Virus record (IMG/VR): IMGVR_UViG_3300009508_000011 | Coordinates: 124,001 to 188,000 of that record | Direction: 5' to 3' (one strand) | Length of the DNA stretch: 64,000 nt | Shown: piece after piece, positions 1-64,000 of the stretch | Position numbering within the stretch: the stretch's first letter is position 1 | How the letters are laid out: each line of letters starts with the position of its first letter | Notes under the pieces: generated by a model | What the model saw: the letters and a program-made list of their open reading frames with translations, nothing else | What the model was told of the DNA's origin: nothing | The model's database searches: none | Made by a program: the position numbers and the translations under genes

Positions 1-1063
1 TTGATTTACCGGTAATGACCTGATGTCTTTGCTCATGTGGTAGTTTATTCAACTCATGTAAACGAGAGTTCTCGAACACTAGTCGTCTATCCCAGCCAGA
101 CTTACGGACATACATTCTAATGTGACAGTTACCATCGGCTATATGCTGACGTAGGTATTCAACTTGGTCAACAGATATGGAGTAAGTGGCTGACGCCAAC
201 ATTCTAACGTTTGCTGGTTGATTGCGGTGTAACAACACACCTTCGATGGAATTACCATCTGCATCCAATTTAACAATACGTATCTCAATATCGTCGTGGT
301 ACTTAATTACCTCGGATACACCTAGGTCAACTATGTACTTACGAACGTTGTCCATTGTTGAATAGTTATAGTGAAGTTCATCGATGGATATGTCATGTAT
401 CTCATCTAGAGAATCATCAACTCTAACCTCAATGGTGTCACCAACTAATATTTGAGACGGTGGTAACTTATCTACCAACTTACCGTTATGTAATAATTGT
501 GGACGTTTACCAATGACCTTAGCAGTGTACCATTTATTGTAAAGAACAAGTACTTCGGGTTCGTTTGTGTTTGTTCTACGAACACTCTCTACCCAGAAGT
601 CTAATTCAGTACTGGCTCTGCTAGAACCCCAGAAAGCATTAGCATAGTGATGGAACCAAATATCTTCCTCTACCATATTAACACGTGGGTTTTCACGAAT
701 GGCCAATAATACAGCTTTGTTATCAAGTTGTATAATAAAGCATTCACCTAAGGGTAATAGTACACCCTTACCGTTATAGATATTTATCGTACACTTACTT
801 GCAGTACTTAACCCATCCAATTTTTTCCATTGGTTGGTTACGCCATTAAGTCCGAATATCGACGGAGGGTAGTGTCCAATTTGGTAAACAATGTAGTTTT
901 CAGCCGTAGGGACTTTTAATTCATCCCAGCCGATTTTGATACGTTCATAAACCCCACGGACTTTACCGTATCTAACAGGCTTTATAATAGCCTGCTTGTC
1001 TTGTTCTGGGGTACACCATATATTTCTAATGGCATGTTGTTGTAAGAAGTCGGACACGACCAT
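1..1063 (-). CDS. Virion structural protein, phiKZ gp27-like (runs off the left edge of the window)
   Basis: Not in the ORF track. Read by hand: ATG at 1063 after TAGGAGG, translating MVVSDFLQQHAIRNIWCTPEQDKQAIIKPVRY. The 'A..N.WC.P.QD' start and the position two genes before the sheath match this phiKZ-like family. Confidence 0.6.
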   Translation of the reverse strand, partial: MVVSDFLQQHAIRNIWCTPEQDKQAIIKPVRYGKVRGVYERIKIGWDELKVPTAENYIVYQIGHYPPSIFGLNGVTNQWKKLDGLSTASKCTINIYNGKGVLLPLGECFIIQLDNKAVLLAIRENPRVNMVEEDIWFHHYANAFWGSSRASTELDFWVESVRRTNTNEPEVLVLYNKWYTAKVIGKRPQLLHNGKLVDKLPPSQILVGDTIEVRVDDSLDEIHDISIDELHYNYSTMDNVRKYIVDLGVSEVIKYHDDIEIRIVKLDADGNSIEGVLLHRNQPANVRMLASATYSISVDQVEYLRQHIADGNCHIRMYVRKSGWDRRLVFENSRLHELNKLPHEQRHQVITGKS

Positions 1064-1072
1064 CCTCCTATA

Positions 1073-1960
1073 TTAACGTAGAAGACTGAGTATTGCTCGT
1101 TGGAACTGCTGGGCTGAATCACCCTTTGCTGAGCGTTGCAGCAATTTACCTATACGTGAGTTTCTTAAAGCTCTTGAATCAACGGCGTGGTAAATGCAAG
1201 CAATCCATGTGGGTGGCATTTCAAGTGCAACACCCATTACTTCAGAACCGTGCTGGGTAAACCAACCGTTAGCAAGGATGCTGTAGATTAAACCACTATT
1301 CATCTTAGCTAGGCGTGGGTTGTCTAGGTGCTGTGCAATATACATAGCTAGTTCATCAACAGAACTAAAGCGTAGTTGCTCAGGGAACCATTCTAACAAA
1401 CGCTGCGCTGGCACACGAGTAGCACGAGAAACTATAGCTACGTTACGCTGCCACACTTTATCATTTACTTCGCTTTCAATACAGCCAAGGTAGAACATAC
1501 CAGCAACGATAGCTAATTTAGCTTGTGTTTCTGGGTCAACGCCTAAACGATGAGCGATACCTTCAGAGAACCACTTAGTGTAAATCTCTAACGGTAGGTC
1601 AGAAATACTAAGTAAGTTATCGCGGAAGTCGTCATCGTTATTCCAGCTTAGTTCCAAAGCGGCACGTAGAACACGGAAATCGTATTCGGCTTTATCTTTA
1701 ATTCGATAGTCACCATTACTACTAGTAACAGAGATTAAACCACGAACATCGATATAAGCTGTGTCTTCAAAAATAACTGTGTGTCCAAAAACTGGTACTT
1801 CACTGTTCTTATCAATGAGGGTCTTGATAAATCCAAGACCTTTAGATTCCGCATTTCTTAATTGCCCTTGGGCACCAGCTATGCGTAATTCCTTGACAAT
1901 TTTGTCGGTGGAATATGAACGAAGCACCAATGCTTCGTATGGGTTATTATAGGGATACAT
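1073..1960 (-). CDS. Virion structural protein, phiKZ gp28-like
   Basis: Clean ORF divergent from the sheath gene. Start refined to MYPYNN (ATG 1960, GGAG upstream). Product call rests mainly on synteny. Confidence 0.55.
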   Translation of the reverse strand: MYPYNNPYEALVLRSYSTDKIVKELRIAGAQGQLRNAESKGLGFIKTLIDKNSEVPVFGHTVIFEDTAYIDVRGLISVTSSNGDYRIKDKAEYDFRVLRAALELSWNNDDDFRDNLLSISDLPLEIYTKWFSEGIAHRLGVDPETQAKLAIVAGMFYLGCIESEVNDKVWQRNVAIVSRATRVPAQRLLEWFPEQLRFSSVDELAMYIAQHLDNPRLAKMNSGLIYSILANGWFTQHGSEVMGVALEMPPTWIACIYHAVDSRALRNSRIGKLLQRSAKGDSAQQFQRAILSLLR

Positions 1961-2122
1961 TTTTCTCTCCGCTCCTATTATTAATAGTAGAGTCATAAGA
2001 ATGCGACCAAATTATTTTTTAACGGTAATAAAGGTACTATACTTATGACGGTCTATGGCAGCTAGCGGCAATAGGTCAGATTTACCCATTTCAATTTTTT
2101 TGCAAAAAAATGGAGTTCAATA

Positions 2123-4195
2123 ATGAATGTATTAAGTGGCGCGCCCACCGTACAGTTAGCAGGTATTCAAGACCTGTCTATCCGTATACCTTTGCCTGAG
2201 GGTGAAGCTTTGCCAATGCATTTGCCTTTCTGTGTTCTGAACACGCAACGTGGTCCTGAGACTACGCAGCTTGTTGCTGGCTCAGATGCAACGCGAATGT
2301 ATGGTGCAAATTCGTTCGATGAAACTAAAGAGTTCACTAATCACGCAACAATGATGTTTAACACTATCAATGCTCGTGGTAACGTACAAATGGTTCGTCG
2401 TTTTATTTCCGACAGTCACGAAAAAGCAAGACTACGTCTTTCTTTAGAAATCAGTGAAGGCGAAGTTCCTGTTTGGGAACGTGATGCCACTGGTGAGTTA
2501 CTGTACGGCACTGATGGTCAACCAATTCAAAGAGAGATTGATGCTACTCCAGTAACTACTTCTGGGTACAATGCTCGTTGGGTTGTAACACCGATTGACA
2601 ACAGCGAAGACTCTACTGCACCATTTGGTGACGGTAAGAAAGTCGTTGGTAGTTTTGGTGGCGAATCTACTATCTATCCTTGGATGGATTTTGAAGTTTC
2701 ACATCATGGTAACTACGGTAACAATGTTGGTTTAGCATTAAGCTGTCCTACTACTGAAACGCTTGGCGGTCCAGTTAAAGAAGACATTGTTGAAGACAAC
2801 CAAGCGATGATGTATCGTTTACAGTTTGTTGAACGTCCTGACCAACAGTCTAGCCCTAACATCACCCAAACGTTAATGGGTGGTCAGTACACTGAGTTTT
2901 CTTTCAAGAAAGGCGCAGTGGACAAGAGCACAGACCGTAACCTACATATTGACAAGGTATTGCCAAAAGCTTACCGTGATGTTGATAGTAAAGGCTTTGC
3001 TCCTATCTTTGGTCCAATGGATAACTACCACGTTTACGAAAGTAATATGTTGGAAGCTTTAACATTGTTAGCTAATAAAGAAAGCAATGACCCTGAGTAC
3101 TTAGGTCTACCAATTGAGCCACACTTGTTTAATCCAGTTGGCGGTGTAGATGTAAGCGGTATTCGTTATATCACCTTCAACCTACAAGGTCCTGAAGCTG
3201 GTGGCGTATTACTTGGTGAAGGTATCTATCATTACGCTAATGGCGGTTCTGATGGTGACCAATCACCTGAAGCATTCGATGCTTTCGTTAAGAACGTATT
3301 CGATACTTTTGAATTCAACAATGTTGATGAGTTCATGGATTCTGCTGAATTCCCATTCAGTGTGTTCTACGATTCTGGTTTCTCTATAGAAACTAAGAAA
3401 TCAATGTTGGCTCCGATTGGTCTTCGTAAAGATGTGTACACTGTACTATCTACACAAGATGCTAACAAGCCACAAAACACTGCTGATGAAGAACTATCAA
3501 TTGCGATTGCTCTACGTGCTCGTGCTCGTTTGTATCCTGAATCAACTCACTATGGTACTTCTACATGTCGTGCTATTATCGTTGGTCATTCAGGTAAGTT
3601 GCTTAACAGTAACTACGATGGTTTACTTCCATTAACTATCGACTTTGCAAACAAGTGTGCTGGTTACATGGGTGCATCACACGGTTCAATGAAAGAAGCT
3701 GAGTCTATCGACACTGCTCCGTTGAACAACGTAACGATGTTCCGTGATATCAACTGCGTGTACAAGTCTCCACGTGTACGTCAGAAAGACTGGGCTGCTG
3801 GCTTAGTTTGGGTACAACGTAAAGACCGTCATGACTTCTTCTACCCTGCTTATCAAACTGTTTACGATAACGATACTTCTGTATTGAACTCGGCAATAAA
3901 CATGATGATTGCTGTGGAACTTGAAAAGGTTTGTGAGCGTACTTGGCGTAACCTTACTGGTGACACTAAGTTAAGTGACGCACAGTTCTTCGAGAAGTCT
4001 GATAAGATGATTGCAGATTACACATCTGGCCGTTTCGATGGTCGTGTAACAATTATCCCTGAGACTTATAAAACTGAAGCCGATAAGCTTCGTGGTTACA
4101 GCTGGTCTTGTAAGCTACACATGTATGCTAACAACATGCGTACTGTTGGTACTTACACAGTTACTGCTAACCGCGCTGAAGACTTACAAGCCTAA
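2123..4195 (+). CDS. Contractile tail sheath protein (phiKZ gp29-like)
   Basis: 690 aa with GGAG RBS. C-terminal sheath-type motifs (YDSGFS.ETK, R..FFP..QTVY.NDTSVLNS). Followed by the tube gene. Confidence 0.85.
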   Translation: MNVLSGAPTVQLAGIQDLSIRIPLPEGEALPMHLPFCVLNTQRGPETTQLVAGSDATRMYGANSFDETKEFTNHATMMFNTINARGNVQMVRRFISDSHEKARLRLSLEISEGEVPVWERDATGELLYGTDGQPIQREIDATPVTTSGYNARWVVTPIDNSEDSTAPFGDGKKVVGSFGGESTIYPWMDFEVSHHGNYGNNVGLALSCPTTETLGGPVKEDIVEDNQAMMYRLQFVERPDQQSSPNITQTLMGGQYTEFSFKKGAVDKSTDRNLHIDKVLPKAYRDVDSKGFAPIFGPMDNYHVYESNMLEALTLLANKESNDPEYLGLPIEPHLFNPVGGVDVSGIRYITFNLQGPEAGGVLLGEGIYHYANGGSDGDQSPEAFDAFVKNVFDTFEFNNVDEFMDSAEFPFSVFYDSGFSIETKKSMLAPIGLRKDVYTVLSTQDANKPQNTADEELSIAIALRARARLYPESTHYGTSTCRAIIVGHSGKLLNSNYDGLLPLTIDFANKCAGYMGASHGSMKEAESIDTAPLNNVTMFRDINCVYKSPRVRQKDWAAGLVWVQRKDRHDFFYPAYQTVYDNDTSVLNSAINMMIAVELEKVCERTWRNLTGDTKLSDAQFFEKSDKMIADYTSGRFDGRVTIIPETYKTEADKLRGYSWSCKLHMYANNMRTVGTYTVTANRAEDLQA

Positions 4196-4210
4196 GGGAG
4201 GTAAAAGCAA

Positions 4211-5089
4211 ATGACACGTTTAGCAAATAAAACTTTGGTTAAAAAGCCAAACGACGGAAATGCTCTCTTCGGTGGAGCTACGGAAGGTGCGGTTGCGGAC
4301 CTACGTTATAGTGGTCAGCATGGTTTTGCCACTAACCCTAAATCTCTAGTTAGTAATGCTAACTACGTTAAGCGTAACGTTATTGCTGTTTTGTTGGAAT
4401 CTCCAACTGGCTTTAATGACTTACCAAACTCAGAGTTACTTCACGGTACTTTGAAAGCTTTGGTTGAACGTCACGCTAAGCAGATTACCGGTCTTACTTC
4501 TACTCTTACGGTAGAATACGTTGCACAGACTGTTGGCGGTGCTGGTGAAGAGCAGGAAGACGTTTCTAACGTTACCCGTGCTCGTTCTAACCCATCGTTC
4601 GTATGGCCTGAGAAAGAAGGTATGCCAGTTCAGAAGTTCGTTGACTACTGGATTCTAAATCTTCTCGGTGACCCTGAGACTAAGGTACCTCGCGTAGTTC
4701 AGTTCACTGATGGCGACATCACTGACTTGTTACCTGACTATCGTGGAATGACTGTGTTATTCTTCGAACCAGATTCTACACACACTAAAGTTGAAAAGGC
4801 GTGGTTGACCACTGCCATGATGCCTCGTGTTGGTGGTACTGTTGAAGGTTCTCGTGACCTTTCAGCTGCTGGTGAAGGTTTGGAACACTCAATTGAGTTC
4901 ACTGGTGTGACTCAAGTAGGTGAAGGCGTTAAGCAAGTTGCTCAGAAGTTCTTGGACGAGATGGGTTTAACTTCGGTTAACACTAACTTACGACCTGCCA
5001 TTGTTGAGCAAGTTTCAGCTGACGTTGAAGCTTCAGAGCAAGGTAATGCGCAGATGATTGACGAAGCAGCTAAAGAATACGTTGAATAG
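4211..5089 (+). CDS. Tail tube protein (phiKZ gp30-like)
   Basis: 292 aa directly after the sheath, strong RBS (GGGAGG), motifs TVLFFEPD and HSIEFTG. Confidence 0.8.
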   Translation: MTRLANKTLVKKPNDGNALFGGATEGAVADLRYSGQHGFATNPKSLVSNANYVKRNVIAVLLESPTGFNDLPNSELLHGTLKALVERHAKQITGLTSTLTVEYVAQTVGGAGEEQEDVSNVTRARSNPSFVWPEKEGMPVQKFVDYWILNLLGDPETKVPRVVQFTDGDITDLLPDYRGMTVLFFEPDSTHTKVEKAWLTTAMMPRVGGTVEGSRDLSAAGEGLEHSIEFTGVTQVGEGVKQVAQKFLDEMGLTSVNTNLRPAIVEQVSADVEASEQGNAQMIDEAAKEYVE

Positions 5090-5110
5090 CTGATTGATTT
5101 AATCACATCT

Positions 5111-5176
5111 CTGGGAGTCCTTAGGGACTCCTAGTTATGCCGCATGGACAAAAAAATAAAGGGAGCCGAAGCTCCC
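5111..5176. terminator. Pair of terminator hairpins between convergent operons
   Basis: CTGGGAGTCC-TTA-GGGACTCCTAG (5111-5134). GGGAGC-CGAA-GCTCCC (5161-5176) is preceded by an A-tract, i.e. a U-tract on the minus strand. Confidence 0.75.
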
Positions 5177-5180
5177 GATG

Positions 5181-5930
5181 TTAGATTGTACTACTGAGTG
5201 GGTCAATGATAGTCCCTTTCTCTTTGTGTAGATTATTACTGAACTTAAAGTCAGTTGCCTTGTAGGACATAAATGGTTCTTCTACCAGATTTACCCATCC
5301 GGATGTACACTCTTGAGCTATGGTGTATTCCTCACCCACTTTCAAGTATCCATCACTTCTGATACAAATAGCCTTTCGTAGTAGAGGGCCGTCTATAGTC
5401 GTCCCTATCGGTACAAAGATACATTCGATAAATGGGTTATCTAATCTCTCTAAGTTCAATAGAGGATGTCCTATGGACTCTAGGAACGCATTTATCTCCA
5501 CATAGACTTTATGTTTACTATCTAACAGGGCTTTATATACACCCTCGTCGAGTTCTGCCTGTACGTAGAATACATCAAGTATGGCTCTGGCATCATTTGA
5601 CTTTAATAATTCACGATACTTATTAAAGGTTCTTACATCGCGATATGATAACCAGATAGCCATGTCTATAAACGTATCGTATTCGTTAGGGACACTACTA
5701 AAGCTCTTATGTAACTTTTCGGTCAGTAGAATGGTAGCCCTGGTAGTGACCGAGTTACTATAGTCGTAGTAGGTGAACTTCTCCATCGCCATACGCCAAT
5801 ATTTCTTCCAACCTGACTCATTACGCACTAAACGATTAAGTACCGCTACAGTGGCATACAGAGAGAATATTATACTACCCTGTAACATGTGTAACCAGCA
5901 CCATATGTGTGTCTTTAAATAATTCATCAT
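5181..5930 (-). CDS. Hypothetical protein
   Basis: Long ORF. Start refined to MMNYLK (ATG 5930, GGAG upstream). Confidence 0.6.
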   Translation of the reverse strand: MMNYLKTHIWCWLHMLQGSIIFSLYATVAVLNRLVRNESGWKKYWRMAMEKFTYYDYSNSVTTRATILLTEKLHKSFSSVPNEYDTFIDMAIWLSYRDVRTFNKYRELLKSNDARAILDVFYVQAELDEGVYKALLDSKHKVYVEINAFLESIGHPLLNLERLDNPFIECIFVPIGTTIDGPLLRKAICIRSDGYLKVGEEYTIAQECTSGWVNLVEEPFMSYKATDFKFSNNLHKEKGTIIDPLSSTI

Positions 5931-5975
5931 TACTCCAAAAAAAATAAGTGGGGGATTCCCCACTGTATTCTATAC

Positions 5976-6473
5976 TTAATCTTCGTCGCCTTCGTTATCG
6001 TTGTCTAACGAATCGAATGCTTCTGTTTCATCAGCTTCCGACTCTTCATCGATAATGTAAAACTTAACGGAGATGTTGTACAGTCCCATATCTTTAATCA
6101 GACCAAAGGAATGTGAATGCGGTGGCTGCTTAGCTACTTCTACTCCGTGTACATCCGTAGGTTGGATATTCACTAAGAGTACGTTATCACCATAAGCAAT
6201 TTTGACATCACCATTGTTGAACTTGGTCTTCCACGTCTTCTCGTCGAAGTCTATTACGGCTTCAACCATTTCATCGTAGAGTTCTGGTAAATCATCACCA
6301 TGTACCAAATCAAGCCACATGTCCTCAACTGACTCTGGACACGCTTCTGTAACAAAACTATATACGCCAGCTGGTACTGGCACGATAGCATCTTTGTTAT
6401 TATCAAAATCTTCACCCTTATAAAAGCTAAGTATAAAGGCGGTGTTAATACTTTGTTGTTCTTCGTCCGACAT
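5976..6473 (-). CDS. Hypothetical acidic protein
   Basis: 165 aa, AAGGA RBS, Asp/Glu-rich tail. Confidence 0.7.
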   Translation of the reverse strand: MSDEEQQSINTAFILSFYKGEDFDNNKDAIVPVPAGVYSFVTEACPESVEDMWLDLVHGDDLPELYDEMVEAVIDFDEKTWKTKFNNGDVKIAYGDNVLLVNIQPTDVHGVEVAKQPPHSHSFGLIKDMGLYNISVKFYIIDEESEADETEAFDSLDNDNEGDED

Positions 6474-6513
6474 AACGTGTTCCTTTTAATTGTACGTTAT
6501 TGAAAAAAATAAA

Positions 6514-6531
6514 GGAGGACCGAAGTCCTCC
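6514..6531 (-). terminator. Intrinsic terminator
   Basis: GGAGGAC-CGAA-GTCCTCC with an adjacent A-tract on the + strand. Confidence 0.75.
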
Positions 6532-6554
6532 CCTACTCTTGCAGGTAATAAACC

Positions 6555-7025
6555 TTACTTAGCCATACCGGCGAAGTGAGACTTAACTTTAGCTAGTGCG
6601 CCAGATGGAGCACAGCTTTGAGTTTTGTGCTTAACAACTAAATAGTTTTGACGGGTTTCTTTAGTTGCAGGTGCACCATTACGGCCAGGGATTGTTACTT
6701 CGCGAGCACGGTCCATTGAGGCAGCCATTTTGTCACCGAAGAACTTAACCGCAGATGATGCAGCTTTAACGTCTTTACTTTCGCCGAAGATGTCTTGAGC
6801 CATTTCACCAGTTGCATAACCAAGAGCGGCTAACGTAACCTTTTCTTCGTCTTTAAAGCCTTTAGCCATTTTGGCAGTCATGCCTTCAGGAAGATTTGCT
6901 TCAAATACAGATTGTATTGCTTTTTGGTCTACGTTGATGATGCCTTCACCAGCATGGGTCATGTGCTTACGGAATTCTTCTGCGCGGGCTACTACGTTTG
7001 CTGGTACTTGATTTTCATTTGACAT
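6555..7025 (-). CDS. Conserved phiKZ-like hypothetical protein, probably early and highly expressed
   Basis: 156 aa with strongly biased codons, its own promoter motif and terminator, and a 'NLPEG.T' segment recalled from phiKZ-like small proteins. Confidence 0.7.
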   Translation of the reverse strand: MSNENQVPANVVARAEEFRKHMTHAGEGIINVDQKAIQSVFEANLPEGMTAKMAKGFKDEEKVTLAALGYATGEMAQDIFGESKDVKAASSAVKFFGDKMAASMDRAREVTIPGRNGAPATKETRQNYLVVKHKTQSCAPSGALAKVKSHFAGMAK

Positions 7026-7099
7026 AATGCTGTCCTTTTATTTCTCATTGATTAAAGATTATTAATATACATTCGAATGTATAGAGTAAGTTCTCTATG

Positions 7100-7121
7100 C
7101 ACTAGGATGATATGTGCGTGA
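7100..7121 (-). promoter_or_regulatory. Putative early promoter (virion RNAP)
   Basis: TCACGCACATATCATCCTAGTG on the minus strand. Near-identical copies at 30909 and 50953. Core resembles the phiKZ early TATATTAC motif. Confidence 0.65.
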
Positions 7122-7189
7122 AATTATCTTAACTCCACTTATAGCCTAGTGTACATATAAGAGTTTGTGTGTGTATTTTTTTACCTGCT

Positions 7190-7576
7190 TTAATTTGCAG
7201 CTTCTGCTTGAGATGTCCATGTATTCATAAACTCTCTATCATAGTCACCATTGCCTGCATGGTCAGTTACGAACTGAGCACAGCGTTTATTTGCAATGTC
7301 ACCTAATCCAAGTTCTTCTCCAGTTTTCATATTGTACTTGTCAAACAGTAAACCAAATAGAACCTTATCTTCTTCTGTAACAACTACGTCAGTACGGAAC
7401 TTCAGATAGTTGTTAGTCCAAGATTCAAAAGACTTATCCACGCTAGGAATACGTCCACTATAGGATACTATCCAACAAACCATAGAAAAGTCTTTCTGTA
7501 CCGTACCACTTGGTTGCGTACGTGTTACTTTACTGTACCAATCCTTAAAGGCTGGTAGATGATGTATCTCAGTCAT
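7190..7576 (-). CDS. Hypothetical protein
   Basis: 128 aa ORF whose start overlaps the stop of the upstream gene (ATGA coupling). Confidence 0.65.
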   Translation of the reverse strand: MTEIHHLPAFKDWYSKVTRTQPSGTVQKDFSMVCWIVSYSGRIPSVDKSFESWTNNYLKFRTDVVVTEEDKVLFGLLFDKYNMKTGEELGLGDIANKRCAQFVTDHAGNGDYDREFMNTWTSQAEAAN

Positions 7577-7932
7577 AACTCCCCCATGTATTCAAATGGT
7601 ATCCCTAGAGACTCACAGACTCTTTGGAATATATCTTTTAAAATAAACCTATGGCAGAAATTGCCAGAGGGACAATAACAACCAATGGCTATGGTTTCTT
7701 TAGAGAGTAGGTTAACCCACTCTTCTTTGTTGTTAGAATAACTATCGCGCATCAACTCGTAAAACCGTTCAGTGTATTCATCTTCGGTTATTAGCTTTGA
7801 TTGATACTTAGCCAATAGAGGCCATGTCGGTGCGAAGATTTTATTACCACTTTTAACTGTAATGTCTTCAAAGTGTATATCTAACTTTTTAGCCACCCGC
7901 CAACTTTGTACCCGTATTGTGTATAGTTTCAT
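7573..7932 (-). CDS. DUF488-family (YeaO-like) protein
   Basis: Motifs DITVKSG...FAPTW, Y.ERFYELMR.S and terminal GCYCPSGNFCHR. Start refined to MKLY (ATG 7932, GGAGG). Confidence 0.7.
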   Translation of the reverse strand: MKLYTIRVQSWRVAKKLDIHFEDITVKSGNKIFAPTWPLLAKYQSKLITEDEYTERFYELMRDSYSNNKEEWVNLLSKETIAIGCYCPSGNFCHRFILKDIFQRVCESLGIPFEYMGEL

Positions 7933-8001
7933 AAAACCTCCTAACACGTCATAAGAGAGACACCGTATAGATGCCTCTCTAATATAGTACGCAGTGAAGC
8001 A

Positions 8002-8715
8002 TCAAACCTTACCTATATAGAAAGCTCTAGTCGTATCGTACGCTAGGGCAATCCATCCAACATTTTCTCTGTATATCACGTTACCTAAAACTAAACCATC
8101 CTGCATAGACTCATTTACCATGGAAAGTAATCCATTAAAGAACTCTTCAGCTTCTCTATCCTTAAGTAGTATACCATCTTGTTCCCTAGATTTGTCATAT
8201 AACTCATCATCGGAATCTCCTTGGTAATACCTATCAGGGTTTTGTAGTAAAGGTTCATTATGGTAAATGCGACTAACTATCATATTGCGGTCAAAACAAT
8301 CAGATACTTTTGATGTAGGTAAATCATATCTAGTTCCGACACGGTCAGTGTATGGGAATCTAAAAATAATTTCTTGCTTCAAAGTCCAGAATTTATCTTC
8401 AGTCATTGCGATAGCTGCATGTTTAGTTATGTTAGGGTAATCGTGTTCACGTAATGCGAATCCAGAACCTGCGTCTAGGTCTTCCATAGATATTAAAGTA
8501 CTGAGAGGTGGGTTCTCACCACCATTGGGAAACTTCTGAGGTACTGTCAGTTGTTTATAGTTCTCAATTAATATCTGCGTAATTCCATCAAACTCATTAT
8601 CGGTTAGGAAACTGTCTAAGTCAGGACGTAGGTAATATAGGTAAGATGCCATTAGCCAGATACGTGCTGCATGGTTTACGTTATCTGACGATACTGTAAA
8701 TCCATCGTGTATCAT
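8002..8715 (-). CDS. Protein with N-terminal NAD+-ligase domain Ia-like (Nlig-Ia) module
   Basis: ASYLYY.RP....LTDNEFD.I...L resembles the YY..D.P.ISD.EYD motif of LigA subdomain Ia. No ligase catalytic core follows. Confidence 0.55.
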   Translation of the reverse strand: MIHDGFTVSSDNVNHAARIWLMASYLYYLRPDLDSFLTDNEFDGITQILIENYKQLTVPQKFPNGGENPPLSTLISMEDLDAGSGFALREHDYPNITKHAAIAMTEDKFWTLKQEIIFRFPYTDRVGTRYDLPTSKVSDCFDRNMIVSRIYHNEPLLQNPDRYYQGDSDDELYDKSREQDGILLKDREAEEFFNGLLSMVNESMQDGLVLGNVIYRENVGWIALAYDTTRAFYIGKV

Positions 8716-8719
8716 AATG

Positions 8720-9298
8720 CTACCCTGTTGCTTCTAACTCATTAACTGCCTGCTCTGCTTCAATGATATCCGTAGCTGCTATGATAGCCAACCGTGAACG
8801 CATGTGTTCAGAATCAAAGAAGCATGTTTCAGCCATCCAAGGTAATAACTCATTGATGTAATCTTCTTCATCGTAGTTATCTGGTAGTAGCTTTGGCATC
8901 GCCATCCACACTTGACCTATACGAGTCTCAGGGTCTTGTTGACTGAACTCCTTAGCCATTGTGTAGTTAGCTGCCATAGCCATACCATCTGAGTTACCAG
9001 AACTTACTGTTAATGAATCTACATCAACTGTATATTCATCATTACCGTGGTCATGGACGAAACCGTAAATTACAGTCCAGTCGTGTTCTACATACTGTAG
9101 ACATTGAGATATTGCTTCAGCTAGCATTTCCCTATCTTTAAGACTAGTAAGTCCCTTAAGCATGTGTTCCATACCGACTATACTAGTTGATTCCAGAGCT
9201 GTTCCACCGATAAAGCGTAACTTACCGCCTCTTCTTTTTAACAGTCCTTGTGCCTTGCGCGCATAACGCTGGGCCTGTGCTTCATTGTTTTTCGCCAT
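8720..9298 (-). CDS. Hypothetical protein
   Basis: 192 aa with RBS (GAGG). Confidence 0.7.
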   Translation of the reverse strand: MAKNNEAQAQRYARKAQGLLKRRGGKLRFIGGTALESTSIVGMEHMLKGLTSLKDREMLAEAISQCLQYVEHDWTVIYGFVHDHGNDEYTVDVDSLTVSSGNSDGMAMAANYTMAKEFSQQDPETRIGQVWMAMPKLLPDNYDEEDYINELLPWMAETCFFDSEHMRSRLAIIAATDIIEAEQAVNELEATG

Positions 9299-9378
9299 TT
9301 TTTAGTACCTCTTTTATTTTACTTGCAATGGACATTAATAATAGGGAATGGTGTATTTTTTATTGTCACCAACAATTT

Positions 9379-9678
9379 CTATAATTTAGATTTGTTCTTA
9401 CCAGTAAGAGAGGACACCAAATACATAGTGCCTCTTTTAATACCACCCATGATTGAAGCAGGTGCCATAGAACCATTACGTGTTTCATATTCGTGAATTA
9501 TATCATCGAACGATACACGTGGGTCTAGGTCATATACATTCTTACCAGTTAGGTTTTCGATTGTTACAGGTTTACCGTCTTTAAGTACATAGACGCTATC
9601 GCTATCATCCAATTTAACTTCGTACTCAACAGGTACGGTAATTGTGCGATATTTCAGTAAGTCTACTTTATCAGACAT
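9379..9678 (-). CDS. Hypothetical protein
   Basis: 99 aa with RBS (AAGGA). Confidence 0.65.
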   Translation of the reverse strand: MSDKVDLLKYRTITVPVEYEVKLDDSDSVYVLKDGKPVTIENLTGKNVYDLDPRVSFDDIIHEYETRNGSMAPASIMGGIKRGTMYLVSSLTGKNKSKL

Positions 9679-9691
9679 TTTTACGTTCCTT

Positions 9692-10114
9692 TTATTTAGG
9701 ACCTTTTCTACCGCGATTTCCCAACATAGATTTTGGTTGACCCAAAGCTTGGGACCCGGCTAATGTGGAAGTGAATAATTCACCTTGTTTAATACCACCC
9801 TTACCATCTAACAATTCAGATAACTTAGGACAATCTCCAGATGCAGGCATCTCGAAATCTAATTGTTCTGGTTCCTTATTAAGGATGGACTCCTTCTTAT
9901 TGAAGCGTCCTTTTAAACCTACCTCAGTCGCGACCTTATCTTCAGTTTCAAACTGACTAGTTAAGAAATCTATTGCTAGTTCCATAGATATATTGTTTAG
10001 TTGCATTCTTGGGCTGTGGTATATAAAACCACTTGATGTTTTAGTGATGCTACCATCACCAACCTTTATGGATTTACCAACCCTAAGGTTTTCTAATTTA
10101 CTTTTTATTGACAT
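9692..10114 (-). CDS. Hypothetical protein, possible paralogue of 10219-10506
   Basis: 140 aa with GGAG RBS. Confidence 0.65.
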   Translation of the reverse strand: MSIKSKLENLRVGKSIKVGDGSITKTSSGFIYHSPRMQLNNISMELAIDFLTSQFETEDKVATEVGLKGRFNKKESILNKEPEQLDFEMPASGDCPKLSELLDGKGGIKQGELFTSTLAGSQALGQPKSMLGNRGRKGPK

Positions 10115-10200
10115 AATCTTTCTCCTGTTATTTGTTAAAGATTGTTTAGGATATTTAGATACTTGAAAGCTGTTAAGGCTTCTTGATTAGGCTCTAACCC

Positions 10201-10219
10201 CAATAGTATTATATATGTC
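10201..10219 (-). promoter_or_regulatory. Putative early promoter (variant)
   Basis: GACATATATAATACTATTG on the minus strand matches 14 of 19 positions of the 50953 copy. Confidence 0.45.
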
Positions 10220-10506
10220 TAAGATTTTGTTAAGGAAGCAAACCTATCTTTAATTTCTTTTATAACCTCGGGTGTGAACGTATCTTCATACATCTCTGCC
10301 ACACGTAGTTCGTAACCGAAAGAATCCTTAGCAATCTGATGTGCCTCTGTTTCACTATGTCCAGATGTTCCAAATCTAGGTGACCTGTAACTGTATGATT
10401 TGCCACCGTAGATATGTCTACCGCTAACGGTTATAGTTGCATCTGTCCCGGTATATATACTTTCCCCATGTTCCAAACCTTTAAGTCTCTCTAATAACCT
10501 ACCCAT
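10219..10506 (-). CDS. Hypothetical protein
   Basis: 95 aa ORF. Confidence 0.6.
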   Translation of the reverse strand: MGRLLERLKGLEHGESIYTGTDATITVSGRHIYGGKSYSYRSPRFGTSGHSETEAHQIAKDSFGYELRVAEMYEDTFTPEVIKEIKDRFASLTKS

Positions 10507-10606
10507 GTTTATACCCTAAATCTTATTTACACCATATCAATTACCTGACCTGTAAAAAATATGATACGACATAGATAACGGGTTTCCCCGCTATCTAGAA
10601 GAACCA

Positions 10607-11353
10607 CTACCAGCCAGCTAGCGCGCTGAGGTTGGCGACCTTGCGTTGAAAACCTTGTTGGTCAACAACTGTCATTATGTCCAGACCTGATTCCATCGAA
10701 ACACCAGATGTATCTTGGTCACGTTTCGCTGTTTCAAAATCTTCCACACCTAACTGGATAGACTCCAGAGATGGGTTACTAAACTTAGTAGCAACTGAGA
10801 TACCAGGCTCATTAACATAATCCCAAGTAACAAGCGTAGTCATGTGCTTGTACTTCTGACCAGCGATGCGAACATCACGAGTTAGTGAACGTACGGAGAA
10901 TGCAACATTCTCACTAGGGTTTTCCAATTGTTCTCTAAGTGCAGGACCCATAGGACCAGATGGTTTAACTTTACCCATCACTGCAACTACAGGGCGACCA
11001 TTAGGACCTTTAACAGTCTGTTTGTCAATCCACACTTCTTTCATGTGGAAAGCCGTACGGGTCTCCTCGATTGTACAGATACGGGTAATGTACTGGGCTT
11101 TGGTCATGCCCGGTTCCATCTTAGGGTGACCGCACTCACCACGTTGTTGACCCGTCTGTATACGACGCATCAAGGCACCAGAAGCTTCGAAAAGTTTCTG
11201 AGCAGATTTCCATGGGTATATATCACCCACTGAGTTAGGGAAATCGAAAGCACCTAGGATAACAGTATAGTAACCGTCTGCATCAGGCGTTAACTTCCCT
11301 ACCTTGTTTGTACCAGCCAAAGCAGTACAGTTGTAAAAGACTTTATCCGTCAT
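10607..11353 (-). CDS. Prohead (head maturation) protease, phiKZ gp175-like
   Basis: Motifs GYY...LGAF, RGECGHP (His), AFSVRS (Ser) and TWDYVNEPG. C-terminal SxE sites (PSLES, VSMES) fit the family's self-cleavage motif. Start refined to MTDKVF (11353). Confidence 0.85.
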   Translation of the reverse strand: MTDKVFYNCTALAGTNKVGKLTPDADGYYTVILGAFDFPNSVGDIYPWKSAQKLFEASGALMRRIQTGQQRGECGHPKMEPGMTKAQYITRICTIEETRTAFHMKEVWIDKQTVKGPNGRPVVAVMGKVKPSGPMGPALREQLENPSENVAFSVRSLTRDVRIAGQKYKHMTTLVTWDYVNEPGISVATKFSNPSLESIQLGVEDFETAKRDQDTSGVSMESGLDIMTVVDQQGFQRKVANLSALAGW

Positions 11354-11403
11354 CAGTATCCAACTCCACAAAAAGTAGTTATAAGCAGCAAGCTCTCAAA
11401 CAA

Positions 11404-12156
11404 TTAACGTCGTAAGAGGTCTTCTACGCCTTCAGTCTGTTTTGTTTCAGTTACTAATGCAGATGATAAACCATCGTTGAAGTAGTTACCCATGAGCTTA
11501 GCAGTGGTGTTTGTAGCACCCAACTCAATGTTCTTGAGAGAGATATAACTAACTCCACCGTCACCTAACATTTCAGGATGTTCGAACTCTGCCTGTGATT
11601 TAAGAGCATGTCTCAAATACTTTGTTCTATCCTTTACCTGTCTAGATAAACTAGCAGCGATAAGTTCAAGAATGGCAGGGTCAACATTCAAGTCTGTACC
11701 TGCATGTTTAATGGCCGTATCGAATAACTCAGATAAATCATTGTAGTTTATAAACCAAGGTACATCACCTTTGGAATAAAAGTGGTCAGATATATAGTAA
11801 ACTAATACAGCTGATTGTACTAACTTCAATGACTTAGCAATTGTGGTACCTGCTTCGAAAAACAGCTCAATGAATTCTTCATCTTCAATTACAACACTAC
11901 GAGTACTGGTTGGCGTTAAATCGATATTGGCACATACTTTCATTACTGAATAGTCGTTACCTATTACGATTGGGAATATAGCCACAGTACGTGTGTTAGG
12001 ACCAAAGGTAGCCAAGTTACGAGTACGGTACTTAAGAGGGATATAAATCCGAGTTTCTTTTTTAGCCACTAGACTACCGTCTTTGGCTTTAGTCAGTTGC
12101 GACATTACCGCATCTGGTTTTCTAATGAGTTTTGAGATATCCATCATATTCCCCAT
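11404..12156 (-). CDS. Virion structural protein, phiKZ gp176-like
   Basis: 250 aa in the conserved protease-gp176-gp177-RNAP gene order. Confidence 0.6.
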   Translation of the reverse strand: MGNMMDISKLIRKPDAVMSQLTKAKDGSLVAKKETRIYIPLKYRTRNLATFGPNTRTVAIFPIVIGNDYSVMKVCANIDLTPTSTRSVVIEDEEFIELFFEAGTTIAKSLKLVQSAVLVYYISDHFYSKGDVPWFINYNDLSELFDTAIKHAGTDLNVDPAILELIAASLSRQVKDRTKYLRHALKSQAEFEHPEMLGDGGVSYISLKNIELGATNTTAKLMGNYFNDGLSSALVTETKQTEGVEDLLRR

Positions 12157-12192
12157 AGAGTGGAGAGCCGAAGCCCTCCATTCATTTTAAGA

Positions 12193-13566
12193 CTATGCTC
12201 GTTCAGTAGTTAGCTGTGCAGCCAACCATTCGCCAACAAGGTCGATGGTTACTAACGTAGCCGCTTCACGTTGTGTGAGTGACTCATCGTTAGACATGTG
12301 TTCCATGATACCAGTCAATACAGAATATGCATTGTAATCAGGGAATACAGAACCACATACTGCACGCAATACATAGTTATCCAAATCGAACTTCTTACGG
12401 AATGGGTTAGCCTTAAGCCAATCTTTAACATCACGTACAGTTACAGGTGCAATACCTTCAGGTAATTCTTTAGCATTGATAACTTCACCAACTACTTGAA
12501 TGATTGCATTATGAACATTCGCTTCGTATTCGTTTTGTAAACGACTTTGAAGGATACGTTCATTTACCTGTACAGCCTTTTCACCACCGTAAGCATCTTC
12601 CAACAAGTCTTTATAGACAGGTCGTGCGATACCACGAAGACAAGCACCAATGATTGCTTCTGGTTTACCGCCTTCTTTAATAAAGCGACGATATACTTCA
12701 GCATGGACACGGATGTCTGCACCAGTAGCAGAGGCAGGTGGCATATGTTCAATCATGTCATTTTGACGATTGATACGTTCAGCACGACGTAAGTTTTGGA
12801 AGATACGACGACCAAACTCAGCAACGAAGTAACCAGTACGCTCACGGAAGTAAGCTAGGTCTGCAGTAACACCATCTGGAACATTCATGTTAAAGCTACG
12901 GGCAAGAACGAATGCAACTACGGCTTCTGCTTGATAAGAACCGCTACCGCTAAAGTAATCACCTTTACCTAAAAAGTACTCATCGTAAACACGAGTAACT
13001 ATGTCGGCACTGCTTTCAACTAAAATAGTAAGCTCTTTATCAACACTTGACATACCAGTTTTAACACGAGCAATCAAATCTTCAGCTGATATTTCAGGCA
13101 TGATGTTACCAAGTGGAGATAACTCAAGTTGTGGTTGACTTTTAAAACGGTCTACCATGTCTTGTAACCCAGCAACGTTATACACTGGTGGCATACTAAC
13201 TTCAACGATTGAGTTACGCAACTCTTGTAGAGGTGCTTCATCAAGATGTTTAGATACGCGTTCAAATACATCGGTAACAGTAGGACGTACAAGTTCACGA
13301 GCAAACTTAAGTTGTTTCTGTACAGCTTCCGCCGCAATAGATACCAACTCATCAATTGCTTGTGAGTGTTCCTGTTCACCCAATACATCTTTAGACTCAC
13401 TGGCAGCTACTAGAGCAACGTCGATGTCTTCAGCCTTAGGCAGTGTACCGATAGCGCTGTTAAGTACCGCTAGTGGCGTATCAGCCATTGGTAGTACTAC
13501 GGTTCCTGTTTGCTCAGCTACCTGAGCAAGGGAATAGATAGAGGTAACACTTTGACGTGAAATCAT
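12193..13566 (-). CDS. Virion structural protein, phiKZ gp177-like
   Basis: 457 aa. Product call from synteny. Confidence 0.55.
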   Translation of the reverse strand: MISRQSVTSIYSLAQVAEQTGTVVLPMADTPLAVLNSAIGTLPKAEDIDVALVAASESKDVLGEQEHSQAIDELVSIAAEAVQKQLKFARELVRPTVTDVFERVSKHLDEAPLQELRNSIVEVSMPPVYNVAGLQDMVDRFKSQPQLELSPLGNIMPEISAEDLIARVKTGMSSVDKELTILVESSADIVTRVYDEYFLGKGDYFSGSGSYQAEAVVAFVLARSFNMNVPDGVTADLAYFRERTGYFVAEFGRRIFQNLRRAERINRQNDMIEHMPPASATGADIRVHAEVYRRFIKEGGKPEAIIGACLRGIARPVYKDLLEDAYGGEKAVQVNERILQSRLQNEYEANVHNAIIQVVGEVINAKELPEGIAPVTVRDVKDWLKANPFRKKFDLDNYVLRAVCGSVFPDYNAYSVLTGIMEHMSNDESLTQREAATLVTIDLVGEWLAAQLTTERA

Positions 13567-13757
13567 TATGCTTTACCCCCATTAATCATTAATGACTTAG
13601 AGATGCGAGCAGTAAGAGAATCCTTAACGGTTTCCTTTACCTGTACACCACCGACTTGGTCAGAAGCTTCATTACCAGCAACTTTCTGAACCACACGAGC
13701 GCCTAACTCCACTGCATTAGCAAGAGTGGCATATGTGATATGGTTTCTATTTTTCAT
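13566..13757 (-). CDS. Small hypothetical protein
   Basis: 63 aa. Its stop overlaps the next ATG (TAATG). Confidence 0.6.
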   Translation of the reverse strand: MKNRNHITYATLANAVELGARVVQKVAGNEASDQVGGVQVKETVKDSLTARISKSLMINGGKA

Positions 13758-13797
13758 AGTGTTCAGTAAGGGGAGCGATTAACTCCCCACTCCTTTA

Positions 13798-16700
13798 TTA
13801 CAAATTTGTAAAGTATGTGTCCGCTACCTTTTTGGAGAGAACCTCTAACACACGATTCGTAGTTCCCATTACATCGGGACTAAGTACGATACGGTTAGCA
13901 ATCGATTGACGCCCAAAGATTACATCAATAGGCTCACCGCTCTCTGTTTCATTAGTACCAGTCATTACACGACCAATGATGGTTTTCAACTGGTTACCAA
14001 GTACCGCTTTGTCACCAACGCCTGCAGGCAGCGACTTAGTGATATATACCTTGATAACAGCTTGGTCCATTACTAGACGTCTCCCTTCGACATTAATCGG
14101 TTCCTTTACCTGTCCGGTAAGGGCACCATCAATCTCTAGACGTTTGACTCTTTCAGCTCGTTCTTTATCAGCACGATTGATAACAGTCTTAAGAGTTTTA
14201 GACATGTCTGACGTTTCGCCATTGTAGAGAACTTCAATTTTCTCTACCACACCTTTACTCTTCGCCTTAGGGTTTAACTGACCTAACGCTTTCAAAGATT
14301 CCGCACTATCACTGTCGAATAATGTATTATCGGCCGTTAGTGGGTCCTCTAGCGTACATAGGATAGTTTCTAAATCTACTTCATCTCCTACTTTAACCAA
14401 ATTTAAAATACCTTGATTAAAGTCTAAAACGATGTTTCTTACTTCAGTAACTTCAGTCGATAAACCGTACCCAAGTTCTTCAGATACAGCACATGAATCC
14501 TCAAGGGTATCAACAGATTCCATCAAGGCTACATTAACCAACGCACCAGCTTTCCAGTTAACTTGAGTGTTATCGAAATAATCACGTTCAAAGAAACCAG
14601 TGTTATAAGACAGGACATGTCCAGCTTTAAACTTCTGACCTTTAGTTAAGTCAGATGCAATACGTTGCGGTACGTTAGTACCATTTACTGTACCGTAGAT
14701 TGTACCAAGTTCAATCTTAGTGGAAGTACCATCTTTGTAATCCACCGACAAATGACTCTCGCCTATATCAGTAACCTTACCGTCCTGTTCTGCAACATAT
14801 GCAAACATTGGGTCGACTCGATGAGCAAGTACCTGTTCGTATCCAGTTGTTAAAGGCATTACCTTATAATTATCAGCGGCTACACCGTGAGAATGTTGAA
14901 TACTAATAAAGTTAGTACGTTTAGGGTCATCACTGGTAGCACCAGGTGATAAGATAGCTGAGGTAGATAACAACTGAGATGATGAAGCATCCTTAGCCTT
15001 AACTCGTTTCGTAGTACCCCTAAGTGAATTGAAATTAGGGTCTGCTGACAAGTAAGTGTTGATTGCTACTGAACCAGAGTCAACTGTTGCCTCTGAGATA
15101 ACACCCATATCGTTCTGGTGGTAAACACGAGAACTAGCAACCATTGAACGAGCGGAACGTCCACCATCACCAGAGTAAGTAACTAACTCTTTCTCTTTAA
15201 GGTTATGGATTGGATTCAACTCTTCTACTGTTTTAGTAGTGGCGTCTTTAAGGACATCCATCCACACAGCTTTTGGATTCATCTCAATACGTGACTGTGA
15301 ACTCATAGGCTGAGACTGTTGTTTACGAATAGAAGCTATTAGCTCCTTGTAAATAAAGCCAGGCATACGTTCATAGCCTTTAATACGCATGTACTCAGTA
15401 TCGGTTTCGTCTGGAGTACGGTCGTCTTTTAATAGCTCCACAGCTTTGACCACCAACCCTTCGAATGTACGAGGCTCTTTACGCTCTTCCAATATACCAT
15501 CGGTAATTGGGTCAATGAACATTGGTTGTAACAAGTCCATCTCACGAATGAATCGTAAACCTACACCACGTGATTCTAGTACTGGCTGATACACAGTCTT
15601 CTTATCAAACTCATCACGATTGAATTGTTTAATAGCAGAGCGATATTCGTAGAAGCCATTTAGTATCATGGTTACCTGAGGGTCATCGGTATTATATACC
15701 AAGGTCTCATCTTTAAAGACTACCCCTGCCTCACCATCTTCCAATTCTAAACGTTGTCCCTTAGGAACACTTCTAGTCTTAGCATTTAGGATACGTAACA
15801 GTTTAGATAGACCTAGCATGTAACCGAGTACTACGCCAGCCGGGATACCAGTAGAGTAAATCTTGACTTCAGCCATATCGTTCGGTTCGCGACCAAGGTC
15901 AGTACCGAGCAAACTAGCCAAACCGCCAATAGTATCAACACTGCCATCACTGCCATGATAATGATACAACCCAGAGTTATCCAAGGTAATGAATCTATCA
16001 CCTTTTGCTTTACCGCAGACCACATGTCCACGACGCTCAAGCTTCTTAAGTATTGTCTCACCGTATAACTCCTCACGTTTAGAATACTCGTAAGACATAA
16101 CCCCAGAGTTACAAGTAAAGCCCAATACGCCTTTGGCCATACCACTATATACTGGCGGAACCTTAGCTGACTTGTTACTAGCATCGCCCTGTCGAATATT
16201 AGTTACTACATCATTGGTATCATCAACACCCATGTGTATAACTTTCTTACGTTGCCATGCTGAACGGTCATATACCGCCTTAGGGCTTCTGGTAACGAAC
16301 AATTTACCATAGTAACTTGTAAGGGCTACTGTATCCGCTTTGGTTTTACGGATTGGTAAATCACCACGTTGCTTAGCCATGTGATAGGTAACGCCATTAG
16401 CTGTAAACTTACCATTCTTATCTACACTAGGTAGCTTAACATGAACAGTAGACGGCTTACCACCAAGTGGGGTAAACTGTATCGAGTAATGGTCGTACTT
16501 ATTAGCGGCGTCAACTACAGTTTCTTTTTTGAAACCAGTAACTGCAATACCAGTGTTTTGAACATTGAGTACCATTGAGGCTATATCTTTCTCCATCACT
16601 TTTTCGATGTAATGGGAATCCATAGTCTTCAATGACGATTTAAGCATCGTCTTATCTAATACGCCATCTAGTTCTGGAGCACTCCACTCTGGCACAACAA

Positions 16701-17769
16701 GGTCGCTTGCATTAACCGTGGCTTGTTCGTCGAGCGTACCATCGCCAGTCGTTGCTTCGATAGTCTTGAAAGTGTTGGCCAGACGTATGGCGCGTTTATA
16801 TTCCGGTAGCGACATTTGACCAGAGTCTCTAAGTTCTCTGGCCTTGACCTCAACTGTAGCAGTGCGGTCATTAAGATAGACATTGGTAGATAAGTCCAAG
16901 TCTTCTTCTGTAAAGTCTTCTTCTGTTGCATTGGTAACAGTCTCCAATTGTTGAATCTTGGTGATGTAGTTAACAAAAGTCTTATCGAAGATTCCATTAA
17001 TGGATTCACCGTCGTCAAGCTTCTCTTGTTTCCACTGCTGGAACTCACCTAGATTAAGAACACTGAATTTACCACCACGAATGAACACAAGGTTTACGTA
17101 TCGGATATTATCACCAAGGATAGTATCTAATTCATGTACGCCCTGAGTACAATACTGCCAGAGGTAAAAGAAATTAAGAGATTCAGGTTTCTTGAACGCT
17201 TCTAGAGATTCTAGAGTAGGCTTCTTATTGAGAAGCTTAAACTCTTCTAGAGTAGGTAGAACATCAGGTATCTCTATATGGATAAATTGGTTACGTAAAG
17301 TATCACCAGTATACTTAGCAACGTTATCCCATAATGTACGGTTAAGGTTATTCCATTCGTACCAACTGGATAGGGCATTGCGAGTATAGCGATATAGGTG
17401 AGGAACTATTGCGTAGTTTATAACCACCAAGTTATTAGCGTCACGTACACCTTGTTCAAACTTTCTCAATTGACGAATCTTACGATTGCGTTTATGGTAA
17501 GCTTTTACACGTGAGCGTAATTCGGTAGTTCTTCGACGAGGTCTACCCTGCTCCGCCGTTAACTCTTCGATATGCCAACAATGACTAGAGTCACGTCCGT
17601 TAAACAACGGTCCGTCTTGGTCTGGACCATTATCAGTATCATCTGTAGGCATGTAGTGCAGTAGTGATTCTTTTGGAATAACTAAAGAAGTGACGTCAGT
17701 AAATATTGGAGATTTTAGTTTCTCAAAGTTACGTACGCCAAACTTCCTATAAAATTCTGGATAAAGCAT
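13798..17769 (-). CDS. rpoB: Virion RNA polymerase beta subunit, large part (phiKZ gp178-like)
   Basis: 1323 aa. Motifs NP...LKEKE.VT..G.GGRS, EAT.DSG.V, DDPKR.NF..IQ.SH, EDS and GVGDK...GNQLKT. Confidence 0.9.
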   Translation of the reverse strand: MLYPEFYRKFGVRNFEKLKSPIFTDVTSLVIPKESLLHYMPTDDTDNGPDQDGPLFNGRDSSHCWHIEELTAEQGRPRRRTTELRSRVKAYHKRNRKIRQLRKFEQGVRDANNLVVINYAIVPHLYRYTRNALSSWYEWNNLNRTLWDNVAKYTGDTLRNQFIHIEIPDVLPTLEEFKLLNKKPTLESLEAFKKPESLNFFYLWQYCTQGVHELDTILGDNIRYVNLVFIRGGKFSVLNLGEFQQWKQEKLDDGESINGIFDKTFVNYITKIQQLETVTNATEEDFTEEDLDLSTNVYLNDRTATVEVKARELRDSGQMSLPEYKRAIRLANTFKTIEATTGDGTLDEQATVNASDLVVPEWSAPELDGVLDKTMLKSSLKTMDSHYIEKVMEKDIASMVLNVQNTGIAVTGFKKETVVDAANKYDHYSIQFTPLGGKPSTVHVKLPSVDKNGKFTANGVTYHMAKQRGDLPIRKTKADTVALTSYYGKLFVTRSPKAVYDRSAWQRKKVIHMGVDDTNDVVTNIRQGDASNKSAKVPPVYSGMAKGVLGFTCNSGVMSYEYSKREELYGETILKKLERRGHVVCGKAKGDRFITLDNSGLYHYHGSDGSVDTIGGLASLLGTDLGREPNDMAEVKIYSTGIPAGVVLGYMLGLSKLLRILNAKTRSVPKGQRLELEDGEAGVVFKDETLVYNTDDPQVTMILNGFYEYRSAIKQFNRDEFDKKTVYQPVLESRGVGLRFIREMDLLQPMFIDPITDGILEERKEPRTFEGLVVKAVELLKDDRTPDETDTEYMRIKGYERMPGFIYKELIASIRKQQSQPMSSQSRIEMNPKAVWMDVLKDATTKTVEELNPIHNLKEKELVTYSGDGGRSARSMVASSRVYHQNDMGVISEATVDSGSVAINTYLSADPNFNSLRGTTKRVKAKDASSSQLLSTSAILSPGATSDDPKRTNFISIQHSHGVAADNYKVMPLTTGYEQVLAHRVDPMFAYVAEQDGKVTDIGESHLSVDYKDGTSTKIELGTIYGTVNGTNVPQRIASDLTKGQKFKAGHVLSYNTGFFERDYFDNTQVNWKAGALVNVALMESVDTLEDSCAVSEELGYGLSTEVTEVRNIVLDFNQGILNLVKVGDEVDLETILCTLEDPLTADNTLFDSDSAESLKALGQLNPKAKSKGVVEKIEVLYNGETSDMSKTLKTVINRADKERAERVKRLEIDGALTGQVKEPINVEGRRLVMDQAVIKVYITKSLPAGVGDKAVLGNQLKTIIGRVMTGTNETESGEPIDVIFGRQSIANRIVLSPDVMGTTNRVLEVLSKKVADTYFTNL

Positions 17770-17778
17770 TACTTACCC

Positions 17779-18027
17779 CTAAGTAAAGGTGGTGAATATT
17801 TGTTCGAATATGTTACCCTCGAAAACCGCATACACACCTTCGCGATTTCTTACGATATATTTACCGCTGGCTACATATGTTGGAGTACCACTAACTGTAA
17901 GCCTTACTCCGCCGTCTGGACCTTTAGTGATGACACCATTACCCCAATCAACTATTTGTTGTTGAGTAACGGTATCCTGTCCCACTTTACGCCATTCGAC
18001 TATGTCTGCTGATAGAGCTGCTCGCAT
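17779..18027 (-). CDS. Small hypothetical protein (PGDYG-like beta motif)
   Basis: 82 aa. GKYIVRNREGVYAVFEGNIFEQIF resembles the 'GDYIv....Ge.y......F...Y' motif. Confidence 0.5.
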   Translation of the reverse strand: MRAALSADIVEWRKVGQDTVTQQQIVDWGNGVITKGPDGGVRLTVSGTPTYVASGKYIVRNREGVYAVFEGNIFEQIFTTFT

Positions 18028-18173
18028 TAGGACTCTTCCTCTTCCATCTCTTCGTCTTCGTTGGTAGCTAGATGTTCAATGCAGTGATAGGTAGGTTTAC
18101 CTTCTGAATCGTTACCAGTACCGTGAATAGATACACCGTTAGTTGGCCCTAGGCCACATACTGCACATTTCAT
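18027..18173 (-). CDS. Small putative Zn-binding protein with acidic tail
   Basis: 48 aa from ATG 18173, just after the beta' stop: CAVC...HCIEH...EDEEMEEEES. Confidence 0.45.
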   Translation of the reverse strand: MKCAVCGLGPTNGVSIHGTGNDSEGKPTYHCIEHLATNEDEEMEEEES

Positions 18174-18175
18174 AA

Positions 18176-19810
18176 TTACAATACCTTTTCTGAGCCAAAG
18201 GTTAGACCACGTAGAGTCCAATCGATGGTATCTGTACCAAACATCTGTAAACCACCGCGAGGGTCTATATAACCAGTAGGTTGGTCAAAGTACTTATGGA
18301 TTTCTGCTTCCGCATCGTCCGATAGTAAGAAGTTACAACTTACGGTATCGCCATCAAAGTCGGCACCTAGACCAACTAGCCTGTTAGGGTTTACACCTAT
18401 AGTGTCGAAGAACGGAACTCCATGTCTAGGGAATTCGTAAGCGATATGGTCATCACCTATCTGTTCCCATTGGTCATCAAGTTCATGTAGGATATCACCC
18501 TCAACAGTAGTTTTAAGATATACTGTAGATGGGTAAGTAGAACCAAGGCCAGTAATCGGATAACGAGTAACTGTACAAGTCAAGCGATTCCATTCCTTAT
18601 ACCCTGCTAGATATAAAAACTCAGCGTAGGTAATAGGGTGGACGTTCTCTTTGCGACTAGGTAGCATTCTATCGTATTCGCCTGGATTAAGGATACGGAA
18701 GCTAACACCATCTTTATAGATTAATGCTAGGTACTTCCCCTCTACCAAAATAGGCTTATGGCGAATTGTTGCATTACCGTAATAGTTAATAAACTTCTCA
18801 AGCCCTTCAACAGTAGCCCATCTATCCATAGTGTCTGTAGATACATTGACCCAGACAGTCTTTCTAGTTTTACGGTCTACTAGCGGTACATTATTAGAAC
18901 CAGTGAATATCTTAGATAGATGTCCTTTAGTCAACCAGTTAACAGCTAAAGGTAGAACACCCTTTGCAGTCTGGTATAACCCCACTACTGTATCAGTTGA
19001 ATCGATAGAGCGTGGTGAATCTAAATCATCGGTACCAACATCCATACTGGTGATTACATTACGAGTACCGTTAAAGATTCTACGTGAACCCCATTTAGCC
19101 TGAATGAAACCTTTCTTACCAGTTAGGAAGTTTTCGATATGTTCATAGATTGCATTAACTGCTGTCTGTAGAGAATAACGAGAACGGTCGTATACTGGGT
19201 CATTGGTATTGCCTGCACCGACCATAATGGTATTTGCTACAGATAGAACCTTACGATACATATCGTTTATTTCATCTTCCTGTACATAACCATCTTCGGA
19301 GATTTGTATCTCCCTTAGTCCTGCTGGTAACACTAACCATTTATCAACGGTAGCGTTGTTTCTGTAAGTGTTAACAACTTTAATTCTGAGGTTACGCTGG
19401 TCTGAGTTACTTTCTTGTAACTTCAAGTCTTTAAAGTATTCCATAAAGAAAGCAAAACCAGTACGTCCCTCTATTTCGTCAGAGGCTACAAAGTCTTTAT
19501 CTTTAGGTACCCACTTAGCATATTTCTTACCTGAGATGATATCACCGTACAATGCTTTTATTCTTGTAAGGTGTCTGTGAATTAACGGATGTAGAACACT
19601 AACCTTTAGGTCTATGAAACTAAATCTATTGTTACGTTCTTTAGTGCCGGTAGCACCAAATGTTGAAACAGAATATAGCCCATCTTCATGGAAGTTAGTT
19701 GTACCGCCATCGTATATATCGGAAACCTTTATTGGTTTCATAGCGGCGGAATTCTGACCCGTTAGCTTTAGCAGTTCAACGTTAAACGGCAGCTTGCTTA
19801 TTTGTGTCAT
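18176..19810 (-). CDS. rpoC: Virion RNA polymerase beta' subunit, catalytic part (phiKZ gp180-like)
   Basis: Catalytic GADFDGD. Also R.F..IDL....LHP, LP.GLR and GKKGFIQ.KW.SR.IF.GTR. Confidence 0.92.
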   Translation of the reverse strand: MTQISKLPFNVELLKLTGQNSAAMKPIKVSDIYDGGTTNFHEDGLYSVSTFGATGTKERNNRFSFIDLKVSVLHPLIHRHLTRIKALYGDIISGKKYAKWVPKDKDFVASDEIEGRTGFAFFMEYFKDLKLQESNSDQRNLRIKVVNTYRNNATVDKWLVLPAGLREIQISEDGYVQEDEINDMYRKVLSVANTIMVGAGNTNDPVYDRSRYSLQTAVNAIYEHIENFLTGKKGFIQAKWGSRRIFNGTRNVITSMDVGTDDLDSPRSIDSTDTVVGLYQTAKGVLPLAVNWLTKGHLSKIFTGSNNVPLVDRKTRKTVWVNVSTDTMDRWATVEGLEKFINYYGNATIRHKPILVEGKYLALIYKDGVSFRILNPGEYDRMLPSRKENVHPITYAEFLYLAGYKEWNRLTCTVTRYPITGLGSTYPSTVYLKTTVEGDILHELDDQWEQIGDDHIAYEFPRHGVPFFDTIGVNPNRLVGLGADFDGDTVSCNFLLSDDAEAEIHKYFDQPTGYIDPRGGLQMFGTDTIDWTLRGLTFGSEKVL

Positions 19811-19882
19811 TGTGCTGTTCCTATGATTGGGTGGTCTTATTATAAATAGACACAGTATTTTTTAATTTAAAAGGAGTCCGTT

Positions 19883-22800
19883 ATGTCCGACGATTATGAC
19901 ATCGAAGATGATGGCTTTGATAGCTTTGATGATTTCGATGCTCCTGATTTCGACGGTGATGTCGGGGGCGGAAGTAAAGACCGTACACCCATCACGGTGG
20001 CGGCTACTAGCTTCACCGAAGCAGCTACTAGTAACCTATTAAGTGTTAACGCTGCGCAACGCATTGCCAGAAAGGGCTTACCTAAAGGATATAGCGAAGC
20101 TGCCGACCTTGTCGACGATGTAGCATTTGAGGCTTCTGACCTATACGATAAAGCCGAGAAAAGGTTAGAACCTGCTATTAAATCTGCCAAAGAAGCTACT
20201 CGTGGTCTTCTCCCTAAAGCTGAAGGTATTTTACCGAAAGGCGTCTACGAGAAAATAAACTCTTGGTCAGAGGACGATTCACGTCGTGGTAGTAATGTAA
20301 ATGCGGATGAGGAAAGTATAAGTACTGCCCTTAGTAGCATCTTTACTACGCAGATGGAAGAACAGGAAAGGGATAAGCAAGAAGAAAGAGTTCAGGGTGC
20401 GTTTAAAGACCAAGTCGAGAACCAACGACATGAACAAAGCGTAGATAAACTTTCACTTATCCAACAGTCTATGTCTAGACTTGTAGGGTATCAGGATAGT
20501 ATTACCGCTGCTTACCAAAAGAAATCCCTTGACTTACAATTCCGTCATTATTTTGCTGCTCGTGATTTACTCAAATTACAAACTGCTAGTAACACTGATG
20601 TAATCACAGCGTTAAACGATATCAAAACAAACACTGGTTTACCTGACTGGGTTAAAACTCAGAACTCAGAGAACTTCCAGTCTATGTTACAAGAACGTCT
20701 TATGGGCGGGACTGTTGATAACGTAAGTGACTACATGCAAAGCTTTCGCACTAATCTGATTAGTGGCGTTAAAGATAAAGTAATGGAGACAGTCGGTGAA
20801 GTAGCTGACGGTATCAGTGAAATATCTGGCGGTATTACACAGTTAAATGAAGCCTCTGAAATGATGGGTGGAATGGAAGATGGTCCTAAGGATTCTGGAG
20901 CTACTAAAGCTGCTGGCTTTGCCGGTGATGCTGCAGGTGGTGCCATATCTAATAAAATCATCGGTATGGCTGGTAAAGCCTTACAGAAAGAAACTGGGGC
21001 TAGTAAGTACATTGTAGAGAAAGGTCTAGCTGCTTCTAACATGGTTCGCGGTGCTGATGGTAAACTTAAAGAGTTTATCGACACTGCTGATGATAGAGAT
21101 GGCATTGCTGGTATGTTTGGTAGATTCCTTAAGGAAGCTGCCCCTACTCTTAATACTAGACCTGAAGTATTGCAGAATTTATCTAAGGATGCTACTGCTA
21201 GTGTTCAATGGGATGTATTGTCCCGTAGGACATTAATAGAAATAATTCCTGAGTACTTGGCACGCATTACCCAGAATACTGAATCTATGGCTACGGGTCA
21301 ACCAGCTGAGAAGATGGTGTTCAGTAAACTTAGTGAACGGTTTGTCACTGAGGGTGAGGCTGTTGCTGAAGCTACTGATAAGTTTGTTAAGCGTTCTGAA
21401 ATTACCGACTATCAAGAAAGGAATCAAAAGCTACTGAATAAAATATTTGGTGATGCTAAGATATCTGAAGAAGCAAGAGCAGTTATGTCCGAGCAGATTC
21501 ATACAGACCTTGACCGTGGTTGGAATATAGACCCTCGTCGTTATGTTGAGACTGGTGCATTCGAAAATAGATTTGACCGTGATGCAGTTGGTGAACTTCA
21601 GGAATTCTTCCGTGATAAGTTCAAGGCTAAAGACGTAGGTGAGGGCGGTAAGGAAGACTGGGAGTTTGATTTAAGCGAACAGAACCTGAAACAGATTGGA
21701 AACATCTTCAATGAAGGTAAGAATCTACAACAGGTTATTCCTAACATGCAAGGGGCTATTAACGAGTTCGTAGGGACTGGTGATAAAGACTTGTTACGTT
21801 CTACAGGATGGATTGATGATACATCGGGTAAAGACCAATTTAATCTGGAAAGAATGAATGGTTTACTCACTGGTCGTTTGTCTCTGGATGACCTACAGTC
21901 TGAATGGGATAGGTACTCTTTAAAAGAGGAACGTAAAGAAAATAGTACTAAGTGGAGAGAACAGGACAGAGGTGAGTGGCAATTGGGAGACCAACCACAG
22001 ACACCTACAGTTGAACGTACTCGTTCAGTTGAGCAATCCGTTACTCCAATGGCTGGTAAAGACTTAGATATAGTTTCACAACTTACTAGGGTACTTAACC
22101 AACATGCTGACAACAGTAAGGGTAGTTTGGATAAGTTATCATTATTAGTTAGTACTGGTACTGAAGCCCAAACTCTAACAAGTCAACAAGTAGGACTCCT
22201 AACGGAAATCCGTGACATACTTGCTACTCAACAGGTCAATGGTCTTTCTGCTGAAGAATCGGCAATGGGTGCTGAGCTACTTAAGAAATTAGGAGCTGGT
22301 GCTGGTATTGACCAACCATCACTGATGGGTAATCTATCTAGTAAAGTTATGGGTGCTGGTAAAGCTGGTATCGATATGCTTGGTAGTTACTATGGAATGT
22401 TGGGTAATGCTGCTGGGTCTGCCTTAAACTTTGCTAAAGAGAAAGGTTCTGCCGCACTAGGTTACTTAGGTGCTAAGAAAGATACCGTTGATGTATTCAT
22501 TGCCGGTATTAAGAAACCTGCTCTTAGGGCTGACTTTATAAAGGCTGGTAGATATGTCGATGTTGCTACTGGTAATGTCATCACTAACCTTAAAGATATA
22601 ACTGGTGCTGTTAAGGACTTGTCCACAGGTAATCTAGTTATAACTGAAGAAGACTATGAAAATGGTATTTTCGATGGTTCTGGTGAATCTTTAATCAGTA
22701 GACTTGGTACAGGTGCTAGAGATTTAGTATCTGGTGGTGTAGACATGCTAGGTGGTTACTATGGGTTCCTATTCAAGGGTGCTAGTAGTATCATTGGTGG

Positions 22801-25800
22801 TGTGAAGGAAAGAGCCATTGGCTTAGACCGTAAACTTAAAAACCAAGTCGATGTGTATGTTAAAAGTCGCATGGGGGATGGCCCTGCTTTATTAAGGACT
22901 AAATTACTACGTGGTGCTTACTTCGATAAGGATGGTAATTCGATATTCTCCATTGGGGACATCGATGGACCTGTCTACGATGAAGAAGGTAACATGGTTC
23001 TTACCGATGAAGATATTTCAGCTGGATTAGTTGACCCTCAGGGTGAAGAGATTCAAATTGCTGGATTATTCGGTAACGGCGTTGGTATGATTGGTTCTGG
23101 TATTGGGTTAGCAAAGACTGCTGGTTCTAAAGTGTGGGAAGCCTTAAAGGGTTACTACTCTGGAATTGGAAAAGCTGGTAAGAGTCTGCTAGATAGATTT
23201 AAGGGTGGTATTCCATCTATGGGTGGCGGTGATGTTGATGTAATGAACATCAGTGCTAACACAGTTTACCTTAATGGTAACATCCAACAATCTCCTGCGG
23301 AAGCTGCTGGTACAGCTGCACCTACCGTTAACGAAAATGTTAGCGATATTGGGGAGCAGTTGAAAGGTACTGCTACAAACATCAAAGACCGTGCTACTGA
23401 AGAAATAAGCGTTGCTGCTTCAAAGGCTAAAGATGTTGCCGATAAGGCTGTCGACAAAGTCAAGTCTGTAGATACAACCAAAGCTGAAGAGACTATCAAG
23501 GATGTTAAGAACAAAGCTACTGACAAGCTTGCTCAGGCTAAGGATAAACTACTTGGTAAGGAACTCGGTGAGGATACTGTATTAGTTGGTGATGCTGATG
23601 GTAACGTTAGTATTAAGACTGAGAACAATACAATCCCTGCTGGCGATGGTTCTACCAAAGGCTATATGGCTTCATTGCTAGCTTACTTCCATGGTAAGGA
23701 TGACCGTGAACTGAATGACACCGACGGTGATGGTTTCAGGGACGGTGGTTGGAGAAGTAAACTCTTCGGTAAAGATGAAGAGGAAGACGGAACCGACAAG
23801 GGTGATGGTCAATCTGAAACTAAACCTAAAGGAAAAGGTATGCTAGCTGGTTTAGCTGGTGCACTTGGGTTTGGTGGAGATGATGATGACGGTGGTAGTC
23901 TGGCTGGTGATATAGCATCTGAAGCTGCTGGTGAAGTTATCGGTGATAAAATATCCGGTAATGGTAAAGATGAAGATGGTGGTCGTAGAAGACGCAACGG
24001 TCCTAAGGTTAAACCAAAGGGTCGTATGGGTCGAGCATGGCAAGCCATTAAAGGTGTCGGTAGTGGGGCTAAGAAATTAGCTACGTCTGGTAAAGGCCTT
24101 GGTCTACTAGGTGGGACTGCTGCTACTATTAGTACCGCAGGTGGAATGCTCTCAGGGGCTGGTGGTTCTGTAGCTACTAAGATGGCTGCTACATCAGGAC
24201 TTAAGAAAGCCGCACTGTGGGGACTCAAGGGAGCATTAGGTTTAGCAGGTGGTATCTTAGCTGCGCCAGCAGTTGGAACAGCCTTAGCGATAGCCGGAGC
24301 TGCTTATACGGCATATGAAGTATTTAGCTTCTTTAGTAACCGTGAAGGCACTGAGCCATTGGAAGAATACCGCTTCCGTCAGTATGGTTTAGACCCAGAG
24401 GACAGTAGTCACCGTTCATTCATTCGTCAGTTAGAAGATGAAGCAATTGACCATGTTAATTATCGTGGTCAAGAGGGAACTGAGAATAGTCTAGATTTAC
24501 CAGAGGACTTCCATGATGACATTCTGGAACTATTGAATATAGACCTTAGTGTTCCTTACGAAGAAGACCCAGAGAACTCTAGACGAGCAAGTGCTTACGG
24601 TCAGTGGTTCAATAACAGATTTAAAGAGGTATTCCTTTTACATCATGGTATTTCCATGGCGTTGGACCCCGATGTTGATTTGTTGGACATTGATGATGAG
24701 TTAGATGACTCTAAGAAGTTAAAGTTTACTAAGGGAGCTTACTATCCTAACGATGGAACTGGTCGCAGCCCTTACTTCATTCCAGCAGATATGATGGAGG
24801 ATTATGAATCTGATGTCGGTTACGACAAGATTGATGAGATGAAGAAAGGTCTCATGGAAGAGTACAAGGAAGATGCTGAAGGCGAAGAGAAGACCAAAGA
24901 AGAAGGTTCTAGTTTCTTAAGTAAATTAGGAACAGCTGCTTTAGCGGTGACTCCAGTTGGTGCTTCATTAGCACTTAAGAAAGTCATCAGCGATAAACCT
25001 AAAACGGAAGACAAGGTTGCTGAAGTAGTTGAGGGTGATGGTGGAAAGGAAGTAGTTACTGAAAGAAAAAGAGCTGACTACGACGCCATAAAGGCAAAAG
25101 CCCTGTCCCGAATGTCCGATAAAACTAGGCAATATATAGAAGGTAAAACTGAAGAACGGTCTGCTAAGGCTGGTACTGAAGCAGTTACTAAACCACCTAT
25201 ATCTACAGCCACTGCTGTGAAGCGTAAGTTGAAGACTTCTAAGGTCTCTGGTAAGAGCGGGTTTATAATGCCCACTGATGGAAGAATAACTTCTAACTTT
25301 GGTAAGAACACCAACTCCGATACTGGTGAGGTTACTTTTAATTCTGGTATAGATATCGTTGCTCCTAAGGGAACAGAGGTATTGGCTACTCAGGGTGGGG
25401 TGATAACTCGTAGAGGATACTCTCGCAATGATGGTAATGTTATCTACATCGATAATGATGATGGTACACATAGCCGTTACGCTAATCTTGACAAATTCGA
25501 AGCTGGCTATACGGTTGGTGATAGAGTTGAACAAGGGGCTAAAATTGCAGAGGTTGGTGACACTGGTTGGGTTACTAGTCCAAGACTACACTTCGAGGTT
25601 CGTAAAAATGCGCACGATAAGAAATCTGCTGTAAATCCACTTGACCTATTCAAGGGTTCAGTTGGAACTAAGGCTAAGGAACAAGTCGCTGCTGCTATTA
25701 AAGAATCTAAAGAGCAAGTTAAGGTTAGTAAGACGCATGACCAGAAACGTGAGAACGTATCACGTAAGACCACTCCTTTAGTTAAACCTAGTTTAATGGT

Positions 25801-26293
25801 CCCTACTCAGGTAGGTACTAACACTAAACCAAGTTACACTGAAGATACCATTGCTGTAGCAGATACTGACACAGTAGTGGCAACTCCTAAGTCCAAACTT
25901 AACATGGCTCCCGCGAGTCCTATTAGGAAAGGAACTAAGGAAGATAGTGTTGTAGTTGAAGGTGAAGTAATTCAGCAGAGACGTGCACAGTTAAGTCAGG
26001 AGAACGCTAACGTTCGTAGTGAAAAGCAGTTAGAGGCTATCGGCATGTTAATGTCGGAACAGTTGAAGACTCAGCAACGAATGGTTGACGTACTACAAGA
26101 GGTGGCTACCAATACCAAGGCTACGGCTGAAGGTGTACATAAGCAACCTCAATCGACTACTATCGAGGGTGAAGCAACCCAAGTTAAAAAGCCGGTACAA
26201 CCTAACTTATCAGTGAAGCAACTAAGTGGTCTAATGAACCAAGGTAAATCTAAATCAGTTTCTTACCCTCTACTTATGGGTCGAAACAAGTAA
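19883..26293 (+). CDS. Giant tail protein (tape-measure/lysin-like, phiKZ gp181-like) with degenerate M23 domain
   Basis: 2136 aa, divergent from the vRNAP operon as in phiKZ. Helical and Gly/Ala-rich segments, a hydrophobic AAPAVGTALAIAGAAY stretch, and an M23/LytM-like domain at about 25260-25620. Confidence 0.8.
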   Translation: MSDDYDIEDDGFDSFDDFDAPDFDGDVGGGSKDRTPITVAATSFTEAATSNLLSVNAAQRIARKGLPKGYSEAADLVDDVAFEASDLYDKAEKRLEPAIKSAKEATRGLLPKAEGILPKGVYEKINSWSEDDSRRGSNVNADEESISTALSSIFTTQMEEQERDKQEERVQGAFKDQVENQRHEQSVDKLSLIQQSMSRLVGYQDSITAAYQKKSLDLQFRHYFAARDLLKLQTASNTDVITALNDIKTNTGLPDWVKTQNSENFQSMLQERLMGGTVDNVSDYMQSFRTNLISGVKDKVMETVGEVADGISEISGGITQLNEASEMMGGMEDGPKDSGATKAAGFAGDAAGGAISNKIIGMAGKALQKETGASKYIVEKGLAASNMVRGADGKLKEFIDTADDRDGIAGMFGRFLKEAAPTLNTRPEVLQNLSKDATASVQWDVLSRRTLIEIIPEYLARITQNTESMATGQPAEKMVFSKLSERFVTEGEAVAEATDKFVKRSEITDYQERNQKLLNKIFGDAKISEEARAVMSEQIHTDLDRGWNIDPRRYVETGAFENRFDRDAVGELQEFFRDKFKAKDVGEGGKEDWEFDLSEQNLKQIGNIFNEGKNLQQVIPNMQGAINEFVGTGDKDLLRSTGWIDDTSGKDQFNLERMNGLLTGRLSLDDLQSEWDRYSLKEERKENSTKWREQDRGEWQLGDQPQTPTVERTRSVEQSVTPMAGKDLDIVSQLTRVLNQHADNSKGSLDKLSLLVSTGTEAQTLTSQQVGLLTEIRDILATQQVNGLSAEESAMGAELLKKLGAGAGIDQPSLMGNLSSKVMGAGKAGIDMLGSYYGMLGNAAGSALNFAKEKGSAALGYLGAKKDTVDVFIAGIKKPALRADFIKAGRYVDVATGNVITNLKDITGAVKDLSTGNLVITEEDYENGIFDGSGESLISRLGTGARDLVSGGVDMLGGYYGFLFKGASSIIGGVKERAIGLDRKLKNQVDVYVKSRMGDGPALLRTKLLRGAYFDKDGNSIFSIGDIDGPVYDEEGNMVLTDEDISAGLVDPQGEEIQIAGLFGNGVGMIGSGIGLAKTAGSKVWEALKGYYSGIGKAGKSLLDRFKGGIPSMGGGDVDVMNISANTVYLNGNIQQSPAEAAGTAAPTVNENVSDIGEQLKGTATNIKDRATEEISVAASKAKDVADKAVDKVKSVDTTKAEETIKDVKNKATDKLAQAKDKLLGKELGEDTVLVGDADGNVSIKTENNTIPAGDGSTKGYMASLLAYFHGKDDRELNDTDGDGFRDGGWRSKLFGKDEEEDGTDKGDGQSETKPKGKGMLAGLAGALGFGGDDDDGGSLAGDIASEAAGEVIGDKISGNGKDEDGGRRRRNGPKVKPKGRMGRAWQAIKGVGSGAKKLATSGKGLGLLGGTAATISTAGGMLSGAGGSVATKMAATSGLKKAALWGLKGALGLAGGILAAPAVGTALAIAGAAYTAYEVFSFFSNREGTEPLEEYRFRQYGLDPEDSSHRSFIRQLEDEAIDHVNYRGQEGTENSLDLPEDFHDDILELLNIDLSVPYEEDPENSRRASAYGQWFNNRFKEVFLLHHGISMALDPDVDLLDIDDELDDSKKLKFTKGAYYPNDGTGRSPYFIPADMMEDYESDVGYDKIDEMKKGLMEEYKEDAEGEEKTKEEGSSFLSKLGTAALAVTPVGASLALKKVISDKPKTEDKVAEVVEGDGGKEVVTERKRADYDAIKAKALSRMSDKTRQYIEGKTEERSAKAGTEAVTKPPISTATAVKRKLKTSKVSGKSGFIMPTDGRITSNFGKNTNSDTGEVTFNSGIDIVAPKGTEVLATQGGVITRRGYSRNDGNVIYIDNDDGTHSRYANLDKFEAGYTVGDRVEQGAKIAEVGDTGWVTSPRLHFEVRKNAHDKKSAVNPLDLFKGSVGTKAKEQVAAAIKESKEQVKVSKTHDQKRENVSRKTTPLVKPSLMVPTQVGTNTKPSYTEDTIAVADTDTVVATPKSKLNMAPASPIRKGTKEDSVVVEGEVIQQRRAQLSQENANVRSEKQLEAIGMLMSEQLKTQQRMVDVLQEVATNTKATAEGVHKQPQSTTIEGEATQVKKPVQPNLSVKQLSGLMNQGKSKSVSYPLLMGRNK

Positions 26294-26299
26294 CGTTTT

Positions 26300-26329
26300 G
26301 GGAGGCCTCGTGCCTCCCATTATTTTTTT
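26300..26329 (+). terminator. Intrinsic terminator
   Basis: GGGAGGC-CTCGT-GCCTCCC followed by a T7 tract. Confidence 0.75.
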
Positions 26330-26349
26330 CTTTTATAGGGAGTAGTTCT

Positions 26350-28296
26350 ATGAGCGGTTTAAAAGATTCGTCATGGCTACGACAAGCATTCATACTTCCG
26401 AGTACTGAAAAGGCTATCACTGCCAAAGATAATTTTAATCGTAGTTACAGTGCAGCTTTTAATAAGTTTACAGATACTACCCCTGGTGGTAACTTTACGA
26501 TTAACAATCCGCCACAAGCATGTCGGAATGCCGATATTAAAAACATAGCACTCAGAGACTATCTGGGTAGACAGAACATCAAGGCATCCAACTGTAAAGG
26601 TATGGGGCGTTTCTATAGTGAAGCGTATGATGATAATTCTGTAAAGGTTCACCTTAGTTTTGGTGTTCCTGAATTCAACAGTATAACTAGATTCTTTTCT
26701 AACTTCTACGACCCTGAGATGGGTTCTATGGCTAGAACTGGTGAAACAGCAGGGCTTAGTTATTCATTAGGTAAAGCCTTGGGTTGGTTAGTATCAGCAC
26801 CGTTGATTCCTTTCGTACTTGCCGGTTCTTTAATTAGATACTTAAGTGGTAAGCCTAATAGTAAATTCTATTATGTCAAGCCTACCATGGGTCCTTATTG
26901 GAACGCCGTAAACTTAATGGCTAATAAGTTAGCTGTTAATATTGGTATACAGCCTGGTGTATTTGGTAGTAGTACTACTGAAGAGATTGTTGCCGGTATG
27001 GGACAAACAGCTGGTAAAGCTAAACGTGCCGATTATTCCAGTGATACCCCAGGTGCTAGTTGGGATGACTATACTAAAATACTACCAGATGTCTTCAGAC
27101 GTGAGGGTGGTATAGACGTATACGCTATGGCTACTAGGGCACAACGCATTTACGATGCGCAATTAAACGCACAGATAAAAGCCATTGAGGGAGCTGCTAC
27201 TGAAGCAGACCTTGAAGCTAAACTTGCTGCTATTGCTGGTGGTAACTTCGATAAGAATGTTAACAACAAAAATATTCGTGACTACACAGAGAACTATCGT
27301 AAGTCTAGTCTTGCTAAAGTTAAGGATGCCGAAGCTAGAGAGAAAGCAGCGGCTGGTGGTGAAGAAGTACTTAAGTCTGACGACTCAAGCTTTACTGACT
27401 ACCTACAGGCTGAGCTACGAGATGGTTCTAATTGGGTAGCCTTTCGTTTAGATGAAGTTGGTAGCATTGGTGAGAGTTTCAATAACTCTACTAAAGAACC
27501 AGGCATCGCATCTACTATCAATGGTATTTCTAGTAATGCTAGGGATATGAAAACAAACGCTATGAACTTTAATCTAGGTGATGGTGTTGTTGGTGAAACT
27601 ATTGGTGCGTTTAAAGATGCTATCGTTAGCTTTGCTCAGGGTGCTCTAGATGGTGTAGGTCTAAGTGGTGTTGCTGTTTTAGGTGGTGGTGCTATGGCAG
27701 ATATTCAGAATGTGTGGGATAGTTCTTCAGCTAGTCTTCCGTCTGAATCCTTTACCATTCAGTTAAGAAGTCCTTATGGTAACAAGGTAAGTCTTTTCCA
27801 GAATCTTTACATTCCATTGTCAATGATTCTTGCTGGCGCTTTACCTCTATCTACAGGACCTAGTTCTTATACCTCACCGTTTATGTGTCAATGTTTCGTT
27901 CCGGGACGTATGCAAACTCGCTGTGGTATGATTACAGACTTGAGTATTACTCGTGGTACTTCAAATGCTGGATGGAGTGTTGATGGGTTACCTACTGGTA
28001 TTGATATAACATTTACCGTTACTGACATGTCCTCTATTTTACATGTTCCTCTAGATGAGCGAGCTGGTATTCTAGATGACGACAATGCCTTTAATGATTA
28101 CATGGCTATATTAAGTGCCTTAGGAGTAGCTGAACAATTCTACCCTACTGCTAAACTTAAGCGGGCGTGGGCTACTAAAGTACGAAGCTTCGAGAGTATG
28201 TTCTCGTATGGTAGAACTGCTCAGTGGGCTGCTGGTACAATGCCTGGTAAATTATTATCAGCATTCTACCGTGGTGGTGCTAGTATTAGTAACTAA
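26350..28296 (+). CDS. Baseplate/tail structural protein, phiKZ gp182-like
   Basis: 648 aa after the gp181-like gene. Motifs KFTDT..GGN..IN.PPQ, L..PYGN..S and G.I..LSITRG. Confidence 0.7.
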   Translation: MSGLKDSSWLRQAFILPSTEKAITAKDNFNRSYSAAFNKFTDTTPGGNFTINNPPQACRNADIKNIALRDYLGRQNIKASNCKGMGRFYSEAYDDNSVKVHLSFGVPEFNSITRFFSNFYDPEMGSMARTGETAGLSYSLGKALGWLVSAPLIPFVLAGSLIRYLSGKPNSKFYYVKPTMGPYWNAVNLMANKLAVNIGIQPGVFGSSTTEEIVAGMGQTAGKAKRADYSSDTPGASWDDYTKILPDVFRREGGIDVYAMATRAQRIYDAQLNAQIKAIEGAATEADLEAKLAAIAGGNFDKNVNNKNIRDYTENYRKSSLAKVKDAEAREKAAAGGEEVLKSDDSSFTDYLQAELRDGSNWVAFRLDEVGSIGESFNNSTKEPGIASTINGISSNARDMKTNAMNFNLGDGVVGETIGAFKDAIVSFAQGALDGVGLSGVAVLGGGAMADIQNVWDSSSASLPSESFTIQLRSPYGNKVSLFQNLYIPLSMILAGALPLSTGPSSYTSPFMCQCFVPGRMQTRCGMITDLSITRGTSNAGWSVDGLPTGIDITFTVTDMSSILHVPLDERAGILDDDNAFNDYMAILSALGVAEQFYPTAKLKRAWATKVRSFESMFSYGRTAQWAAGTMPGKLLSAFYRGGASISN

Positions 28297-28310
28297 CGAA
28301 AAAAAAATAT

Positions 28311-28327
28311 GGAGGGCGCAAGCCCTC
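28311..28327. terminator. Bidirectional terminator
   Basis: GGAGGGC-GCAA-GCCCTCC between convergent genes, with an A-tract on the left. Confidence 0.75.
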
Positions 28328-28340
28328 CTATTTATGTCGT

Positions 28341-29474
28341 CTAGACTCTTGGTCGGATATGCTGTGGATAGATAGTATAACTAATCTTCCTATGGCTTCC
28401 AACGATAGCTACGTTTGCAGTATGTGGTTTCCTATAACCTAAAACATACAGTGCTTCATCAGTTGCTCTATAGTAATGCGTTAGGTCATTAACCATTGTA
28501 CCGTTACGGTTAACTTTAAACCAATCAGGGTCTATGTCATCTAGGGCCTGAACTAGAGCATCGTGTGCTGTTCCGATATCTTGATTAAAGCTATCCATGA
28601 AACCCCAAGGATAAACTCTGAGTATATCCGGTACCAACTTAGGATTGAATCTAGTTAGGTATTCGGTAGCTGCCTTGTCCTGATTGTTAGTCTTTAACTT
28701 AGAGGCAACCTTTCTAACAAACCTTACTTGCTTATCGCTTTGGAAGTCTGTTAGTGTAGTCTCCATGAAGTTAGTCGATAACCCTTCAAGGCGAGGACCT
28801 TGTTTATCAAGGATGGAATCGTAAGAGTCATCGGTTAACCACTTAGCCCCACAACGTAAAGCTGCCAAAAGACTTGCATCCTTTGCTGCTCCCCTACCAC
28901 GGTCATCGTCATTACTACCGAACAATACATCAGGAAACAGAGATGACATATTGGATAGTAAACCCTTCATTGACTTATCACACTGCGTAGTGCTCCAGTC
29001 ATATTCTTTTAAAAGGTTTAACTTAACTTTATTGTTGTAATCGTCCAGTGAGAACTCAGGTGCAATATCTTTAAGTCTCTTTTCAAGACCTACTGCTTTA
29101 GATAGTTTATCAATTGCTTTGGTATTACCTTCCAAAGAATCAATGGAACCATCTTCTTTCATTTCGTTAACAACTTCATTAGCTTTGTCAACGTCGTTAG
29201 TTGGTATATTGGCAACAGCATTAAGTGCAGCTGCTCCACCGGGTGAGGAATTGACCTCTGAAGCCGTAGAAGACATACTCTTGCCAGCTTCTGATTTCAT
29301 AGCTTCTTGTTTTTCTGGTGGGGTAACTTCAGGTATTAAGGCATCGAATGTTGCCAACTCCCCTTCAGCATTAACCGCTGCTGCTTCTGCAGCCACTACC
29401 GCCGCAGAATCGCCAACTAATAAATCATCATCGCCCCCATTGATGTAATAGGGTTCTGCAAGTTTACCTGCCAT
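28341..29474 (-). CDS. Hypothetical, possibly virion-associated protein
   Basis: 377 aa with an acidic, Ala-rich N-terminus. Confidence 0.6.
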   Translation of the reverse strand: MAGKLAEPYYINGGDDDLLVGDSAAVVAAEAAAVNAEGELATFDALIPEVTPPEKQEAMKSEAGKSMSSTASEVNSSPGGAAALNAVANIPTNDVDKANEVVNEMKEDGSIDSLEGNTKAIDKLSKAVGLEKRLKDIAPEFSLDDYNNKVKLNLLKEYDWSTTQCDKSMKGLLSNMSSLFPDVLFGSNDDDRGRGAAKDASLLAALRCGAKWLTDDSYDSILDKQGPRLEGLSTNFMETTLTDFQSDKQVRFVRKVASKLKTNNQDKAATEYLTRFNPKLVPDILRVYPWGFMDSFNQDIGTAHDALVQALDDIDPDWFKVNRNGTMVNDLTHYYRATDEALYVLGYRKPHTANVAIVGSHRKISYTIYPQHIRPRV

Positions 29475-29520
29475 CTCGGTAGCTCCATTAATTTAGAATC
29501 ATAGAAAAGAGCACAAAAAA

Positions 29521-29550
29521 AAGAAGAGGGGCTGCCAAGCACCCTCTTCT
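29521..29550 (-). terminator. Intrinsic terminator
   Basis: AGAAGAGGG...CCCTCTTCT stem with an adjacent A-tract on the + strand. Confidence 0.65.
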
Positions 29551-29618
29551 CTTATATTCAAATGGAATAAATATAATACTATACTCTATAGATTCAGTAT
29601 TATATTCACTTCGCCCAA

Positions 29619-30383
29619 CTAAGACTTTACGATTGGCTGTCGTAATTTCTCAAAACGTTCAAGTCGTTGTTGTTCAACTTCTTTATAACGGCGTTGGAAA
29701 CACACTCGATTGCACACATTTCTTATTTTGATTCTGTGACTAGATTCTTCGCCATCGCGAAAACAGATTACCTTTAGTGACATTTCATGTACACCTAGGA
29801 ACCTTAATCCACGTAAGAACATTTTCCAAGTCATGGTCTCTGTATGTAGTTCTTTCTCCACTCGGGATTTAACGGCACTTCGCTCACCGCCTCTGTCTGG
29901 TAAACCCAGCTCAGGTGCTTTGAGGAATGTATCCATTAACATTAACCACTTTTCAGGACCTATCTCTAAATCAAGACGTATGTTATTAAATATTTCTGCA
30001 AGTAGGAATCCAGCATCTTTGTTACGTACGATGTTATCGCAGACGTGGATACTTACCTGATTGAAACGTTGTAGTTCAATTTCAAAAGCGACTCGTTCCA
30101 TTCCAAGAACCATAAAGGTTTTACAGAAAACTTTCCAAGCTATTTCATCTTTAGAAAATTCCTTTGTTATATTTCCTTTAAGGGTGGAGCGTGAACTTCC
30201 AGTGTGGACTTCTTCCTGTAGCTCTTTGTCTAGATACTTGTTAACTCTTCTTTCCCATTCCATCGGTGTAACTTCTAGGTTACTTAGGATAGTTCTGAAA
30301 AGTCCAGCTAATGCATCTTTGACACGTCCTCTACCATAGTCGTCTAACTTAAGCAATTGAACCATGCGATTTCTTCCGCGCAT
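29619..30383 (-). CDS. Hypothetical protein with two tandem ~85-aa helical repeats
   Basis: Internal duplication visible in the translation (see findings). Confidence 0.7.
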   Translation of the reverse strand: MRGRNRMVQLLKLDDYGRGRVKDALAGLFRTILSNLEVTPMEWERRVNKYLDKELQEEVHTGSSRSTLKGNITKEFSKDEIAWKVFCKTFMVLGMERVAFEIELQRFNQVSIHVCDNIVRNKDAGFLLAEIFNNIRLDLEIGPEKWLMLMDTFLKAPELGLPDRGGERSAVKSRVEKELHTETMTWKMFLRGLRFLGVHEMSLKVICFRDGEESSHRIKIRNVCNRVCFQRRYKEVEQQRLERFEKLRQPIVKS

Positions 30384-30402
30384 GATGACAATCCTCTGTG
30401 GT

Positions 30403-30882
30403 TTAAGTTATACTGTTGACTAGCATTCTAAATTCGATAGCCTCGGTTATGTAGGGTTTAAGCGTTCGCCTGTAATAGCTACACCTTACTTCGTCCGTAT
30501 CTTGTAATCTCTCAAGTGTATCTGAAATCTCACCTAATACTTTTTGAAGTTCCCCATCGGCGTTCTTAATAGAATACGGATATCCGTCGCTTGTAGTTAG
30601 ATATTTTGTTAACGATATTTCTCCTTTTTCTCTGCTGATAAATTTAATCTTAGGTAGGTTCTCTCTTTTCCCCATAGCGCTACTTACGGAATAGAGTGAC
30701 TCTACCAGCTTTTCCACGGTACCACATCTTGACATAATGGAAAGTCTATCCAGAGCCTTGGATGTTAGTTCGATACCAACATACACGGGTAGGACTTTCT
30801 GGTTATGCAGTCTGTATTCCCAGTCTACTTTGTCAGAGTTAAAATGTGATAGTCTCCTTTTAAGTAACCATCTTTTAAACAT
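30403..30882 (-). CDS. Hypothetical protein
   Basis: 159 aa downstream of an early-promoter motif. Confidence 0.7.
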   Translation of the reverse strand: MFKRWLLKRRLSHFNSDKVDWEYRLHNQKVLPVYVGIELTSKALDRLSIMSRCGTVEKLVESLYSVSSAMGKRENLPKIKFISREKGEISLTKYLTTSDGYPYSIKNADGELQKVLGEISDTLERLQDTDEVRCSYYRRTLKPYITEAIEFRMLVNSIT

Positions 30883-30908
30883 TTGTTTGTTTTCCTATGA
30901 TACTATAG

Positions 30909-30930
30909 CACCTGAATGATATATGTGTGA
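30909..30930 (-). promoter_or_regulatory. Putative early promoter
   Basis: TCACACATATATCATTCAGGTG on the minus strand. Confidence 0.6.
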
Positions 30931-30951
30931 GATTTATTAACCGGAGTTCCC

Positions 30952-31401
30952 ATGACACACGAAGAACTATTGAAGCTTGTCCAACAGGGTGAGCTGTCTG
31001 AAGATTTAATACTTCAGATAACCCAAGAAACAAGACGTAGTATGTTAGTCAATACTTTACAGGATGGTATTCCTGGTGGTAAAGACATGTACCGCGTTAT
31101 GAAGCTATTGGAAGACATGGATGGCACAGCACTCAACATGAAGAAAATTGAGAGTGATGATGCTAACCAAGATGCTGACCGTAAGGCTGCTGTTATCATT
31201 GCTTCTATGAATAAACAACTAGGTGGTACTAACCCATTCGAAGTAGACCCCAATGAACAGGGTAGACGGGAAATAGATATTACCCCACCAGCTGACGAGA
31301 TTCCATTAATAGAACCTAAGTGTGAAGAAGATGCCATTGGTGTATCTAACTTAACCTACGATGAGTTTGTTACCGAGAATCCTCAAGTAGACGAAGACTA
31401 G
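30952..31401 (+). CDS. Hypothetical acidic protein
   Basis: 149 aa with GGAG RBS. Confidence 0.7.
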   Translation: MTHEELLKLVQQGELSEDLILQITQETRRSMLVNTLQDGIPGGKDMYRVMKLLEDMDGTALNMKKIESDDANQDADRKAAVIIASMNKQLGGTNPFEVDPNEQGRREIDITPPADEIPLIEPKCEEDAIGVSNLTYDEFVTENPQVDED

Positions 31402-32090
31402 ATTATTATCGAGACTTCCTGTGGTGTAATCCACTCGACGCCAAGAAACTCTACTAGTGCTCCGGAAACTTCTAAAGTTGGGTCCATCTCAATGTCTTCA
31501 TCTAATGGTTTCTTAAGAAGCCTTGGTGCTATACATATTACAGATGGAATTGGGGTGTCGAGTAATGCTTCACTGTGTATACTAAACCACTCGTCGAAGT
31601 TATATATACTAAAGCTACACCAGCTACCACGTATTGCCTTAGGGGTTAATTCCTCTGGGGCAATATTAATTATTCCGACTTCTAAATCCTTACCGATATA
31701 TTCACGAATAACTTCTTTAAGTTGTTCGCCTTCAACCATTCCAAGTTTATATGGCCAGATGTTAATGTCAACAGCTACAGTACCAGCCATGGGGTGACTC
31801 TCTGAACCATCTCTAAGGATAGTTATATCAGCTATTAACCTAGACATGTAACCAGACATAACTGAGTTAGTGTGTACATCACCATCTCTACCGCGATACC
31901 AGTAATGCGTATTGAATAGTTCCCTATCGAAATCTGGTATCCACTGTTCGTAGAAATCACCATCTCTAGTCTTCCAACCATTCTCCAATACTACACTTGG
32001 ATATTCAATATCCATCTTAGCCAAGGTTGCTAATCGGGTATCCAGTAAGACGTCCAGACTAACTAGTAGCCTTTGTTCTTGACGCTTCAT
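31398..32090 (-). CDS. Conserved phiKZ-like hypothetical protein
   Basis: 230 aa. The N-terminal LVSLDVLLDTRLATL motif is recalled from phiKZ-like core genes. Confidence 0.65.
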   Translation of the reverse strand: MKRQEQRLLVSLDVLLDTRLATLAKMDIEYPSVVLENGWKTRDGDFYEQWIPDFDRELFNTHYWYRGRDGDVHTNSVMSGYMSRLIADITILRDGSESHPMAGTVAVDINIWPYKLGMVEGEQLKEVIREYIGKDLEVGIINIAPEELTPKAIRGSWCSFSIYNFDEWFSIHSEALLDTPIPSVICIAPRLLKKPLDEDIEMDPTLEVSGALVEFLGVEWITPQEVSIII

Positions 32091-32568
32091 CTAAATCAAC
32101 CTCATCAAAATCAATTGAAAACAGTGCCATTATCGTAATGGCCCATCTGTGTTTACATAACACATCTTTGACCTGCGTAGGTTCTTTACAGATTCTAGAC
32201 CCTAAGTCTTCATCACCGTATAGTTCAGTGATGTCACCTATAAATATACTGTTAGAGTAAGACTCACGTACTGAATCTAGAACATACTCTGTGCCACTAG
32301 CTAAAGATATACGACGATAGGTATTCATAAACCAATCGATAATCTTCTGGTCGCGGTTACGGGCATGTTCCCATGTTTCAACTATACTGTCTTCGGTCAT
32401 TAGTATATTAGGTACACTACTACTAATGATATCAGTGATGAAGTCCTGCACCACCTTATCTGCGGTTACTAGGGAATCTATTGCGATGTTTTCCACCGTA
32501 GCAGTAGCACTAAGTATATGTGCCGCTAGTTCAAACTTTTCCAAACTGACTGTTGACTTGTTAGTCAT
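32059..32568 (-). CDS. Hypothetical protein
   Basis: 169 aa in an operon with the vRNAP piece. Confidence 0.65.
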   Translation of the reverse strand: MTNKSTVSLEKFELAAHILSATATVENIAIDSLVTADKVVQDFITDIISSSVPNILMTEDSIVETWEHARNRDQKIIDWFMNTYRRISLASGTEYVLDSVRESYSNSIFIGDITELYGDEDLGSRICKEPTQVKDVLCKHRWAITIMALFSIDFDEVDLDEASRTKATS

Positions 32569-32579
32569 TGTAATTCACC

Positions 32580-33263
32580 CTATAAATTAATAGGCGATAT
32601 CATCATGCCTCTGAAGAATGCAGATAGGCTCTCGGTTGATTTAACTTTACCGCCTGCCTTAGATACCTGCTCTAAAGAGAAACCGCCTGTTTCATGTGCT
32701 GCTTTATTCATTGCAATGTATGCTGCATCGTTACCGCCACGTACCTTCAATAGTTCTTCGATTGTACTATCTAAGCCCAACGCATATAACACTTGCATTT
32801 CAGGATTAGATAACGAAGAACCTTTGGACTTACCAGTAGGTTGACCAGTTAAGTCATCTCGTGAATCATTATCTGCTGGTACAGACATCTTCTTAACTAG
32901 ATGTTGCGCCTGACGACGGAATGGTAACGAAAGGATTAGGTACTTATGTGGCGTGGTGTACTGCTGACCAGTAGCTGGGTCTTTAAGGCTCAACTGTTGG
33001 AAGAACTCGTACCCCAACTCTTTACCAATTTTGACATTTCTAGATACGCTTAATTTACTAGCTGCTAGATTAGGTGCCTTGATTTGAAGTGTGGTAACTC
33101 CATCCTTTAAGTCTTTCATGAATGTAGCGAATTGTTTATCGCTCATTGACTCTAGACGAGATTTTAATTTTTCGCTGTTGCCCGACTTAGGACTTATCTT
33201 CTCGATATACGACACAGCCATTTCTGTCGCTAACTTACGTGCTTTAGACATTATAGTCTCCAA
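32580..33263 (-). CDS. rpoB: Virion RNA polymerase beta subunit, C-terminal part (phiKZ gp149-like)
   Basis: RRQAQ.L.KK.S, DDLTGQPTGKSKG.SLS.PE.Q.L and ELLKVRGG correspond to the RpoB C-terminal GGQRFGEME...ELLTVKSD region. Confidence 0.85.
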   Translation of the reverse strand: METIMSKARKLATEMAVSYIEKISPKSGNSEKLKSRLESMSDKQFATFMKDLKDGVTTLQIKAPNLAASKLSVSRNVKIGKELGYEFFQQLSLKDPATGQQYTTPHKYLILSLPFRRQAQHLVKKMSVPADNDSRDDLTGQPTGKSKGSSLSNPEMQVLYALGLDSTIEELLKVRGGNDAAYIAMNKAAHETGGFSLEQVSKAGGKVKSTESLSAFFRGMMISPINL

Positions 33264-33289
33264 TAACTATTCGGACTCAAATGATTTGG

Positions 33290-33790
33290 CTAAGCTGCTT
33301 GTGGAAACTCTTCATTAAGTAAAGGTATTAACTTACCCCATCCGAGTTCCTTAACCTTATCAGACATTCTTCTATTTTCATAACTTCTAATAGGTATAAC
33401 TTCCTCGACCGACATGTCTTTGTCCAATCTTACTACAATGCAACGTTTTGATTTCTTGATGGCGTAGTCTATAGCATGTTTAGTGCCTTTACTCTTACCG
33501 TCCCAGAAAGCAATTACCATATCCCCAGCATTTATCATTTCAATGTTGCGGAGTATACCTGCTCTCTTACCAAATTTGTCCCAGTCGGCATCGAATCTTT
33601 CTCGCTTTATACCACGCATTATGGCGTAACGTAACGCAAGTCTATCAATACCTCTAGCGCCACCCTCTAACAGTCTTATATTTCTACCAGTTCTTTTAAC
33701 TTTAAGTAAATCATCTAAGGAGTTGGCAAAGGTATTGAACTCGGTAAATTCTCTAGAGCCTGAGATTACTATATTGAATGTATTATCCAT
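33290..33790 (-). CDS. SLOG-superfamily protein (YspA/DUF2493-like)
   Basis: Motifs IVISGSR, GGARGID, ADW...GKRAG..RN.EM and AFWDGKSKGT.H.I. Confidence 0.85.
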   Translation of the reverse strand: MDNTFNIVISGSREFTEFNTFANSLDDLLKVKRTGRNIRLLEGGARGIDRLALRYAIMRGIKRERFDADWDKFGKRAGILRNIEMINAGDMVIAFWDGKSKGTKHAIDYAIKKSKRCIVVRLDKDMSVEEVIPIRSYENRRMSDKVKELGWGKLIPLLNEEFPQAA

Positions 33791-33805
33791 GGCTGTGTAG
33801 CCTAG

Positions 33806-34216
33806 TTACTTTTCTGGGTTATGTCCCCACAGTAACAACGAAGTGTGTTTTCTAGTTTTATTACCCTTGTCGTCGTATAGTGGACCTTTATTACCAATCA
33901 TTCTGGAGTTGAAGCTAACTTGTCGTTTAGCCCACTCCCACATTTTATCCGTCCACTCATTACGCTTAGTGCGTTTCATTTTAATAATCCACTCTGCGGA
34001 CTCTTGACCAGACTTGATACCTTTGTCCTTAGCTTCTTCTTTACTAAGACCAGCTTCCTTGCCCTCATCAGTTTTCAAGAAAGCTTCTAGTTCCGAGGCA
34101 GACATATTAACTAATTCTTTCCACTTAGTATAAAGTTTGTCCTTGGCTTCATTATCCAATTTTTTCTTTATATTAGAACGCATAACGAAACTCCGGATTT
34201 TAATGTAGGTTTGCAT
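33806..34216 (-). CDS. DUF3140-like protein
   Basis: ELVNMS.SELE.FL.T.E, SG..SA..II and terminal SL..WGHNP.K. The true start may be slightly downstream. Confidence 0.65.
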   Translation of the reverse strand: MQTYIKIRSFVMRSNIKKKLDNEAKDKLYTKWKELVNMSASELEAFLKTDEGKEAGLSKEEAKDKGIKSGQESAEWIIKMKRTKRNEWTDKMWEWAKRQVSFNSRMIGNKGPLYDDKGNKTRKHTSLLLWGHNPEK

Positions 34217-34496
34217 CCAAGAAAGGTATTACCTTATTTCTTAGGTTCATAGACCAATATTCGATATTATCGTTATCGTCCAATAGAATACGAATTTCCA
34301 TAGTGTCTATCTGCAATTCTGACAGACTGGCACGTAGGGTACGATTTAACTGCTTACGAAAATCATCAATGGTAGCACAGTTTCTACCTAGGTTACTAAT
34401 AGTGTTTCCAAACATGGTGGTCAACTTAGGGGAGACTGAGTTAAGCGTACCCAGTAGACGTTGACTAAACTCCACGGCCGGTGTTATTTCGGACAT
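34200..34496 (-). CDS. Hypothetical protein
   Basis: 98 aa with AAGGA RBS. Confidence 0.65.
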   Translation of the reverse strand: MSEITPAVEFSQRLLGTLNSVSPKLTTMFGNTISNLGRNCATIDDFRKQLNRTLRASLSELQIDTMEIRILLDDNDNIEYWSMNLRNKVIPFLDANLH

Positions 34497-34639
34497 TGTA
34501 CATTTCCTTACTTAAAAGGGTTTAAGTTTATCCCTATAAAAAATAACTGTACTGTAATTTATGTACGTATTTTTTAGCGGTATTATATATTTGGTTGAAA
34601 AAATAAAGGAGTCCTGAGACTCCGATATTCAGTTAACGC

Positions 34640-36073
34640 TTATGCTTTTTTCTTAGGTAGCCAGTATGGGTGATACTCATCATTAGCCATTTTGAGTAAG
34701 TCCATAGTAGACAAGAAGTTAAGTGGGTCTGTAGAGCCCTCAAACACCCAGTAGCCACGAGTATTCAATAACACTGACCAATCATAGCCTTTGTCTTTAA
34801 TACGCGCATATAGCTCTTCTGGGGTTATACGATACTTGTCTGCTAACTTGTCACCTTTCCAGATTAACTGCATCTGACACATTTCAGAGGTTATTTCCAT
34901 AGCTCTCTGAAGTAAGTAGTCTGCATCACAGATACCACGAACTGTAGTACGCATCAATTTAACATCGGGATAAAGGTCTAACATGTAACCACGGTCATTA
35001 CCATGGATACCAAAACCCATAGGGTAATTAATGTTAGATACTTTCTTATTGCTACGTAAATACGTAAGTTCAGTAAGTGATGGCAGAAGACCTTCAGACT
35101 GAGATACAACTATCTGGAATGGAATGCCAGACGGGCCAGATTTAGCACGCAGGTTTTGAACCTGAATGATTTGTAAATCTTGGTCCATTGGATTACGGTC
35201 GTTCTCATCCTTAGGGAAGTATGGAGTTTTATCCGCTTGGTTGTGATGTGCCTTAGCGCCTGAACAATAATACAAGTTGTTAGTAAGGAACGTAAAGTTC
35301 TCTGGTACTTTCTTGAACTTGATTTTCTGCTTCATGGTAGCAAGTTTTTTCTGAGGTGGTGCCATTGGGTCTAACGCTAGGTCATCGCCCATGTGCGCCA
35401 CTACAGTAGTATAGATTTGACCTTTAGATGCAACACTAGGCATTTGTCCTAACATACGAGATTTAATTAGGTTATCACGTAGCGCCATTGTGTTCTGGTC
35501 TTTAGAATCTACTTCTGCTTTTGTATTAACTGTTTCAGTAGCATCGAATTGCATTTGTGACATTGAGTCTAGTAATAGTAGACTAGGTACAGTTATACTG
35601 ATAGTTTTACCGTCGATAACAAAAGGAGTTAAGATTTTAGCCTTGTCACCCATCTTGTGTTTTTTCTCTGAGAACTGACGAACGCTTTCCCAGTAATCAT
35701 TAGCCATGGTTGTACCATCTGTAAGGATACAACGCCCTTCAGCAAACAAATCTAATCCACCGATATTGTGCATACGTGAAGCTAGGCTATTAACACGTGC
35801 TGGTGTTTTTGAGTATTCTGAATCATAGGCCATTTCATTAACTTGTTCGTAGCGATTAACTACCGTTAAGTTAAGCCAGTCCGATAGAGTCGACTTATAC
35901 GAGTTACCACGACCACATGCACCAGTGACTTGTTGTAGACCACCGTTTAATATTGACTCACCATGTTTACCGGTGTAGTAGGTACCAATAGGTATGTCAA
36001 ATAAACAACCGACGTTCATCGCTGGTCGTAAAACTGGTACCTGTGGAAATAAATCTTCAGCTCCGAAATTCAT
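34640..36073 (-). CDS. uvsX: UvsX/RecA-like recombinase (phiKZ gp152-like)
   Basis: P-loop GRGNSYKST, Walker B LLLLDS, and LR.KSGPSG. Confidence 0.8.
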   Translation of the reverse strand: MNFGAEDLFPQVPVLRPAMNVGCLFDIPIGTYYTGKHGESILNGGLQQVTGACGRGNSYKSTLSDWLNLTVVNRYEQVNEMAYDSEYSKTPARVNSLASRMHNIGGLDLFAEGRCILTDGTTMANDYWESVRQFSEKKHKMGDKAKILTPFVIDGKTISITVPSLLLLDSMSQMQFDATETVNTKAEVDSKDQNTMALRDNLIKSRMLGQMPSVASKGQIYTTVVAHMGDDLALDPMAPPQKKLATMKQKIKFKKVPENFTFLTNNLYYCSGAKAHHNQADKTPYFPKDENDRNPMDQDLQIIQVQNLRAKSGPSGIPFQIVVSQSEGLLPSLTELTYLRSNKKVSNINYPMGFGIHGNDRGYMLDLYPDVKLMRTTVRGICDADYLLQRAMEITSEMCQMQLIWKGDKLADKYRITPEELYARIKDKGYDWSVLLNTRGYWVFEGSTDPLNFLSTMDLLKMANDEYHPYWLPKKKA

Positions 36074-36157
36074 CTGCTGTTCCTTATAATTTTACTTTAA
36101 TTTAGCTAAATAGCTTTACACATAGGTAGTGCTATTTGAGTATTTTTTAATAATGGT

Positions 36158-37009
36158 ATGTCTAGACACTATTTCACTTGCATCTTAAGGAGCTATACAG
36201 TGGACCACTTAATTAACTTATATCAGCGGGCTTCGCTAGAGGCCCGTGCTGATGTTGAAGACCAGACAATTTTTGGGACGCACCTAGGTCGTTTCATAGA
36301 CGGTCTCAAAGAATACACAACCGGTATGGTTGGTAATGGAATTTTTAGTTTTAACGGACAACTGCAGAAAGTTCGTTCTAAAGAAGATTACATGGCTATC
36401 CGTAGTAAAACGGTTTATCGTCCTATCCATCTTAACTCTAAGGCTACTATGGCTGAGTTAGTGGAATTGGTTAAAGAAAACTTCGAAGCTCAACAAGACA
36501 TTGAGAAACGTATCTTTGGACCATGGCGTGCTATACTTGCAAACTTCTTGACAAACCCATCTGCCCTACAAGCAATATACGATGTTAAAGAATTACACAA
36601 AGGTAAGTTATTTAAACTAACTCCTTTGGACAGTATGGAAAAGAAACTTAAAAAGATTTATAATCCTACTAAGTCTCAACCTACTGATTCATTTGGTAAT
36701 CTTTATCGCAACTCCAATGAATGGACAGATACTTGCCGCACTATGGTTAAGCTTAATGAAGAAGCCATTAAATTCAACTTTGCTGATATCATTTCACAAG
36801 CTGAAGAAATTAATGAACTTGCTTCTAAGTTAGCTGATAACATATTTAACAATCCAGATGATTATCAGGTATCTAACTCCGCTATGGACTTACTTACTGA
36901 AGGTAGTTATCTAATTGGTAAAGAGTTAGAATTCCTTGGTGCCACTGGTAGCATGATGGATTCAATCTCAGGTGCCATTGCTTCCACAGCAGACGTGCTT
37001 AAGAAGTAA
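36158..37009 (+). CDS. Virion (probably head) protein, phiKZ gp153-like
   Basis: 283 aa, helical, located between UvsX and RNase H as in phiKZ. Confidence 0.5.
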   Translation: MSRHYFTCILRSYTVDHLINLYQRASLEARADVEDQTIFGTHLGRFIDGLKEYTTGMVGNGIFSFNGQLQKVRSKEDYMAIRSKTVYRPIHLNSKATMAELVELVKENFEAQQDIEKRIFGPWRAILANFLTNPSALQAIYDVKELHKGKLFKLTPLDSMEKKLKKIYNPTKSQPTDSFGNLYRNSNEWTDTCRTMVKLNEEAIKFNFADIISQAEEINELASKLADNIFNNPDDYQVSNSAMDLLTEGSYLIGKELEFLGATGSMMDSISGAIASTADVLKK

Positions 37010-37010
37010 A

Positions 37011-37056
37011 GACGGCATAAAACTAGGGCGGGGTGACCCGCCCTTGCTTTTTTTGC
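37011..37056. terminator. Bidirectional terminator
   Basis: AGGGCGGG-GTGA-CCCGCCCT with a T-tract on +, and GACGGCATAA on the left. Confidence 0.75.
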
Positions 37057-37443
37057 TTAGGCATATTGACCAAGTGAAAAAGATACTGCGTGTTGAACAT
37101 CATTCTGCATATCACTATAGCGACCGTACCGTAACCATGATGGGATATTATCCATTATCTTGGCTACTATCGAGTCATGCCCACCGTGTAAATCAAGGTT
37201 ATCTAACTCACTACCTTCCCAAATGCCTTTACTTAATGTAGCAGGAAAGTCGAGTGCTTTAACGTTGTGTGATAAACGACATGCATCGTTGAGGTCAGAC
37301 AACTTACACTCTTTGCTTTTGCTAAGGGTGTGTAGATAGGTGGCTGTAGAAACGACTAGAATCATTCTACGCATTTTCTGATTTAAAACCAGACCAAGTA
37401 CGCCACCTCCTATTTGTTTACTAAGTTTGTTAAGTTTGCCCAT
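37057..37443 (-). CDS. Hypothetical protein
   Basis: 128 aa with GGAG RBS. Confidence 0.65.
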   Translation of the reverse strand: MGKLNKLSKQIGGGVLGLVLNQKMRRMILVVSTATYLHTLSKSKECKLSDLNDACRLSHNVKALDFPATLSKGIWEGSELDNLDLHGGHDSIVAKIMDNIPSWLRYGRYSDMQNDVQHAVSFSLGQYA

Positions 37444-37455
37444 ATTAATCTCCGA

Positions 37456-38940
37456 TTAAACTAGACACAGGTTAGAATAAGCCGAAGCGTAAAGTGCTAC
37501 ATCATCTTCAGTCTCGACCACCACTGCGTATCGGATAGTTTGTTTAGATTCTGGCCAAGTAATAACCGTAATGGTTGGTGACTCTTTAGCCATTGCAGTT
37601 AACATATTCTTGGTCGGTGCATCCATACCAACTGTAAGCACTACATCCTTTGTACCACTGCGCTTACCTGACTTCCAGCCAACAGGAACAGTTAGGAATT
37701 TCGCATTTTCTACGATATCCTTACTTGGGACAAGTTTGACCTTACCTTTAGAATCTTCTTCCGATACATAGAATTTGTCTGTAACATCGGTAGAAACCAT
37801 TTCTGACTTCTTCTTACCCTCTACTCCCTTAGGGTCTAAATACTCTTCTAAGCGGGCGGTGAGGTGGTCTAAAGTCTCTAAACCTATAAAGGCTAAACCA
37901 GGTGGATGTGCAGGGTTCGTCAGTACTTGTTCACCAACTGTTGATAGTGTTGGTACACGTAATCCAACTTGTAGGTAGTCTGCACCGTTATGGTAGATTT
38001 CAGGGTATATCTTAGAACTACGAATTGTATCGAAGCGACCATAGATTGGTACTATGTATTCATTACCCACAGAATCTTGCTTGGTACGTAATGTTTCCAA
38101 TACTTTGTTTTCTTCTTTAAGGAAGACTACTGAGTTAGAAGCATCCGATACACGCTTACCATGAAGTTCATCATCACTGTGTACACCAAACATGTATACG
38201 TTGCGTCCATCTCTAGATAACTGTTTACCAGTGTTAGTGGTGAAGTACCACTTAGAGTGTAACAATAAACGATTGTACGGTGGAGTCTTAGGTTTCTTAG
38301 GCTTGACCGATTTACCTTTGTCTTTGCCGTCTTCTGCTATTTCCAATATTGTTTCATGCACTGGTTCATATACACCAGACCCAGCTAAGGCACCGCCTTT
38401 CTTGGCGCACTCATCAGCCTTATCATTACCAACATTACCAGAATGACCTTTAACCCAAGTATACTTAATATTGATGTTACTAGCATCAATGATTGCAGTA
38501 TCTAACATTTTCCATTGTGGTAGATAAGATGGGGTTACACCATCACCTTTTTTCCAACCACGGGCTTTCCATCCGTCAATCCACTTAGTAGCACCATTAA
38601 GTGCTATTTTAGAATCAGAACGAATTTCTAAATTTTTAATATCTTTATCGATGGCGTAGTTTATTGCATTTGTAATTGCATAAATCTCACCCTCGTTATT
38701 GTCACAGCGACCTTTCAACCCGCCCCAAGATTGCCATTCACTAAGCTTGACAGGTTCAGCAGGTTTGCCGTCCTTGCCTTTAACTACTTCCGTCGTAACC
38801 TTAAGACCTTTAGTGTCAACAGGTTTATCGTAAGTAATTGTCTCAGTGTAAGTATAACCATAATTACCCCAGCCACTCATTGTACCGGGATTCGGGCGAG
38901 CCGAGCCATCTGTATAAATTATGGCGTTTAATTCACTCAT
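37456..38940 (-). CDS. rnhA: Ribonuclease HI with C-terminal extension (phiKZ gp155-like)
   Basis: YTDGSARPNPG, NNEGEIYA, RSDS, W..RGWKK and WVKGHSGNVGNDKADECA. Confidence 0.9.
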   Translation of the reverse strand: MSELNAIIYTDGSARPNPGTMSGWGNYGYTYTETITYDKPVDTKGLKVTTEVVKGKDGKPAEPVKLSEWQSWGGLKGRCDNNEGEIYAITNAINYAIDKDIKNLEIRSDSKIALNGATKWIDGWKARGWKKGDGVTPSYLPQWKMLDTAIIDASNINIKYTWVKGHSGNVGNDKADECAKKGGALAGSGVYEPVHETILEIAEDGKDKGKSVKPKKPKTPPYNRLLLHSKWYFTTNTGKQLSRDGRNVYMFGVHSDDELHGKRVSDASNSVVFLKEENKVLETLRTKQDSVGNEYIVPIYGRFDTIRSSKIYPEIYHNGADYLQVGLRVPTLSTVGEQVLTNPAHPPGLAFIGLETLDHLTARLEEYLDPKGVEGKKKSEMVSTDVTDKFYVSEEDSKGKVKLVPSKDIVENAKFLTVPVGWKSGKRSGTKDVVLTVGMDAPTKNMLTAMAKESPTITVITWPESKQTIRYAVVVETEDDVALYASAYSNLCLV

Positions 38941-39033
38941 TGCTTTTGGCTCCGTTAATCCATACTACTACACATCATAGTACAGTTAAATATTTTTTGT
39001 TCGGGACATAGAGGCGGGAAACCCCGCCATCTA

Positions 39034-39633
39034 TTATGGGTTCAAAACCTTTTGCTCTAGAGCAATGACTTTATCATTGAGTAACGCATTACGTTTCTCT
39101 AACTCTCTACGTTTGGCATAGTCTGAAGTACGGTTGTTAATGTCTATTTCACGAATAGCTTCTAGAACAGGTACGTCCTCAGAAGACACCCTACCCAATA
39201 ACGGGATAGCGTGCACATTAGCTTCTGGTTCACCACCAACAATATCACTTGCCAGATTAGTAATCTGGTTAAGTAAATACTGCGGGTCCCAATGACTGCT
39301 TATAACTCCTAAGTCAACCGAAACAACTATACGTTGTGGGATTGCTTCACCCATGTTAGGGTAAGAGGTTATATGACTATCTGGGATGTACACGGTACTT
39401 TCACCATCGGTACCCAACGCAATAACGTTGATTCCTTTAGATGAATCTTCCAAATACACTGCTCTATCCAGACCTACCTTTTCGTAGACCTCTACCCAGA
39501 CATCCATTCCACGCTCTTCACATTCTTGGAATGTACGAATAGCCTGACACGTATAGTCTATACCGTCAAGTAGAGAAAATGGTTCCTTAACCGTATATCT
39601 ACCTCTAGCATAGATTGTTGGCGTAAGTTGCAT
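39034..39633 (-). CDS. Virion structural protein, phiKZ gp156-like
   Basis: 199 aa, 'TP......G.Y....PF' start, synteny. Confidence 0.55.
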   Translation of the reverse strand: MQLTPTIYARGRYTVKEPFSLLDGIDYTCQAIRTFQECEERGMDVWVEVYEKVGLDRAVYLEDSSKGINVIALGTDGESTVYIPDSHITSYPNMGEAIPQRIVVSVDLGVISSHWDPQYLLNQITNLASDIVGGEPEANVHAIPLLGRVSSEDVPVLEAIREIDINNRTSDYAKRRELEKRNALLNDKVIALEQKVLNP

Positions 39634-39643
39634 TATCTACTCC

Positions 39644-40960
39644 TTATTGAGGTGCTGTTAACTCTACGTAAGAACGTTTAGTCAGCGCATGGTAAAGATA
39701 CCCATTTAAACTATAGGTAATGAACTCACGGTTATTACGGACTGTTTTACTAAACCCTTCCGGTAGAGCAAAATAATCATTGTATTTTTCAGCGTAAGTC
39801 AGTAGACTATAAATCAGGGCAGCTACTTCACGAGTAGGTTCATTCATGCGATGGAAGTCTGTGTCTGTAGTTCTTGTCAGAATGTAATCTGGGAACAATA
39901 CTCCAAACTCAGGGCTTGGTTTATCATCGGCAGGCTCGTGTGGTGTTACAGCCATAACTATACCACGCCATAGCGTAGGTACCTGATTTACCTTTTCGGC
40001 AATATGTACAGGTGAGAAGTTAGGTGTAAAGTCCAAAGCCAGTTGCTTGATACGGTCTGGGTGCACTACCGAACGATATATGTCATCTTCCAGAGGGTCG
40101 TACGATTCTAATACTGACTGCCAGTATGGAATCATTACCATCTCGTTAGGGCTAAAAAGCTCAGGTAGTACCTTTGCCCAAGAAGAACGGTCGTAGTTAC
40201 TCTGTGCTAATATATCACTAACAATTGATTCACGGATAACATCTACGTTATCACCAGCTTTACCGTAAATGACTACAGCGAAACTAATTGGTAAGGTTGT
40301 AATACTAGAAGATTTATCATGCCAAGTATAATCTTCACCCTTGTTAACCGTTGACGGGGCTTCTTTTTCGATAGCCACAATCTTGTTAAGTATAGATGTG
40401 GAAGTAGACTTAGCCAGTTCACCCTGAACATAAACATAATCCCGATGTAGGTCATCGATGTTATCTACTGGGAATACTGTCTCAACATGGTATTCATCAT
40501 ACTGGGCTTGGAATTCAGCATCGCCTAACCATAACTTCCAGCTTCCAGAGTCTGTCACATAACTAACAGAAGATGCGAACCAACCACCGTTCATCTGGAC
40601 TAGGTTACCGACACTGAACTCACCGGTCATCTCAATAAAGTGTCCGGTTATAGAATCAATGTATGATGGTAAGTCAGATGGTGCTAGCTTTAAATCACCT
40701 TGGGACATTACCCATTGAGCGATAGTTTGCATCAAGTCAAGGTCATCTTGTGAGGGAGACGTATACTCAGTTGTCCCGCTCTCATGAGCAGAAAACAAAT
40801 TAATTAATATTTCCGGCTCAGTTGGATTCGGAAACAGTTTGATGTCGCGACTGTAAGAGCGACTTATTTTGCTAAGCTCCCCTATGGGGGCTGTCGCATT
40901 ACTTTCATTGTTGGCATAAGTCGTCTTAGTGACGAAAGCCTTTATTTCTAACATGGACAT
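39644..40960 (-). CDS. Virion structural protein, phiKZ gp157-like
   Basis: 438 aa. Motifs N......GELS..S..Y, W...LPELF..NE and FPDY; synteny. Confidence 0.6.
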   Translation of the reverse strand: MSMLEIKAFVTKTTYANNESNATAPIGELSKISRSYSRDIKLFPNPTEPEILINLFSAHESGTTEYTSPSQDDLDLMQTIAQWVMSQGDLKLAPSDLPSYIDSITGHFIEMTGEFSVGNLVQMNGGWFASSVSYVTDSGSWKLWLGDAEFQAQYDEYHVETVFPVDNIDDLHRDYVYVQGELAKSTSTSILNKIVAIEKEAPSTVNKGEDYTWHDKSSSITTLPISFAVVIYGKAGDNVDVIRESIVSDILAQSNYDRSSWAKVLPELFSPNEMVMIPYWQSVLESYDPLEDDIYRSVVHPDRIKQLALDFTPNFSPVHIAEKVNQVPTLWRGIVMAVTPHEPADDKPSPEFGVLFPDYILTRTTDTDFHRMNEPTREVAALIYSLLTYAEKYNDYFALPEGFSKTVRNNREFITYSLNGYLYHALTKRSYVELTAPQ

Positions 40961-40998
40961 AGCTCCAAGCTGATTAAAAAAATAAGGGAGGTTTAGCT

Positions 40999-41532
40999 TT
41001 GTTTACCATACTGGAAAAGCTACTAGTATTCATACTAGAAGGGGCAAAGGACGCACCCGGTGACGGTGGTGCCGAAGTGCTACCAAGCCGTAATCATAAA
41101 AAGCCTATGGTTATATTGTCTGTGTTGACTATAATAGGTATTGGTATATGGTACGTTTGGTACGATAGTTACGTTAAAAATGCTCGGGAGATAGCTAAAA
41201 TAAAAGAAGCTCAGTCAAAAAGAGTCATTGCTGATTTACAAAGGGCTAACCTTAGTCTTAAAGATGAACGCATTCGACTAGCGGCTGATGTACGTAGAAT
41301 AACCGATAACTTAACTACCGTAACCCGTGAAAGGGATAAACTCCAAAACGCCTATGATAGGGTAGTGGTTACTCTTAAGGCAGAACAGACTGTAGTTACT
41401 AAACAGGTAGAACAGTTATCTAATCTTAAACATCAAATTGAGAAACTACAATTACAGCTAGATACCTATGCTAAAGATAATAGGATTATCTGGGACGAGA
41501 TAGTTACTTTAGGTAAAGAGGAGGGCACCTAG
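40999..41532 (+). CDS. Putative inner-membrane spanin (Rz-like)
   Basis: TTG start after GGGAGG. A single N-terminal TM segment (VILSVLTIIGIGIWYVWY) followed by a long coiled coil. Confidence 0.6.
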   Translation: MFTILEKLLVFILEGAKDAPGDGGAEVLPSRNHKKPMVILSVLTIIGIGIWYVWYDSYVKNAREIAKIKEAQSKRVIADLQRANLSLKDERIRLAADVRRITDNLTTVTRERDKLQNAYDRVVVTLKAEQTVVTKQVEQLSNLKHQIEKLQLQLDTYAKDNRIIWDEIVTLGKEEGT

Positions 41533-42086
41533 TGCGTGTAAAACTATTTATACTTATAATGTCCCTAGCACTGACTTCATGTGTAACCACGGACGAGATT
41601 TTAGGTACTGACAATACCAAGGACAAGGAATTGGGTAATAGTTCATATATACCTTACCAGTATATACATACTAACCCACCTGATAAACTACTGCCATCTC
41701 CTACGTTTATACATTCCGCTAAAGGTGAGTATACTTACTACAAAGAGAAAGAACTTGAGGCTTATGCTGATGCCCTGATGGAATACCATGGTTACCTTGA
41801 AAGATACATACGTTCTTTAGAGGGTAGTGATGGTAAACCATTAGTTACTATTGGTAGGGAAAGATGCCTGATAGAGCTTGCAAGGGTAACCGTTATAACT
41901 CCACCACCTAACCGACCTATACCACCTACCTACAGTAGTGTGGAAAAGTCAGAGGGTACAGACTTAATGATTTCCTATCTCAATGAGGTAGACAAGTGGA
42001 TTGAGAATCTTGAGAAACACAACAGTGACTCAGTTAAACAATTCAATAAACTCATTATGTCAATAAAGAAAGTGTGTAGTTCATAA
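41532..42086 (+). CDS. Putative outer-membrane lipoprotein spanin (Rz1-like)
   Basis: Signal peptide with lipobox LTS-C17 and Pro-rich segments. The start overlaps the previous stop. Confidence 0.6.
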   Translation: MRVKLFILIMSLALTSCVTTDEILGTDNTKDKELGNSSYIPYQYIHTNPPDKLLPSPTFIHSAKGEYTYYKEKELEAYADALMEYHGYLERYIRSLEGSDGKPLVTIGRERCLIELARVTVITPPPNRPIPPTYSSVEKSEGTDLMISYLNEVDKWIENLEKHNSDSVKQFNKLIMSIKKVCSS

Positions 42087-42095
42087 TCGACATAA

Positions 42096-42114
42096 GGGAG
42101 AGCTTTCGCTCTCC
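42096..42114. terminator. Bidirectional terminator
   Basis: AGGGAGAGC-TTTC-GCTCTCCTT between convergent genes. Confidence 0.7.
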
Positions 42115-42128
42115 TTTACTTTTGCCGT

Positions 42129-42455
42129 CTAGATGTTTTCGTTTAAGAAGCCCACTAGTTGCTGTTTACTAATAGCGCCTACTTTACTACCTACAACGGC
42201 CCCATCTTTAAACATTAGCATAGTGGGAATGCCACGAATACCGAACTTAGGGGCAATGTCGCCATGGTCATCGATGTTAAGTTTAGCTATTGTAGCCTTA
42301 CCATCAAACTCATCTGCTGCTTCATCTAATAAAGGAGCAACCATTTTACAAGGACCGCACCAAGGTGCCCAGAAATCAACCAATACTGGACCATCTGCAT
42401 TTAACACTTCACTATCGAAATTATCACTAGTTAGCGTTACAATCTTTTCGTTCAT
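42129..42455 (-). CDS. trxA: Thioredoxin
   Basis: [19 protein letters not shown]. 108 aa, cellular TrxA-like. Confidence 0.95.
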
Positions 42456-42464
42456 ATACTTCTC

Positions 42465-42740
42465 CTATTTATTTCCCGTCATCATTACATTACTACGGAA
42501 AGCTAAGTCATTAATAAATGATATCGCCACATCTGCACTTGACCAAGTTGACCCTATGGCGAATGACTCTACCTTTTTATCAGAGTAGAGAGATACGTGT
42601 CTTCTACAACGAGTACACATTCTCTCTGACCCTGACGTGAATTTCATGTTTTCCCAAGGTTGCCACAAGTGACCCTCATCATAACACCTTTCGATTAGAT
42701 GTTTGTGAGCACCACTCATTACCTGTAATCCATCAGACAT
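42465..42740 (-). CDS. Small hypothetical protein with C/H-CxxC putative Zn motif
   Basis: CYDEGHLW...CTRCRRH. Confidence 0.55.
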   Translation of the reverse strand: MSDGLQVMSGAHKHLIERCYDEGHLWQPWENMKFTSGSERMCTRCRRHVSLYSDKKVESFAIGSTWSSADVAISFINDLAFRSNVMMTGNK

Positions 42741-45232
42741 TATCCGAACTCCACATGTTCATTGTATCTACTAGGAACTGTAATGTTAGATTTGTCTACT
42801 ACGCATGTCTCACAAGCGCCTAAAGAATTTTGAACGGCGTATGCATGGGAGATAGTCCACAACTGACTACAGTTACTACTGTCGATTAGGAGTTTAAGAA
42901 AACGCTGTAAATTCTCTCTATGCTCTTCATCAAAAGAAGAACCTAACTCATCGGTGTAAAGTGGGTAATCGTCCATACCTAGGTAAGACATCGATACTAA
43001 GATGAATGCGAAGTCTATAATATCCGCCTGACCAGTAGAGGATAGAGCAACGTCGGCATTAGCTTCTGGTTCTCCCTCTACGCGCAATGGAAATTTATAG
43101 TCTAGGTTTTCACCTGAGCCCTTACATGGTAAAACTTCTAAGTCGTGTGTCCAGACTTTATCTATTATACCGTTTATAGATTCAGTGAATTTATGCATGA
43201 AGCCTAATAACTGTTCAGCAATCAATCCAGTAGTAGGAGATAAGGCACTGGTAAGTAACTTCCACATTTCACCATCCTTTTCCAACTTAAGTGATTGTTC
43301 CTCTAAGTCGTTCAGGATACCTCGTTGTGTCTCCTGTTCTTGTATTGTTTTGGTTACAGTTGCTAACTTCTGTTGGTGGATAGCTATATCTTCCTGAAGC
43401 CTTAGTTCGCGCATTGCCTCAACCCGTTCTTCCAATAGTCGTTCATAATCACTAAGCATGTTACCAATGACTACTTCAGCGCGAGAGACAAAGTCAGCTC
43501 GTTTAAAATTGGACTGTAGGAACGTTCTAGTCTTTTCTAGCTCCTCTAACGCCTTCAGAGAGCCGTTTAACTTATCGGTTAGGCTTGACTCTCGTTTAGC
43601 TATGGACTCAAGACGACTGCTTACGTTGCTTGATTCACCAGCCTTGATTAACTTGCGCTCTGCATCTAGAATAGTATCTTGGAGTTGGTTAATCTCCTGC
43701 ATGTTCAACAATTCTAATTCTGCATCAACTAGGTAATGTAAAACATTCATTGGGTCATTATAGAGTACTTCGTCAGATATTACTTCTTTCCATACTCCAC
43801 GGAACATCATGAAACCATTTATGATATTCCTAAATTCACGCATGTTAGATTCACATCGTTCAAAACCAATTACCGCCTCTTCTATTTTTTCCAAGGCTTT
43901 GGTTTCTTTCTCGATGAAGGCAACACCGTTTTCAATCTTAGCTTCTAACTCAGCTGATTCTTTTTCACTAACGCCAGGGATGTATATATAACTACACTTA
44001 GGACACTCTTCACGCTTAGCTTCTTTAATGTCCTGTACACGATGGCGTAATTTATCTAAGGTGTTTTCAGCTCTAACGAATACTGTTCTTCTTTCATGTA
44101 GTTCATGTTTAAGTTTCCCGTACTCACCACGTTCTATCTCACCCTTGAAATCAATAGCTGTCTTACAGTCAATAAATTCAGATAACATACCACGTACTTC
44201 GGTAAGTAGTGGAATATATTCAGAGTCGAAGTTCATCCAAGCGAATCTTTCTTCCTTAGCTTTGAGTTTCTCAAGTTTCTTCTCAGACTCTTCTTTAATA
44301 CGTGCCCACTTAACAGCATCAATGGATTCAAACTTACGTAGGTCTTCTAACTCACGCTGTAGTTCATCTAGTTCACCCATGATGGTATCACGGTTTGTAA
44401 CTAGTCCAGACTTATTACCATTTAATTCAGATAGTCTGTGTTGGTAGTCGGATAGGGAAAATATACTTTCTTCAGCTATTACCAATGGTTTAAAGCCCAT
44501 GTACTCATCTAGATGCTTATCCACTAGATTGTGCATTCTACCTGCTTGTTCTTGAAACTGTCTATCTACCTCATTGAAGTTACGAGCACTTGAATTGGTA
44601 AAACCCATGAGTTGTGTTAGTGTAGATGATAACCTATCTTGAATACCTCTCCACTGTTCCCAATCCTCATCTTTCCAAACATTAGCTGTTTCGTTAACCA
44701 TACGTTTATCTAACAATTTCTTAGCGCCAGCAACGTCACGAGAGGCTGAGGCTACACGTTTAAATAAACCAATGGCATATGTAAGGTCAAGGCCAGATAT
44801 CTTCGTAAGGAACTCCCTACGCTGAGTAGGATTCATTTTAGTAAAGCGTACCTTACCCAACATTATATCCATAACTTCAGAATCTAGACCGAAGTGTATC
44901 TTAAGTAGTTCTTTCTGGACAGCACCTGTCTCACCTTCGTTTATATTCGCCCCATCGACAATGAACTCAAACGTTGAATTCTTCTTGTGGAAATATTGTC
45001 GTGTTTCGTATATGGTGTTGTTGTGCTCAACTTTAACTATCTTCTTACCGCCTACTTTAAAATCTTTTCTATCGGCAACCCAACAGTTAACTTGTTCTTG
45101 TAGACTCGACTTACCAGAGCCATTTGTTCCAATAATCAATTGTATTAGTTCAGATGCCGTTATCTTAATACTGTTTACTTTGTTAAGTTTTAAACGACGA
45201 TACCCTTCAAGGTATACTTCAATTATTCTCAT
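42740..45232 (-). CDS. sbcC: SbcC/Rad50-like SMC ATPase (phiKZ gp165-like)
   Basis: Walker A GTNGSGKSS, coiled coils with CPKC zinc hook, signature LSSTGQ and Walker B LYTDELG. Confidence 0.9.
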   Translation of the reverse strand: MRIIEVYLEGYRRLKLNKVNSIKITASELIQLIIGTNGSGKSSLQEQVNCWVADRKDFKVGGKKIVKVEHNNTIYETRQYFHKKNSTFEFIVDGANINEGETGAVQKELLKIHFGLDSEVMDIMLGKVRFTKMNPTQRREFLTKISGLDLTYAIGLFKRVASASRDVAGAKKLLDKRMVNETANVWKDEDWEQWRGIQDRLSSTLTQLMGFTNSSARNFNEVDRQFQEQAGRMHNLVDKHLDEYMGFKPLVIAEESIFSLSDYQHRLSELNGNKSGLVTNRDTIMGELDELQRELEDLRKFESIDAVKWARIKEESEKKLEKLKAKEERFAWMNFDSEYIPLLTEVRGMLSEFIDCKTAIDFKGEIERGEYGKLKHELHERRTVFVRAENTLDKLRHRVQDIKEAKREECPKCSYIYIPGVSEKESAELEAKIENGVAFIEKETKALEKIEEAVIGFERCESNMREFRNIINGFMMFRGVWKEVISDEVLYNDPMNVLHYLVDAELELLNMQEINQLQDTILDAERKLIKAGESSNVSSRLESIAKRESSLTDKLNGSLKALEELEKTRTFLQSNFKRADFVSRAEVVIGNMLSDYERLLEERVEAMRELRLQEDIAIHQQKLATVTKTIQEQETQRGILNDLEEQSLKLEKDGEMWKLLTSALSPTTGLIAEQLLGFMHKFTESINGIIDKVWTHDLEVLPCKGSGENLDYKFPLRVEGEPEANADVALSSTGQADIIDFAFILVSMSYLGMDDYPLYTDELGSSFDEEHRENLQRFLKLLIDSSNCSQLWTISHAYAVQNSLGACETCVVDKSNITVPSRYNEHVEFG

Positions 45233-45318
45233 TATCTTAATATCCCCTAAGACGTTCTATACTAGAAGGGAGTGAAGTATTTTTTAGACGGCATAAAGGA
45301 CGGTTTCCCGTCCTAGGT

Positions 45319-45561
45319 TTATGCCACATCTAAAGCTAGTTCTGGTTCTACGTCACCAATGATTTCTCTATTGGTTAAGTTACCTACTAACCTACTAAGT
45401 CTACCTTTTACAGATTTAGTAGATGTATCAAGTCCTCCTGATAAAAAGACTTGTATGTTGCCTTGGTTTGTCTGGTTAGTCACTTCGGCAAATTCGGAAG
45501 CATCTAACCAAGCGGCTGGTACTACTTCCACTTTATCGGATTTACGATTTCGTTTGCTCAT
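45319..45561 (-). CDS. Hypothetical protein
   Basis: Likely start MSKRNRK (45561), overlapping the end of the upstream gene. Confidence 0.55.
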   Translation of the reverse strand: MSKRNRKSDKVEVVPAAWLDASEFAEVTNQTNQGNIQVFLSGGLDTSTKSVKGRLSRLVGNLTNREIIGDVEPELALDVA

Positions 45562-46336
45562 CCGTCCTTTCTCCAATATCTTCAACTGGGACTTTAGCCA
45601 GTTCCTCAGCTATCTTCTGCTTGTAGAACTTTTTAAGGTTAATGCCCTCTGGTGAATCATGTCTAATCATGAAGAGTTTAAATACCAACTCTTCCTCAAT
45701 GGTTGCTCGCCTTAACATTTCATCTTCAGGTAACTTAGTACGTTCAGAATCGCTATCACGGAATACTAAAAACTCATCACTGAACCAGTGAGGTTTCATT
45801 CCCATATTTCGCCAATCCATTAAGTCTTTGTTGATTAGATGTTGTGACGTAAAAACCTCTTCGGTTGAGATACCCACAGCTGTAAAGTTTGAGCGTTTAT
45901 TAACCATACGCTTACACAACATGATAATGCGCATTAGTCCAGCAACTGGCTTCTCTACACTGAGTTCTTGTAACCTTGCTTGTTCCTGAGCGTAAATTTC
46001 CTCACGTCCCTTTAGAGGCATACCTGATAATGCTTCTACCCGTAAGAAGAAACTACTAACCTCGTCCGGTAGTGGGGTTGCCATTACGTCAGGTTCAAGT
46101 GCAGTCATGAACTCGGTTGCATATACCCAACCATTCATCGCCTCTGATGGCGTTTGGTTAGCGTTGATAACCCCAATTATTTCAAGTTGTCTAATTGCAG
46201 CTTTATAAGCCTGCTCTCGATTATCGTTATCTGGCAGTAACAATGTATCTAAGCAGAGCTTTAGGAAGCGAAGACGTCTAACTAAAGTAGTGTCCACCGC
46301 TAAGTGTTCATGGTCGTGATGGTCGTGGGTACTCAT
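45542..46336 (-). CDS. Hypothetical protein with His-rich N-terminus
   Basis: 264 aa beginning MSTHDHHDHEH. Confidence 0.7.
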   Translation of the reverse strand: MSTHDHHDHEHLAVDTTLVRRLRFLKLCLDTLLLPDNDNREQAYKAAIRQLEIIGVINANQTPSEAMNGWVYATEFMTALEPDVMATPLPDEVSSFFLRVEALSGMPLKGREEIYAQEQARLQELSVEKPVAGLMRIIMLCKRMVNKRSNFTAVGISTEEVFTSQHLINKDLMDWRNMGMKPHWFSDEFLVFRDSDSERTKLPEDEMLRRATIEEELVFKLFMIRHDSPEGINLKKFYKQKIAEELAKVPVEDIGERTDEQTKS

Positions 46337-46429
46337 TTTGTTCTAATCCTAAATAACATGTGATTGGGTAGTACGCCCTAGTCTATAGTATTATCTAGGT
46401 ATGTATTTTTTAAAGGCTCATTGTCTGCA

Positions 46430-46732
46430 TCAAATGACCCCCTGTCCTATTAGCATACGTAAATCCTCAGTTGACAGTACAATATGAAAATCGTACTCAG
46501 TGTCTTGTGGAGTAAGTACTTCAACAGTTTCCTTAAGTTCCTTTTCCCATAAGCCATACATAATTTCAACAGCCGTGTCGAAATCTTCCGCTAAGAGTGC
46601 TTTAGTAGCTATATGCATATCTACATAACCTACCTTACCAACAACCCTTAACATAGCCTTTGACATATACATGTCAGGTTCAAGTTTAATAATACCCTGA
46701 ACTATATTCGAAAACTTATTATCTCTATCCAC
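46430..46732 (-). CDS. Hypothetical protein
   Basis: 100 aa. GTG start after GAGG. Confidence 0.6.
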   Translation of the reverse strand: MDRDNKFSNIVQGIIKLEPDMYMSKAMLRVVGKVGYVDMHIATKALLAEDFDTAVEIMYGLWEKELKETVEVLTPQDTEYDFHIVLSTEDLRMLIGQGVI

Positions 46733-46844
46733 TATAGATACCTCATTAATTAGTGACTTCTTGAGTTATCTCTGGTCGGGCTTATAATTATAGTTATTCC
46801 CATACGCCCTCATGCAATAAACATGGAAAAGAAAAAATACTTCA

Positions 46845-47378
46845 CTAACTCCTCTTCTGGGGAGGGGAGAGATTATATAAAAACAATATTAATTCGAGTT
46901 CTACGAGAGTTAATATTGTATCCTTATCCCTTCTCTTCAATCTCTTAATTGTTTAATATTTAATCATCTTTATTCGCTATCTTAAGGATAGCTATACACT
47001 CAATATTTTTAATATATTTTTTTACTATATATTATGTCTCAACTAAAAGAAAGAGACAGAGAGAGTTCCTATGGTAACTAAGGAATATCGAATCGCCAAT
47101 AGTCTTCGACCTGCTTTATACTCTTTACGGGGTATAGGGTAGGTTGGACTTCCAGTGTTCTTAGAACATTCGTTGGCGTGGAGGAGAGTAGAGAAAGAAA
47201 CACCCCAACAAGTAGGAGTGTTATAACTATTAAAGAGACTCCCTAAGAGTCTCGCATTAATATTGTTATAGACTAGTAAATACTAAGAGATTATATAAAT
47301 TTTCTAAAAAAATTCGATTTTTGATTATTTTTTAAACAAAAAAAGAGGAGCCGTCAAGCTCCTCGATTTATGTCGTCT
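46845..47378 (+). ncRNA. Candidate structured non-coding RNA (boundaries approximate)
   Basis: ~650-bp ORF-free gap with at least 8 stems. The G-U wobble pairs are compatible only with the + strand. No family recognised. Confidence 0.45.
47345..47364. terminator. Terminator (U-tract on minus strand; motif-linked on plus)
   Basis: GAGGAGC-CGTCAA-GCTCCTC with an A-tract on the left and TTTATGTCGTC on the right. Confidence 0.7.
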
Positions 47379-47380
47379 AA

Positions 47381-48046
47381 CTAATCTTCTAATCCAGTCT
47401 TGAAGAAGTCAGGATTGATGATGTTGATATGGTCTTCATGTGTCACATGAACTTTCTCACCATGTAGCAACAACACAATTGACTCACCTGGGGCAGGCCA
47501 CTCATCATCATTCAGTTCCGAATGTCTCTCTCTGAAGTCTTCTAAACCTTCATGGGTTAGGTCACACACTCTATAAGCACCGTGTGTTTCCCAATGAACA
47601 ATGGGTGCAAGTGGGCGAATTGGTTCGTTAGTTCCCCAAATCTTTATAACCTTACCCTTAACATCGCTGTTAGGGACATTGTGGTTAGTAACGAGTAGAT
47701 ACTGATTACCCTTACGTTCGATAGACCAAGAGTTCTTCACGAACTCAGCTAAGGTACTACTGAATGCCATCTTCTCAGCTATACTACTAGTTAAGTAGAT
47801 ACGTCCTTCAAGAGACTCACGGAGAGTCTCCTCGTCAAACTTACCAATGGCAAGCTTACCCTGAATCTCAATACTGAACCCAGCACCTTTGGTGCAGATA
47901 TAGTAAGCATTGAAATCACGACGTACATCTGGAGTAGCGTTCTGTAAAGAAACACTCCATTCTGCAGTTTCAGGAATAGCCCCACGAATGATATCATGTT
48001 CGCCATCTTTCACTTCTTGTAGTTTACGAGGTTTAAATTCTGACAT
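47381..48046 (-). CDS. Hypothetical protein sharing a C-terminal module with 49280-50449
   Basis: 221 aa with AGGAG RBS. Confidence 0.7.
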   Translation of the reverse strand: MSEFKPRKLQEVKDGEHDIIRGAIPETAEWSVSLQNATPDVRRDFNAYYICTKGAGFSIEIQGKLAIGKFDEETLRESLEGRIYLTSSIAEKMAFSSTLAEFVKNSWSIERKGNQYLLVTNHNVPNSDVKGKVIKIWGTNEPIRPLAPIVHWETHGAYRVCDLTHEGLEDFRERHSELNDDEWPAPGESIVLLLHGEKVHVTHEDHINIINPDFFKTGLED

Positions 48047-48074
48047 TGTATTCTCCTTTTAGATTTAATGTCGG

Positions 48075-48749
48075 TTAGATTGATAGATTGTTTATACGGT
48101 AGTTTAGGATAGTATCCAAATATACCTCTGAGTCATCGAGTATGAAGTAAACACGATGTCCGTCAGTTTGTGGTTTATGTACTTGATAGTCCCCGTCTAA
48201 AACATAGCCACGGTATACGAACGTATACTTCACATCGTTATGTTTAAACAGCGCACAGTTAAACTTAAGTTCATCCATTGAGAGATTAAAGAGTGGATAA
48301 GTTCGATTAATCTCTTCGAAAGTATTCTTGTCACAGGCACCAATGGGTAAGGAGTCAAACGCCAGTAAACTATTAAGTAGTTGGCAACTGCTACCCAGCA
48401 CTTTATTACTAGACCACCTGACAACCACTTCACGATGATAACTTAAAGTCTTTACTAACTTACCAGACTCTGAGTTACCACCATCCATTTCAAGTACGTA
48501 CTTGAAGTTCAATGACTTTGTTAACATGCTACTAAAACGTGGACACTCTTCACCAATGTAGATACATGGAGAACGTGAAAGTATAGATTCAACAGTATCG
48601 TAATCCTTACCAGTGTCCATCACTCTAGCTGACAATACCCACCCAAGTGCTTTGTTTCTTTCACCAATAACTCGGTAGCGGAAAGCATTAACCGCGTAGT
48701 TAGATTCAATATGTTTTAAGCGCATTGTAAGCCCCCTGTTAGCCAACAA
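48075..48749 (-). CDS. Hypothetical protein
   Basis: ~220 aa. The start may be MRLKH. Confidence 0.6.
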   Translation of the reverse strand: MLANRGLTMRLKHIESNYAVNAFRYRVIGERNKALGWVLSARVMDTGKDYDTVESILSRSPCIYIGEECPRFSSMLTKSLNFKYVLEMDGGNSESGKLVKTLSYHREVVVRWSSNKVLGSSCQLLNSLLAFDSLPIGACDKNTFEEINRTYPLFNLSMDELKFNCALFKHNDVKYTFVYRGYVLDGDYQVHKPQTDGHRVYFILDDSEVYLDTILNYRINNLSI

Positions 48750-49248
48750 CTAATGAATGGTTACCAATGGGTCTAGCTGTCTTAACAAACAGACATAGAC
48801 GCTGTGAGGACCACACATCAAATAGAACCACTTCTTCCCACTCACGCGATGGAAAGTCCAGTTTACGAGTACGATTAATGTCTAGACGGAACAACTTAAG
48901 AATTCTAGATTCTTCAGTATCTAGGTTCTTAATGGTTATTTGTAATAGATGCCAAGCACTATCCAACTCGTCAGCTATATTACATAACTCGTAAATTATC
49001 TCCTCAACCTCCCTATTATCGATAGTAGAGGTAGCTGGGTGACCGCTATCAATAGCCGGTTGAAACGCAGGTAGGAATCTAGATAACTCAGCTAACATTT
49101 CATCAGCTCCCACAATCTTCTTATCTTCTTTCTTACGCCACGGTACCACGCCCTCAGTTGAGTCCGCCATGGTTATTTTTGTTATTTCTACTCGTTCGTT
49201 AGATTGATACATTTTCTTTTTCCTGTTAGTAAAAGATTTAAACGGCAT
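48739..49248 (-). CDS. Hypothetical protein
   Basis: ~160 aa. The start may be MYQSN. Confidence 0.6.
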   Translation of the reverse strand: MPFKSFTNRKKKMYQSNERVEITKITMADSTEGVVPWRKKEDKKIVGADEMLAELSRFLPAFQPAIDSGHPATSTIDNREVEEIIYELCNIADELDSAWHLLQITIKNLDTEESRILKLFRLDINRTRKLDFPSREWEEVVLFDVWSSQRLCLFVKTARPIGNHSLVVG

Positions 49249-49279
49249 AAGTGAGGGTCCAACGACCCCCGCTTACATT

Positions 49280-50449
49280 TTAACCAGCATCGAATCCGTT
49301 AAGGATACTTTGCCATTCTTCGTAAGTTAACTCTACGTCCCCAAAAGGAGTAGGTAACATTACTTCTTCACCTTCTTCTGGCCAGTCTACAGTTGGAATG
49401 TAGTTGACTAGGTTGGTTTCAATTTCCTGACGTTGCTCAATAGACAATTCAGATAATCGCATTTTAGGAAACTCCTCAGTAAGTAGGTCCATATGCCTTA
49501 CAGGATTGAATTTAATAGATGGATACTTCCAACCATTCAACTCTAGGTCACATGCTTTAGTTAAAAGTGCAGATAGCAGCTCTTGGGTCAACCCGTAGAA
49601 CTTTCTACGTAACTCAAAACCAGTGGTTAAACATAAGGCTTTGAACGTGTCTTTGGACAACGCTGCATTCTCATACACAGTAGACCATTTATAATTAAGT
49701 TCACGCAGTATACGATGTCTTGTATCCCAATCGCTAACGTCGAACTCATCGCTAATGATTAGTATGGCACTACAGCCACTTAGATTACCAGTGACTATTA
49801 TTTTCCAGCCATCTGGACCAACTTTAGAAAGTGGTTCACGAACCTTAAATACTGAAAGACTACCCTGAGACATAGTTTCCCTAGGTAAAGGTGCTAGTCT
49901 ACCACCCTGTACAGGTACCCAGTTATCCAAACCTAGTAAACGCATACATGTTCTATCGCTCACTACTTCAACAACGTATGAACTCTTAACACTACTACCA
50001 TCAGGTACGAATAACCGAACGGCATCTACTGTGTAGTCGTATGTAACAGCATCGTCGTGTTCCACTATTCGGTTAACTTGGTCGTCTTCATATTTTGATT
50101 TAGATATACTTGGTGGAATCTTAGCATTGATGCTTGTCTCATATTCAGCTATGTCCATCTTAGTGGCTACGTTAACCCATTGTTCCAACTGAGCAGTATT
50201 CACTATCTGGTCATTCCAAGCCTGCGATAAATCAACTACGTCACTAGTGGCAAAGCCTACATTAGGCTTCATCCAAATGAGACAGTCCAAATAACGCACA
50301 GCTGTTTGACCATTACTTAATTCAGGAGACAACTCCCAACGTATGGCGAAATCTAACACATCCAACTTATCAAACAAGTCAGTGTTATCTGGTAAGTCAC
50401 CCAATTCAACTCTTCGTAGTGAACCTCTTGCTATTCTAATCTGAGACAT
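49280..50449 (-). CDS. Hypothetical protein with CNF1-like 'GNLSGC' motif
   Basis: 389 aa containing IIVTGNLSGCSAILI. Confidence 0.65.
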   Translation of the reverse strand: MSQIRIARGSLRRVELGDLPDNTDLFDKLDVLDFAIRWELSPELSNGQTAVRYLDCLIWMKPNVGFATSDVVDLSQAWNDQIVNTAQLEQWVNVATKMDIAEYETSINAKIPPSISKSKYEDDQVNRIVEHDDAVTYDYTVDAVRLFVPDGSSVKSSYVVEVVSDRTCMRLLGLDNWVPVQGGRLAPLPRETMSQGSLSVFKVREPLSKVGPDGWKIIVTGNLSGCSAILIISDEFDVSDWDTRHRILRELNYKWSTVYENAALSKDTFKALCLTTGFELRRKFYGLTQELLSALLTKACDLELNGWKYPSIKFNPVRHMDLLTEEFPKMRLSELSIEQRQEIETNLVNYIPTVDWPEEGEEVMLPTPFGDVELTYEEWQSILNGFDAG

Positions 50450-50919
50450 TAACTTATTCCTTTTATAAAATTAACTACCACGTTACCAAGGGTAACCGCA
50501 ACCACAACCGATAGGAGTAATATAGGAACTAGGTTAGACTTCTTTTTTACTTCACCGGTATTTGGTTTAGTACCAAGACCATAAGCACTCTTAATCAGAC
50601 CTACTTCTACATCTCTACGTTCCCATCTAGCTTTATTAGCTTCTGCAAATATTTCTAAATGTCTACCCCAGCTTGTAATAACCTTTTCAAGTTCAGAGTC
50701 TTCAACCTTATACTTGTTAGGTACCTGAATGAAACATTCCATGGATGGAGTAGTTACGTGACTACCAATTCTACCACCATACGGAACGAACCAAGCTTTG
50801 ATATTCATTTCTGACACACCGCCTATTACAGCTTTGCGTTCAATTTCTTTTGCTTCCTGTATTACTTTAATGGTACCTAGAGACATGGTTAGTCCATGGT
50901 ACGATACGTCAACAATCAT
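50449..50919 (-). CDS. Hypothetical protein with C-terminal TM segment
   Basis: 156 aa ending LVPILLLSVVVAVTLGNVVV. First gene after the early promoter. Confidence 0.7.
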   Translation of the reverse strand: MIVDVSYHGLTMSLGTIKVIQEAKEIERKAVIGGVSEMNIKAWFVPYGGRIGSHVTTPSMECFIQVPNKYKVEDSELEKVITSWGRHLEIFAEANKARWERRDVEVGLIKSAYGLGTKPNTGEVKKKSNLVPILLLSVVVAVTLGNVVVNFIKGIS

Positions 50920-50952
50920 TTTAACTATCCTTTTAATTTAGTTACTTAAATA

Positions 50953-50974
50953 CATTAGAATAATATATGCGTGA
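50953..50974 (-). promoter_or_regulatory. Putative early promoter
   Basis: TCACGCATATATTATTCTAATG on the minus strand. Confidence 0.65.
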
Positions 50975-51018
50975 AAAAAGATGGAGCTTACGCCCCATCT
51001 AATTAGTTGGTTATGTAT

Positions 51019-51543
51019 TTATTGTTGTGCAGCTAGTGCTGCATCATCTTCAGCCTTACGAGCATCAGCTTTTTCCTGAGTCCATAAGTACCAGTTACTT
51101 GCTTGCATTTCCTGCCAATCAGGATACCAGCCATTAAATACTTCACCTTCTTCAGTTACTATGTCAAATAAGAATGCATTGTATTTATCAGTTACGCTAG
51201 TAGGGTATTCCGTTAAACTACCGTCTGCTATTTCCGACAATGGTGGGATTGTTTTCTTAGTTGTACCTAACTTCACATGCATGAAGTATGTTCTCCAGTT
51301 GCTGCAACCAACCTTATGTCCTTGTAACATTAAATGTAATGCTTCAGGGAAAGTTAGTTCAGTTTCAGGATTGTATTCAGAATCGAATACAGATTTAGGT
51401 ATCCAAGTAACGGAAGCATCCGCACTTGTTACTTCATAACCGTCAGCACCTTCTGCATGACCGGTCATTGAGGGATACTGTGGTGTTGCAGCTACTTGCA
51501 TAGGAACTGCGTCGACTACTTTGATGGCAACGTGTTTAGTCAT
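51019..51543 (-). CDS. Two-domain protein with C-terminal DUF2829/Tad2-like domain
   Basis: N-terminal 'K.V.A.PM...GY.V......W.PK..F...Y' module, then LTFPEAL..M..G.KV...W...GW.P....M.A..W. Confidence 0.6.
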   Translation of the reverse strand: MTKHVAIKVVDAVPMQVAATPQYPSMTGHAEGADGYEVTSADASVTWIPKSVFDSEYNPETELTFPEALHLMLQGHKVGCSNWRTYFMHVKLGTTKKTIPPLSEIADGSLTEYPTSVTDKYNAFLFDIVTEEGEVFNGWYPDWQEMQASNWYLWTQEKADARKAEDDAALAAQQ

Positions 51544-51593
51544 CAGATTGTCCTTTTGTTGTGATTAAAATTAAATTTACCGAGGAGTAAACA

Positions 51594-52580
51594 ATGCTTA
51601 CTGGTCTTAAGATGATAAGCTTAGGTATCGTGGCCGAACATAAAAAGCCTTCATCTAAGTTAGCACTTGTACACCCTGCGGAGGCATTAACCGAAATAGA
51701 TGGGGAATTACGAGCAATCCCTATCACACTATATGCCGCAGGAGTGGACGGGGAGAACCGTGAATATCAGGTTAATATCCAAGCCACTACCTCATTGGAG
51801 TGTGAATGGTTACAACTTGGTGAACATCGCATGACTGCCCCAGATATAAGAAGGGGCGAACAGGTAATTATTTGGGAAATAGAAGGCTCTACGGATGAGA
51901 AATATTATTGGAGTAGCGTTGGACGTGATTCTAACTTACGTAGATTAGAGACGATTCTATGGGCCTTCAGTAATGTATCCGACCCAGAGGAAGACGTAGA
52001 GGAATTGAACTACGATAATGCATACACCGTTGAGTTTTCGACCCATACGAAGCAGCTGACCATCCGTACTAACAAATATGATGATGAGCCATTTGCTTAC
52101 GTTATACAGTTGAATACCAAAGACGGTAACTACACGGTACAGGATGACGTAGGTAATTACATACAGCTTGATTCGGCCGAAACAACCATCGACCTTACCA
52201 ACAAGGATAAGACTCACTTTAGACTAAATAAGAAAGACATCTTTGGCTATGCTCCAGATAGCATGTACATGAAAGCTGTTAACACTATGGAGTTTAAGTG
52301 TAAGGACTTTATCCTAGAAGCAGAGAAGACTATAAGTACTAAAACTGAAACTGCGACACATGAAGCTAAGACCATGTTACATAAGGCTGATAACATAACC
52401 CTCAAAGCTACAGCAGTTAAGATAGATTCTCCCAATACGGAATGTACTGGGTTACTTAAGTGTAAGACACTGGATGCTGGCGGAGGAGCGTTAACCGCAG
52501 ATTCTGGTGGTATTAAAGCTAAGGCGGCGGCATTTGATGCAGCACCTACCGCACCTGGTGGTAAGTGGCATATGCCATAG
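51594..52580 (+). CDS. Baseplate central spike protein (OB fold plus beta-helix; phiKZ gp164-like)
   Basis: GIVAE.K, CEWL, TAPDIRRGEQV, YYW, followed by short beta repeats and a His near the C-terminus. Confidence 0.65.
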   Translation: MLTGLKMISLGIVAEHKKPSSKLALVHPAEALTEIDGELRAIPITLYAAGVDGENREYQVNIQATTSLECEWLQLGEHRMTAPDIRRGEQVIIWEIEGSTDEKYYWSSVGRDSNLRRLETILWAFSNVSDPEEDVEELNYDNAYTVEFSTHTKQLTIRTNKYDDEPFAYVIQLNTKDGNYTVQDDVGNYIQLDSAETTIDLTNKDKTHFRLNKKDIFGYAPDSMYMKAVNTMEFKCKDFILEAEKTISTKTETATHEAKTMLHKADNITLKATAVKIDSPNTECTGLLKCKTLDAGGGALTADSGGIKAKAAAFDAAPTAPGGKWHMP

Positions 52581-52621
52581 CAAAAAAAAATAGGAGGGCA
52601 TTAAGCCCTCCGTTTTTGACG

Positions 52622-52966
52622 CTAACCTATCTCAGCATGTTCCATATCTGAACGTGTGATTTGGTAACGTAGTTTATTTTCACGCGATGGGTATAACCCA
52701 TGGTTTAACAACAGTTGAAACCAATCGGTGTGTTTTGATTCCCCTTCCAAATTAACCACTATCGCCACCGTACCTAATTCCTTAGCTATGGTAAAGATGC
52801 GACCGAAGTAATATTGAAAGCGCATGAAGAGGTCATCGGTACGTTTCATGTTTACAGTAATGACGCCTTCAATAGACCCGTCTACGATAAACCCCTCATT
52901 AATAGATTCTTGATTAAGCGCACCATTCTCAATTAGTTGAGATTGTAATTCTGTTTTCTCTGGCAT
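52622..52966 (-). CDS. Hypothetical protein
   Basis: 114 aa in a minus-strand early cluster. Confidence 0.6.
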   Translation of the reverse strand: MPEKTELQSQLIENGALNQESINEGFIVDGSIEGVITVNMKRTDDLFMRFQYYFGRIFTIAKELGTVAIVVNLEGESKHTDWFQLLLNHGLYPSRENKLRYQITRSDMEHAEIG

Positions 52967-52979
52967 TTGTAACTACCTT

Positions 52980-53273
52980 TTAATTATTATAGTCTTCGTT
53001 TAATTCAGCAAGTATAGTATCAATTGTATCAACCAACTCAATGTCTGTATCTTGAGCTTTCCACAAACGGTAACGTATGTGGGTGTCAGAGTAACCTCTG
53101 TTCTCAAACTCTGCATATAGCAAAGGGTGAAGAAGTTTAACTGCTGACTTAACTGATACATCAAAGAAGGCACCGTCTGCTTCAGGGATACCGTTAGTTG
53201 ACTGCTCCCACGATTGGGTGGTTACAAATTGTTCTATTACTGGATTTAACTCGACGTTATTTACTAGGGACAT
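52980..53273 (-). CDS. Hypothetical protein
   Basis: 97 aa. Confidence 0.6.
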   Translation of the reverse strand: MSLVNNVELNPVIEQFVTTQSWEQSTNGIPEADGAFFDVSVKSAVKLLHPLLYAEFENRGYSDTHIRYRLWKAQDTDIELVDTIDTILAELNEDYNN

Positions 53274-53319
53274 ATTTTCTCTTCCTGTTGTTTAGAGATT
53301 GTTATTATTAAATAATGGT

Positions 53320-53673
53320 CTAGGCTACTAACTTAGACCAGTTGTTTTTGTAACTCCACACCGGAGTCTTTAGTACAGGCATTTCGGACACATCACCAAA
53401 CTCTTGGTCATTGATAATCTCCTTAACCACCTTAAGTACACTCATGGTCTTATCAGTACAATTAAAGTCACCGATAATTTTCTCACGAGTATCTGGAATT
53501 ATTACTAAGTCATCGATGTCTTCTACTGACACCTGTTGACCCTCACCTAACATGGTGTAGACATAGTAACAAATATTATCGTTATCACCTACAGACATAC
53601 GCTGTTCGATGTATACCTTAGGAGCAAACTTCTTTTCCTTCATGTAGCTTACTATACAGCTCTTGCTATACAT
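53320..53673 (-). CDS. Hypothetical protein
   Basis: 117 aa. Confidence 0.6.
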   Translation of the reverse strand: MYSKSCIVSYMKEKKFAPKVYIEQRMSVGDNDNICYYVYTMLGEGQQVSVEDIDDLVIIPDTREKIIGDFNCTDKTMSVLKVVKEIINDQEFGDVSEMPVLKTPVWSYKNNWSKLVA

Positions 53674-53730
53674 ACTCTTTTCCTTTAATTTAAGAGAACG
53701 GGCGTGGTAGCATATGCTACCACTATTAAA

Positions 53731-54162
53731 CTACAACCATACGTTGGAGTTTACCTTACCCGGTGTTGTATGCCATTCTGTTGCTAGACAGGCATAGAGT
53801 TTAGTATTGACGTCTTCTGTAGTGGATGCTTTAGATAAGATATCAAACTTATCAATTATATCCATAGCCAGCGACGACATAATGGTTTTGAAAGTACGTA
53901 GGAAATCCATAATACTAACAGCAGATAAAGTAGGTTTCTTATCAACCACGAAATGGAACTCGTTATCACGTAAACATATCTGCAATGCATCGATAGTCAT
54001 GTGAGGTCGGTTTACCAATTCTAGGTTATCAAATCCACCTAACTTTAAAAGTGTATCGTTACACACTAAAGTGGCAACGTGTAGAACACCATTAAGTTCT
54101 TTACACTGTAGTACTACCCTGCCTTGTGGTACAGGTACATTTACTCTGATTAACTTTTCCAT
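53731..54162 (-). CDS. Hypothetical protein
   Basis: 143 aa with GGAG RBS. Confidence 0.6.
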   Translation of the reverse strand: MEKLIRVNVPVPQGRVVLQCKELNGVLHVATLVCNDTLLKLGGFDNLELVNRPHMTIDALQICLRDNEFHFVVDKKPTLSAVSIMDFLRTFKTIMSSLAMDIIDKFDILSKASTTEDVNTKLYACLATEWHTTPGKVNSNVWL

Positions 54163-54172
54163 GAGTATACTC

Positions 54173-54493
54173 CTAGTGTGACATTAAGTCATCTACCATT
54201 TCAGCAAGTTTATATTTATCAGTACCAATGCTCTCAGCACTACCTTCATAGACTACTGGAACCATGGTAGTAGTATCTACTGCCAACAGAGTCTTTGTTT
54301 TTGCTATTGTAGAAATACCATTAGCAATAGTATTCTTAACAGCTTCAACAACCTTGATTTCCAAGTAACCGTCTTCAAGGTTAATGATACAATAACGATG
54401 AGTAGTGCTCTTACGTACTAAGTCACGGATTGTATTTTGAAACGATTGGAAAGGTGTTAATACTTTATCTTCTGTACATTTATAAGTTGTCAT
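54173..54493 (-). CDS. Hypothetical protein
   Basis: 106 aa. First gene after the early promoter. Confidence 0.6.
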   Translation of the reverse strand: MTTYKCTEDKVLTPFQSFQNTIRDLVRKSTTHRYCIINLEDGYLEIKVVEAVKNTIANGISTIAKTKTLLAVDTTTMVPVVYEGSAESIGTDKYKLAEMVDDLMSH

Positions 54494-54553
54494 GATTCTC
54501 TTCCTTTTATTTAGAGATAGATTATATAACTACAATTGTTTAAGTAGCTACTT

Positions 54554-54571
54554 CACTAATGTAATATGTAT
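54554..54571 (-). promoter_or_regulatory. Putative early promoter
   Basis: ATACATATTACATTAGTG on the minus strand, containing CATATTAC (phiKZ early motif is TATATTAC). Confidence 0.55.
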
Positions 54572-54596
54572 CTATCGTTTTTTGGAAACGACATAA

Positions 54597-54618
54597 ATGG
54601 GAGTCTTTCGACTCCCAT
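54597..54618. terminator. Terminator hairpin
   Basis: ATGGGAGTC-TTTC-GACTCCCAT flanked on both sides by TTATG(T)YGT motifs. Confidence 0.7.
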
Positions 54619-54631
54619 GGTTTATGTTGTC

Positions 54632-55885
54632 TTAGAAGTTATCAGGTAGTACATGGTACTGTACCATCTTAACCTTATCCATGGTAAAACCTTTACCACC
54701 CACATAACTACCTTGTGTCCCGTATTGAGTCTTACCACCTAACCTAGTATCGAAGGAGTCAGGATAGTGTCCCATCAATGGTAGATTGAACATGGTGTAC
54801 TCTTCCCTAGCTATGTCGTAACTACAACGGTCTCTAGACTTCTTATAGGAAAATGTTTCCCCGTCCCCAGTAAATGCAACCCCAGTTAAGTCGTGAGGGT
54901 ATTCATAAACCCCAGGTAGACCTTTACTGATTAACGGTGTTATTGACTTGGTGATGTCTGGACGATTGAAAACCATCAAGAAGGTAAACATAGATGAAAC
55001 TATATCTTCAATCCATTCATTGGACGTAACATCACTCTCAGATACTAACTCCTTATTACGGACAGTAGTTAACCAAGGTGTCTTACCTTTGATTTTTATT
55101 GCCCTGTCCAATAATGGAACCTTTCTCCAATCTACCTTAATTTGCGTCTTACCAACTATTTCGATTACACCATCAAGCAAGTGTAGGTACCCATCCAATA
55201 CCACTCCGAATACTTTATCGGTTACGTCATATCCAAGGTCAAAGCAACAATTATCGTACCACTTAACACTACCCTTATCCATTTTGTACATCTTAGACCT
55301 AGGGAGTCTCTCTACTACATAACCACCAATGTTCTCAAAATTTATTAAGTTAATGTCCTTGATGGTTGAGCCGTGTAAGGCATCGTATCCACCTTTAGCA
55401 TACATACCAAAATCGTTAAGTATCAAAGGGTGTATTACACCGTTTATTGATACCAGTACCTTACCTACTAATAGGCTGTAGTCAGTATTATCGCGAGATA
55501 GCCGTAAGTCCTTACCTAAACTATTGGCATCTGAGGCAGGATTAATATACGCATTGGAACGCTCTGCATTAAAACCAACATCAAATGCACTGTAACTATC
55601 TATTCGTTTTAAACCTGTAAAAGTAAATGGTGTACTAGTAACATCTAACCGTATGTCATTATCATTACAATGACTAATCCATTCCAGTAGGGTGTATGAA
55701 GTTCTATACATGTCTGCATAGAACTCTGAAGTCATAGGTCGCCAGTTAACGAGAGAACCGTCGTTGTCTAAAGTAATGTGTACTTCCTCAAACCCTGTGA
55801 GGACCTCTGACATCTTTTTACTGGCTAAGTCTACCTCAAGCCATTCTCGTTTACTTCTAGCATACGAGGCTGTTATTAAATACAT
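54632..55885 (-). CDS. Virion (baseplate/tail) structural protein, conserved in phiKZ-like phages
   Basis: 417 aa with LVSING..H and LVLDGYLH motifs, adjacent to tail-fibre genes. Confidence 0.55.
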   Translation of the reverse strand: MYLITASYARSKREWLEVDLASKKMSEVLTGFEEVHITLDNDGSLVNWRPMTSEFYADMYRTSYTLLEWISHCNDNDIRLDVTSTPFTFTGLKRIDSYSAFDVGFNAERSNAYINPASDANSLGKDLRLSRDNTDYSLLVGKVLVSINGVIHPLILNDFGMYAKGGYDALHGSTIKDINLINFENIGGYVVERLPRSKMYKMDKGSVKWYDNCCFDLGYDVTDKVFGVVLDGYLHLLDGVIEIVGKTQIKVDWRKVPLLDRAIKIKGKTPWLTTVRNKELVSESDVTSNEWIEDIVSSMFTFLMVFNRPDITKSITPLISKGLPGVYEYPHDLTGVAFTGDGETFSYKKSRDRCSYDIAREEYTMFNLPLMGHYPDSFDTRLGGKTQYGTQGSYVGGKGFTMDKVKMVQYHVLPDNF

Positions 55886-56031
55886 CTGATTTCCCCTCAG
55901 AAAGTTGAATAAGTGCTAACATAAAAAAACCCATTTTTACTATTTAATCTGTTAATGAGAGAAATAGTATGTTGGGGCAGTTAAGGCCTTAGCTGTCTCT
56001 AATGTAACCGAATTCGCTAAAGGAGTTCATT

Positions 56032-57564
56032 TTGACTAGTCAATACCAATACCCATACGACCCGACAGGCACTGCGCCCGAAAATGTCGTTACGGATTTA
56101 CCACATCCGCTTACCCCGGTACAGGGTAAGGGTTACTCTCTAATCGTTCCTAAAGCTGGTCCATTCTTTAAGAAAGATTTCAAACTTGTACATAAATCAA
56201 GTGGTAAGATACTTACTCCAGACGTGGATTATGTTTTCACTCACTTGGTCATGGATTTATCACATGCTTTACAGCTCCACATATATGGCTCTGTGACAGT
56301 GGTAAACCAAAGAATTATGGGCGACGTCGTTCCAGTATACCGCACCATTGGTGGAGAGTATGTACTGGAAGAAGATAAATTCGCACAGTATGCAATCCAC
56401 CTTTTGGAAAGTGATGGTGCATATCCGTGGGATAAGTTAACAGATATACCTGGTGAGTTTCCACCAGACCGTCATGAGGTACCTTTGGGTACTACTGGCG
56501 GTCACGATGAACTGATAGCGGCTATTCGTCAAATCAGTCTTGGTGGCGACCACATGCATGATATCTCTAACATTCGTCACTTGGATGACAGACTAAGTAA
56601 TAAGTTGGATAGTAACGGTAGTTATAAAATCCTAACCGATGCTAAGTTACATATTCAAGGTATCTTTACTGGTAGCGTTCAGTGTCGTTTACCTAAGGTT
56701 AAAACACGCTGTTTGATAAAGGCAAAGATTCAAATTACTGAAGGTAACGAGGTAAGTACACTAGAAGTTTCCGGTAGCATAAAGGCATACAACGATGGGG
56801 TCATCCCAGAGAAGTGGAGTAATATTAAAATTACCCCAGCCTATAGCTGTTGGGATGGTGATGTATTCATCACTTACGATAGTGAGCACTACCCTGTTAT
56901 TATCTTAGGTAAGGACAAAGACTGGAACGATGCCCATATCTCAATCATCGAATACTTCACGGTTAACCCTGAAGAGATAGAAGGTGAGATTAATCCTTTC
57001 CGTGTTAGCATGGCCTCTTCATTAGCTGGGTTACAATATACCAACACTAATGACGAAGGACTTATACTACTACCTGCTACTACAGAAGGTGAGTTATCAA
57101 ATGTTATCAATCGTCGTTACTTTGGAGTTATGCCTGAGGGTCTTTACCATGGCTTTAGTATAACCCAGACAGCAGTTGATAAGATTAGAGTTGGTATTAA
57201 TACCGAAAGACACTCTGCTGTTATTTACGATGGTCAGGAAGCGGCTACTATTGTCCTAGACAAAGATGCTCAAATCTTAACCGTTAGTGAACCACAGTAC
57301 AGTGCTATCGTGTTGGAACTTGTTCCTGTCGGCGAGGTAGGTGACCCTAGAATCATGGTTGATTTACCAGATAGAGAAGCACAGATTCGTCTTGTCCATA
57401 CCAACTCTGTTACCGATAACATGTTAATTATTGGTGAAATTAACTGGCCTGCCAACGAAGCAGAGTTAACCACTGCCCACTTGTCTTACGATAATCGTCA
57501 GAATGCTCAATGGAACGCTGGCACAATACTACCTATAACATCAGAAGTTGTATTCCAAGGCTAA
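56032..57564 (+). CDS. Tail fibre/baseplate-attached protein (phiKZ gp131-family N-terminus)
   Basis: YPYDPTG..P.N....H.L......IVP..GPFF and W..L...P.EFPP..H. TTG start after AAGGAG. Confidence 0.7.
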   Translation: MTSQYQYPYDPTGTAPENVVTDLPHPLTPVQGKGYSLIVPKAGPFFKKDFKLVHKSSGKILTPDVDYVFTHLVMDLSHALQLHIYGSVTVVNQRIMGDVVPVYRTIGGEYVLEEDKFAQYAIHLLESDGAYPWDKLTDIPGEFPPDRHEVPLGTTGGHDELIAAIRQISLGGDHMHDISNIRHLDDRLSNKLDSNGSYKILTDAKLHIQGIFTGSVQCRLPKVKTRCLIKAKIQITEGNEVSTLEVSGSIKAYNDGVIPEKWSNIKITPAYSCWDGDVFITYDSEHYPVIILGKDKDWNDAHISIIEYFTVNPEEIEGEINPFRVSMASSLAGLQYTNTNDEGLILLPATTEGELSNVINRRYFGVMPEGLYHGFSITQTAVDKIRVGINTERHSAVIYDGQEAATIVLDKDAQILTVSEPQYSAIVLELVPVGEVGDPRIMVDLPDREAQIRLVHTNSVTDNMLIIGEINWPANEAELTTAHLSYDNRQNAQWNAGTILPITSEVVFQG

Positions 57565-57582
57565 ATACATTAAGTGGTTTTT

Positions 57583-57690
57583 ACGCCTACTCTTATGTAG
57601 GGCGTCGTTGAGGGTTTATTGAAAAGCGTCCTATGTTCTTCGCTAGTGAGGAACTTCAATTGGGACTAGCAGGCCAACAACCCTCTCAAC
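57583..57690 (+). promoter_or_regulatory. Structured intergenic leader upstream of the fibre gene
   Basis: Nested stems with G-U pairs on + (see findings). Confidence 0.35.
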
Positions 57691-57723
57691 TATTTATTCC
57701 GGTAAACCTTAAGGAACCAAAAA

Positions 57724-58812
57724 ATGACAGTACAAATTCGCGTGAAAACTGGTTTGGAAGCTAACCGTCTGGCATATACGCCTGCATTAGGTGAACTTCT
57801 TGTAACCACAGATACTCGCAAAATCTACGCTGGTGACGGCGCTACCGCTGGTGGTGTTGGAATCGGTGCAAGCTGTGAGTTAGTTGCAGACCAAACAGCC
57901 ATGCTTGCTTCTAAAGCAATGCCAGGTGATTTGGTATTCCGTTCTGACCTTGGTCATGTGTTCGTATTGGCTGGTGCCGATGCTACAGTTCTTGCCAACT
58001 GGATTGACACAGACCTTACTACTGCGTCTGACGTCGGTCTTGGTAATGTTCAAAACTTCGGAATCAGCGATTCAGTTGACGAAGACGTTTCTGGTCAATA
58101 CGCAAGTTCTAAAGCAGTTTACACTGCTAACCAACGTGCTATCTCAGCAGAAAACAATGCTGTTGCATATGCTGACCAAGTTAAAGCTGACTTGTTAGGT
58201 GGAGCACCTGATGCTGCACTTGATACTCTTCTTGAGCTAGGTGCTGCCATCACTGATAACGACAGTGAAATTGCTGGTATCGTTTCTGCAATAGCAACTA
58301 AGTTGGATATCACTACGTTCGATGCATTTACTGCACGTACAGATAACCCACATGCTGTTACTAAAACTCAAGTTGGTTTAGGTAACGTAGAAAACTACGG
58401 CATCACTGATTTGGTAACTGAAGATGTTTCAACTCTTTACGCATCTGCTAAAGCTGTTAAAACTGCATACGACATGGCCGCTCTTGCTCGTTCTGAATCT
58501 TTGGATTCTCAACAGTTAGAAGGTAAGTCTCTTGCTGAAGTTATCTCATTGGCACAAACTGGTCTTGCTACCGATACTAACTTACAAGCTCACATTACGG
58601 ATACTGCTAACCCGCACAACGTAACTAAAGCACAAGTTGGTTTAGGTAAAGTTGAAAACAAAACAGTTGCTGAAATCTTAGCATCTGATGCAGTAACTTT
58701 AGCTTCTACTGATGCGTCAGAAAGCATTGCTACTACTAACTTTGTTCAAAACAAATTAGTTGACGACAAATACCTTAAAGACGGTGATGTTCTTGACGGC
58801 GGTAGCTTCTAA
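57724..58812 (+). CDS. Tail fibre protein with Mtd_N-like N-terminus and 'NPH.VTK.QVGLG.V.N' repeats
   Basis: GELLVTTDT.K.Y.GDG, three VGLG.V.N units, duplicated EDVS..YAS.KAV segment, terminal LDGGSF. Confidence 0.75.
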   Translation: MTVQIRVKTGLEANRLAYTPALGELLVTTDTRKIYAGDGATAGGVGIGASCELVADQTAMLASKAMPGDLVFRSDLGHVFVLAGADATVLANWIDTDLTTASDVGLGNVQNFGISDSVDEDVSGQYASSKAVYTANQRAISAENNAVAYADQVKADLLGGAPDAALDTLLELGAAITDNDSEIAGIVSAIATKLDITTFDAFTARTDNPHAVTKTQVGLGNVENYGITDLVTEDVSTLYASAKAVKTAYDMAALARSESLDSQQLEGKSLAEVISLAQTGLATDTNLQAHITDTANPHNVTKAQVGLGKVENKTVAEILASDAVTLASTDASESIATTNFVQNKLVDDKYLKDGDVLDGGSF

Positions 58813-58840
58813 GACTAACCCCTTAGACAGTTAAACTGAA

Positions 58841-58864
58841 AAGGCGGGTAATTCCGCCTTTTTT
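58841..58864 (+). terminator. Intrinsic terminator
   Basis: AAGGCGG-GTAATT-CCGCCTT followed by TTTT. Confidence 0.75.
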
Positions 58865-58918
58865 GCCGTACATGCGGACATAGTGGAGAGGGATAGACCC
58901 TCTCCAAAAATATGACGT

Positions 58919-59539
58919 TTAAAGTTCCAACGTATCTAGAATGGTGCAAATCTTCTTAGTCCACGTTTCATTCTTATCGGCACCAATGACTAATAACTCA
59001 TCTGGTTTAAACCAACCGTACCAATATAGCTCATCTTCCACTGGGTTAGGCATTAGGTCTTCTTGGTCTAGATGTACCACGGTAACCAATGCAACATATT
59101 GTCTATCGGTAATGGTTTCATCAGCGGCTATTGCATATTCTAGAGTTTCAGATTTAATAATCTCTACATCATCACCAATTACTACTTCTTCTTCAATTTC
59201 ACGTGAAGATGCTTTTAAGATAGCTGCCTCTATATCTATAATAGAATTGTTGTGTTGTAGGTCGCGTAGCTCAAAGTGTCCACCTACACCTAACGTTATC
59301 TTACCGCGCAATGCTTCGTGTTGATGGTCGTCCCTTCTCATAAAGGCTGCCACCTTACCATGACAAACAAAAATTGTAAGGGGCATAAGTTTACGATAGT
59401 TAAAATCGTTTAGTAAAGACGCTCTACGTTTTAAAACGATATGGTCGGAAAGTTTACTTGGTAACCTAACAATGCCATCTGTTCTTTCAGTAACTATTGA
59501 TGCGGGAATAGCTACTATGTGTTCTTGATATTCTATCAT
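58919..59539 (-). CDS. NUDIX-superfamily hydrolase
   Basis: TLGVGGH.E...REIEEE Nudix box variant. Confidence 0.75.
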   Translation of the reverse strand: MIEYQEHIVAIPASIVTERTDGIVRLPSKLSDHIVLKRRASLLNDFNYRKLMPLTIFVCHGKVAAFMRRDDHQHEALRGKITLGVGGHFELRDLQHNNSIIDIEAAILKASSREIEEEVVIGDDVEIIKSETLEYAIAADETITDRQYVALVTVVHLDQEDLMPNPVEDELYWYGWFKPDELLVIGADKNETWTKKICTILDTLEL

Positions 59540-59712
59540 TGATATTTCTTCCGTCTGTTAATATAGTCAAAACAATAATGAATCGAGTAAAAAATACCCT
59601 TGTAAGTAATAGCTAAAGATTACGGGCTATCCTATGAGTAGTGTCTCCGGAGATGCTGCTGTAGGTATAATTCGTACCCAATTTTTTCGAAAAAATAAAT
59701 GGAGAGACTCCA

Positions 59713-64000: not shown

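What the first reader, a model, noticed from the sequence alone, without database searches (positions are those of the whole stretch)
25261..25620. Catalytically dead M23 (LytM) domain in the gp181-like tail protein
Seen: FIMPTDGRITSNFG...FNSGIDIVAPKGTEV...YANL...GDRVEQGAKIAEVGDTG...SPRLHFEVR. Known: active M23 peptidases need HxxxD, the YxHL His and HxH. Here these read NSGID, YANL and RLH, so three key His are lost (two as AAT codons, one base from His). phiKZ gp181 instead carries a lytic transglycosylase, which I do not see here. Inference: a peptidoglycan-binding module, or an EnvC/NlpD-like degenerate LytM that could recruit host amidases during injection.
Basis: partly seen in the sequence, partly recalled or inferred. 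Interest (0 to 1): 0.6.

Follow-up and report, generated by a model that had tools for sequence, protein, structure and literature searches.

The report
Disabled cell-wall-cutting domain in phage tail protein

Summary
ORF 19883-26293 (+), 2136 aa, is a homologue of phiKZ gp181, flanked by gp180 and gp182 homologues. It carries a Pfam M23 domain (E 4e-25) where gp181 has its SLT domain. The motifs read NSGID, YANL and RLH. Five histidines near the active site are lost (H1811N, H1820N, H1868N, H1870D, H1901R).

It is not an error. All five protein variants of this phage species, from at least 17 contigs, carry the same residues, and the phage occurs in runs of 14 studies.

Three sister lineages (57-67% identical in the domain), four Vibrio jumbo phages and all 83 nearest M23 domains keep every histidine. 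The loss is therefore derived and confined to one lineage.

The fold looks intact: AF2 core pLDDT is above 90, and nonsynonymous change is ordinary for this protein and far below that of the adjacent linker.

Three replacements match E. coli NlpD exactly (N, D, R). However, the aromatic residue needed by EnvC for amidase activation is Asp here, and the domain has become more acidic.

Best reading: a catalytically dead LytM domain kept as a non-catalytic module. Amidase hijacking remains possible but is unsupported. This is a new variant of a known kind, of moderate interest.

The parts
19883..26293 (+). gp181-like virion (tail / cell-puncturing) protein, 2136 aa (P0001)
   Evidence: phrog_3201 'tail fiber protein' matches aa 2-1732 at E 1e-191. 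BLASTP to phiKZ gp181 gives E 2e-27 (aa 19-679) and 5e-8 (aa 1403-1678). Synteny with the gp180 and gp182 homologues is conserved.
25262..25615 (+). M23/LytM domain with degenerate active site (aa 1794-1911)
   Evidence: Pfam PF01551 E 4.2e-25. The AF2 model has mean pLDDT 82.5 with the core above 90. Foldseek gives TM 0.7-0.8 to LytM, lysostaphin, DipM and EnvC.
25307..25318 (+). Loop NTNS (aa 1809-1812), replacing the family-conserved R-V-H-P
   Evidence: Sisters and 95-99% of the 83 nearest M23 domains have R and P here. The changes R1809N, H1811N and P1812S are specific to the window's clade.
25340..25354 (+). NSGID in place of HxxxD (N1820, D1824)
   Evidence: Codon AAT against CAC in the sisters. 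His is 100% conserved in the 83 relatives. E. coli NlpD has N279 and D283 at the same columns.
25430..25432 (+). D1850 in place of the invariant Tyr of the YGN motif
   Evidence: Tyr is 100% conserved in 83 relatives. The column aligns with EnvC Y350, which is required for amidase activation (PMC10214136).
25478..25495 (+). YANLDK in place of YAHLH- (N1868, D1870)
   Evidence: Codon AAT against CAC/CAT in the sisters. NlpD has H328 and D330 at these columns.
25583..25591 (+). RLH in place of HxH (R1901, H1903)
   Evidence: Codon AGA against CAC/CAT in the sisters. NlpD reads R358-L-H360.
24840..25195 (+). Hypervariable linker upstream of the domain (about aa 1653-1770)
   Evidence: 59 nonsynonymous and 20 synonymous variable codons per 118 within the near-identical clade. 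Window 24919-25148 is replaced by 249 unrelated nt in other samples.
25658..26290 (+). Conserved C-terminal region after the domain (aa 1926-2136), no known family
   Evidence: It aligns through to the last residues in the sisters P0003 and P0004. dN/dS is 0.07-0.12 within the clade.
26350..28296 (+). phiKZ gp182 homologue (648 aa)
   Evidence: BLASTP 34% identity, E 1e-123; phrog_3181 E 1e-191.
18176..19810 (-). phiKZ gp180 homologue (virion RNA polymerase beta-subunit piece), divergently transcribed
   Evidence: BLASTP 40% identity, E 9e-120.

Best explanation
The gp181 homologue of this roughly 206-kb marine phiKZ-like phage carries a genuine M23/LytM domain at the place where phiKZ gp181 has its lytic transglycosylase. 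The domain descends from an active endopeptidase module that sister phages still have.

In this one lineage the active site has been dismantled. One of the three zinc ligands is lost (the His of HxxxD, now Asn). Both catalytic histidines are lost (the YxHL His, now Asn; the first His of HxH, now Arg). Two further histidines, the RVHP loop and the invariant Tyr of the YGN motif are also replaced. The beta-sheet core is kept.

Shown: homology, the derived state, fixation in the population, a confident fold prediction, and a substitution pattern concentrated in the groove loops.

Inferred from established M23 chemistry and from E. coli NlpD, which has lost a subset of the same residues: the domain no longer cleaves peptidoglycan.

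Inferred with less certainty: it is retained as a folded, non-catalytic module of the ejected tail protein. Most simply it grips the peptide stems of the wall, or a protein partner, in the old substrate groove while the tail crosses the periplasm. The protein itself no longer cuts the wall.
For: - **Domain and motifs:**
- **gp181 homology and synteny:**. The SLT domain in phiKZ gp181 sits at the equivalent position.
- **Ancestral state is active.** P0003/L006, P0004/L011, P0013/L020 and four Vibrio jumbo-phage homologues keep HxxxD, YAHL and HLH. His is 100% conserved at all four columns in the 83 nearest M23 domains.
- **Fixation.** P0001, P0002, P0006, P0007 and P0008 all read N/N/R. They come from at least 17 contigs, and the phage is held by 20 runs in 14 studies.
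- **Rate.** On the window's branch M23 dN is about 0.20, against 0.017 and 0.051 on the sister branches. In the N-terminal 1780 aa the three branches are comparable (0.196, 0.125, 0.099).
- **Where the changes fall.** Of 31 clade-specific substitutions, 15 lie in aa 1795-1821 and only 2 in the core aa 1837-1867.
- **Within the clade.** The domain has 4 synonymous and 2 conservative nonsynonymous variable codons. The binomial p against neutrality is 0.027. That level is ordinary for this protein, while the adjacent linker has 59 nonsynonymous variable codons per 118.
- **Fold:**
- **NlpD comparison.** NlpD reads N279, D283, D330, R358 and H360 at the window's N1820, D1824, D1870, R1901 and H1903.
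- **Literature.** HxxxD and HxH are needed for zinc binding and catalysis, and degenerate LytM domains remain functional as binders or regulators (PMC11323569, PMC9662197, PMC10336132).
Against: - No activity, metal content or binding was measured, so inactivity is an inference.
- The within-clade selection test rests on only six variable codons.
- The domain is not more conserved than the rest of the protein: 44% of 118-codon windows have as few nonsynonymous changes.
- Selection to keep a domain foldable inside an essential 2136-aa virion protein would give the same signal without any binding function.
- Asp1824 and His1903 remain, so a weak or altered metal site cannot be excluded.
- The location of this protein in the virion and its ejection are extrapolated from phiKZ gp181 (PMC5380687).
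Confidence: 0.55

Rival explanations
1. Functionless relic. Wall cutting by this protein became dispensable, because virion-associated lysins are often non-essential and the phage has other wall enzymes. The active site decayed, and the domain persists only as a folded spacer between the essential N-terminal body and the conserved C-terminal 210 aa.
For: - The loss is confined to one lineage, and its closest relatives are intact.
- The domain evolved about three times faster than expected on this branch.
- Family-invariant residues beyond the catalytic ones are lost: Y1850D, R1809N, P1812S.
- The genome encodes two SLT-domain proteins with the catalytic Glu present.
- Within-clade conservation is no better than the protein average.
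Against: - The core has hardly changed across a branch with saturated dS (2 of 31 core residues).
- The within-clade nonsynonymous:synonymous ratio is below neutral, p 0.027.
- The neighbouring linker shows what unconstrained sequence in this protein looks like.
- Both SLT proteins have N-terminal signal or anchor sequences and also occur in the sister phage with an intact M23. They look like lysis enzymes rather than virion substitutes.
- No lysin gene is specific to this phage.
Confidence: 0.3
2. A phage-borne LytM factor. The dead groove docks a regulatory helix of a host amidase (as EnvC and NlpD do) or a lytic transglycosylase (as DipM does). The partner could also be one of the phage's own SLT proteins. 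Host or phage autolysins would then be switched on locally where the tail crosses the wall.
For: - Three of the five His replacements give exactly the residue found in E. coli NlpD (N, D, R), and the retained D and H also match NlpD.
- NCBIfam scores rise toward the NlpD model (60 bits against 44 and 48 in the sisters) and a DipM model (57 against 42 and 48). They fall for active endopeptidase models, for example ShyA at 50 against 62 and 66.
- DipM is the second-best PDB match by both sequence and fold.
- Identity to NlpD and EnvC is 3-5 points higher than for the sisters, even when the His columns are left out.
- DipM's dead groove binds both an amidase and SLT-type transglycosylases (PMC10336132).
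- The degenerate LytM domain of PrgK modulates an SLT-fold muramidase in a DNA-transfer machine (PMC11323569).
Against: - The aromatic residue at EnvC Y350, which is required for activation and is conserved as Y in NlpD and F in DipM, is Asp here (PMC10214136, PMC10336132).
- The domain became more acidic: net -3 against -1 and +2 in the sisters, with four new Asp. A positive groove potential is reported as essential for activation (PMC10336132).
- The score shifts come from a handful of residues.
- The host and its amidases are unknown.
- No Amidase_3 or Amidase_2 gene is in the phage.
Confidence: 0.1
3. The domain is still a hydrolase, using a remodelled site. The retained Asp1824 and His1903 together with the newly gained Asp/Asn residues would bind a metal and do the catalysis.
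For: Two of the three zinc ligands remain, and four new Asp and several Asn lie in or near the groove.
Against: Both catalytic His and one ligand are gone. NlpD has lost a subset of these residues and is classed as a non-catalytic LytM factor (PMC9662197). His is 100% conserved at these columns in the 83 nearest relatives.
Confidence: 0.04
4. Sequencing or assembly artefact, or a rare defective variant.
For: None was found. The idea rests only on the fact that close relatives keep the His residues.
Against: The same residues occur in five distinct protein variants on at least 17 contigs from independent projects (TARA, DRR and ERR runs). The phage is held by runs of 14 studies. There are three to five independent codon changes, one of which needs at least two base changes.
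Confidence: 0.01

Closest known systems
E. coli NlpD (LytM factor, activator of AmiC)
   Same: M23 fold with a degenerate site. It has identical residues at five formerly catalytic or neighbouring columns: N279/N1820, D283/D1824, D330/D1870, R358/R1901 and H360/H1903. Identity over the domain is 37%.
   Different: NlpD keeps the YAH His (H328) and the YGN Tyr (Y310), whereas the phage domain has N1868 and D1850. NlpD is a bacterial lipoprotein with a LysM domain that acts at the septum. Here the domain is embedded in a 2136-aa phage virion protein. Amidase activation was not shown for the phage domain.
Caulobacter DipM LytM domain (PDB 7QRL)
   Same: Second-best PDB hit by sequence (E 5e-15) and by fold. 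It is catalytically inactive, and its groove docks an amidase and SLT-type transglycosylases (PMC10336132).
   Different: DipM keeps an aromatic (F534) at the EnvC Y350 position and has a positive groove. The phage domain has Asp there and is more acidic.
PrgK LytM domain of the pCF10 type IV secretion system
   Same: A degenerate, metal-free LytM domain inside a wall-crossing DNA-transfer machine. It does not cut the wall but modulates a neighbouring SLT-fold enzyme (PMC11323569).
   Different: It is a Gram-positive conjugation protein with SLT and CHAP domains fused in the same chain. The phage protein has no SLT or CHAP domain. No sequence comparison was made.
phiKZ gp181 (virion-associated lysin of the cell-puncturing device)
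   Same: Homologous N-terminal body and Gly/Ala-rich region, the same gene neighbourhood, and a wall-enzyme module at about the same relative position (PMC5380687).
   Different: gp181 has an active SLT-type glycosidase domain. This protein has an M23 domain, and that domain is degenerate.
gp181-like proteins of Vibrio jumbo phages (BONAISHI ORF23c, vB_pir03, Yong, sm033) and the three uncultured sister phages
   Same: The same architecture, with an M23 domain near the C-terminus. The sisters are 57-67% identical in the domain.
   Different: All of them keep every catalytic histidine, the RVHP loop and the YGN Tyr.
Active M23 domains in phage entry proteins (phi29 gp13, Tuc2009 Tal, cyanophage A4 gp28 pre-ejectosome, PDB 9K2V)
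   Same: An M23 module carried by a tail or ejection protein to breach the wall (PMC9662197, PMC12002296). 9K2V appears among both the sequence and fold hits.
   Different: Those are reported with conserved catalytic residues and, for gp13 and Tal, with measured activity.

Membership tests
Peptidase family M23 (homologous domain) | Match to Pfam PF01551 above the gathering score | tested here: met
   88.2 bits against a cut-off of 28.7, E 4.2e-25; 94.2 bits in the six-frame genome scan.
Peptidase family M23 (homologous domain) | LytM-type beta-sheet fold | tested here: met
   AF2 mean pLDDT 82.5 with the core above 90. Foldseek TM 0.71-0.81 to LytM, lysostaphin, ShyA, DipM and EnvC.
Peptidase family M23 (active enzyme) | Zinc ligands: His and Asp of HxxxD plus the second His of HxH | tested here: not met
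   The domain reads N1820, D1824 and H1903, so one of the three ligands is lost.
Peptidase family M23 (active enzyme) | Catalytic histidines: the YxHL His and the first His of HxH | tested here: not met
   N1868 and R1901. Both columns are 100% His in the 83 nearest relatives.
Peptidase family M23 (active enzyme) | Peptidoglycan endopeptidase activity | not testable with these tools
   This needs a zymogram or muropeptide assay.
LytM factors (EnvC / NlpD / DipM / ActS type regulators) | M23 fold with a degenerate catalytic site | tested here: met
   The losses are a superset of NlpD's.
LytM factors (EnvC / NlpD / DipM / ActS type regulators) | Groove residues required for amidase activation (EnvC K321, V324, Y350, V353, Y401, R405) and a positive groove potential | tested here: inconclusive
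   V1853 and R1907 are conserved. H1903 and D1824 match NlpD and/or DipM. Y350 maps to D1850, so the aromatic is lost. K321 maps to V1817, but that part of the alignment is uncertain. Domain net charge is -3 against -1 and +2 in the sisters (PMC10214136, PMC10336132).
LytM factors (EnvC / NlpD / DipM / ActS type regulators) | Binds and stimulates an amidase or lytic transglycosylase | not testable with these tools
   One complex prediction with the E. coli AmiC catalytic domain gave no verdict. The host is unknown.
LytM factors (EnvC / NlpD / DipM / ActS type regulators) | Bacterial periplasmic division protein with LysM or coiled-coil targeting modules | tested here: not met
   The domain is part of a phage gp181-like virion protein. 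No LysM or other Pfam domain is present in P0001.
phiKZ gp181-like virion proteins (phrog_3201) | Homology over the N-terminal body | tested here: met
   phrog_3201 E 1e-191. BLASTP to gp181 gives E 2e-27 and 5e-8. tblastn hits in 228 jumbo-phage records.
phiKZ gp181-like virion proteins (phrog_3201) | Conserved neighbourhood: gp180-like virion RNA polymerase piece upstream (divergent) and gp182-like gene downstream | tested here: met
phiKZ gp181-like virion proteins (phrog_3201) | C-terminal SLT-type lytic domain | tested here: not met
   There is an SLT domain in gp181 and none in P0001. M23 takes its place, as in the Vibrio phage homologues.
phiKZ gp181-like virion proteins (phrog_3201) | Presence in the virion at the tail tip or baseplate | not testable with these tools
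   This needs virion proteomics or cryo-EM. It is extrapolated from phiKZ (PMC5380687).

The most novel reading that the evidence does not exclude
The dead M23 domain is a phage-carried LytM factor. Delivered into the periplasm on the ejected gp181-like protein, its remodelled groove captures the regulatory helix of a host amidase, or an SLT-type transglycosylase of the host or the phage. The phage would then open the wall by switching on another enzyme at the penetration site rather than by cutting the wall itself. The exact copies of NlpD's N, D and R residues would then be functional convergence.
Probability: 0.1. Interest if true: 0.8.

Novelty: new variant of a known kind. Interest (0 to 1): 0.45.

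Why it matters
Degenerate LytM domains are known as bacterial regulators of wall hydrolases, and active M23 domains are known in phage entry proteins. In the searches made here I found no description of a degenerate LytM domain in a phage virion protein. An IMG/VR pattern scan for the same H-to-R signature found no other viral example.

The case is useful because nature supplies the controls. Sister phages about 70% identical at the protein level carry the active-looking version of the same domain in the same protein. This allows a direct test of whether a tail-borne wall enzyme is needed for entry. It also allows a test of what a dead one is kept for, and of whether loss of catalysis in LytM domains repeatedly lands on the same residues as in NlpD.

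If it is only a relic, it is a tidy example of how dispensable virion lysin activity can be in a cosmopolitan marine jumbo phage.

Tried and rejected
- **Megablast** of the gene against GenBank phages gave no match.
- **Complex prediction** of the domain with the E. coli AmiC catalytic domain returned 'no answer' (score 0.00, controls not run). This is not evidence either way. E. coli is only a stand-in, because the host is unknown.
- **Host search.** A scan of bacterial genome contigs with the gp182 homologue found nothing. The host remains unknown.
- **Compensating wall enzymes.**
  - The genome scan found no Phage_lysozyme, GH19, Amidase_2, Amidase_3, Peptidase_M15_4 or NLPC_P60. For GH19 the search rang in none of the control genomes either, so that negative is uninformative.
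  - Two SLT proteins exist, but the intact-M23 sister phage has both as well. They are not compensatory gains.
  - Of 217 ORFs, 21 lack a homologue in the sister genome. The ten longest showed only a GNAT acetyltransferase.
- **Read laying** on 4001 bases in four runs gave only Logan contigs, and the table of differences was cut before the M23 region. No extra polymorphism data for the domain came from it.
- **Claim that M23 is the most conserved segment** within the clade: rejected. It is average for nonsynonymous change.
- **Pattern scans.** One search was mistyped by one N and so was out of frame; it should be ignored. The corrected scan hit one contig, which is a chance match and not an M23 domain.
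- **Domain-only word search** found only four small bacterial proteins.
Full report
**1. What is there**

The finding lies inside one long ORF, window 19883-26293 on the + strand, 2136 aa (P0001). The correct frame starts at 25262, not 25261; translating from 25261 gives only stops.

Pfam finds a single significant domain, Peptidase_M23, at aa 1819-1911 (E 4.2e-25, 88 bits against a cut-off of 28.7). A six-frame scan of the whole genome finds this as the only M23 domain. The motifs read:
- F-N-S-G-I-D, where active enzymes have HxxxD;
- Y-A-N-L, where they have YxHL;
- R-L-H-F-E, where they have HxH.

**2. The protein and the phage**

The window is bases 124001-188000 of a 206,117-bp IMG/VR virus record with direct terminal repeats.

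- **Homology to gp181.** PHROG 3201, the gp181 family (labelled 'tail fiber protein'), matches aa 2-1732 at E 1e-191. BLASTP against phiKZ gp181 gives E 2e-27 over aa 19-679 and 5e-8 over aa 1403-1678.
- **Synteny.** The downstream 648-aa ORF is a gp182 homologue (34% identity, E 1e-123). The divergent upstream 544-aa ORF is a gp180 homologue (40% identity, E 9e-120).
- **The lytic module.** phiKZ gp181 has an SLT domain at aa 1885-1978, about the same relative position as the M23 domain here. P0001 has no SLT hit.
- **Relatives.** tblastn finds gp181-like proteins in 228 jumbo-phage records. The nearest, in Vibrio phages sm033, Yong, pir03 and BONAISHI, also carry M23 near the C-terminus.

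The lytic module of this protein family is therefore interchangeable, and 'gp181-like with M23 in place of SLT' is correct. phiKZ gp181 is described as an active virion-associated lysin of the cell-puncturing device (PMC5380687).

**3. Are the substitutions real and conserved?**

The protein cluster at 90% identity has five members (P0001, P0002, P0006, P0007, P0008), found on at least 17 contigs from JGI, ENA/TARA and Logan assemblies. All five read N, N and R at the three positions. The stretch is held by 20 runs from 14 studies, mostly marine metagenomes. An artefact is excluded.

**4. Do relatives keep the histidines?**

Yes. Three sister lineages all read FH-G-ID, YAH and HLHFE:
- P0003 = L006, a 218-kb IMG/VR contig, 67% identical in the domain;
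- P0004 = L011, 65%;
- P0013 = L020, a 208-kb TARA contig, 57%.

The four Vibrio phage proteins read the same way. In an alignment of the 83 nearest M23 domains (sisters, Vibrio phages and 76 metagenome loci), His is 100% conserved at all four histidine columns.

The window's clade departs from the family consensus at 12 of 37 strongly conserved columns, while the sisters depart at 6-7. The clade-specific departures are R1809N, P1812S, H1820N, Y1850D, H1868N, S1897V and H1901R. H1811N and H1870D are also clade-specific. The domain has 3 histidines where the sisters have 8-9. The loss is therefore derived and confined to one lineage.

**5. Tempo and mode**

- **Between lineages.** Nei-Gojobori distances give M23 dN of 0.219 and 0.253 between the window and its two sisters, but only 0.068 between the sisters. 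That puts about 0.20 on the window's branch, against 0.017 and 0.051 on the sister branches. In the N-terminal 1780 aa the three branches are comparable (0.196, 0.125, 0.099). In the sisters the domain is about three times more conserved than the rest of the protein. On the window's branch it evolved as fast as the rest.
- **Where the changes fall.** They are not spread evenly. Of 31 positions where both sisters agree and the window differs, 15 lie in aa 1795-1821 (the N-terminal strand and loop leading into HxxxD). Only 2 lie in the central sheet, aa 1837-1867. dS between the lineages is saturated (above 1). A domain drifting freely for that whole time would have changed far more than 26% of its residues.
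- **Within the clade.** Whole-gene dS is up to about 0.12. The domain shows 4 synonymous and 2 nonsynonymous variable codons (F1819Y and H1911Y, both conservative). Under neutrality 77% of changes should be nonsynonymous, giving p = 0.027.
- **A caution.** This level of nonsynonymous change is ordinary for the protein: 44% of 118-codon windows are as low. It contrasts with the adjacent linker, which has 59 nonsynonymous and 20 synonymous variable codons per 118.

My reading is that the active-site region was remodelled or released from constraint while the fold has stayed under constraint. The numbers inside the clade are small.

**6. Structure**

An AF2 model of aa 1785-1925, built on an 8-sequence alignment, has mean pLDDT 82.5, with blocks of 90-94 through the core.

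Foldseek against the PDB returns M23/LytM structures at TM 0.7-0.8. These include active enzymes (LytM, lysostaphin, ShyA, EnpA), dead regulators (DipM 7QRL, EnvC 4BH5 and 8C0J) and the cyanophage A4 pre-ejectosome protein. By sequence, DipM is the second-best PDB hit (E 5e-15).

**7. Comparison with the known dead LytM domains**

*In favour of an NlpD-like state*
- Aligned with E. coli NlpD and EnvC taken from the K-12 record, the window's N1820, D1824, D1870, R1901 and H1903 are identical to NlpD N279, D283, D330, R358 and H360.
- Three of the five histidine replacements therefore landed on NlpD's residue. The set of catalytic residues lost here contains the set lost in NlpD, which is classed as a non-catalytic LytM factor (PMC9662197).
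- NCBIfam scores shift the same way. Against the NlpD model the window scores 60 bits and the sisters 44 and 48. Against one DipM model it scores 57 against 42 and 48. Scores for active endopeptidase models fall, for example ShyA at 50 against 62 and 66.
- Identity to NlpD and EnvC is 3-5 points higher than for the sisters, even when the five His columns are removed. This is weak evidence.

*Against an EnvC/NlpD-type activator*
- EnvC residues required for amidase activation are K321, V324, Y350, V353, Y401 and R405 (PMC10214136).
- Y350 is conserved as Tyr in NlpD and Phe in DipM (PMC10336132). It is Asp1850 here, although the sisters have Tyr.
- A positive groove potential is reported as essential (PMC10336132). 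The window's domain gained four Asp and has net charge -3, against -1 and +2 in the sisters.

**8. Other wall enzymes of the phage**

- Six-frame scans find two SLT-domain ORFs outside the window. P0014 is 194 aa with a signal-like N-terminus and a Q-E-S catalytic motif. P0015 is 313 aa with an N-terminal anchor, an SLT domain and two LysM domains.
- Both also exist in the sister phage that has an intact M23. They are ancestral and look like lysis-stage enzymes, not replacements in the virion.
- No phage lysozyme, Amidase_2, Amidase_3, M15_4 or NlpC/P60 was found. The GH19 scan was also negative but is uninformative, because it rang in none of the control genomes.
- Among the 21 ORFs that lack a homologue in the sister genome, the ten longest include nothing wall-related.
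- The degenerate M23 is thus the only recognisable wall-enzyme-like module in a predicted virion protein of this phage, within the limits of profile searches.

**9. Interpretation**

- **Shown:** a real M23 domain in a gp181 homologue; its catalytic histidines replaced; the state derived, lineage-specific and fixed; the fold predicted with confidence; the changes concentrated around the old groove.
- **Inferred from M23 chemistry:** the domain is catalytically dead (I put this at about 0.9). HxxxD and HxH are needed for zinc and catalysis (PMC11323569), and NlpD serves as a precedent.
- **Inferred with less certainty:** it is kept as a non-catalytic module, binding wall peptide or a partner protein. 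The best explanation as a whole gets 0.55.
- **Main rival:** a foldable but functionless relic (0.3).
an EnvC/NlpD-like factor recruiting host amidases, or, following DipM and PrgK, modulating an SLT enzyme. This stays open at about 0.1. The NlpD-identical residues speak for it, and the Tyr-to-Asp change and the acidic shift speak against it.

**10. Novelty**

Degenerate LytM domains in bacteria and in a conjugation machine are known, and so are active M23 domains in phage entry proteins (PMC9662197, PMC10336132, PMC11323569, PMC12002296). Full-text searches for a degenerate LytM domain in phages found nothing relevant, and the M23 review lists none. A pattern scan of IMG/VR for the same H-to-R signature with the same spacing found only a chance match. 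I rate this as a new variant of a known kind.

**11. Limits**

- The host is unknown.
- The complex prediction gave no verdict.
- Only contigs, not raw reads, could be laid, and the difference table was cut before the domain.
- The selection test within the clade rests on six variable codons.

Noticed in passing
window about 24840-25195 (P0001 aa ~1653-1770); replaced segment at window 24919-25148: The linker just upstream of the M23 domain is hypervariable within an otherwise near-identical phage population, with 59 nonsynonymous and 20 synonymous variable codons per 118. In other samples (L008/L009, runs X10 and X17) 228 nt are replaced by 249 unrelated nt, which looks like a swapped cassette.
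   Followed up: partly
L006:2729-9137 (sister phage IMGVR_UViG_3300002038_000006): The sister's gp181-like gene is read as two overlapping ORFs, 2729..3757 (342 aa) and 3714..9137 (1807 aa). This is a frameshift or an assembly error near codon 340.
   Followed up: no
outside the window: G000:C1 about 94038-94622 (+) = L012:1360-1944, and about 35960-36901 (-) = L013:1153-2094: There are two SLT-domain proteins with N-terminal signal or anchor sequences: P0014 (194 aa) and P0015 (313 aa, SLT plus two LysM). They are probably the lysis enzymes. Both are shared with the sister phage.
   Followed up: partly
window 24089-24322 (P0001 aa 1403-1480): A Gly/Ala-rich hydrophobic stretch that aligns with phiKZ gp181 aa 1299-1352. 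It may be a set of membrane-inserting segments of the ejected protein.
   Followed up: no
outside the window: G000:C1:90947-91480 (+) = L116: A GNAT acetyltransferase is the only recognisable gene among the 21 ORFs that have no homologue in the sister genome. Several other clade-specific ORFs flank the two SLT genes.
   Followed up: partly
proteins P0010, P0011, P0012 (ENA metagenome contigs): Three of the four small homologues found by the domain-only search are themselves degenerate LytM domains. They read F-N-S-G-I-D, Y-A-H-L and G-L-H-F-E, so they share the H-to-N change with the phage domain.
   Followed up: no
whole window / G000: The phage is cosmopolitan. The M23 stretch is held by 20 public runs from 14 studies (marine, seawater, aquaculture, sand and sponge metagenomes), and by two runs labelled with a single organism, which might point to a host.
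   Followed up: no
window 19883-19970 (P0001 aa 1-30): The protein has a strongly acidic, Asp/Phe-rich N-terminus (D-D-G-F-D-S-F-D-D-F-D-A-P-D-F-D-G-D) that is conserved in P0004. Its function is unknown.
   Followed up: no

What the first reader, a model, noticed from the sequence alone, without database searches (positions are those of the whole stretch)
46832..47378. Candidate ~0.5-kb structured ncRNA on the plus strand, inside a minus-strand gene region
Seen: the largest ORF-free gap. It holds a 22-bp stem 47101-47124/47129-47150 (2-nt bulge, 7 G-U pairs, TTAC loop), a closing helix 47094-47100/47172-47178 that also encloses hairpin 47155-47169, and stems at 46849-46869 (2 G-U), 46883-46892/46910-46919, 46976-46992, 47035-47058, 47066-47085 and 47235-47253. 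The wobble pairs are G-U only on +; they would be A-C mismatches on -. A promoter-like AAAAAATAC sits at 46832 (+), and a hairpin with the terminator-linked TTTATGTCGTC sits at 47345-47378 (+), although no + ORF lies nearby. Inference: an undescribed phage ncRNA. An alternative is a replication or packaging site in AT-rich DNA.
Basis: partly seen in the sequence, partly recalled or inferred. Interest (0 to 1): 0.7.

Follow-up and report, generated by a model that had tools for sequence, protein, structure and literature searches.

The report
New structured RNA in marine jumbo phages
The largest gene-free gap of this window, in a phiKZ-like jumbo phage from seawater, holds a non-coding transcription unit whose RNA fold is kept by compensating mutations in nine related phage genomes; it matches no known RNA family, and its function is unknown.

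Summary

- **Setting.** The window lies in a 206-kb phiKZ-like (Chimalliviridae) phage genome from a marine metagenome. The gap 46733-47380 is its only ORF-free stretch over 250 bp.
- **Signals.** On the + strand the gap has a middle-type phage promoter motif (AAAAAATAC, 46832-46840), a conserved internal TATG (47033-47036), and a phage-type terminator (hairpin 47345-47364 followed by TTTATGTCGTCT).
- **Conservation.** A covariance model of the core (47034-47258) hits once per genome in nine related genomes (SbcC 67-100% identical), always at the same place.
- **Covariation.** 93% of pair cells are paired, against 37-48% when partners are slid. 27 of 56 pairs changed on both sides, 19 of them among the 22 pairs of the long arm.
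- **Strand.** There are 65 G-U cells against 5 A-C cells. The folding z-score is -1.8 to -4.6 on the + strand and about 0 on the - strand.
- **Not something known.** There is no conserved ORF, no Rfam 15 match, no tRNA, and no homologue in six cultured chimalliviruses.

No transcript evidence could be obtained, so the function is inferred. I think a stable, fold-dependent, protein-binding RNA is most likely. A replication-priming (R-loop) transcript in these primase-less phages is the main and most novel rival.

The parts
46832..46840 (+). P1: promoter motif AAAAAATAC of the phage's middle type. The predicted start is near G46859, the G of TCTG at 46856-46859.
   Evidence: The motif is enriched 17-fold in oriented upstream regions and precedes the SbcC, UvsX-like and RNAP-subunit genes. 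It is present on the same strand in all relatives (AAAAAAAC in L012). The phiKZ middle motif AAanTTACc lies about 24 nt before the start (PMC4666361).
46859..46995 (+). RNA-A (5' domain, about 140 nt). The G-run 46859-46871 pairs with the CU-run about 46923-46936, enclosing the AU-rich hairpin 46883-46919 with its conserved apical CGAG..CGAG.
   Evidence: RNAalifold on nine sequences, plus pair counts: 90.7% of cells paired against 51-60% slid, and the covariation score was reached by 0 of 500 shuffles. The count of pairs changed on both sides (8) is not beyond the shuffles, which reached it in 78 of 500. Support is moderate.
46976..46992 (+). Hairpin ending RNA-A, a candidate weak internal terminator. 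It is followed by TATACACTC, a degenerate form of the terminator-linked TATGYCGTC.
   Evidence: A hairpin is kept at this position with a different stem sequence in L013 and L014, where it is GC-richer and followed by TTTATGACTCG or ATATATGACTCG. It contains a U-G pair only on the + strand.
47020..47036 (+). P2: conserved block TTTTACTATATATTATG. TATG at 47033-47036 is a candidate late-type start with G47036 as +1.
   Evidence: The block is almost invariant in seven genomes, and L013 and L014 have TATAGTATG. It is the best conserved piece of the gap. phiKZ late promoters are TATG with G as +1 (PMC4666361). G47036 is the first base of helix H1.
47036..47253 (+). RNA-B core with seven helices.
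- H1: 47036-47040/47053-47057
- H2: 47066-47070/47081-47085
- H3: 47094-47099/47173-47178
- H4 (long arm): 47101-47150
- H5: 47155-47169
- H6: 47199-47222
- H7: 47235-47253
   Evidence: CM R1 gives one hit per genome in nine genomes. 27 of 56 pairs changed on both sides, and 93.4% of cells are paired. MAFFT+RNAalifold, without my model, recovers H2, H3, H4 and H7. There are 65 G-U against 5 A-C cells. In strains about 3% diverged, only one substitution (47129 G>T) was listed in the core; the table is truncated (72 rows not shown), and the full list shows none in the core at low, partial coverage.
47101..47150 (+). H4: a 22-bp arm made of 5 bp, a 2-nt bulge and 17 bp, with loop TTAC. It is the helix with the most covariation.
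   Evidence: 19 of its 22 pairs changed on both sides across nine genomes. In L014 the same 5 bp + internal loop + 17 bp layout is built from an entirely different sequence (read by hand).
47254..47344 (+). AT-rich 3' tail (about 20-26% G+C), poorly conserved in sequence. It holds the second copy of GATTATATAAA (47289-47299) and AAATTTT-type tracts.
   Evidence: GATTATATAAA occurs only twice in the 206-kb genome, at 46871-46881 and 47289-47299.
47345..47379 (+). Terminator of the + strand unit: hairpin 47345-47364 followed by GATTTATGTCGTCTA. Read on the - strand, the same hairpin followed by T7 ends gene 47381-48046.
   Evidence: It has the same layout (A-run, hairpin, TATGTCGTCT) as the terminators between convergent genes at genome positions 94658 and 152333. 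The - strand terminator was called by the scan. It is conserved in all relatives.
46430..46732 (-). Flanking gene (100 aa, GTG start, N-terminus MDRDNKF). It is transcribed away from P1 and always lies next to the RNA unit.
   Evidence: It is conserved in all relatives, including L015. It has no family or fold match.

Best explanation
The gap is a dedicated non-coding transcription unit on the + strand of a marine phiKZ-like, nucleus-forming jumbo phage.

**Inferred from motifs.** The phage's own RNA polymerases start at a middle-type promoter (AAAAAATAC, start near G46859) and probably again at a conserved TATG (G47036). They stop at a phage-type terminator (47345-47379). This would give a 5' RNA of about 140 nt, a 3' RNA of about 340 nt, and perhaps a read-through of about 520 nt.

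**Shown by comparison of nine genomes.** Selection acts on the RNA fold of the + strand. The 3' RNA has a 5' stem-loop and a UUCCU/AGGAA hairpin. A long bulged 22-bp arm is closed by CGCCAA/UUGGCG. Two further hairpins follow, joined by invariant single-stranded junctions such as UAUCGAAU.

**Inferred function, and the weakest step.** The RNA acts as a folded, stable molecule. Its invariant loops and junctions would bind a phage or host protein, as a scaffold, regulator or decoy RNP, during middle to late infection.

**My estimates.**
- A real structure-constrained + strand RNA: about 0.85.
- A two-RNA layout with an internal start: about 0.5.
- A trans-acting, protein-binding role: about 0.45-0.5.
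For: **Conserved place and sequence.** R1 gives one hit per genome in nine genomes, always between the roughly 100-aa gene and a variable gene block, about 1.5 kb from SbcC. The gap is as conserved as, or more conserved than, the flanking lineage-specific genes. It is almost free of variants among strains.

**Fold under selection.** 27 of 56 pairs changed on both sides. 93.4% of cells are paired, against 37-48% slid. No shuffle out of 500 reached the observed values. An alignment made without my model recovers H2, H3, H4 and H7 with 11 compensated pairs.

**Strand.** There are 65 G-U against 5 A-C cells. The z-score is -1.8 to -4.6 on the RNA strand and -1.5 to +0.4 on the opposite strand, in all nine.

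**Signals.** The AAAAATAC motif is enriched 17-fold and oriented with genes. Hairpin+TATGYCGTC marks the ends of transcription units. The site at 47345-47379 has the layout seen at convergent units. The phiKZ promoter rules come from PMC4666361.

**Non-coding.** There is no conserved ORF. The ATG at 47071 is lost in 4 of the 7 closest homologues; L013 and L014 do not have it either. Indels are not multiples of three.

**Sequence-specific contacts.** The junctions are invariant while the stems covary, which points to sequence-specific contacts.
Against: - No transcript has been seen. The only 'RNA?' run covers the flanking genes as evenly as the gap and is kept as contigs without strand.
- Promoter and start sites are inferred from motifs only. 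P1 lacks the TATAG/TATG element that most other AAAAATAC promoters of this genome have.
- Only helix H4 has dense covariation. H3 never varies and H7 has only one varying pair; H1 is weak.
- The main pair counts were made on an alignment fitted to my model.
- The family is known from nine closely related uncultured genomes only.
- Nothing identifies a binding partner. The neighbouring 100-aa protein gave a poor model (pLDDT 67) and no fold match.
- A more distant relative (L015) keeps a non-coding unit at the same place but with an unrelated sequence. This fits a role that depends on position or on transcription at least as well as it fits a specific RNP.
Confidence: 0.5

Rival explanations
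1. Replication-origin transcript. The unit is transcribed to make a G-rich RNA that stays hybridised to the template (an R-loop) at or before the AT-rich tail. The RNA is then processed by the phage RNase H-clamp protein and primes DNA synthesis. The comparisons are ColE1 RNA II, the T4 oriF/oriG promoter-plus-unwinding-element origins, and mitochondrial LSP/CSB priming.
For: - Chimalliviruses have no recognisable primase, and RNA-DNA hybrids have been proposed as their replication start sites (PMC13648698 and PMC13648687).
- The unit lies at the edge of the replication/recombination block. SbcC-like is 1.5 kb away, and RNase H-like (37456-38940) and UvsX-like genes are nearby.
- It uses the same promoter class as those genes.
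- The transcript starts with a G-cluster (GGGGAGGGGAG). GC skew on the transcribed strand is +0.2 at 47000-47300, in a genome that is otherwise negative.
- An AT-rich stretch of about 90 bp follows the structured part.
- L015 keeps a transcribed non-coding unit at the same place, with long G-runs and iteron-like 12-15-nt tandem repeats but an unrelated sequence.
Against: - The strong selection on an RNA fold, with invariant loops, is not needed for a simple R-loop primer, although ColE1 RNA II does need its fold.
- The unit ends in an efficient-looking terminator.
- There are no iterons in the window's own copy.
- Cumulative GC skew is monotonic and gives no origin signal.
- Nothing here tests hybrid formation.
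Confidence: 0.2
2. Anti-defence decoy RNA. An abundant folded RNA binds or distracts a host immune factor, as phage pseudo-ToxI repeats and RNA anti-CRISPRs do.
For: - The unit borders a hypervariable block of small genes of unknown function (the 221-aa gene has 23-38% DNA identity among relatives).
- That block includes a Tad2-like anti-Thoeris protein at 51019-51543 (Pfam marks).
- L015 carries a different, repeat-rich RNA at the same place, as expected for fast-evolving counter-defence loci.
Against: - It resembles no CRISPR repeat, ToxI-type 36-nt repeat or retron RNA, and no Rfam family of these kinds matches.
- The window's copy has no tandem repeats.
- The RNA is far more conserved than the neighbouring accessory genes.
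Confidence: 0.1
3. Cis-acting insulator. Convergent + strand transcription and the bidirectional terminator only separate the early - strand operon (50919 to 47381) from the middle - strand operon (46732 to 42740). The RNA product has no role.
For: - The unit lies exactly between a - strand block with an early-type TATATTA promoter at 50961 and - strand genes with AAAAATAC promoters.
- The terminator works on both strands.
Against: An insulator does not need a 220-nt fold kept by 27 compensated pairs, nor 40-nt invariant single-stranded blocks.
Confidence: 0.1
4. A DNA-level site only (packaging site, origin with protein-binding sites, or bent AT-rich DNA), with the hairpins incidental.
For: - The first half of the gap is among the most AT-rich 300-bp windows of the genome.
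- The near-palindromic GATTATATAAA occurs twice here and nowhere else in the genome.
- AAATTTT-type tracts recur in the tails of all relatives.
Against: DNA cruciforms or protein sites would be strand-symmetric. Here G-U outnumbers A-C by 65 to 5, and only one strand folds better than shuffles. The compensatory changes preserve pairing, not sequence.
Confidence: 0.05
5. An unrecognised protein gene, or a self-splicing intron or other known ribozyme.
For: Short ORFs exist, for example 23 codons from ATG 47071 and 41 codons at 46823-46948.
Against: - No ORF is conserved in frame, start or length.
- No group I/II intron, ribozyme or any other Rfam family matches, even at E up to 10.
- There is no interrupted host gene. 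The flanking genes lie on the other strand and are complete in all relatives.
Confidence: 0.03

Closest known systems
phiKZ-type transcription signals: middle motif AAanTTACc at about -24, late TATG with G as +1, and conserved-motif terminators (Yakunina 2015, PMC4666361; Putzeys 2024, PMC10914365; 201phi2-1, PMC11512511)
   Same: The gap uses the same grammar as the rest of this genome. It has AAAAAATAC about 23 nt before a G-start, a conserved TATG, and a GC hairpin followed by a conserved terminator-linked motif.
   Different: The motifs are this lineage's own variants (AAAAAATAC; TTTATGYCGTCT after the hairpin). Here they enclose no gene. None has been tested experimentally in this phage.
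sRNAs mapped in phiKZ and 201phi2-1 by ONT-cappable-seq, for example sRNA005 and the gp182 5'UTR sRNA (PMC11512511)
   Same: They are non-coding RNAs made by chimalliviruses, and at least one is conserved across genera.
   Different: Those are under 250 nt, mostly 5'UTR-derived by premature termination, and lie upstream of a tail gene. This unit stands alone, is about 520 nt, lies opposite to its neighbours and sits next to SbcC. CM R2 finds nothing credible in phiKZ, where the 17-bit hit lies antisense inside gp145.
ColE1 RNA II, T4 oriF/oriG and mitochondrial LSP primer transcripts
   Same: Each has a promoter, a structured or G-rich non-coding RNA of some hundred nucleotides, and then an AT-rich stretch, close to replication genes. 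The phage family has RNase H but no primase.
   Different: No antisense RNA I partner, no shown hybrid and no mapped origin are known here. The unit ends in a terminator.
Large phage-associated structured RNAs of unknown function (GOLLD, ROOL), phi29 pRNA and the T4 stable RNAs C and D
   Same: They are stand-alone, highly structured, phage-borne non-coding RNAs. pRNA also has a three-way junction.
   Different: No Rfam model of these matches. The hosts, sizes and genomic settings differ. The three-way junction here is lost in L013 and L014, where H5 is absent and H4 is extended instead.

Membership tests
Any Rfam 15 family (4227 models, including group I/II introns, 6S, tmRNA, RNase P, pRNA, GOLLD, ROOL, OLE, HEARO, IMES and Y RNA) | A covariance-model score at or above the family's gathering threshold | tested here: not met
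   There were no hits in the whole window at gathering thresholds. At E up to 10 over 46600-47500, the best hit is STnc50 at 29.7 bits against a threshold of 55, and it lies on the terminator hairpin.
tRNA / tmRNA | A cloverleaf or tmRNA fold found by ARAGORN | tested here: not met
   No such genes were found in the window.
Group I or group II intron | It interrupts a host gene whose exons flank it on the same strand | tested here: not met
   The flanking genes are on the opposite strand, and the left-hand gene is complete and conserved in all relatives; the right-hand flank is a variable gene block.
phiKZ-type middle promoter | The motif AAanTTACc centred about 24 nt before the start, used by the phage RNA polymerase | tested here: inconclusive
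   The motif AAAAAATAC is at 46832-46840 and is enriched and oriented genome-wide. It is conserved in relatives. The start site and the polymerase were not tested, and the usual TATAG/TATG element is replaced by TCTG.
phiKZ-type late promoter | TATG with the G as the transcription start, plus undefined downstream determinants | tested here: inconclusive
   TATG at 47033-47036 is invariant in nine genomes, and G47036 opens helix H1. TATG alone is known not to be sufficient (PMC4666361).
Phage-type terminator of this genome | A GC-rich hairpin followed by (T)TTATG(C/T)CGTC in the direction of transcription | tested here: met
   47345-47379 on the + strand has it. Where the motif follows a hairpin in an intergenic region, the gene ahead of it nearly always lies on the motif's strand; the exceptions are this site and 54623, both between - strand genes.
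ColE1 RNA II-like primer / R-loop origin | A persistent RNA-DNA hybrid at the origin that is cut by RNase H and extended by the DNA polymerase | not testable with these tools
   Only indirect features are seen: a G-cluster start, positive GC skew, an AT-rich tail and nearby replication genes.
ColE1 RNA II-like primer / R-loop origin | An antisense regulator RNA (RNA I) overlapping the 5' part | tested here: not met
   No - strand promoter motif of either class lies inside 46859-47340. The - strand shows no folding signal.
Structured ncRNA in general (the criterion used for new Rfam motifs) | Compensatory base changes that keep the helices across homologues, on one strand only | tested here: met
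Structured ncRNA in general | A transcript of the predicted strand and ends is detected | not testable with these tools
   No strand-resolved RNA run holds this phage.

The most novel reading that the evidence does not exclude
The unit is the long-sought replication start of primase-less, nucleus-forming jumbo phages. A dedicated, folded, G-rich transcript made by the phage RNA polymerase forms an R-loop, is trimmed by the RNase H-clamp subunit of the phage DNA polymerase, and primes leading-strand synthesis. The unrelated, repeat-rich unit at the same place in L015 would be a second version of the same device.
Probability: 0.15. Interest if true: 0.9.

Novelty: categorically new. Interest (0 to 1): 0.66.

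Why it matters
Nucleus-forming jumbo phages (Chimalliviridae) are studied closely for their cell-like compartment, their own RNA polymerases and their resistance to DNA-targeting immunity. Almost nothing is known about their non-coding RNAs.

Here a stand-alone RNA gene of about 0.5 kb has a fold under strong selection. It has its own phage-type promoter and terminator and resembles no known RNA family. That adds a new RNA class to this group and gives a concrete object for experiments.

If the RNA binds a protein, it points to an unknown RNP of the phage nucleus or of host takeover. If it forms a priming R-loop, it would explain how these phages start DNA replication without a primase, a question that two 2026 preprints leave open.

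"Categorically new" refers to the RNA family. The general kind, a phage-encoded non-coding RNA, is known.

Tried and rejected
- **Rfam and ARAGORN.** Rfam at gathering thresholds and at E up to 10, and ARAGORN, gave nothing.
- **Direct similarity searches.** blastn of the gap against 50,697 phage records gave no match. Single-protein searches of IMG/VR with the two neighbouring genes found no relatives.
- **Finding relatives.** An SbcC alignment in IMG/VR found only L002 and L003. Relatives were finally reached through the 5.8-billion-protein search and its contigs.
- **Exact DNA patterns.** They found the same two IMG/VR records, the window's own or near-identical contigs in metagenomes, and two hits in bacterial MAGs. 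The MAG hits do not match the RNA model, so they look like chance matches and give no clue to the host.
- **RNA evidence.** Run X13, labelled RNA-Seq, covers the flanking genes as evenly as the gap and is kept as strandless contigs. X24 is of unknown type. Neither is informative.
- **L015 homology.** It was rejected: 18 bits with the long arm deleted.
- **Cultured chimalliviruses.** Eowyn, LucasX, Yong MS32, BONAISHI, Goslar and phiKZ gave no credible R2 hit.
- **Kissing loop.** A contact between the H2 loop (GUAA) and the H4 loop (UUAC) does not covary in relatives (read).
- **Long-range pairing.** The pairing 46882-46898/47251-47267 (17 nt) is only about 60-70% kept in L002 and L003 and lies in AT-rich sequence, so I did not adopt it.
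- **Small ORFs.** They are not conserved.
- **The 100-aa neighbour as an RNA-binding partner.** The model has pLDDT 67.5 and Foldseek gave no hit with E below 0.1.
- **Origin signal.** Cumulative GC skew is monotonic.
Full report
**Where the window lies.** The window is bases 124001-188000 of a 206,117-bp IMG/VR virus record with direct terminal repeats and 40% G+C. Its large proteins match the split multisubunit RNA polymerase subunits, tail sheath and virion proteins of phiKZ-like phages. It is therefore a chimallivirus, one of the nucleus-forming jumbo phages. The nearest cultured phages share only about 42% identity or less in the tail sheath and about 34% or less in the SbcC-like protein. 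Runs that hold near-identical DNA are marine, aquaculture, sponge and sand metagenomes. No host could be identified.

**The observation.** 46733-47380 is the only stretch over 250 bp without a called ORF in the window. It lies between two - strand genes, 46430-46732 (100 aa) and 47381-48046 (221 aa). The 22-bp arm 47101-47150 has a TC bulge, seven G-U pairs and a TTAC loop, exactly as described. The + strand of 46832-47378 folds with z = -6.8 and the - strand with z = -3.7.

**Transcription signals of this phage.**
- An unbiased k-mer count over 120 oriented upstream regions found AAAAATAC in 17, where about 1 is expected. It also found a second class, TATATTA(TCTnAGTGA).
- AAAAATAC is usually followed, 13-17 nt later, by TATAG or TATG. 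It precedes the SbcC-like, UvsX-like and RNA-polymerase-subunit genes.
- This matches the published phiKZ rules. The middle motif AAanTTACc is centred about 24 nt before the start. The late promoter TATG has its G as +1 (PMC4666361).
- Transcription units end in a GC hairpin followed by (T)TTATG(C/T)CGTC in the direction of transcription. Between convergent genes, the hairpin has an A-run before it and TATGTCGTCT after it.
- The site at 47345-47379 has this convergent layout on the + strand, although no + strand gene lies upstream. Read on the - strand, the same hairpin followed by T7 is a classical terminator for gene 47381-48046.
- The gap therefore carries a + oriented promoter motif (46832-46840, predicted start near G46859) and a + oriented terminator. 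A second, highly conserved block, TTTTACTATATATTATG, ends at G47036.

**Relatives.** L002 and L003 (IMG/VR) have SbcC 85% and 79% identical to the window's and align through the whole gap at 81% column identity. That is better than the neighbouring coding DNA. A search of 5.8 billion proteins with the SbcC-like protein gave further relatives at 85, 77, 71, 69, 68, 67 and 40% identity, and I fetched their contigs. All of them have a gene-free gap of 570-680 bp at the same place, upstream of the roughly 100-aa gene. Relatives at 26-28% identity have a different gene order and no such gap.

**The RNA model.** I built covariance model R1 from the three closest sequences, covering 47034-47258 with 56 pairs. 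It hits exactly once per genome. In nine genomes it finds full-length matches at the expected place and strand:

| Genomes | Score (bits) |
|---|---|
| window, L002, L003, L016 | 240-252 |
| L017 | 213 |
| L011, L012 | 127-135 |
| L013, L014 | 50 |

**Covariation.**
- On the nine-sequence alignment, 93.4% of pair cells are standard pairs, against 37-48% when the partners are slid by 1-3 columns.
- 27 of 56 pairs changed on both sides, and no shuffle out of 500 reaches any of the five measures.
- The long arm H4 carries 19 of these pairs. In L014 the same 5 bp + internal loop + 17 bp layout is built from a wholly different sequence.
- H2 changes from UU/AA to CC/GG, and H7 changes C-G to G-C.
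- That alignment was fitted to my model, so I repeated the analysis with MAFFT plus RNAalifold. It recovers H2, H3, the inner part of H4 and H7, with 11 compensated pairs.
- H3 is invariant and H7 nearly so, so they say little either way. H1 and H6 are kept with some mismatches. H5 is a short hairpin of variable sequence and is absent in L013 and L014, where H4 is extended instead.

**Strand.** In the helices, 65 cells are G-U and 5 are A-C. Read from the - strand, pairing would fall from 93% to 81%. The minimum free energy z-score against dinucleotide shuffles is -1.8 to -4.6 for the + strand and -1.5 to +0.4 for the opposite strand, in all nine homologues.

**The 5' domain.**
- Between P1 and the TATG block, all nine genomes share the same elements: a G-run at the predicted start, a CU-run that can pair with it, and an AU-rich hairpin with a conserved apical CGAG..CGAG.
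- A terminal hairpin (46976-46992) follows. It has a different, GC-richer stem in L013 and L014 and is followed by a degenerate terminator-linked motif.
- Pair counts support this fold moderately: 90.7% paired against 51-60% slid.
- I therefore read the unit as two RNAs. RNA-A runs from about 46859 to about 46995, and RNA-B from 47036 to about 47375. Read-through from P1 may give a single RNA of about 520 nt.

**Not coding, not a known RNA.** No ORF is conserved in start, frame or length. Rfam 15 gives no hit at gathering thresholds in the window and only noise at E up to 10 in the gap. ARAGORN finds nothing. A model built from all nine sequences (R2) finds nothing in Eowyn, LucasX, Yong MS32, BONAISHI or Goslar. 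In phiKZ it finds one 17-bit hit that lies antisense inside the tail-sheath gene, so it is spurious. Full-text searches found no description of such an RNA. The sRNAs reported for phiKZ and 201phi2-1 are short, mostly 5'UTR-derived and lie elsewhere.

**Constraint within the species.** In strains about 3% diverged over the neighbourhood, only four substitutions are listed between 46778 and 47390. One is in the RNA-B core (47129 G>T, next to the H4 loop); the table is truncated (72 rows not shown), which lists all differences in the gap, shows none in the core at low, partial coverage. The rest are length changes in A/T runs of the tail. The 221-aa gene next door is dense with changes.

**Expression.** I could not test it. 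The one run labelled RNA-Seq (X13) covers the flanks as evenly as the gap, at depth 3-5, and is held as strandless contigs.

**What it does.**
- Shown: selection keeps a + strand RNA fold and several invariant single-stranded blocks.
- Inferred: the phage polymerases transcribe it from P1 and P2 in middle to late infection.
- Most likely mechanism: a stable folded RNA that works through sequence-specific contacts of its junctions and loops with a protein.
- Main rival: a replication-priming transcript. Two 2026 preprints report that chimalliviruses lack a primase, carry an RNase H-clamp subunit in their DNA polymerase, and may start replication at RNA-DNA hybrids.
- In favour of the rival: the unit lies next to the replication/recombination genes, shares their promoter class, and starts with a G-cluster. 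It also has positive GC skew on the transcribed strand and is followed by an AT-rich stretch.
- Also in favour: the distant relative L015 keeps a transcribed, strongly folding (z = -8.3) non-coding unit at the same place. That unit has G-runs and 12-15-nt tandem repeats, but its sequence is unrelated.
- A purely DNA-level site is unlikely because of the strand asymmetry.

**Verdict.** This is a real, conserved, structure-constrained non-coding RNA locus of a new family. It is limited so far to one clade of uncultured marine chimalliviruses. Its function is unknown, and expression has not yet been shown.

Noticed in passing
window 51019-51543 (-): The 174-aa protein matches the Thoeris anti-defence Tad2-like domain (PF11195, E = 1e-6, 29.6 bits against a cut-off of 25). 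The same Pfam mark is on the equivalent gene in L013, L014 and L017 (faint in L012).
   Followed up: partly
window 45277-45310, 28333, 37011, 47369 and 54623, and elsewhere in the genome: There is a genome-wide terminator grammar: a GC hairpin followed by (T)TTATG(C/T)CGTCT in the direction of transcription. At 54623 the motif stands on both sides of one hairpin, between two - strand genes.
   Followed up: partly
window 54494-54631 (- strand), and genome positions 32892, 37161, 53363 and 198638: An element of about 45 nt (…GTCGTTCCCAGAAAACGATAGATACATATTACATTAGTGA…) is repeated upstream of at least five genes. It is probably the early, virion-polymerase promoter class, related to the TATATTATCTnAGTGA motif.
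   Followed up: no
window 48076-48079: Strain contigs in runs X5 and X7 carry 609 extra bases between the 221-aa and 224-aa genes. This is an indel polymorphism in the variable gene block.
   Followed up: no
L015:7957-8190: A distant relative (SbcC 40% identical) has a cascade of short tandem repeats (periods 9-15 nt, 2-3 copies each) and long G-runs at the equivalent place. They lie between a same-strand AAAAAATAC promoter and a hairpin+TATGACGT terminator.
   Followed up: partly
window 46871-46881 and 47289-47299: GATTATATAAA occurs only twice in the 206-kb genome, once near each end of the non-coding unit. Both copies are kept in the closest relatives; only the 5' copy is kept in L011-L014.
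   Followed up: partly
genome 81292-82100 (outside the window): This is the largest ORF-free gap of the genome (809 bp). I did not examine it. R1 does not match it.
   Followed up: no
window 37456-38940 (-): The 494-aa protein has an RNase H domain (PHROG 3265/531). It is the likely counterpart of the RNase H-clamp (Rhc) subunit of the chimallivirus DNA polymerase described in 2026 preprints. It lies 8 kb from the RNA unit.
   Followed up: no
window 46801-46804 (- strand TATG): A conserved TATG on the - strand, about 70 nt upstream of the GTG start of the 100-aa gene, is a candidate late-type promoter. It would fire away from P1.
   Followed up: no

What the first reader, a model, noticed from the sequence alone, without database searches (positions are those of the whole stretch)
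51019..51543. Divergent Tad2/DUF2829-like sponge fused to a second small phage domain
Seen: C-terminal LTFPEALHLMLQGHKVGCSNW...GWYPDWQEMQASNW and N-terminal KVVDAVPM...GYEV...WIPKSVFDSEY. Known: DUF2829 includes Tad2, a sponge for Thoeris gcADPR and other cyclic nucleotide signals, with family pattern F.EAL..LK.G.KV.R.GW...W.PSQ.D.LA.DW. Here the R.GW and D.LA.DW positions read CSNW and EMQASNW. Inference: an anti-defence sponge, possibly with altered ligand specificity. It is a stand-alone transcription unit.
Basis: partly seen in the sequence, partly recalled or inferred. Interest (0 to 1): 0.6.

Follow-up and report, generated by a model that had tools for sequence, protein, structure and literature searches.

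The report
Divergent two-domain Tad2-like phage protein
A marine jumbo phage carries a small, separately transcribed gene that joins an unnamed but very widespread phage module to a divergent copy of the Tad2 'sponge' fold, which phages use to soak up bacterial alarm molecules; the fold and the predicted self-assembly are kept, but the usual ligand-contact residues are replaced, so what it binds is unknown.

Summary
The ORF (51019-51543, minus strand, 174 aa) is real and the quoted motifs are present. Residues 64-153 match Pfam Tad2-like above the curated cut-off. The AlphaFold model (pLDDT 92.8) matches only solved Tad2 structures. A four-copy fold supports Tad2-like self-assembly (0.77 against 0.00 for controls). 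The two pocket tryptophans are kept, but the polar gcADPR contacts known from HgmTad2 and SPO1 Tad2 are replaced by residues rare in the family (N to R, G to T, S to D, T to Q, D to E).

The N-terminal 61 residues are a genuine separate module. The fusion is not unusual: 148 of the 153 proteins held after the exhaustive search share this architecture. The module has no Pfam family and no functional annotation. It occurs alone (73-78 aa genes) and is fused to Tad2, Sequestin and Acb4-like sponge domains.

The gene lies divergent from a baseplate gene in a phiKZ-like marine phage. A hairpin plus T-run follows it in three related phages, and a metatranscriptome contig covers its 3' end.

Best reading: a nucleotide-signal sponge with changed specificity. 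No ligand is shown.

The parts
51019..51543 (-). Complete CDS, 174 aa plus stop (protein P0001)
   Evidence: ORF list and translation. Orthologues of 95%, 61% and 50% identity exist in other marine contigs. dN/dS is 0.37 against the 95% allele.
51361..51543 (-). N-module, residues 1-61: three strands plus one helix, an unnamed family
   Evidence: It folds alone at pLDDT 92.7. There is no Pfam or NCBIfam hit. The family profile matches 51364-51543 at E 9.7e-23 (the profile includes this sequence). The family has 6,199 clusters, found alone or with PF11195, PF21825 or PF13876.
51085..51354 (-). Tad2-like (PF11195/DUF2829) domain, residues 64-153, with a roughly 33-residue insertion (93-125)
   Evidence: Pfam 29.6 bits against a cut-off of 25. 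Foldseek hits are 8wjd, 8kbj, 8kbi, 8wje, 8sme, 8v3e and 9eib at probability 1.0. Pocket positions were mapped.
51022..51078 (-). Clade-specific C-terminal helix, residues 156-174 (W.WTQE.AD...)
   Evidence: Helix 156-173 is predicted at pLDDT about 97. It is present in P0001-P0005 and P0008 and absent from canonical long Tad2 proteins, which end just after the DW motif.
51544..51593 (-). 50-nt divergent intergenic region with the gene's leader and ribosome-binding site
   Evidence: The sequence TTAATCA(C/A)AACAAAAGGACAA..ATG is conserved in L003 and L004. No sigma-70-like promoter was found here.
50973..51000 (-). Terminator-like hairpin (9 bp stem, 4-nt loop) plus T-run, starting 18 nt after the stop codon
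   Evidence: Terminator scan. A hairpin plus T6-7 sits at the same place in L003 and L004 with different stem sequences. The metatranscriptome contig 50993-51153 ends within the hairpin.
50960..50969 (-). CATATATTAT motif directly after the terminator: a candidate promoter for the next gene, not part of this gene
   Evidence: It is conserved in the window, L003 and L004 and lies 48 nt upstream of the next start codon. There are only 5 such motifs in the window.

Best explanation
The gene encodes a small cytoplasmic anti-defence protein of the 'long Tad2' type. Protomers assemble into a Tad2-like homo-oligomer, most likely a tetramer built around helix alpha1. The pockets at the protomer interfaces sequester a nucleotide-derived immune signal made by the host, so that the host effector is never switched on. 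In this clade the two tryptophan walls of the classic pocket are kept (W83, W139), but the polar contacts are exchanged: R84 for Asn, T85 for Gly, D142 for Ser, Q144 for Thr, E145 for Asp. The ligand, or the way it is held, probably therefore differs from 3'cADPR binding by SPO1 Tad2 and HgmTad2. The conserved N-module takes part in the oligomer interface. It either stabilises the assembly or provides a further binding site.

Shown: family membership, fold, the residue changes, the architecture, conserved gene order, the terminator, purifying selection, and the gene's 3' end recovered from an RNA-library assembly (not proof of transcription). Inferred: oligomeric state (prediction only), sponge activity, changed specificity, and the role of the N-module.
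For: - PF11195 scores above the gathering cut-off, and all 42 aligned relatives hit PF11195.
- The AF2 model has pLDDT 92.8 and pTM 0.80. All 16 best PDB matches are Tad2 sponges, at probability 1.0 and target TM-score 0.56-0.83. BFVD matches are Tad2-like proteins, several from jumbo phages.
- The four-copy fold scores ipSAE 0.77 against a best control of 0.00. The runs agree in at least 68% of contacts and partner pLDDT is at least 75. The mark was reached by 21 of 30 solved homo-pairs and 0 of 23 solved single chains, and this calibration used two copies, not four. The interface uses alpha1 (63-73), the pocket loops 80-84 and 139-147, and N-terminal residues 1-13.
- Literature contacts: W25/N26/W73/T78/D79 in SPO1 Tad2 (10.1101/2023.05.01.538930), and W21/N22/G23/W87/L88/S90/T92/D93 in HgmTad2 (10.1101/2023.11.15.567273). 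These were mapped with the alignments and the family counts.
- The Tad2 family is already known to have members binding His-ADPR, N7-cADPR, cUMP/cCMP and cGG/cGAMP.
- dN/dS is 0.37 against 0.06-0.14 for three neighbouring genes: constrained but fast-evolving.
- The gene is its own unit, with a conserved leader and terminator.
- In a marine metatranscriptome, the only piece of the 2.2 kb stretch recovered is the gene's 3' end.
Against: - No ligand binding or defence inhibition has been measured for this protein or for any long Tad2 with this N-module. None of the Tad2 homologues tested in Table S2 of 10.1101/2025.08.24.671296 carries it.
- The Pfam score is only 4.6 bits above the cut-off.
- In HgmTad2, the W21A/N22A and S90A/T92A/D93A mutants lose gcADPR binding. 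This protein naturally differs at four of those five positions, so the pocket may be non-functional rather than retargeted.
- The oligomer pass may reflect the model's memory of solved Tad2 tetramers.
- The host and its defence systems are unknown.
- The RNA evidence is a single contig from one sample. It cannot show strand or level, and DNA carry-over is not excluded.
Confidence: 0.5

Rival explanations
1. It is an ordinary Thoeris type I sponge. Despite the substitutions it still binds 3'cADPR/gcADPR in the canonical pocket, as most Tad2 proteins do.
For: Both tryptophans that give most of the van der Waals contact are kept (W83, W139), and Asp to Glu at 145 is conservative. The close relatives P0003 and P0004 keep Asn at position 84 and Asp at 145. 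Li et al. estimate that only about 1% of Tad2 proteins lack a functional gcADPR site.
Against: N22, G23, S90 and T92 equivalents are all replaced by residues that are rare or absent at those columns in about 100-150 relatives. Alanine mutants at these positions abolish binding in HgmTad2. ModTad2 shows that divergent Tad2 proteins can lose type I inhibition.
Confidence: 0.15
2. The Tad2 fold here has lost nucleotide binding and serves another role, for example as a protein-binding inhibitor or as a structural or virion-associated protein of the jumbo phage.
For: The gene sits next to a baseplate assembly gene in a structural region. The best, though non-significant, fold match of the N-module is the phage L capsid decoration protein 6E3C. 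A DUF2829 protein was first reported as the anti-CRISPR AcrIIA7. The pocket residues have diverged.
Against: The gene is on the opposite strand with its own terminator, so it is not part of the structural operon. The fold and the predicted oligomer interface, including the pocket loops, are retained. The 6E3C match has E 1.5, and the independent VIA search gives only generic small barrels at Z 4 or less. The N-module's fusion partners are sponge domains, not structural proteins.
Confidence: 0.2
3. The N-module is the active part. It is itself an undescribed signal-binding (sponge) domain, and the divergent Tad2 domain mainly supplies oligomerisation.
For: The N-module is a very large family, with 6,199 clusters in a length-limited search. 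It is found alone as 73-78 aa genes inside phage contigs, and is fused to Tad2, Sequestin and Acb4-like domains. The same pattern led to the discovery of Sequestin (PMC12265669). N-modules 80% identical to each other sit on different sponge domains. In the four-copy model, residues 1-13 pair across protomers.
Against: There is no experimental data. In this clade the most conserved loop of the canonical module (RGDYNxYRGWxIPxDENP) is itself replaced. The fold is a generic small barrel with no pocket shown. It may be only a dimerisation or solubility tag.
Confidence: 0.14
4. It is not a real gene, only a chance ORF.
For: None beyond the small size.
Against: There are conserved orthologues with conserved gene order, a ribosome-binding site and a terminator, dN/dS below 1, a confident fold and a Pfam match.
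Confidence: 0.01

Closest known systems
HgmTad2 (AcrIIA7) and SptTad2: long-insertion Tad2 sponges (PDB 8KBI-8KBM, 8WJC, 8WJD)
   Same: They are the best sequence and fold matches. They share the alpha1 plus beta-sheet core and a large insertion between beta2 and the next core strand (about 33 residues here, 35-41 there). The NGW motif, with the Asn that contacts cGG (N85 to N137), and the aromatic at F70 (Y121) are kept.
   Different: They are single-domain proteins of about 100 aa without the N-module or the C-terminal helix. Their gcADPR contacts N22, G23, S90, T92 and D93 read R, T, D, Q and E here. The equivalent of R31 is uncertain (K91 or G93, depending on the alignment) and is not conserved in P0003.
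SPO1 Tad2 (PDB 8SME/8SMF/8SMG, 8WJE), the founding gcADPR sponge
   Same: Same fold (target TM-score 0.67-0.78), same predicted alpha1-centred assembly, and both pocket tryptophans kept.
   Different: It is 89 aa with a short insertion and no N-module. N26, T78 and D79 are replaced here.
ModTad2/MoTad2, Tad2_70 and Tad2_71: Tad2 proteins with other specificities (His-ADPR, cUMP/cCMP, N7-cADPR)
   Same: They set the precedent that divergent Tad2 proteins retarget to other immune signals and use more than one pocket. They are also fold matches (8v3e, 9eib).
   Different: They are single-domain proteins with no particular sequence similarity to this clade. No specificity can be transferred from them.
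Canonical 'long Tad2' proteins (PHROG 872; e.g. P0062, P0084), annotated only as DUF2829 proteins
   Same: Same two-domain architecture over the full length (PHROG 872 E 9e-12).
   Different: They keep GWNG and GWLASQTDMLAEDW and the N-module loop RGDYNxYRGW. They lack the C-terminal helix. They are untested as well.
Fused sponges (Tad2-Sequestin, Acb4-Tad2, Sequestin-Acb4; PMC12265669)
   Same: One polypeptide combines a sponge domain with another small phage module, and the modules are shuffled between partners.
   Different: The partner here is neither Sequestin (alpha-helical, PF21825) nor Acb4 (PF13876). It is an unnamed beta-rich module of unknown activity.
PGDYG repeat (PF14083) and the phage L Dec OB-fold (6E3C)
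   Same: The hairpin-plus-helix unit, residues 33-59, resembles the GDxxVT...F...Y unit of PGDYG repeats. Dec is the top Foldseek row for the N-module.
   Different: Both resemblances are weak: hhalign probability 64% over 27 columns, and Foldseek E 1.5. There is no Pfam PGDYG hit. Neither family has a known function that helps here.

Membership tests
Tad2-like / DUF2829 (PF11195) | Match to the family HMM above the curated gathering score | tested here: met
   29.6 bits for the whole protein and 30.9 bits for residues 60-174, against a cut-off of 25. The six-frame genome search gives 30.4 bits.
Tad2-like / DUF2829 (PF11195) | Tad2 fold: N-terminal helix alpha1, antiparallel beta-sheet, variable insertion, short helix before the last strand | tested here: met
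   AF2 secondary-structure elements are H65-73, E77-80, E89-92, the insertion, E126-129, E135-139, H143-146 and E151-154. The 16 best PDB matches are all Tad2, at probability 1.0.
Tad2-like / DUF2829 (PF11195) | Homotetramer with pockets at protomer interfaces | tested here: inconclusive
   Prediction only: ipSAE 0.77 against a best control of 0.00, at least 68% contact agreement, pLDDT at least 75. The interface includes alpha1 and the pocket loops. It may reflect memory of solved Tad2 tetramers, and the calibration was for two copies.
Tad2 gcADPR-binding sponges (SPO1 Tad2, HgmTad2) | Two pocket tryptophans (W21/W87 in HgmTad2; W25/W73 in SPO1) | tested here: met
   W83 and W139 are kept.
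Tad2 gcADPR-binding sponges (SPO1 Tad2, HgmTad2) | Polar contacts N22, G23, S90, T92 and D93 (N26, T78 and D79 in SPO1) | tested here: not met
   They read R84, T85, D142, Q144 and E145. Only Asp to Glu is conservative. Each residue is rare at its column in about 100-150 relatives.
Tad2 gcADPR-binding sponges (SPO1 Tad2, HgmTad2) | Binds gcADPR and inhibits Thoeris | not testable with these tools
   This needs biochemistry or plaque assays.
Tad2 cyclic-dinucleotide binders (HgmTad2, SptTad2) | Large insertion (35-41 aa) with R31, S47, F70 and N85 contacts | tested here: inconclusive
   The insertion is about 33 aa. N137 (N85) and Y121 (F70) fit. The R31 equivalent is ambiguous (K91 or G93) and is Glu in P0003. 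S47 cannot be aligned.
Sequestin (PF21825), as the identity of the N-module | HMM match; alpha-helical protein of about 60-80 aa | tested here: not met
   There is no Pfam hit for residues 1-62 even at E 10. The module has three strands and one helix. In P0265 the N-module (1-66) and PF21825 (79-140) are separate.
PGDYG (PF14083), as the identity of the N-module | HMM match over the roughly 100-aa domain | tested here: not met
   There is no Pfam hit. Only a 27-33 residue local resemblance to the repeat's end was found.
Phage L Dec-like OB-fold (6E3C), as the identity of the N-module | Significant structural or sequence match | tested here: not met
   Foldseek E 1.5, probability 0.30. Dec is absent from the VIA list, whose best Z is 4.0. 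The profile search against PDB sequences finds nothing.

The most novel reading that the evidence does not exclude
The unnamed N-module (about 60 aa, consensus MKxYIGTKxIxAxPM...GYxVxYxDGYxSWSPKxVFExAY) is a further, so far undescribed family of phage immune-signal binders, or a general accessory domain of sponges. It occurs alone and is shuffled among Tad2, Sequestin and Acb4-like domains. The window protein is a doubly divergent member in which both the N-module loop and the Tad2 pocket have been retargeted to a signal used by marine hosts of jumbo phages.
Probability: 0.2. Interest if true: 0.8.

Novelty: new variant of a known kind. Interest (0 to 1): 0.58.

Why it matters
Sponge proteins are a main way for phages to defeat signalling-based immunity (Thoeris, CBASS, Pycsar). 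Each divergent pocket has so far pointed either to a new specificity or to a new immune signal.

This gene gives a concrete, testable case. It has a Tad2 fold whose classic polar contacts are replaced. It lies in a phiKZ-like marine jumbo phage, a lineage that includes nucleus-forming phages. In such phages the DNA is shielded from DNA-targeting defences, so signalling defences would matter more.

More broadly, following this gene exposed a very large, unnamed module that travels alone or with at least three sponge families. The largest functional survey of Tad2 tested no protein carrying it. That survey states that it removed Tad2 proteins with certain extra domains (PF21825, PDB 6E3C). Whether the 6E3C filter caught this module is not shown. 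Testing the module could add a new player to phage counter-defence.

Tried and rejected
- Nucleotide search of 4.5 kb around the gene against GenBank phages: no match. The protein search found only Ruegeria phage 45A6, at 25% identity.
- NCBIfam: nothing.
- Pfam on the N-module, and on stand-alone N-modules, even at E 10: nothing meaningful.
- N-module profile against PDB sequences: chance-level hits only.
- Foldseek on the N-module alone: nothing at E 0.001 or below. VIA-align wide: best Z 4.0, generic Tudor/chromo/SH3-like barrels.
- The language-model Atlas search of residues 1-62 gave only leads below 0.9.
- The PGDYG lead came from a 3,743-aa repeat protein. The profile-profile probability is only 64% over 27 columns, so it is not accepted as homology.
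- Literature searches for PGDYG and for a two-domain Tad2 gave nothing useful. TadIV-1 was checked and is an unrelated two-helix protein.
- The N-module motif was searched in the supplementary tables of 10.1101/2025.08.24.671296 with no occurrence. Reading Table S2 showed no tested Tad2 with this module.
- No sigma-70 promoter was found in the 50-nt intergenic region. The TATATTA(T/C) motif after the terminator is too rare in the window (5 copies) to call a general promoter.
- The phage genome was searched for PF21825, PF13876 and PF24729 with no match, but the tool's controls were silent too, so absence is not shown.
- RNAalifold on the three terminators mis-registers one sequence, so its pair counts understate the hairpins. 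Each sequence forms its own hairpin.
- A cyclic-dinucleotide pocket like that of HgmTad2 was considered and left open as weak (see the membership test).

Full report
**Observation.** The window holds an ORF at 51019..51543 on the minus strand, 174 aa, with an ATG start and an AAAGGA ribosome-binding site 7 nt upstream. The window is part of a 206,117-bp virus record with direct terminal repeats. This is the record's only Tad2-like locus.

**Family and fold of the C-terminal domain.**
- Residues 64-153 match Pfam PF11195 (Tad2-like, formerly DUF2829) at 29.6 bits against a gathering score of 25. The domain alone scores 30.9 bits.
- phmmer against PDB sequences finds SptTad2 (8wjd, E 0.008) and HgmTad2/AcrIIA7 (8kbi, E 0.12).
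- An AlphaFold2 model built on 42 relatives is confident: pLDDT 92.8, pTM 0.80.
- In Foldseek against the PDB, all 16 best matches are Tad2 structures (SptTad2, HgmTad2, SPO1 Tad2, ModTad2). They have probability 1.0 and target TM-scores of 0.56-0.83. The next hits are at E about 1.
- BFVD gives Tad2-like proteins, several from jumbo phages such as PaBG, Simmy50, RisingSun and JA11.
- Membership of the Tad2-like family by sequence and fold is therefore met, although the sequence score is close to the threshold.

**The ligand pocket.** The literature gives the gcADPR contacts. In SPO1 Tad2 they are W25, N26, W73, T78 and D79 (10.1101/2023.05.01.538930). In HgmTad2 they are W21, N22, G23, W87, L88, S90, T92 and D93. 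The W21A/N22A and S90A/T92A/D93A mutants of HgmTad2 lose binding (10.1101/2023.11.15.567273). The table maps these with the HMMER alignments. Family counts come from the relatives aligned (about 150 for columns 80-85, about 100 for columns 137-151).

| HgmTad2 residue | Window residue | Commonest residue at that column in the family |
|---|---|---|
| W21 | W83 (kept) | W 140 |
| N22 | R84 | N 83; R not among the six commonest |
| G23 | T85 | G 80; T 9 |
| W87 | W139 (kept) | W 91 |
| L88 | Y140 | L 47 |
| S90 | D142 | S 74; D 5 |
| T92 | Q144 | T 41, S 16 |
| D93 | E145 | D 93; E 8 |

- The strongly conserved Arg at column 80 (130 of 152 relatives) is Cys here. The conserved Asp of the final DW motif (94 relatives) is Asn. 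These two changes occur together in P0001-P0004, which suggests a lost salt bridge. That is my inference.
- The closest relatives do not all share the changes. P0003 and P0004 keep Asn 84 and Asp 145.
- The Asn that contacts cGG in HgmTad2 (N85) is kept as N137, which only 9 relatives have. F70 corresponds to Y121. The Arg 31 equivalent is ambiguous, so a dinucleotide pocket remains only a weak possibility.

**Oligomer.** Tad2 sponges are tetramers, with their pockets at the protomer interfaces. A four-copy fold of the full protein gave ipSAE 0.77 against a best control of 0.00.
- The runs agreed in at least 68% of contacts, and partner pLDDT was at least 75.
- The mark was reached by 21 of 30 proteins solved as homo-pairs and by 0 of 23 solved as single chains. 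That calibration used two copies, not four.
- The interface uses helix alpha1 (63-73, residue 66 against residue 66), the pocket loops 80-84 and 139-147, the insertion, and the N-terminal strand (residues 1-13, residue 7 against residue 7).
- This supports Tad2-like assembly in which the N-module takes part. It may also reflect the model's memory of solved Tad2 tetramers.

**The N-terminal module.**
- Residues 1-61 have no Pfam or NCBIfam match. They fold alone with pLDDT 92.7 as three strands and a helix.
- The exhaustive profile search found 794 cluster representatives at E 0.001 or below. Of the 153 proteins then in hand, 148 have the N-module followed by the Tad2 domain. All 42 aligned ones hit PF11195. 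PHROG 872 covers both domains. The fusion is therefore the normal architecture of a large 'long Tad2' group, not a peculiarity of this gene.
- A shape search of the ESM Atlas found the module's fold (TM-score 0.69-0.79 by query, 48-60 of 61 residues aligned). The matching clusters carry Tad2-like, Sequestin (PF21825), Phage_gp49_66 (PF13876, the Acb4 family), Acb2_Tad1_hairpin, or no Pfam domain.
- Sequence searches confirm this. N-modules 80-82% identical to that of P0062 sit on either PF11195 or PF21825. P0265 and P0177 are N-module 1-66 plus Sequestin 79-140, at E about 1e-19.
- The N-module profile finds 6,199 clusters in a length-limited search. By my count, the best 120 comprise 56 with PF11195, 26 with PF21825, 1 with PF13876, and 37 with no domain at only 67-112 aa.
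- Three of the short proteins were checked. They are complete genes of 74-78 aa inside contigs of 28-49 kb, among small accessory genes. One lies 2 kb from a Lockin sponge gene.
- PHROG matches of the stand-alone proteins are all 'unknown function'.
- Tal et al. (PMC12265669) found Sequestin through exactly this pattern: mostly stand-alone, often fused to known sponges. Sequestin is alpha-helical, so the N-module is a different entity. It is also none of the sponge families recognised in 2026: Tad1, Tad2, Acb2, Acb4, Sequestin, Lockin and TadIV-1.
- Its fold is a generic small barrel. VIA gives Z 4.0 or less. The top Foldseek row is the phage L Dec protein 6E3C, at E 1.5.
- Hadary et al. state that they removed Tad2 proteins carrying PF21825 or PDB 6E3C as an extra domain. 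None of their tested Tad2 homologues carries the N-module. It is possible, but not shown, that their 6E3C filter removed this class.
- A local resemblance to the end of PGDYG repeats exists but is weak.
- In the window protein's clade, the most conserved loop of the canonical module (RGDYNxYRGWxIPxDENP) is replaced by a clade-specific VAATPQYPSMxGH. The clade also adds a C-terminal helix.

**Genomic setting and expression.**
- The upstream neighbour on the other strand is a baseplate assembly protein (PHROG 3216, E 4e-79). Its nearest relatives are phiKZ-like jumbo phages, led by Vibrio phage pVa-21 at 38.5% identity.
- The DNA occurs in seawater, aquaculture, sand and sponge metagenomes from about 15 studies.
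- Two short contigs that encode the 61% and 50% homologues show the same arrangement. The baseplate gene is divergent (82-84% identical N-terminus) and the leader is conserved. A hairpin plus T-run follows the stop codon with different stem sequences, followed by a CATATATTAT motif.
- The terminator-like hairpin is at 51000..50979.
- In one marine metatranscriptome sample (two runs), the only part of the 2.2 kb stretch recovered is an identical 165-nt contig at 50993-51153. This is the gene's 3' end running into the hairpin. It fits transcription and termination there. Contigs cannot show strand, ends or level, and DNA carry-over is possible.
- No promoter was identified.
- Against the 95%-identical allele on a 146-kb TARA contig, the gene has 10 non-synonymous and 7 synonymous differences, giving dN/dS 0.37. 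Three neighbouring genes give 0.06-0.14. The gene is therefore constrained but evolves faster than its neighbours. The numbers are small.

**Interpretation.** The best-supported reading is a Tad2-type homo-oligomeric sponge whose classic pocket has been remodelled, so that its ligand probably differs from 3'cADPR. The Tad2 family already includes binders of His-ADPR, N7-cADPR, cUMP/cCMP and cyclic dinucleotides. The rivals are:
- retained gcADPR binding;
- loss of nucleotide binding with a new role;
- the N-module being the active part.

None of these can be separated without biochemistry.

**Novelty.** The Tad2 domain makes this a new variant of a known kind. The more interesting lead is the unnamed N-module, which is abundant, autonomous and shuffled among sponge families.

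Noticed in passing
P0006 (metagenomic protein), residues about 1400-3260: This is a 3,743-aa protein with 19 PGDYG (PF14083) repeats of 129 aa, an annexin repeat and a C-terminal Zeta_toxin/AAA_33 kinase-like domain. Each repeat ends in a unit that resembles residues 26-59 of the window protein.
   Followed up: partly
window 50960-50969 (-); L003 about 785-796; L004 about 960-972: A CATATATTAT motif directly follows the terminator in all three related phages, 48 nt before the next gene's start codon. It is a candidate phage promoter for the downstream genes. There are only five TATATTA(T/C) motifs in the whole window.
   Followed up: partly
window 50449-50919 (-) compared with L003 865-1278: The 156-aa gene downstream of the Tad2-like gene (hydrophobic C-terminus, no family match) is missing in the related contig L003. 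There the next gene is the homologue of window 49280-50449 (52% identity). So an accessory gene is gained or lost at this spot.
   Followed up: partly
L010 3001-3237 and 5423-5734: A stand-alone 78-aa N-module gene lies about 2 kb from a Lockin (PF26760) sponge gene in a 49-kb phage contig.
   Followed up: no
window 51161-51439 (+): A 92-aa antisense ORF lies wholly inside the Tad2-like gene. Nothing supports it, and it is most likely a chance frame.
   Followed up: no
window 13798-17769 (-), 19883-26293 (+): The window holds very large ORFs of 1,323 and 2,136 aa, consistent with a phiKZ-like jumbo phage. Most small ORFs around the finding (47381-50919, 52622-54162) have no PHROG match at all.
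   Followed up: no
window 51019-51543 compared with L006 1501-2025: The non-synonymous differences between the two alleles include I128M and V135I. These lie at or next to positions aligned to the adenine-contact residues M76 and V84 of HgmTad2 (I128 aligns with M76; V135 aligns with I83, beside V84). A148T lies in the pocket helix. This may be a hint of pocket tuning between strains, from very few changes.
   Followed up: partly
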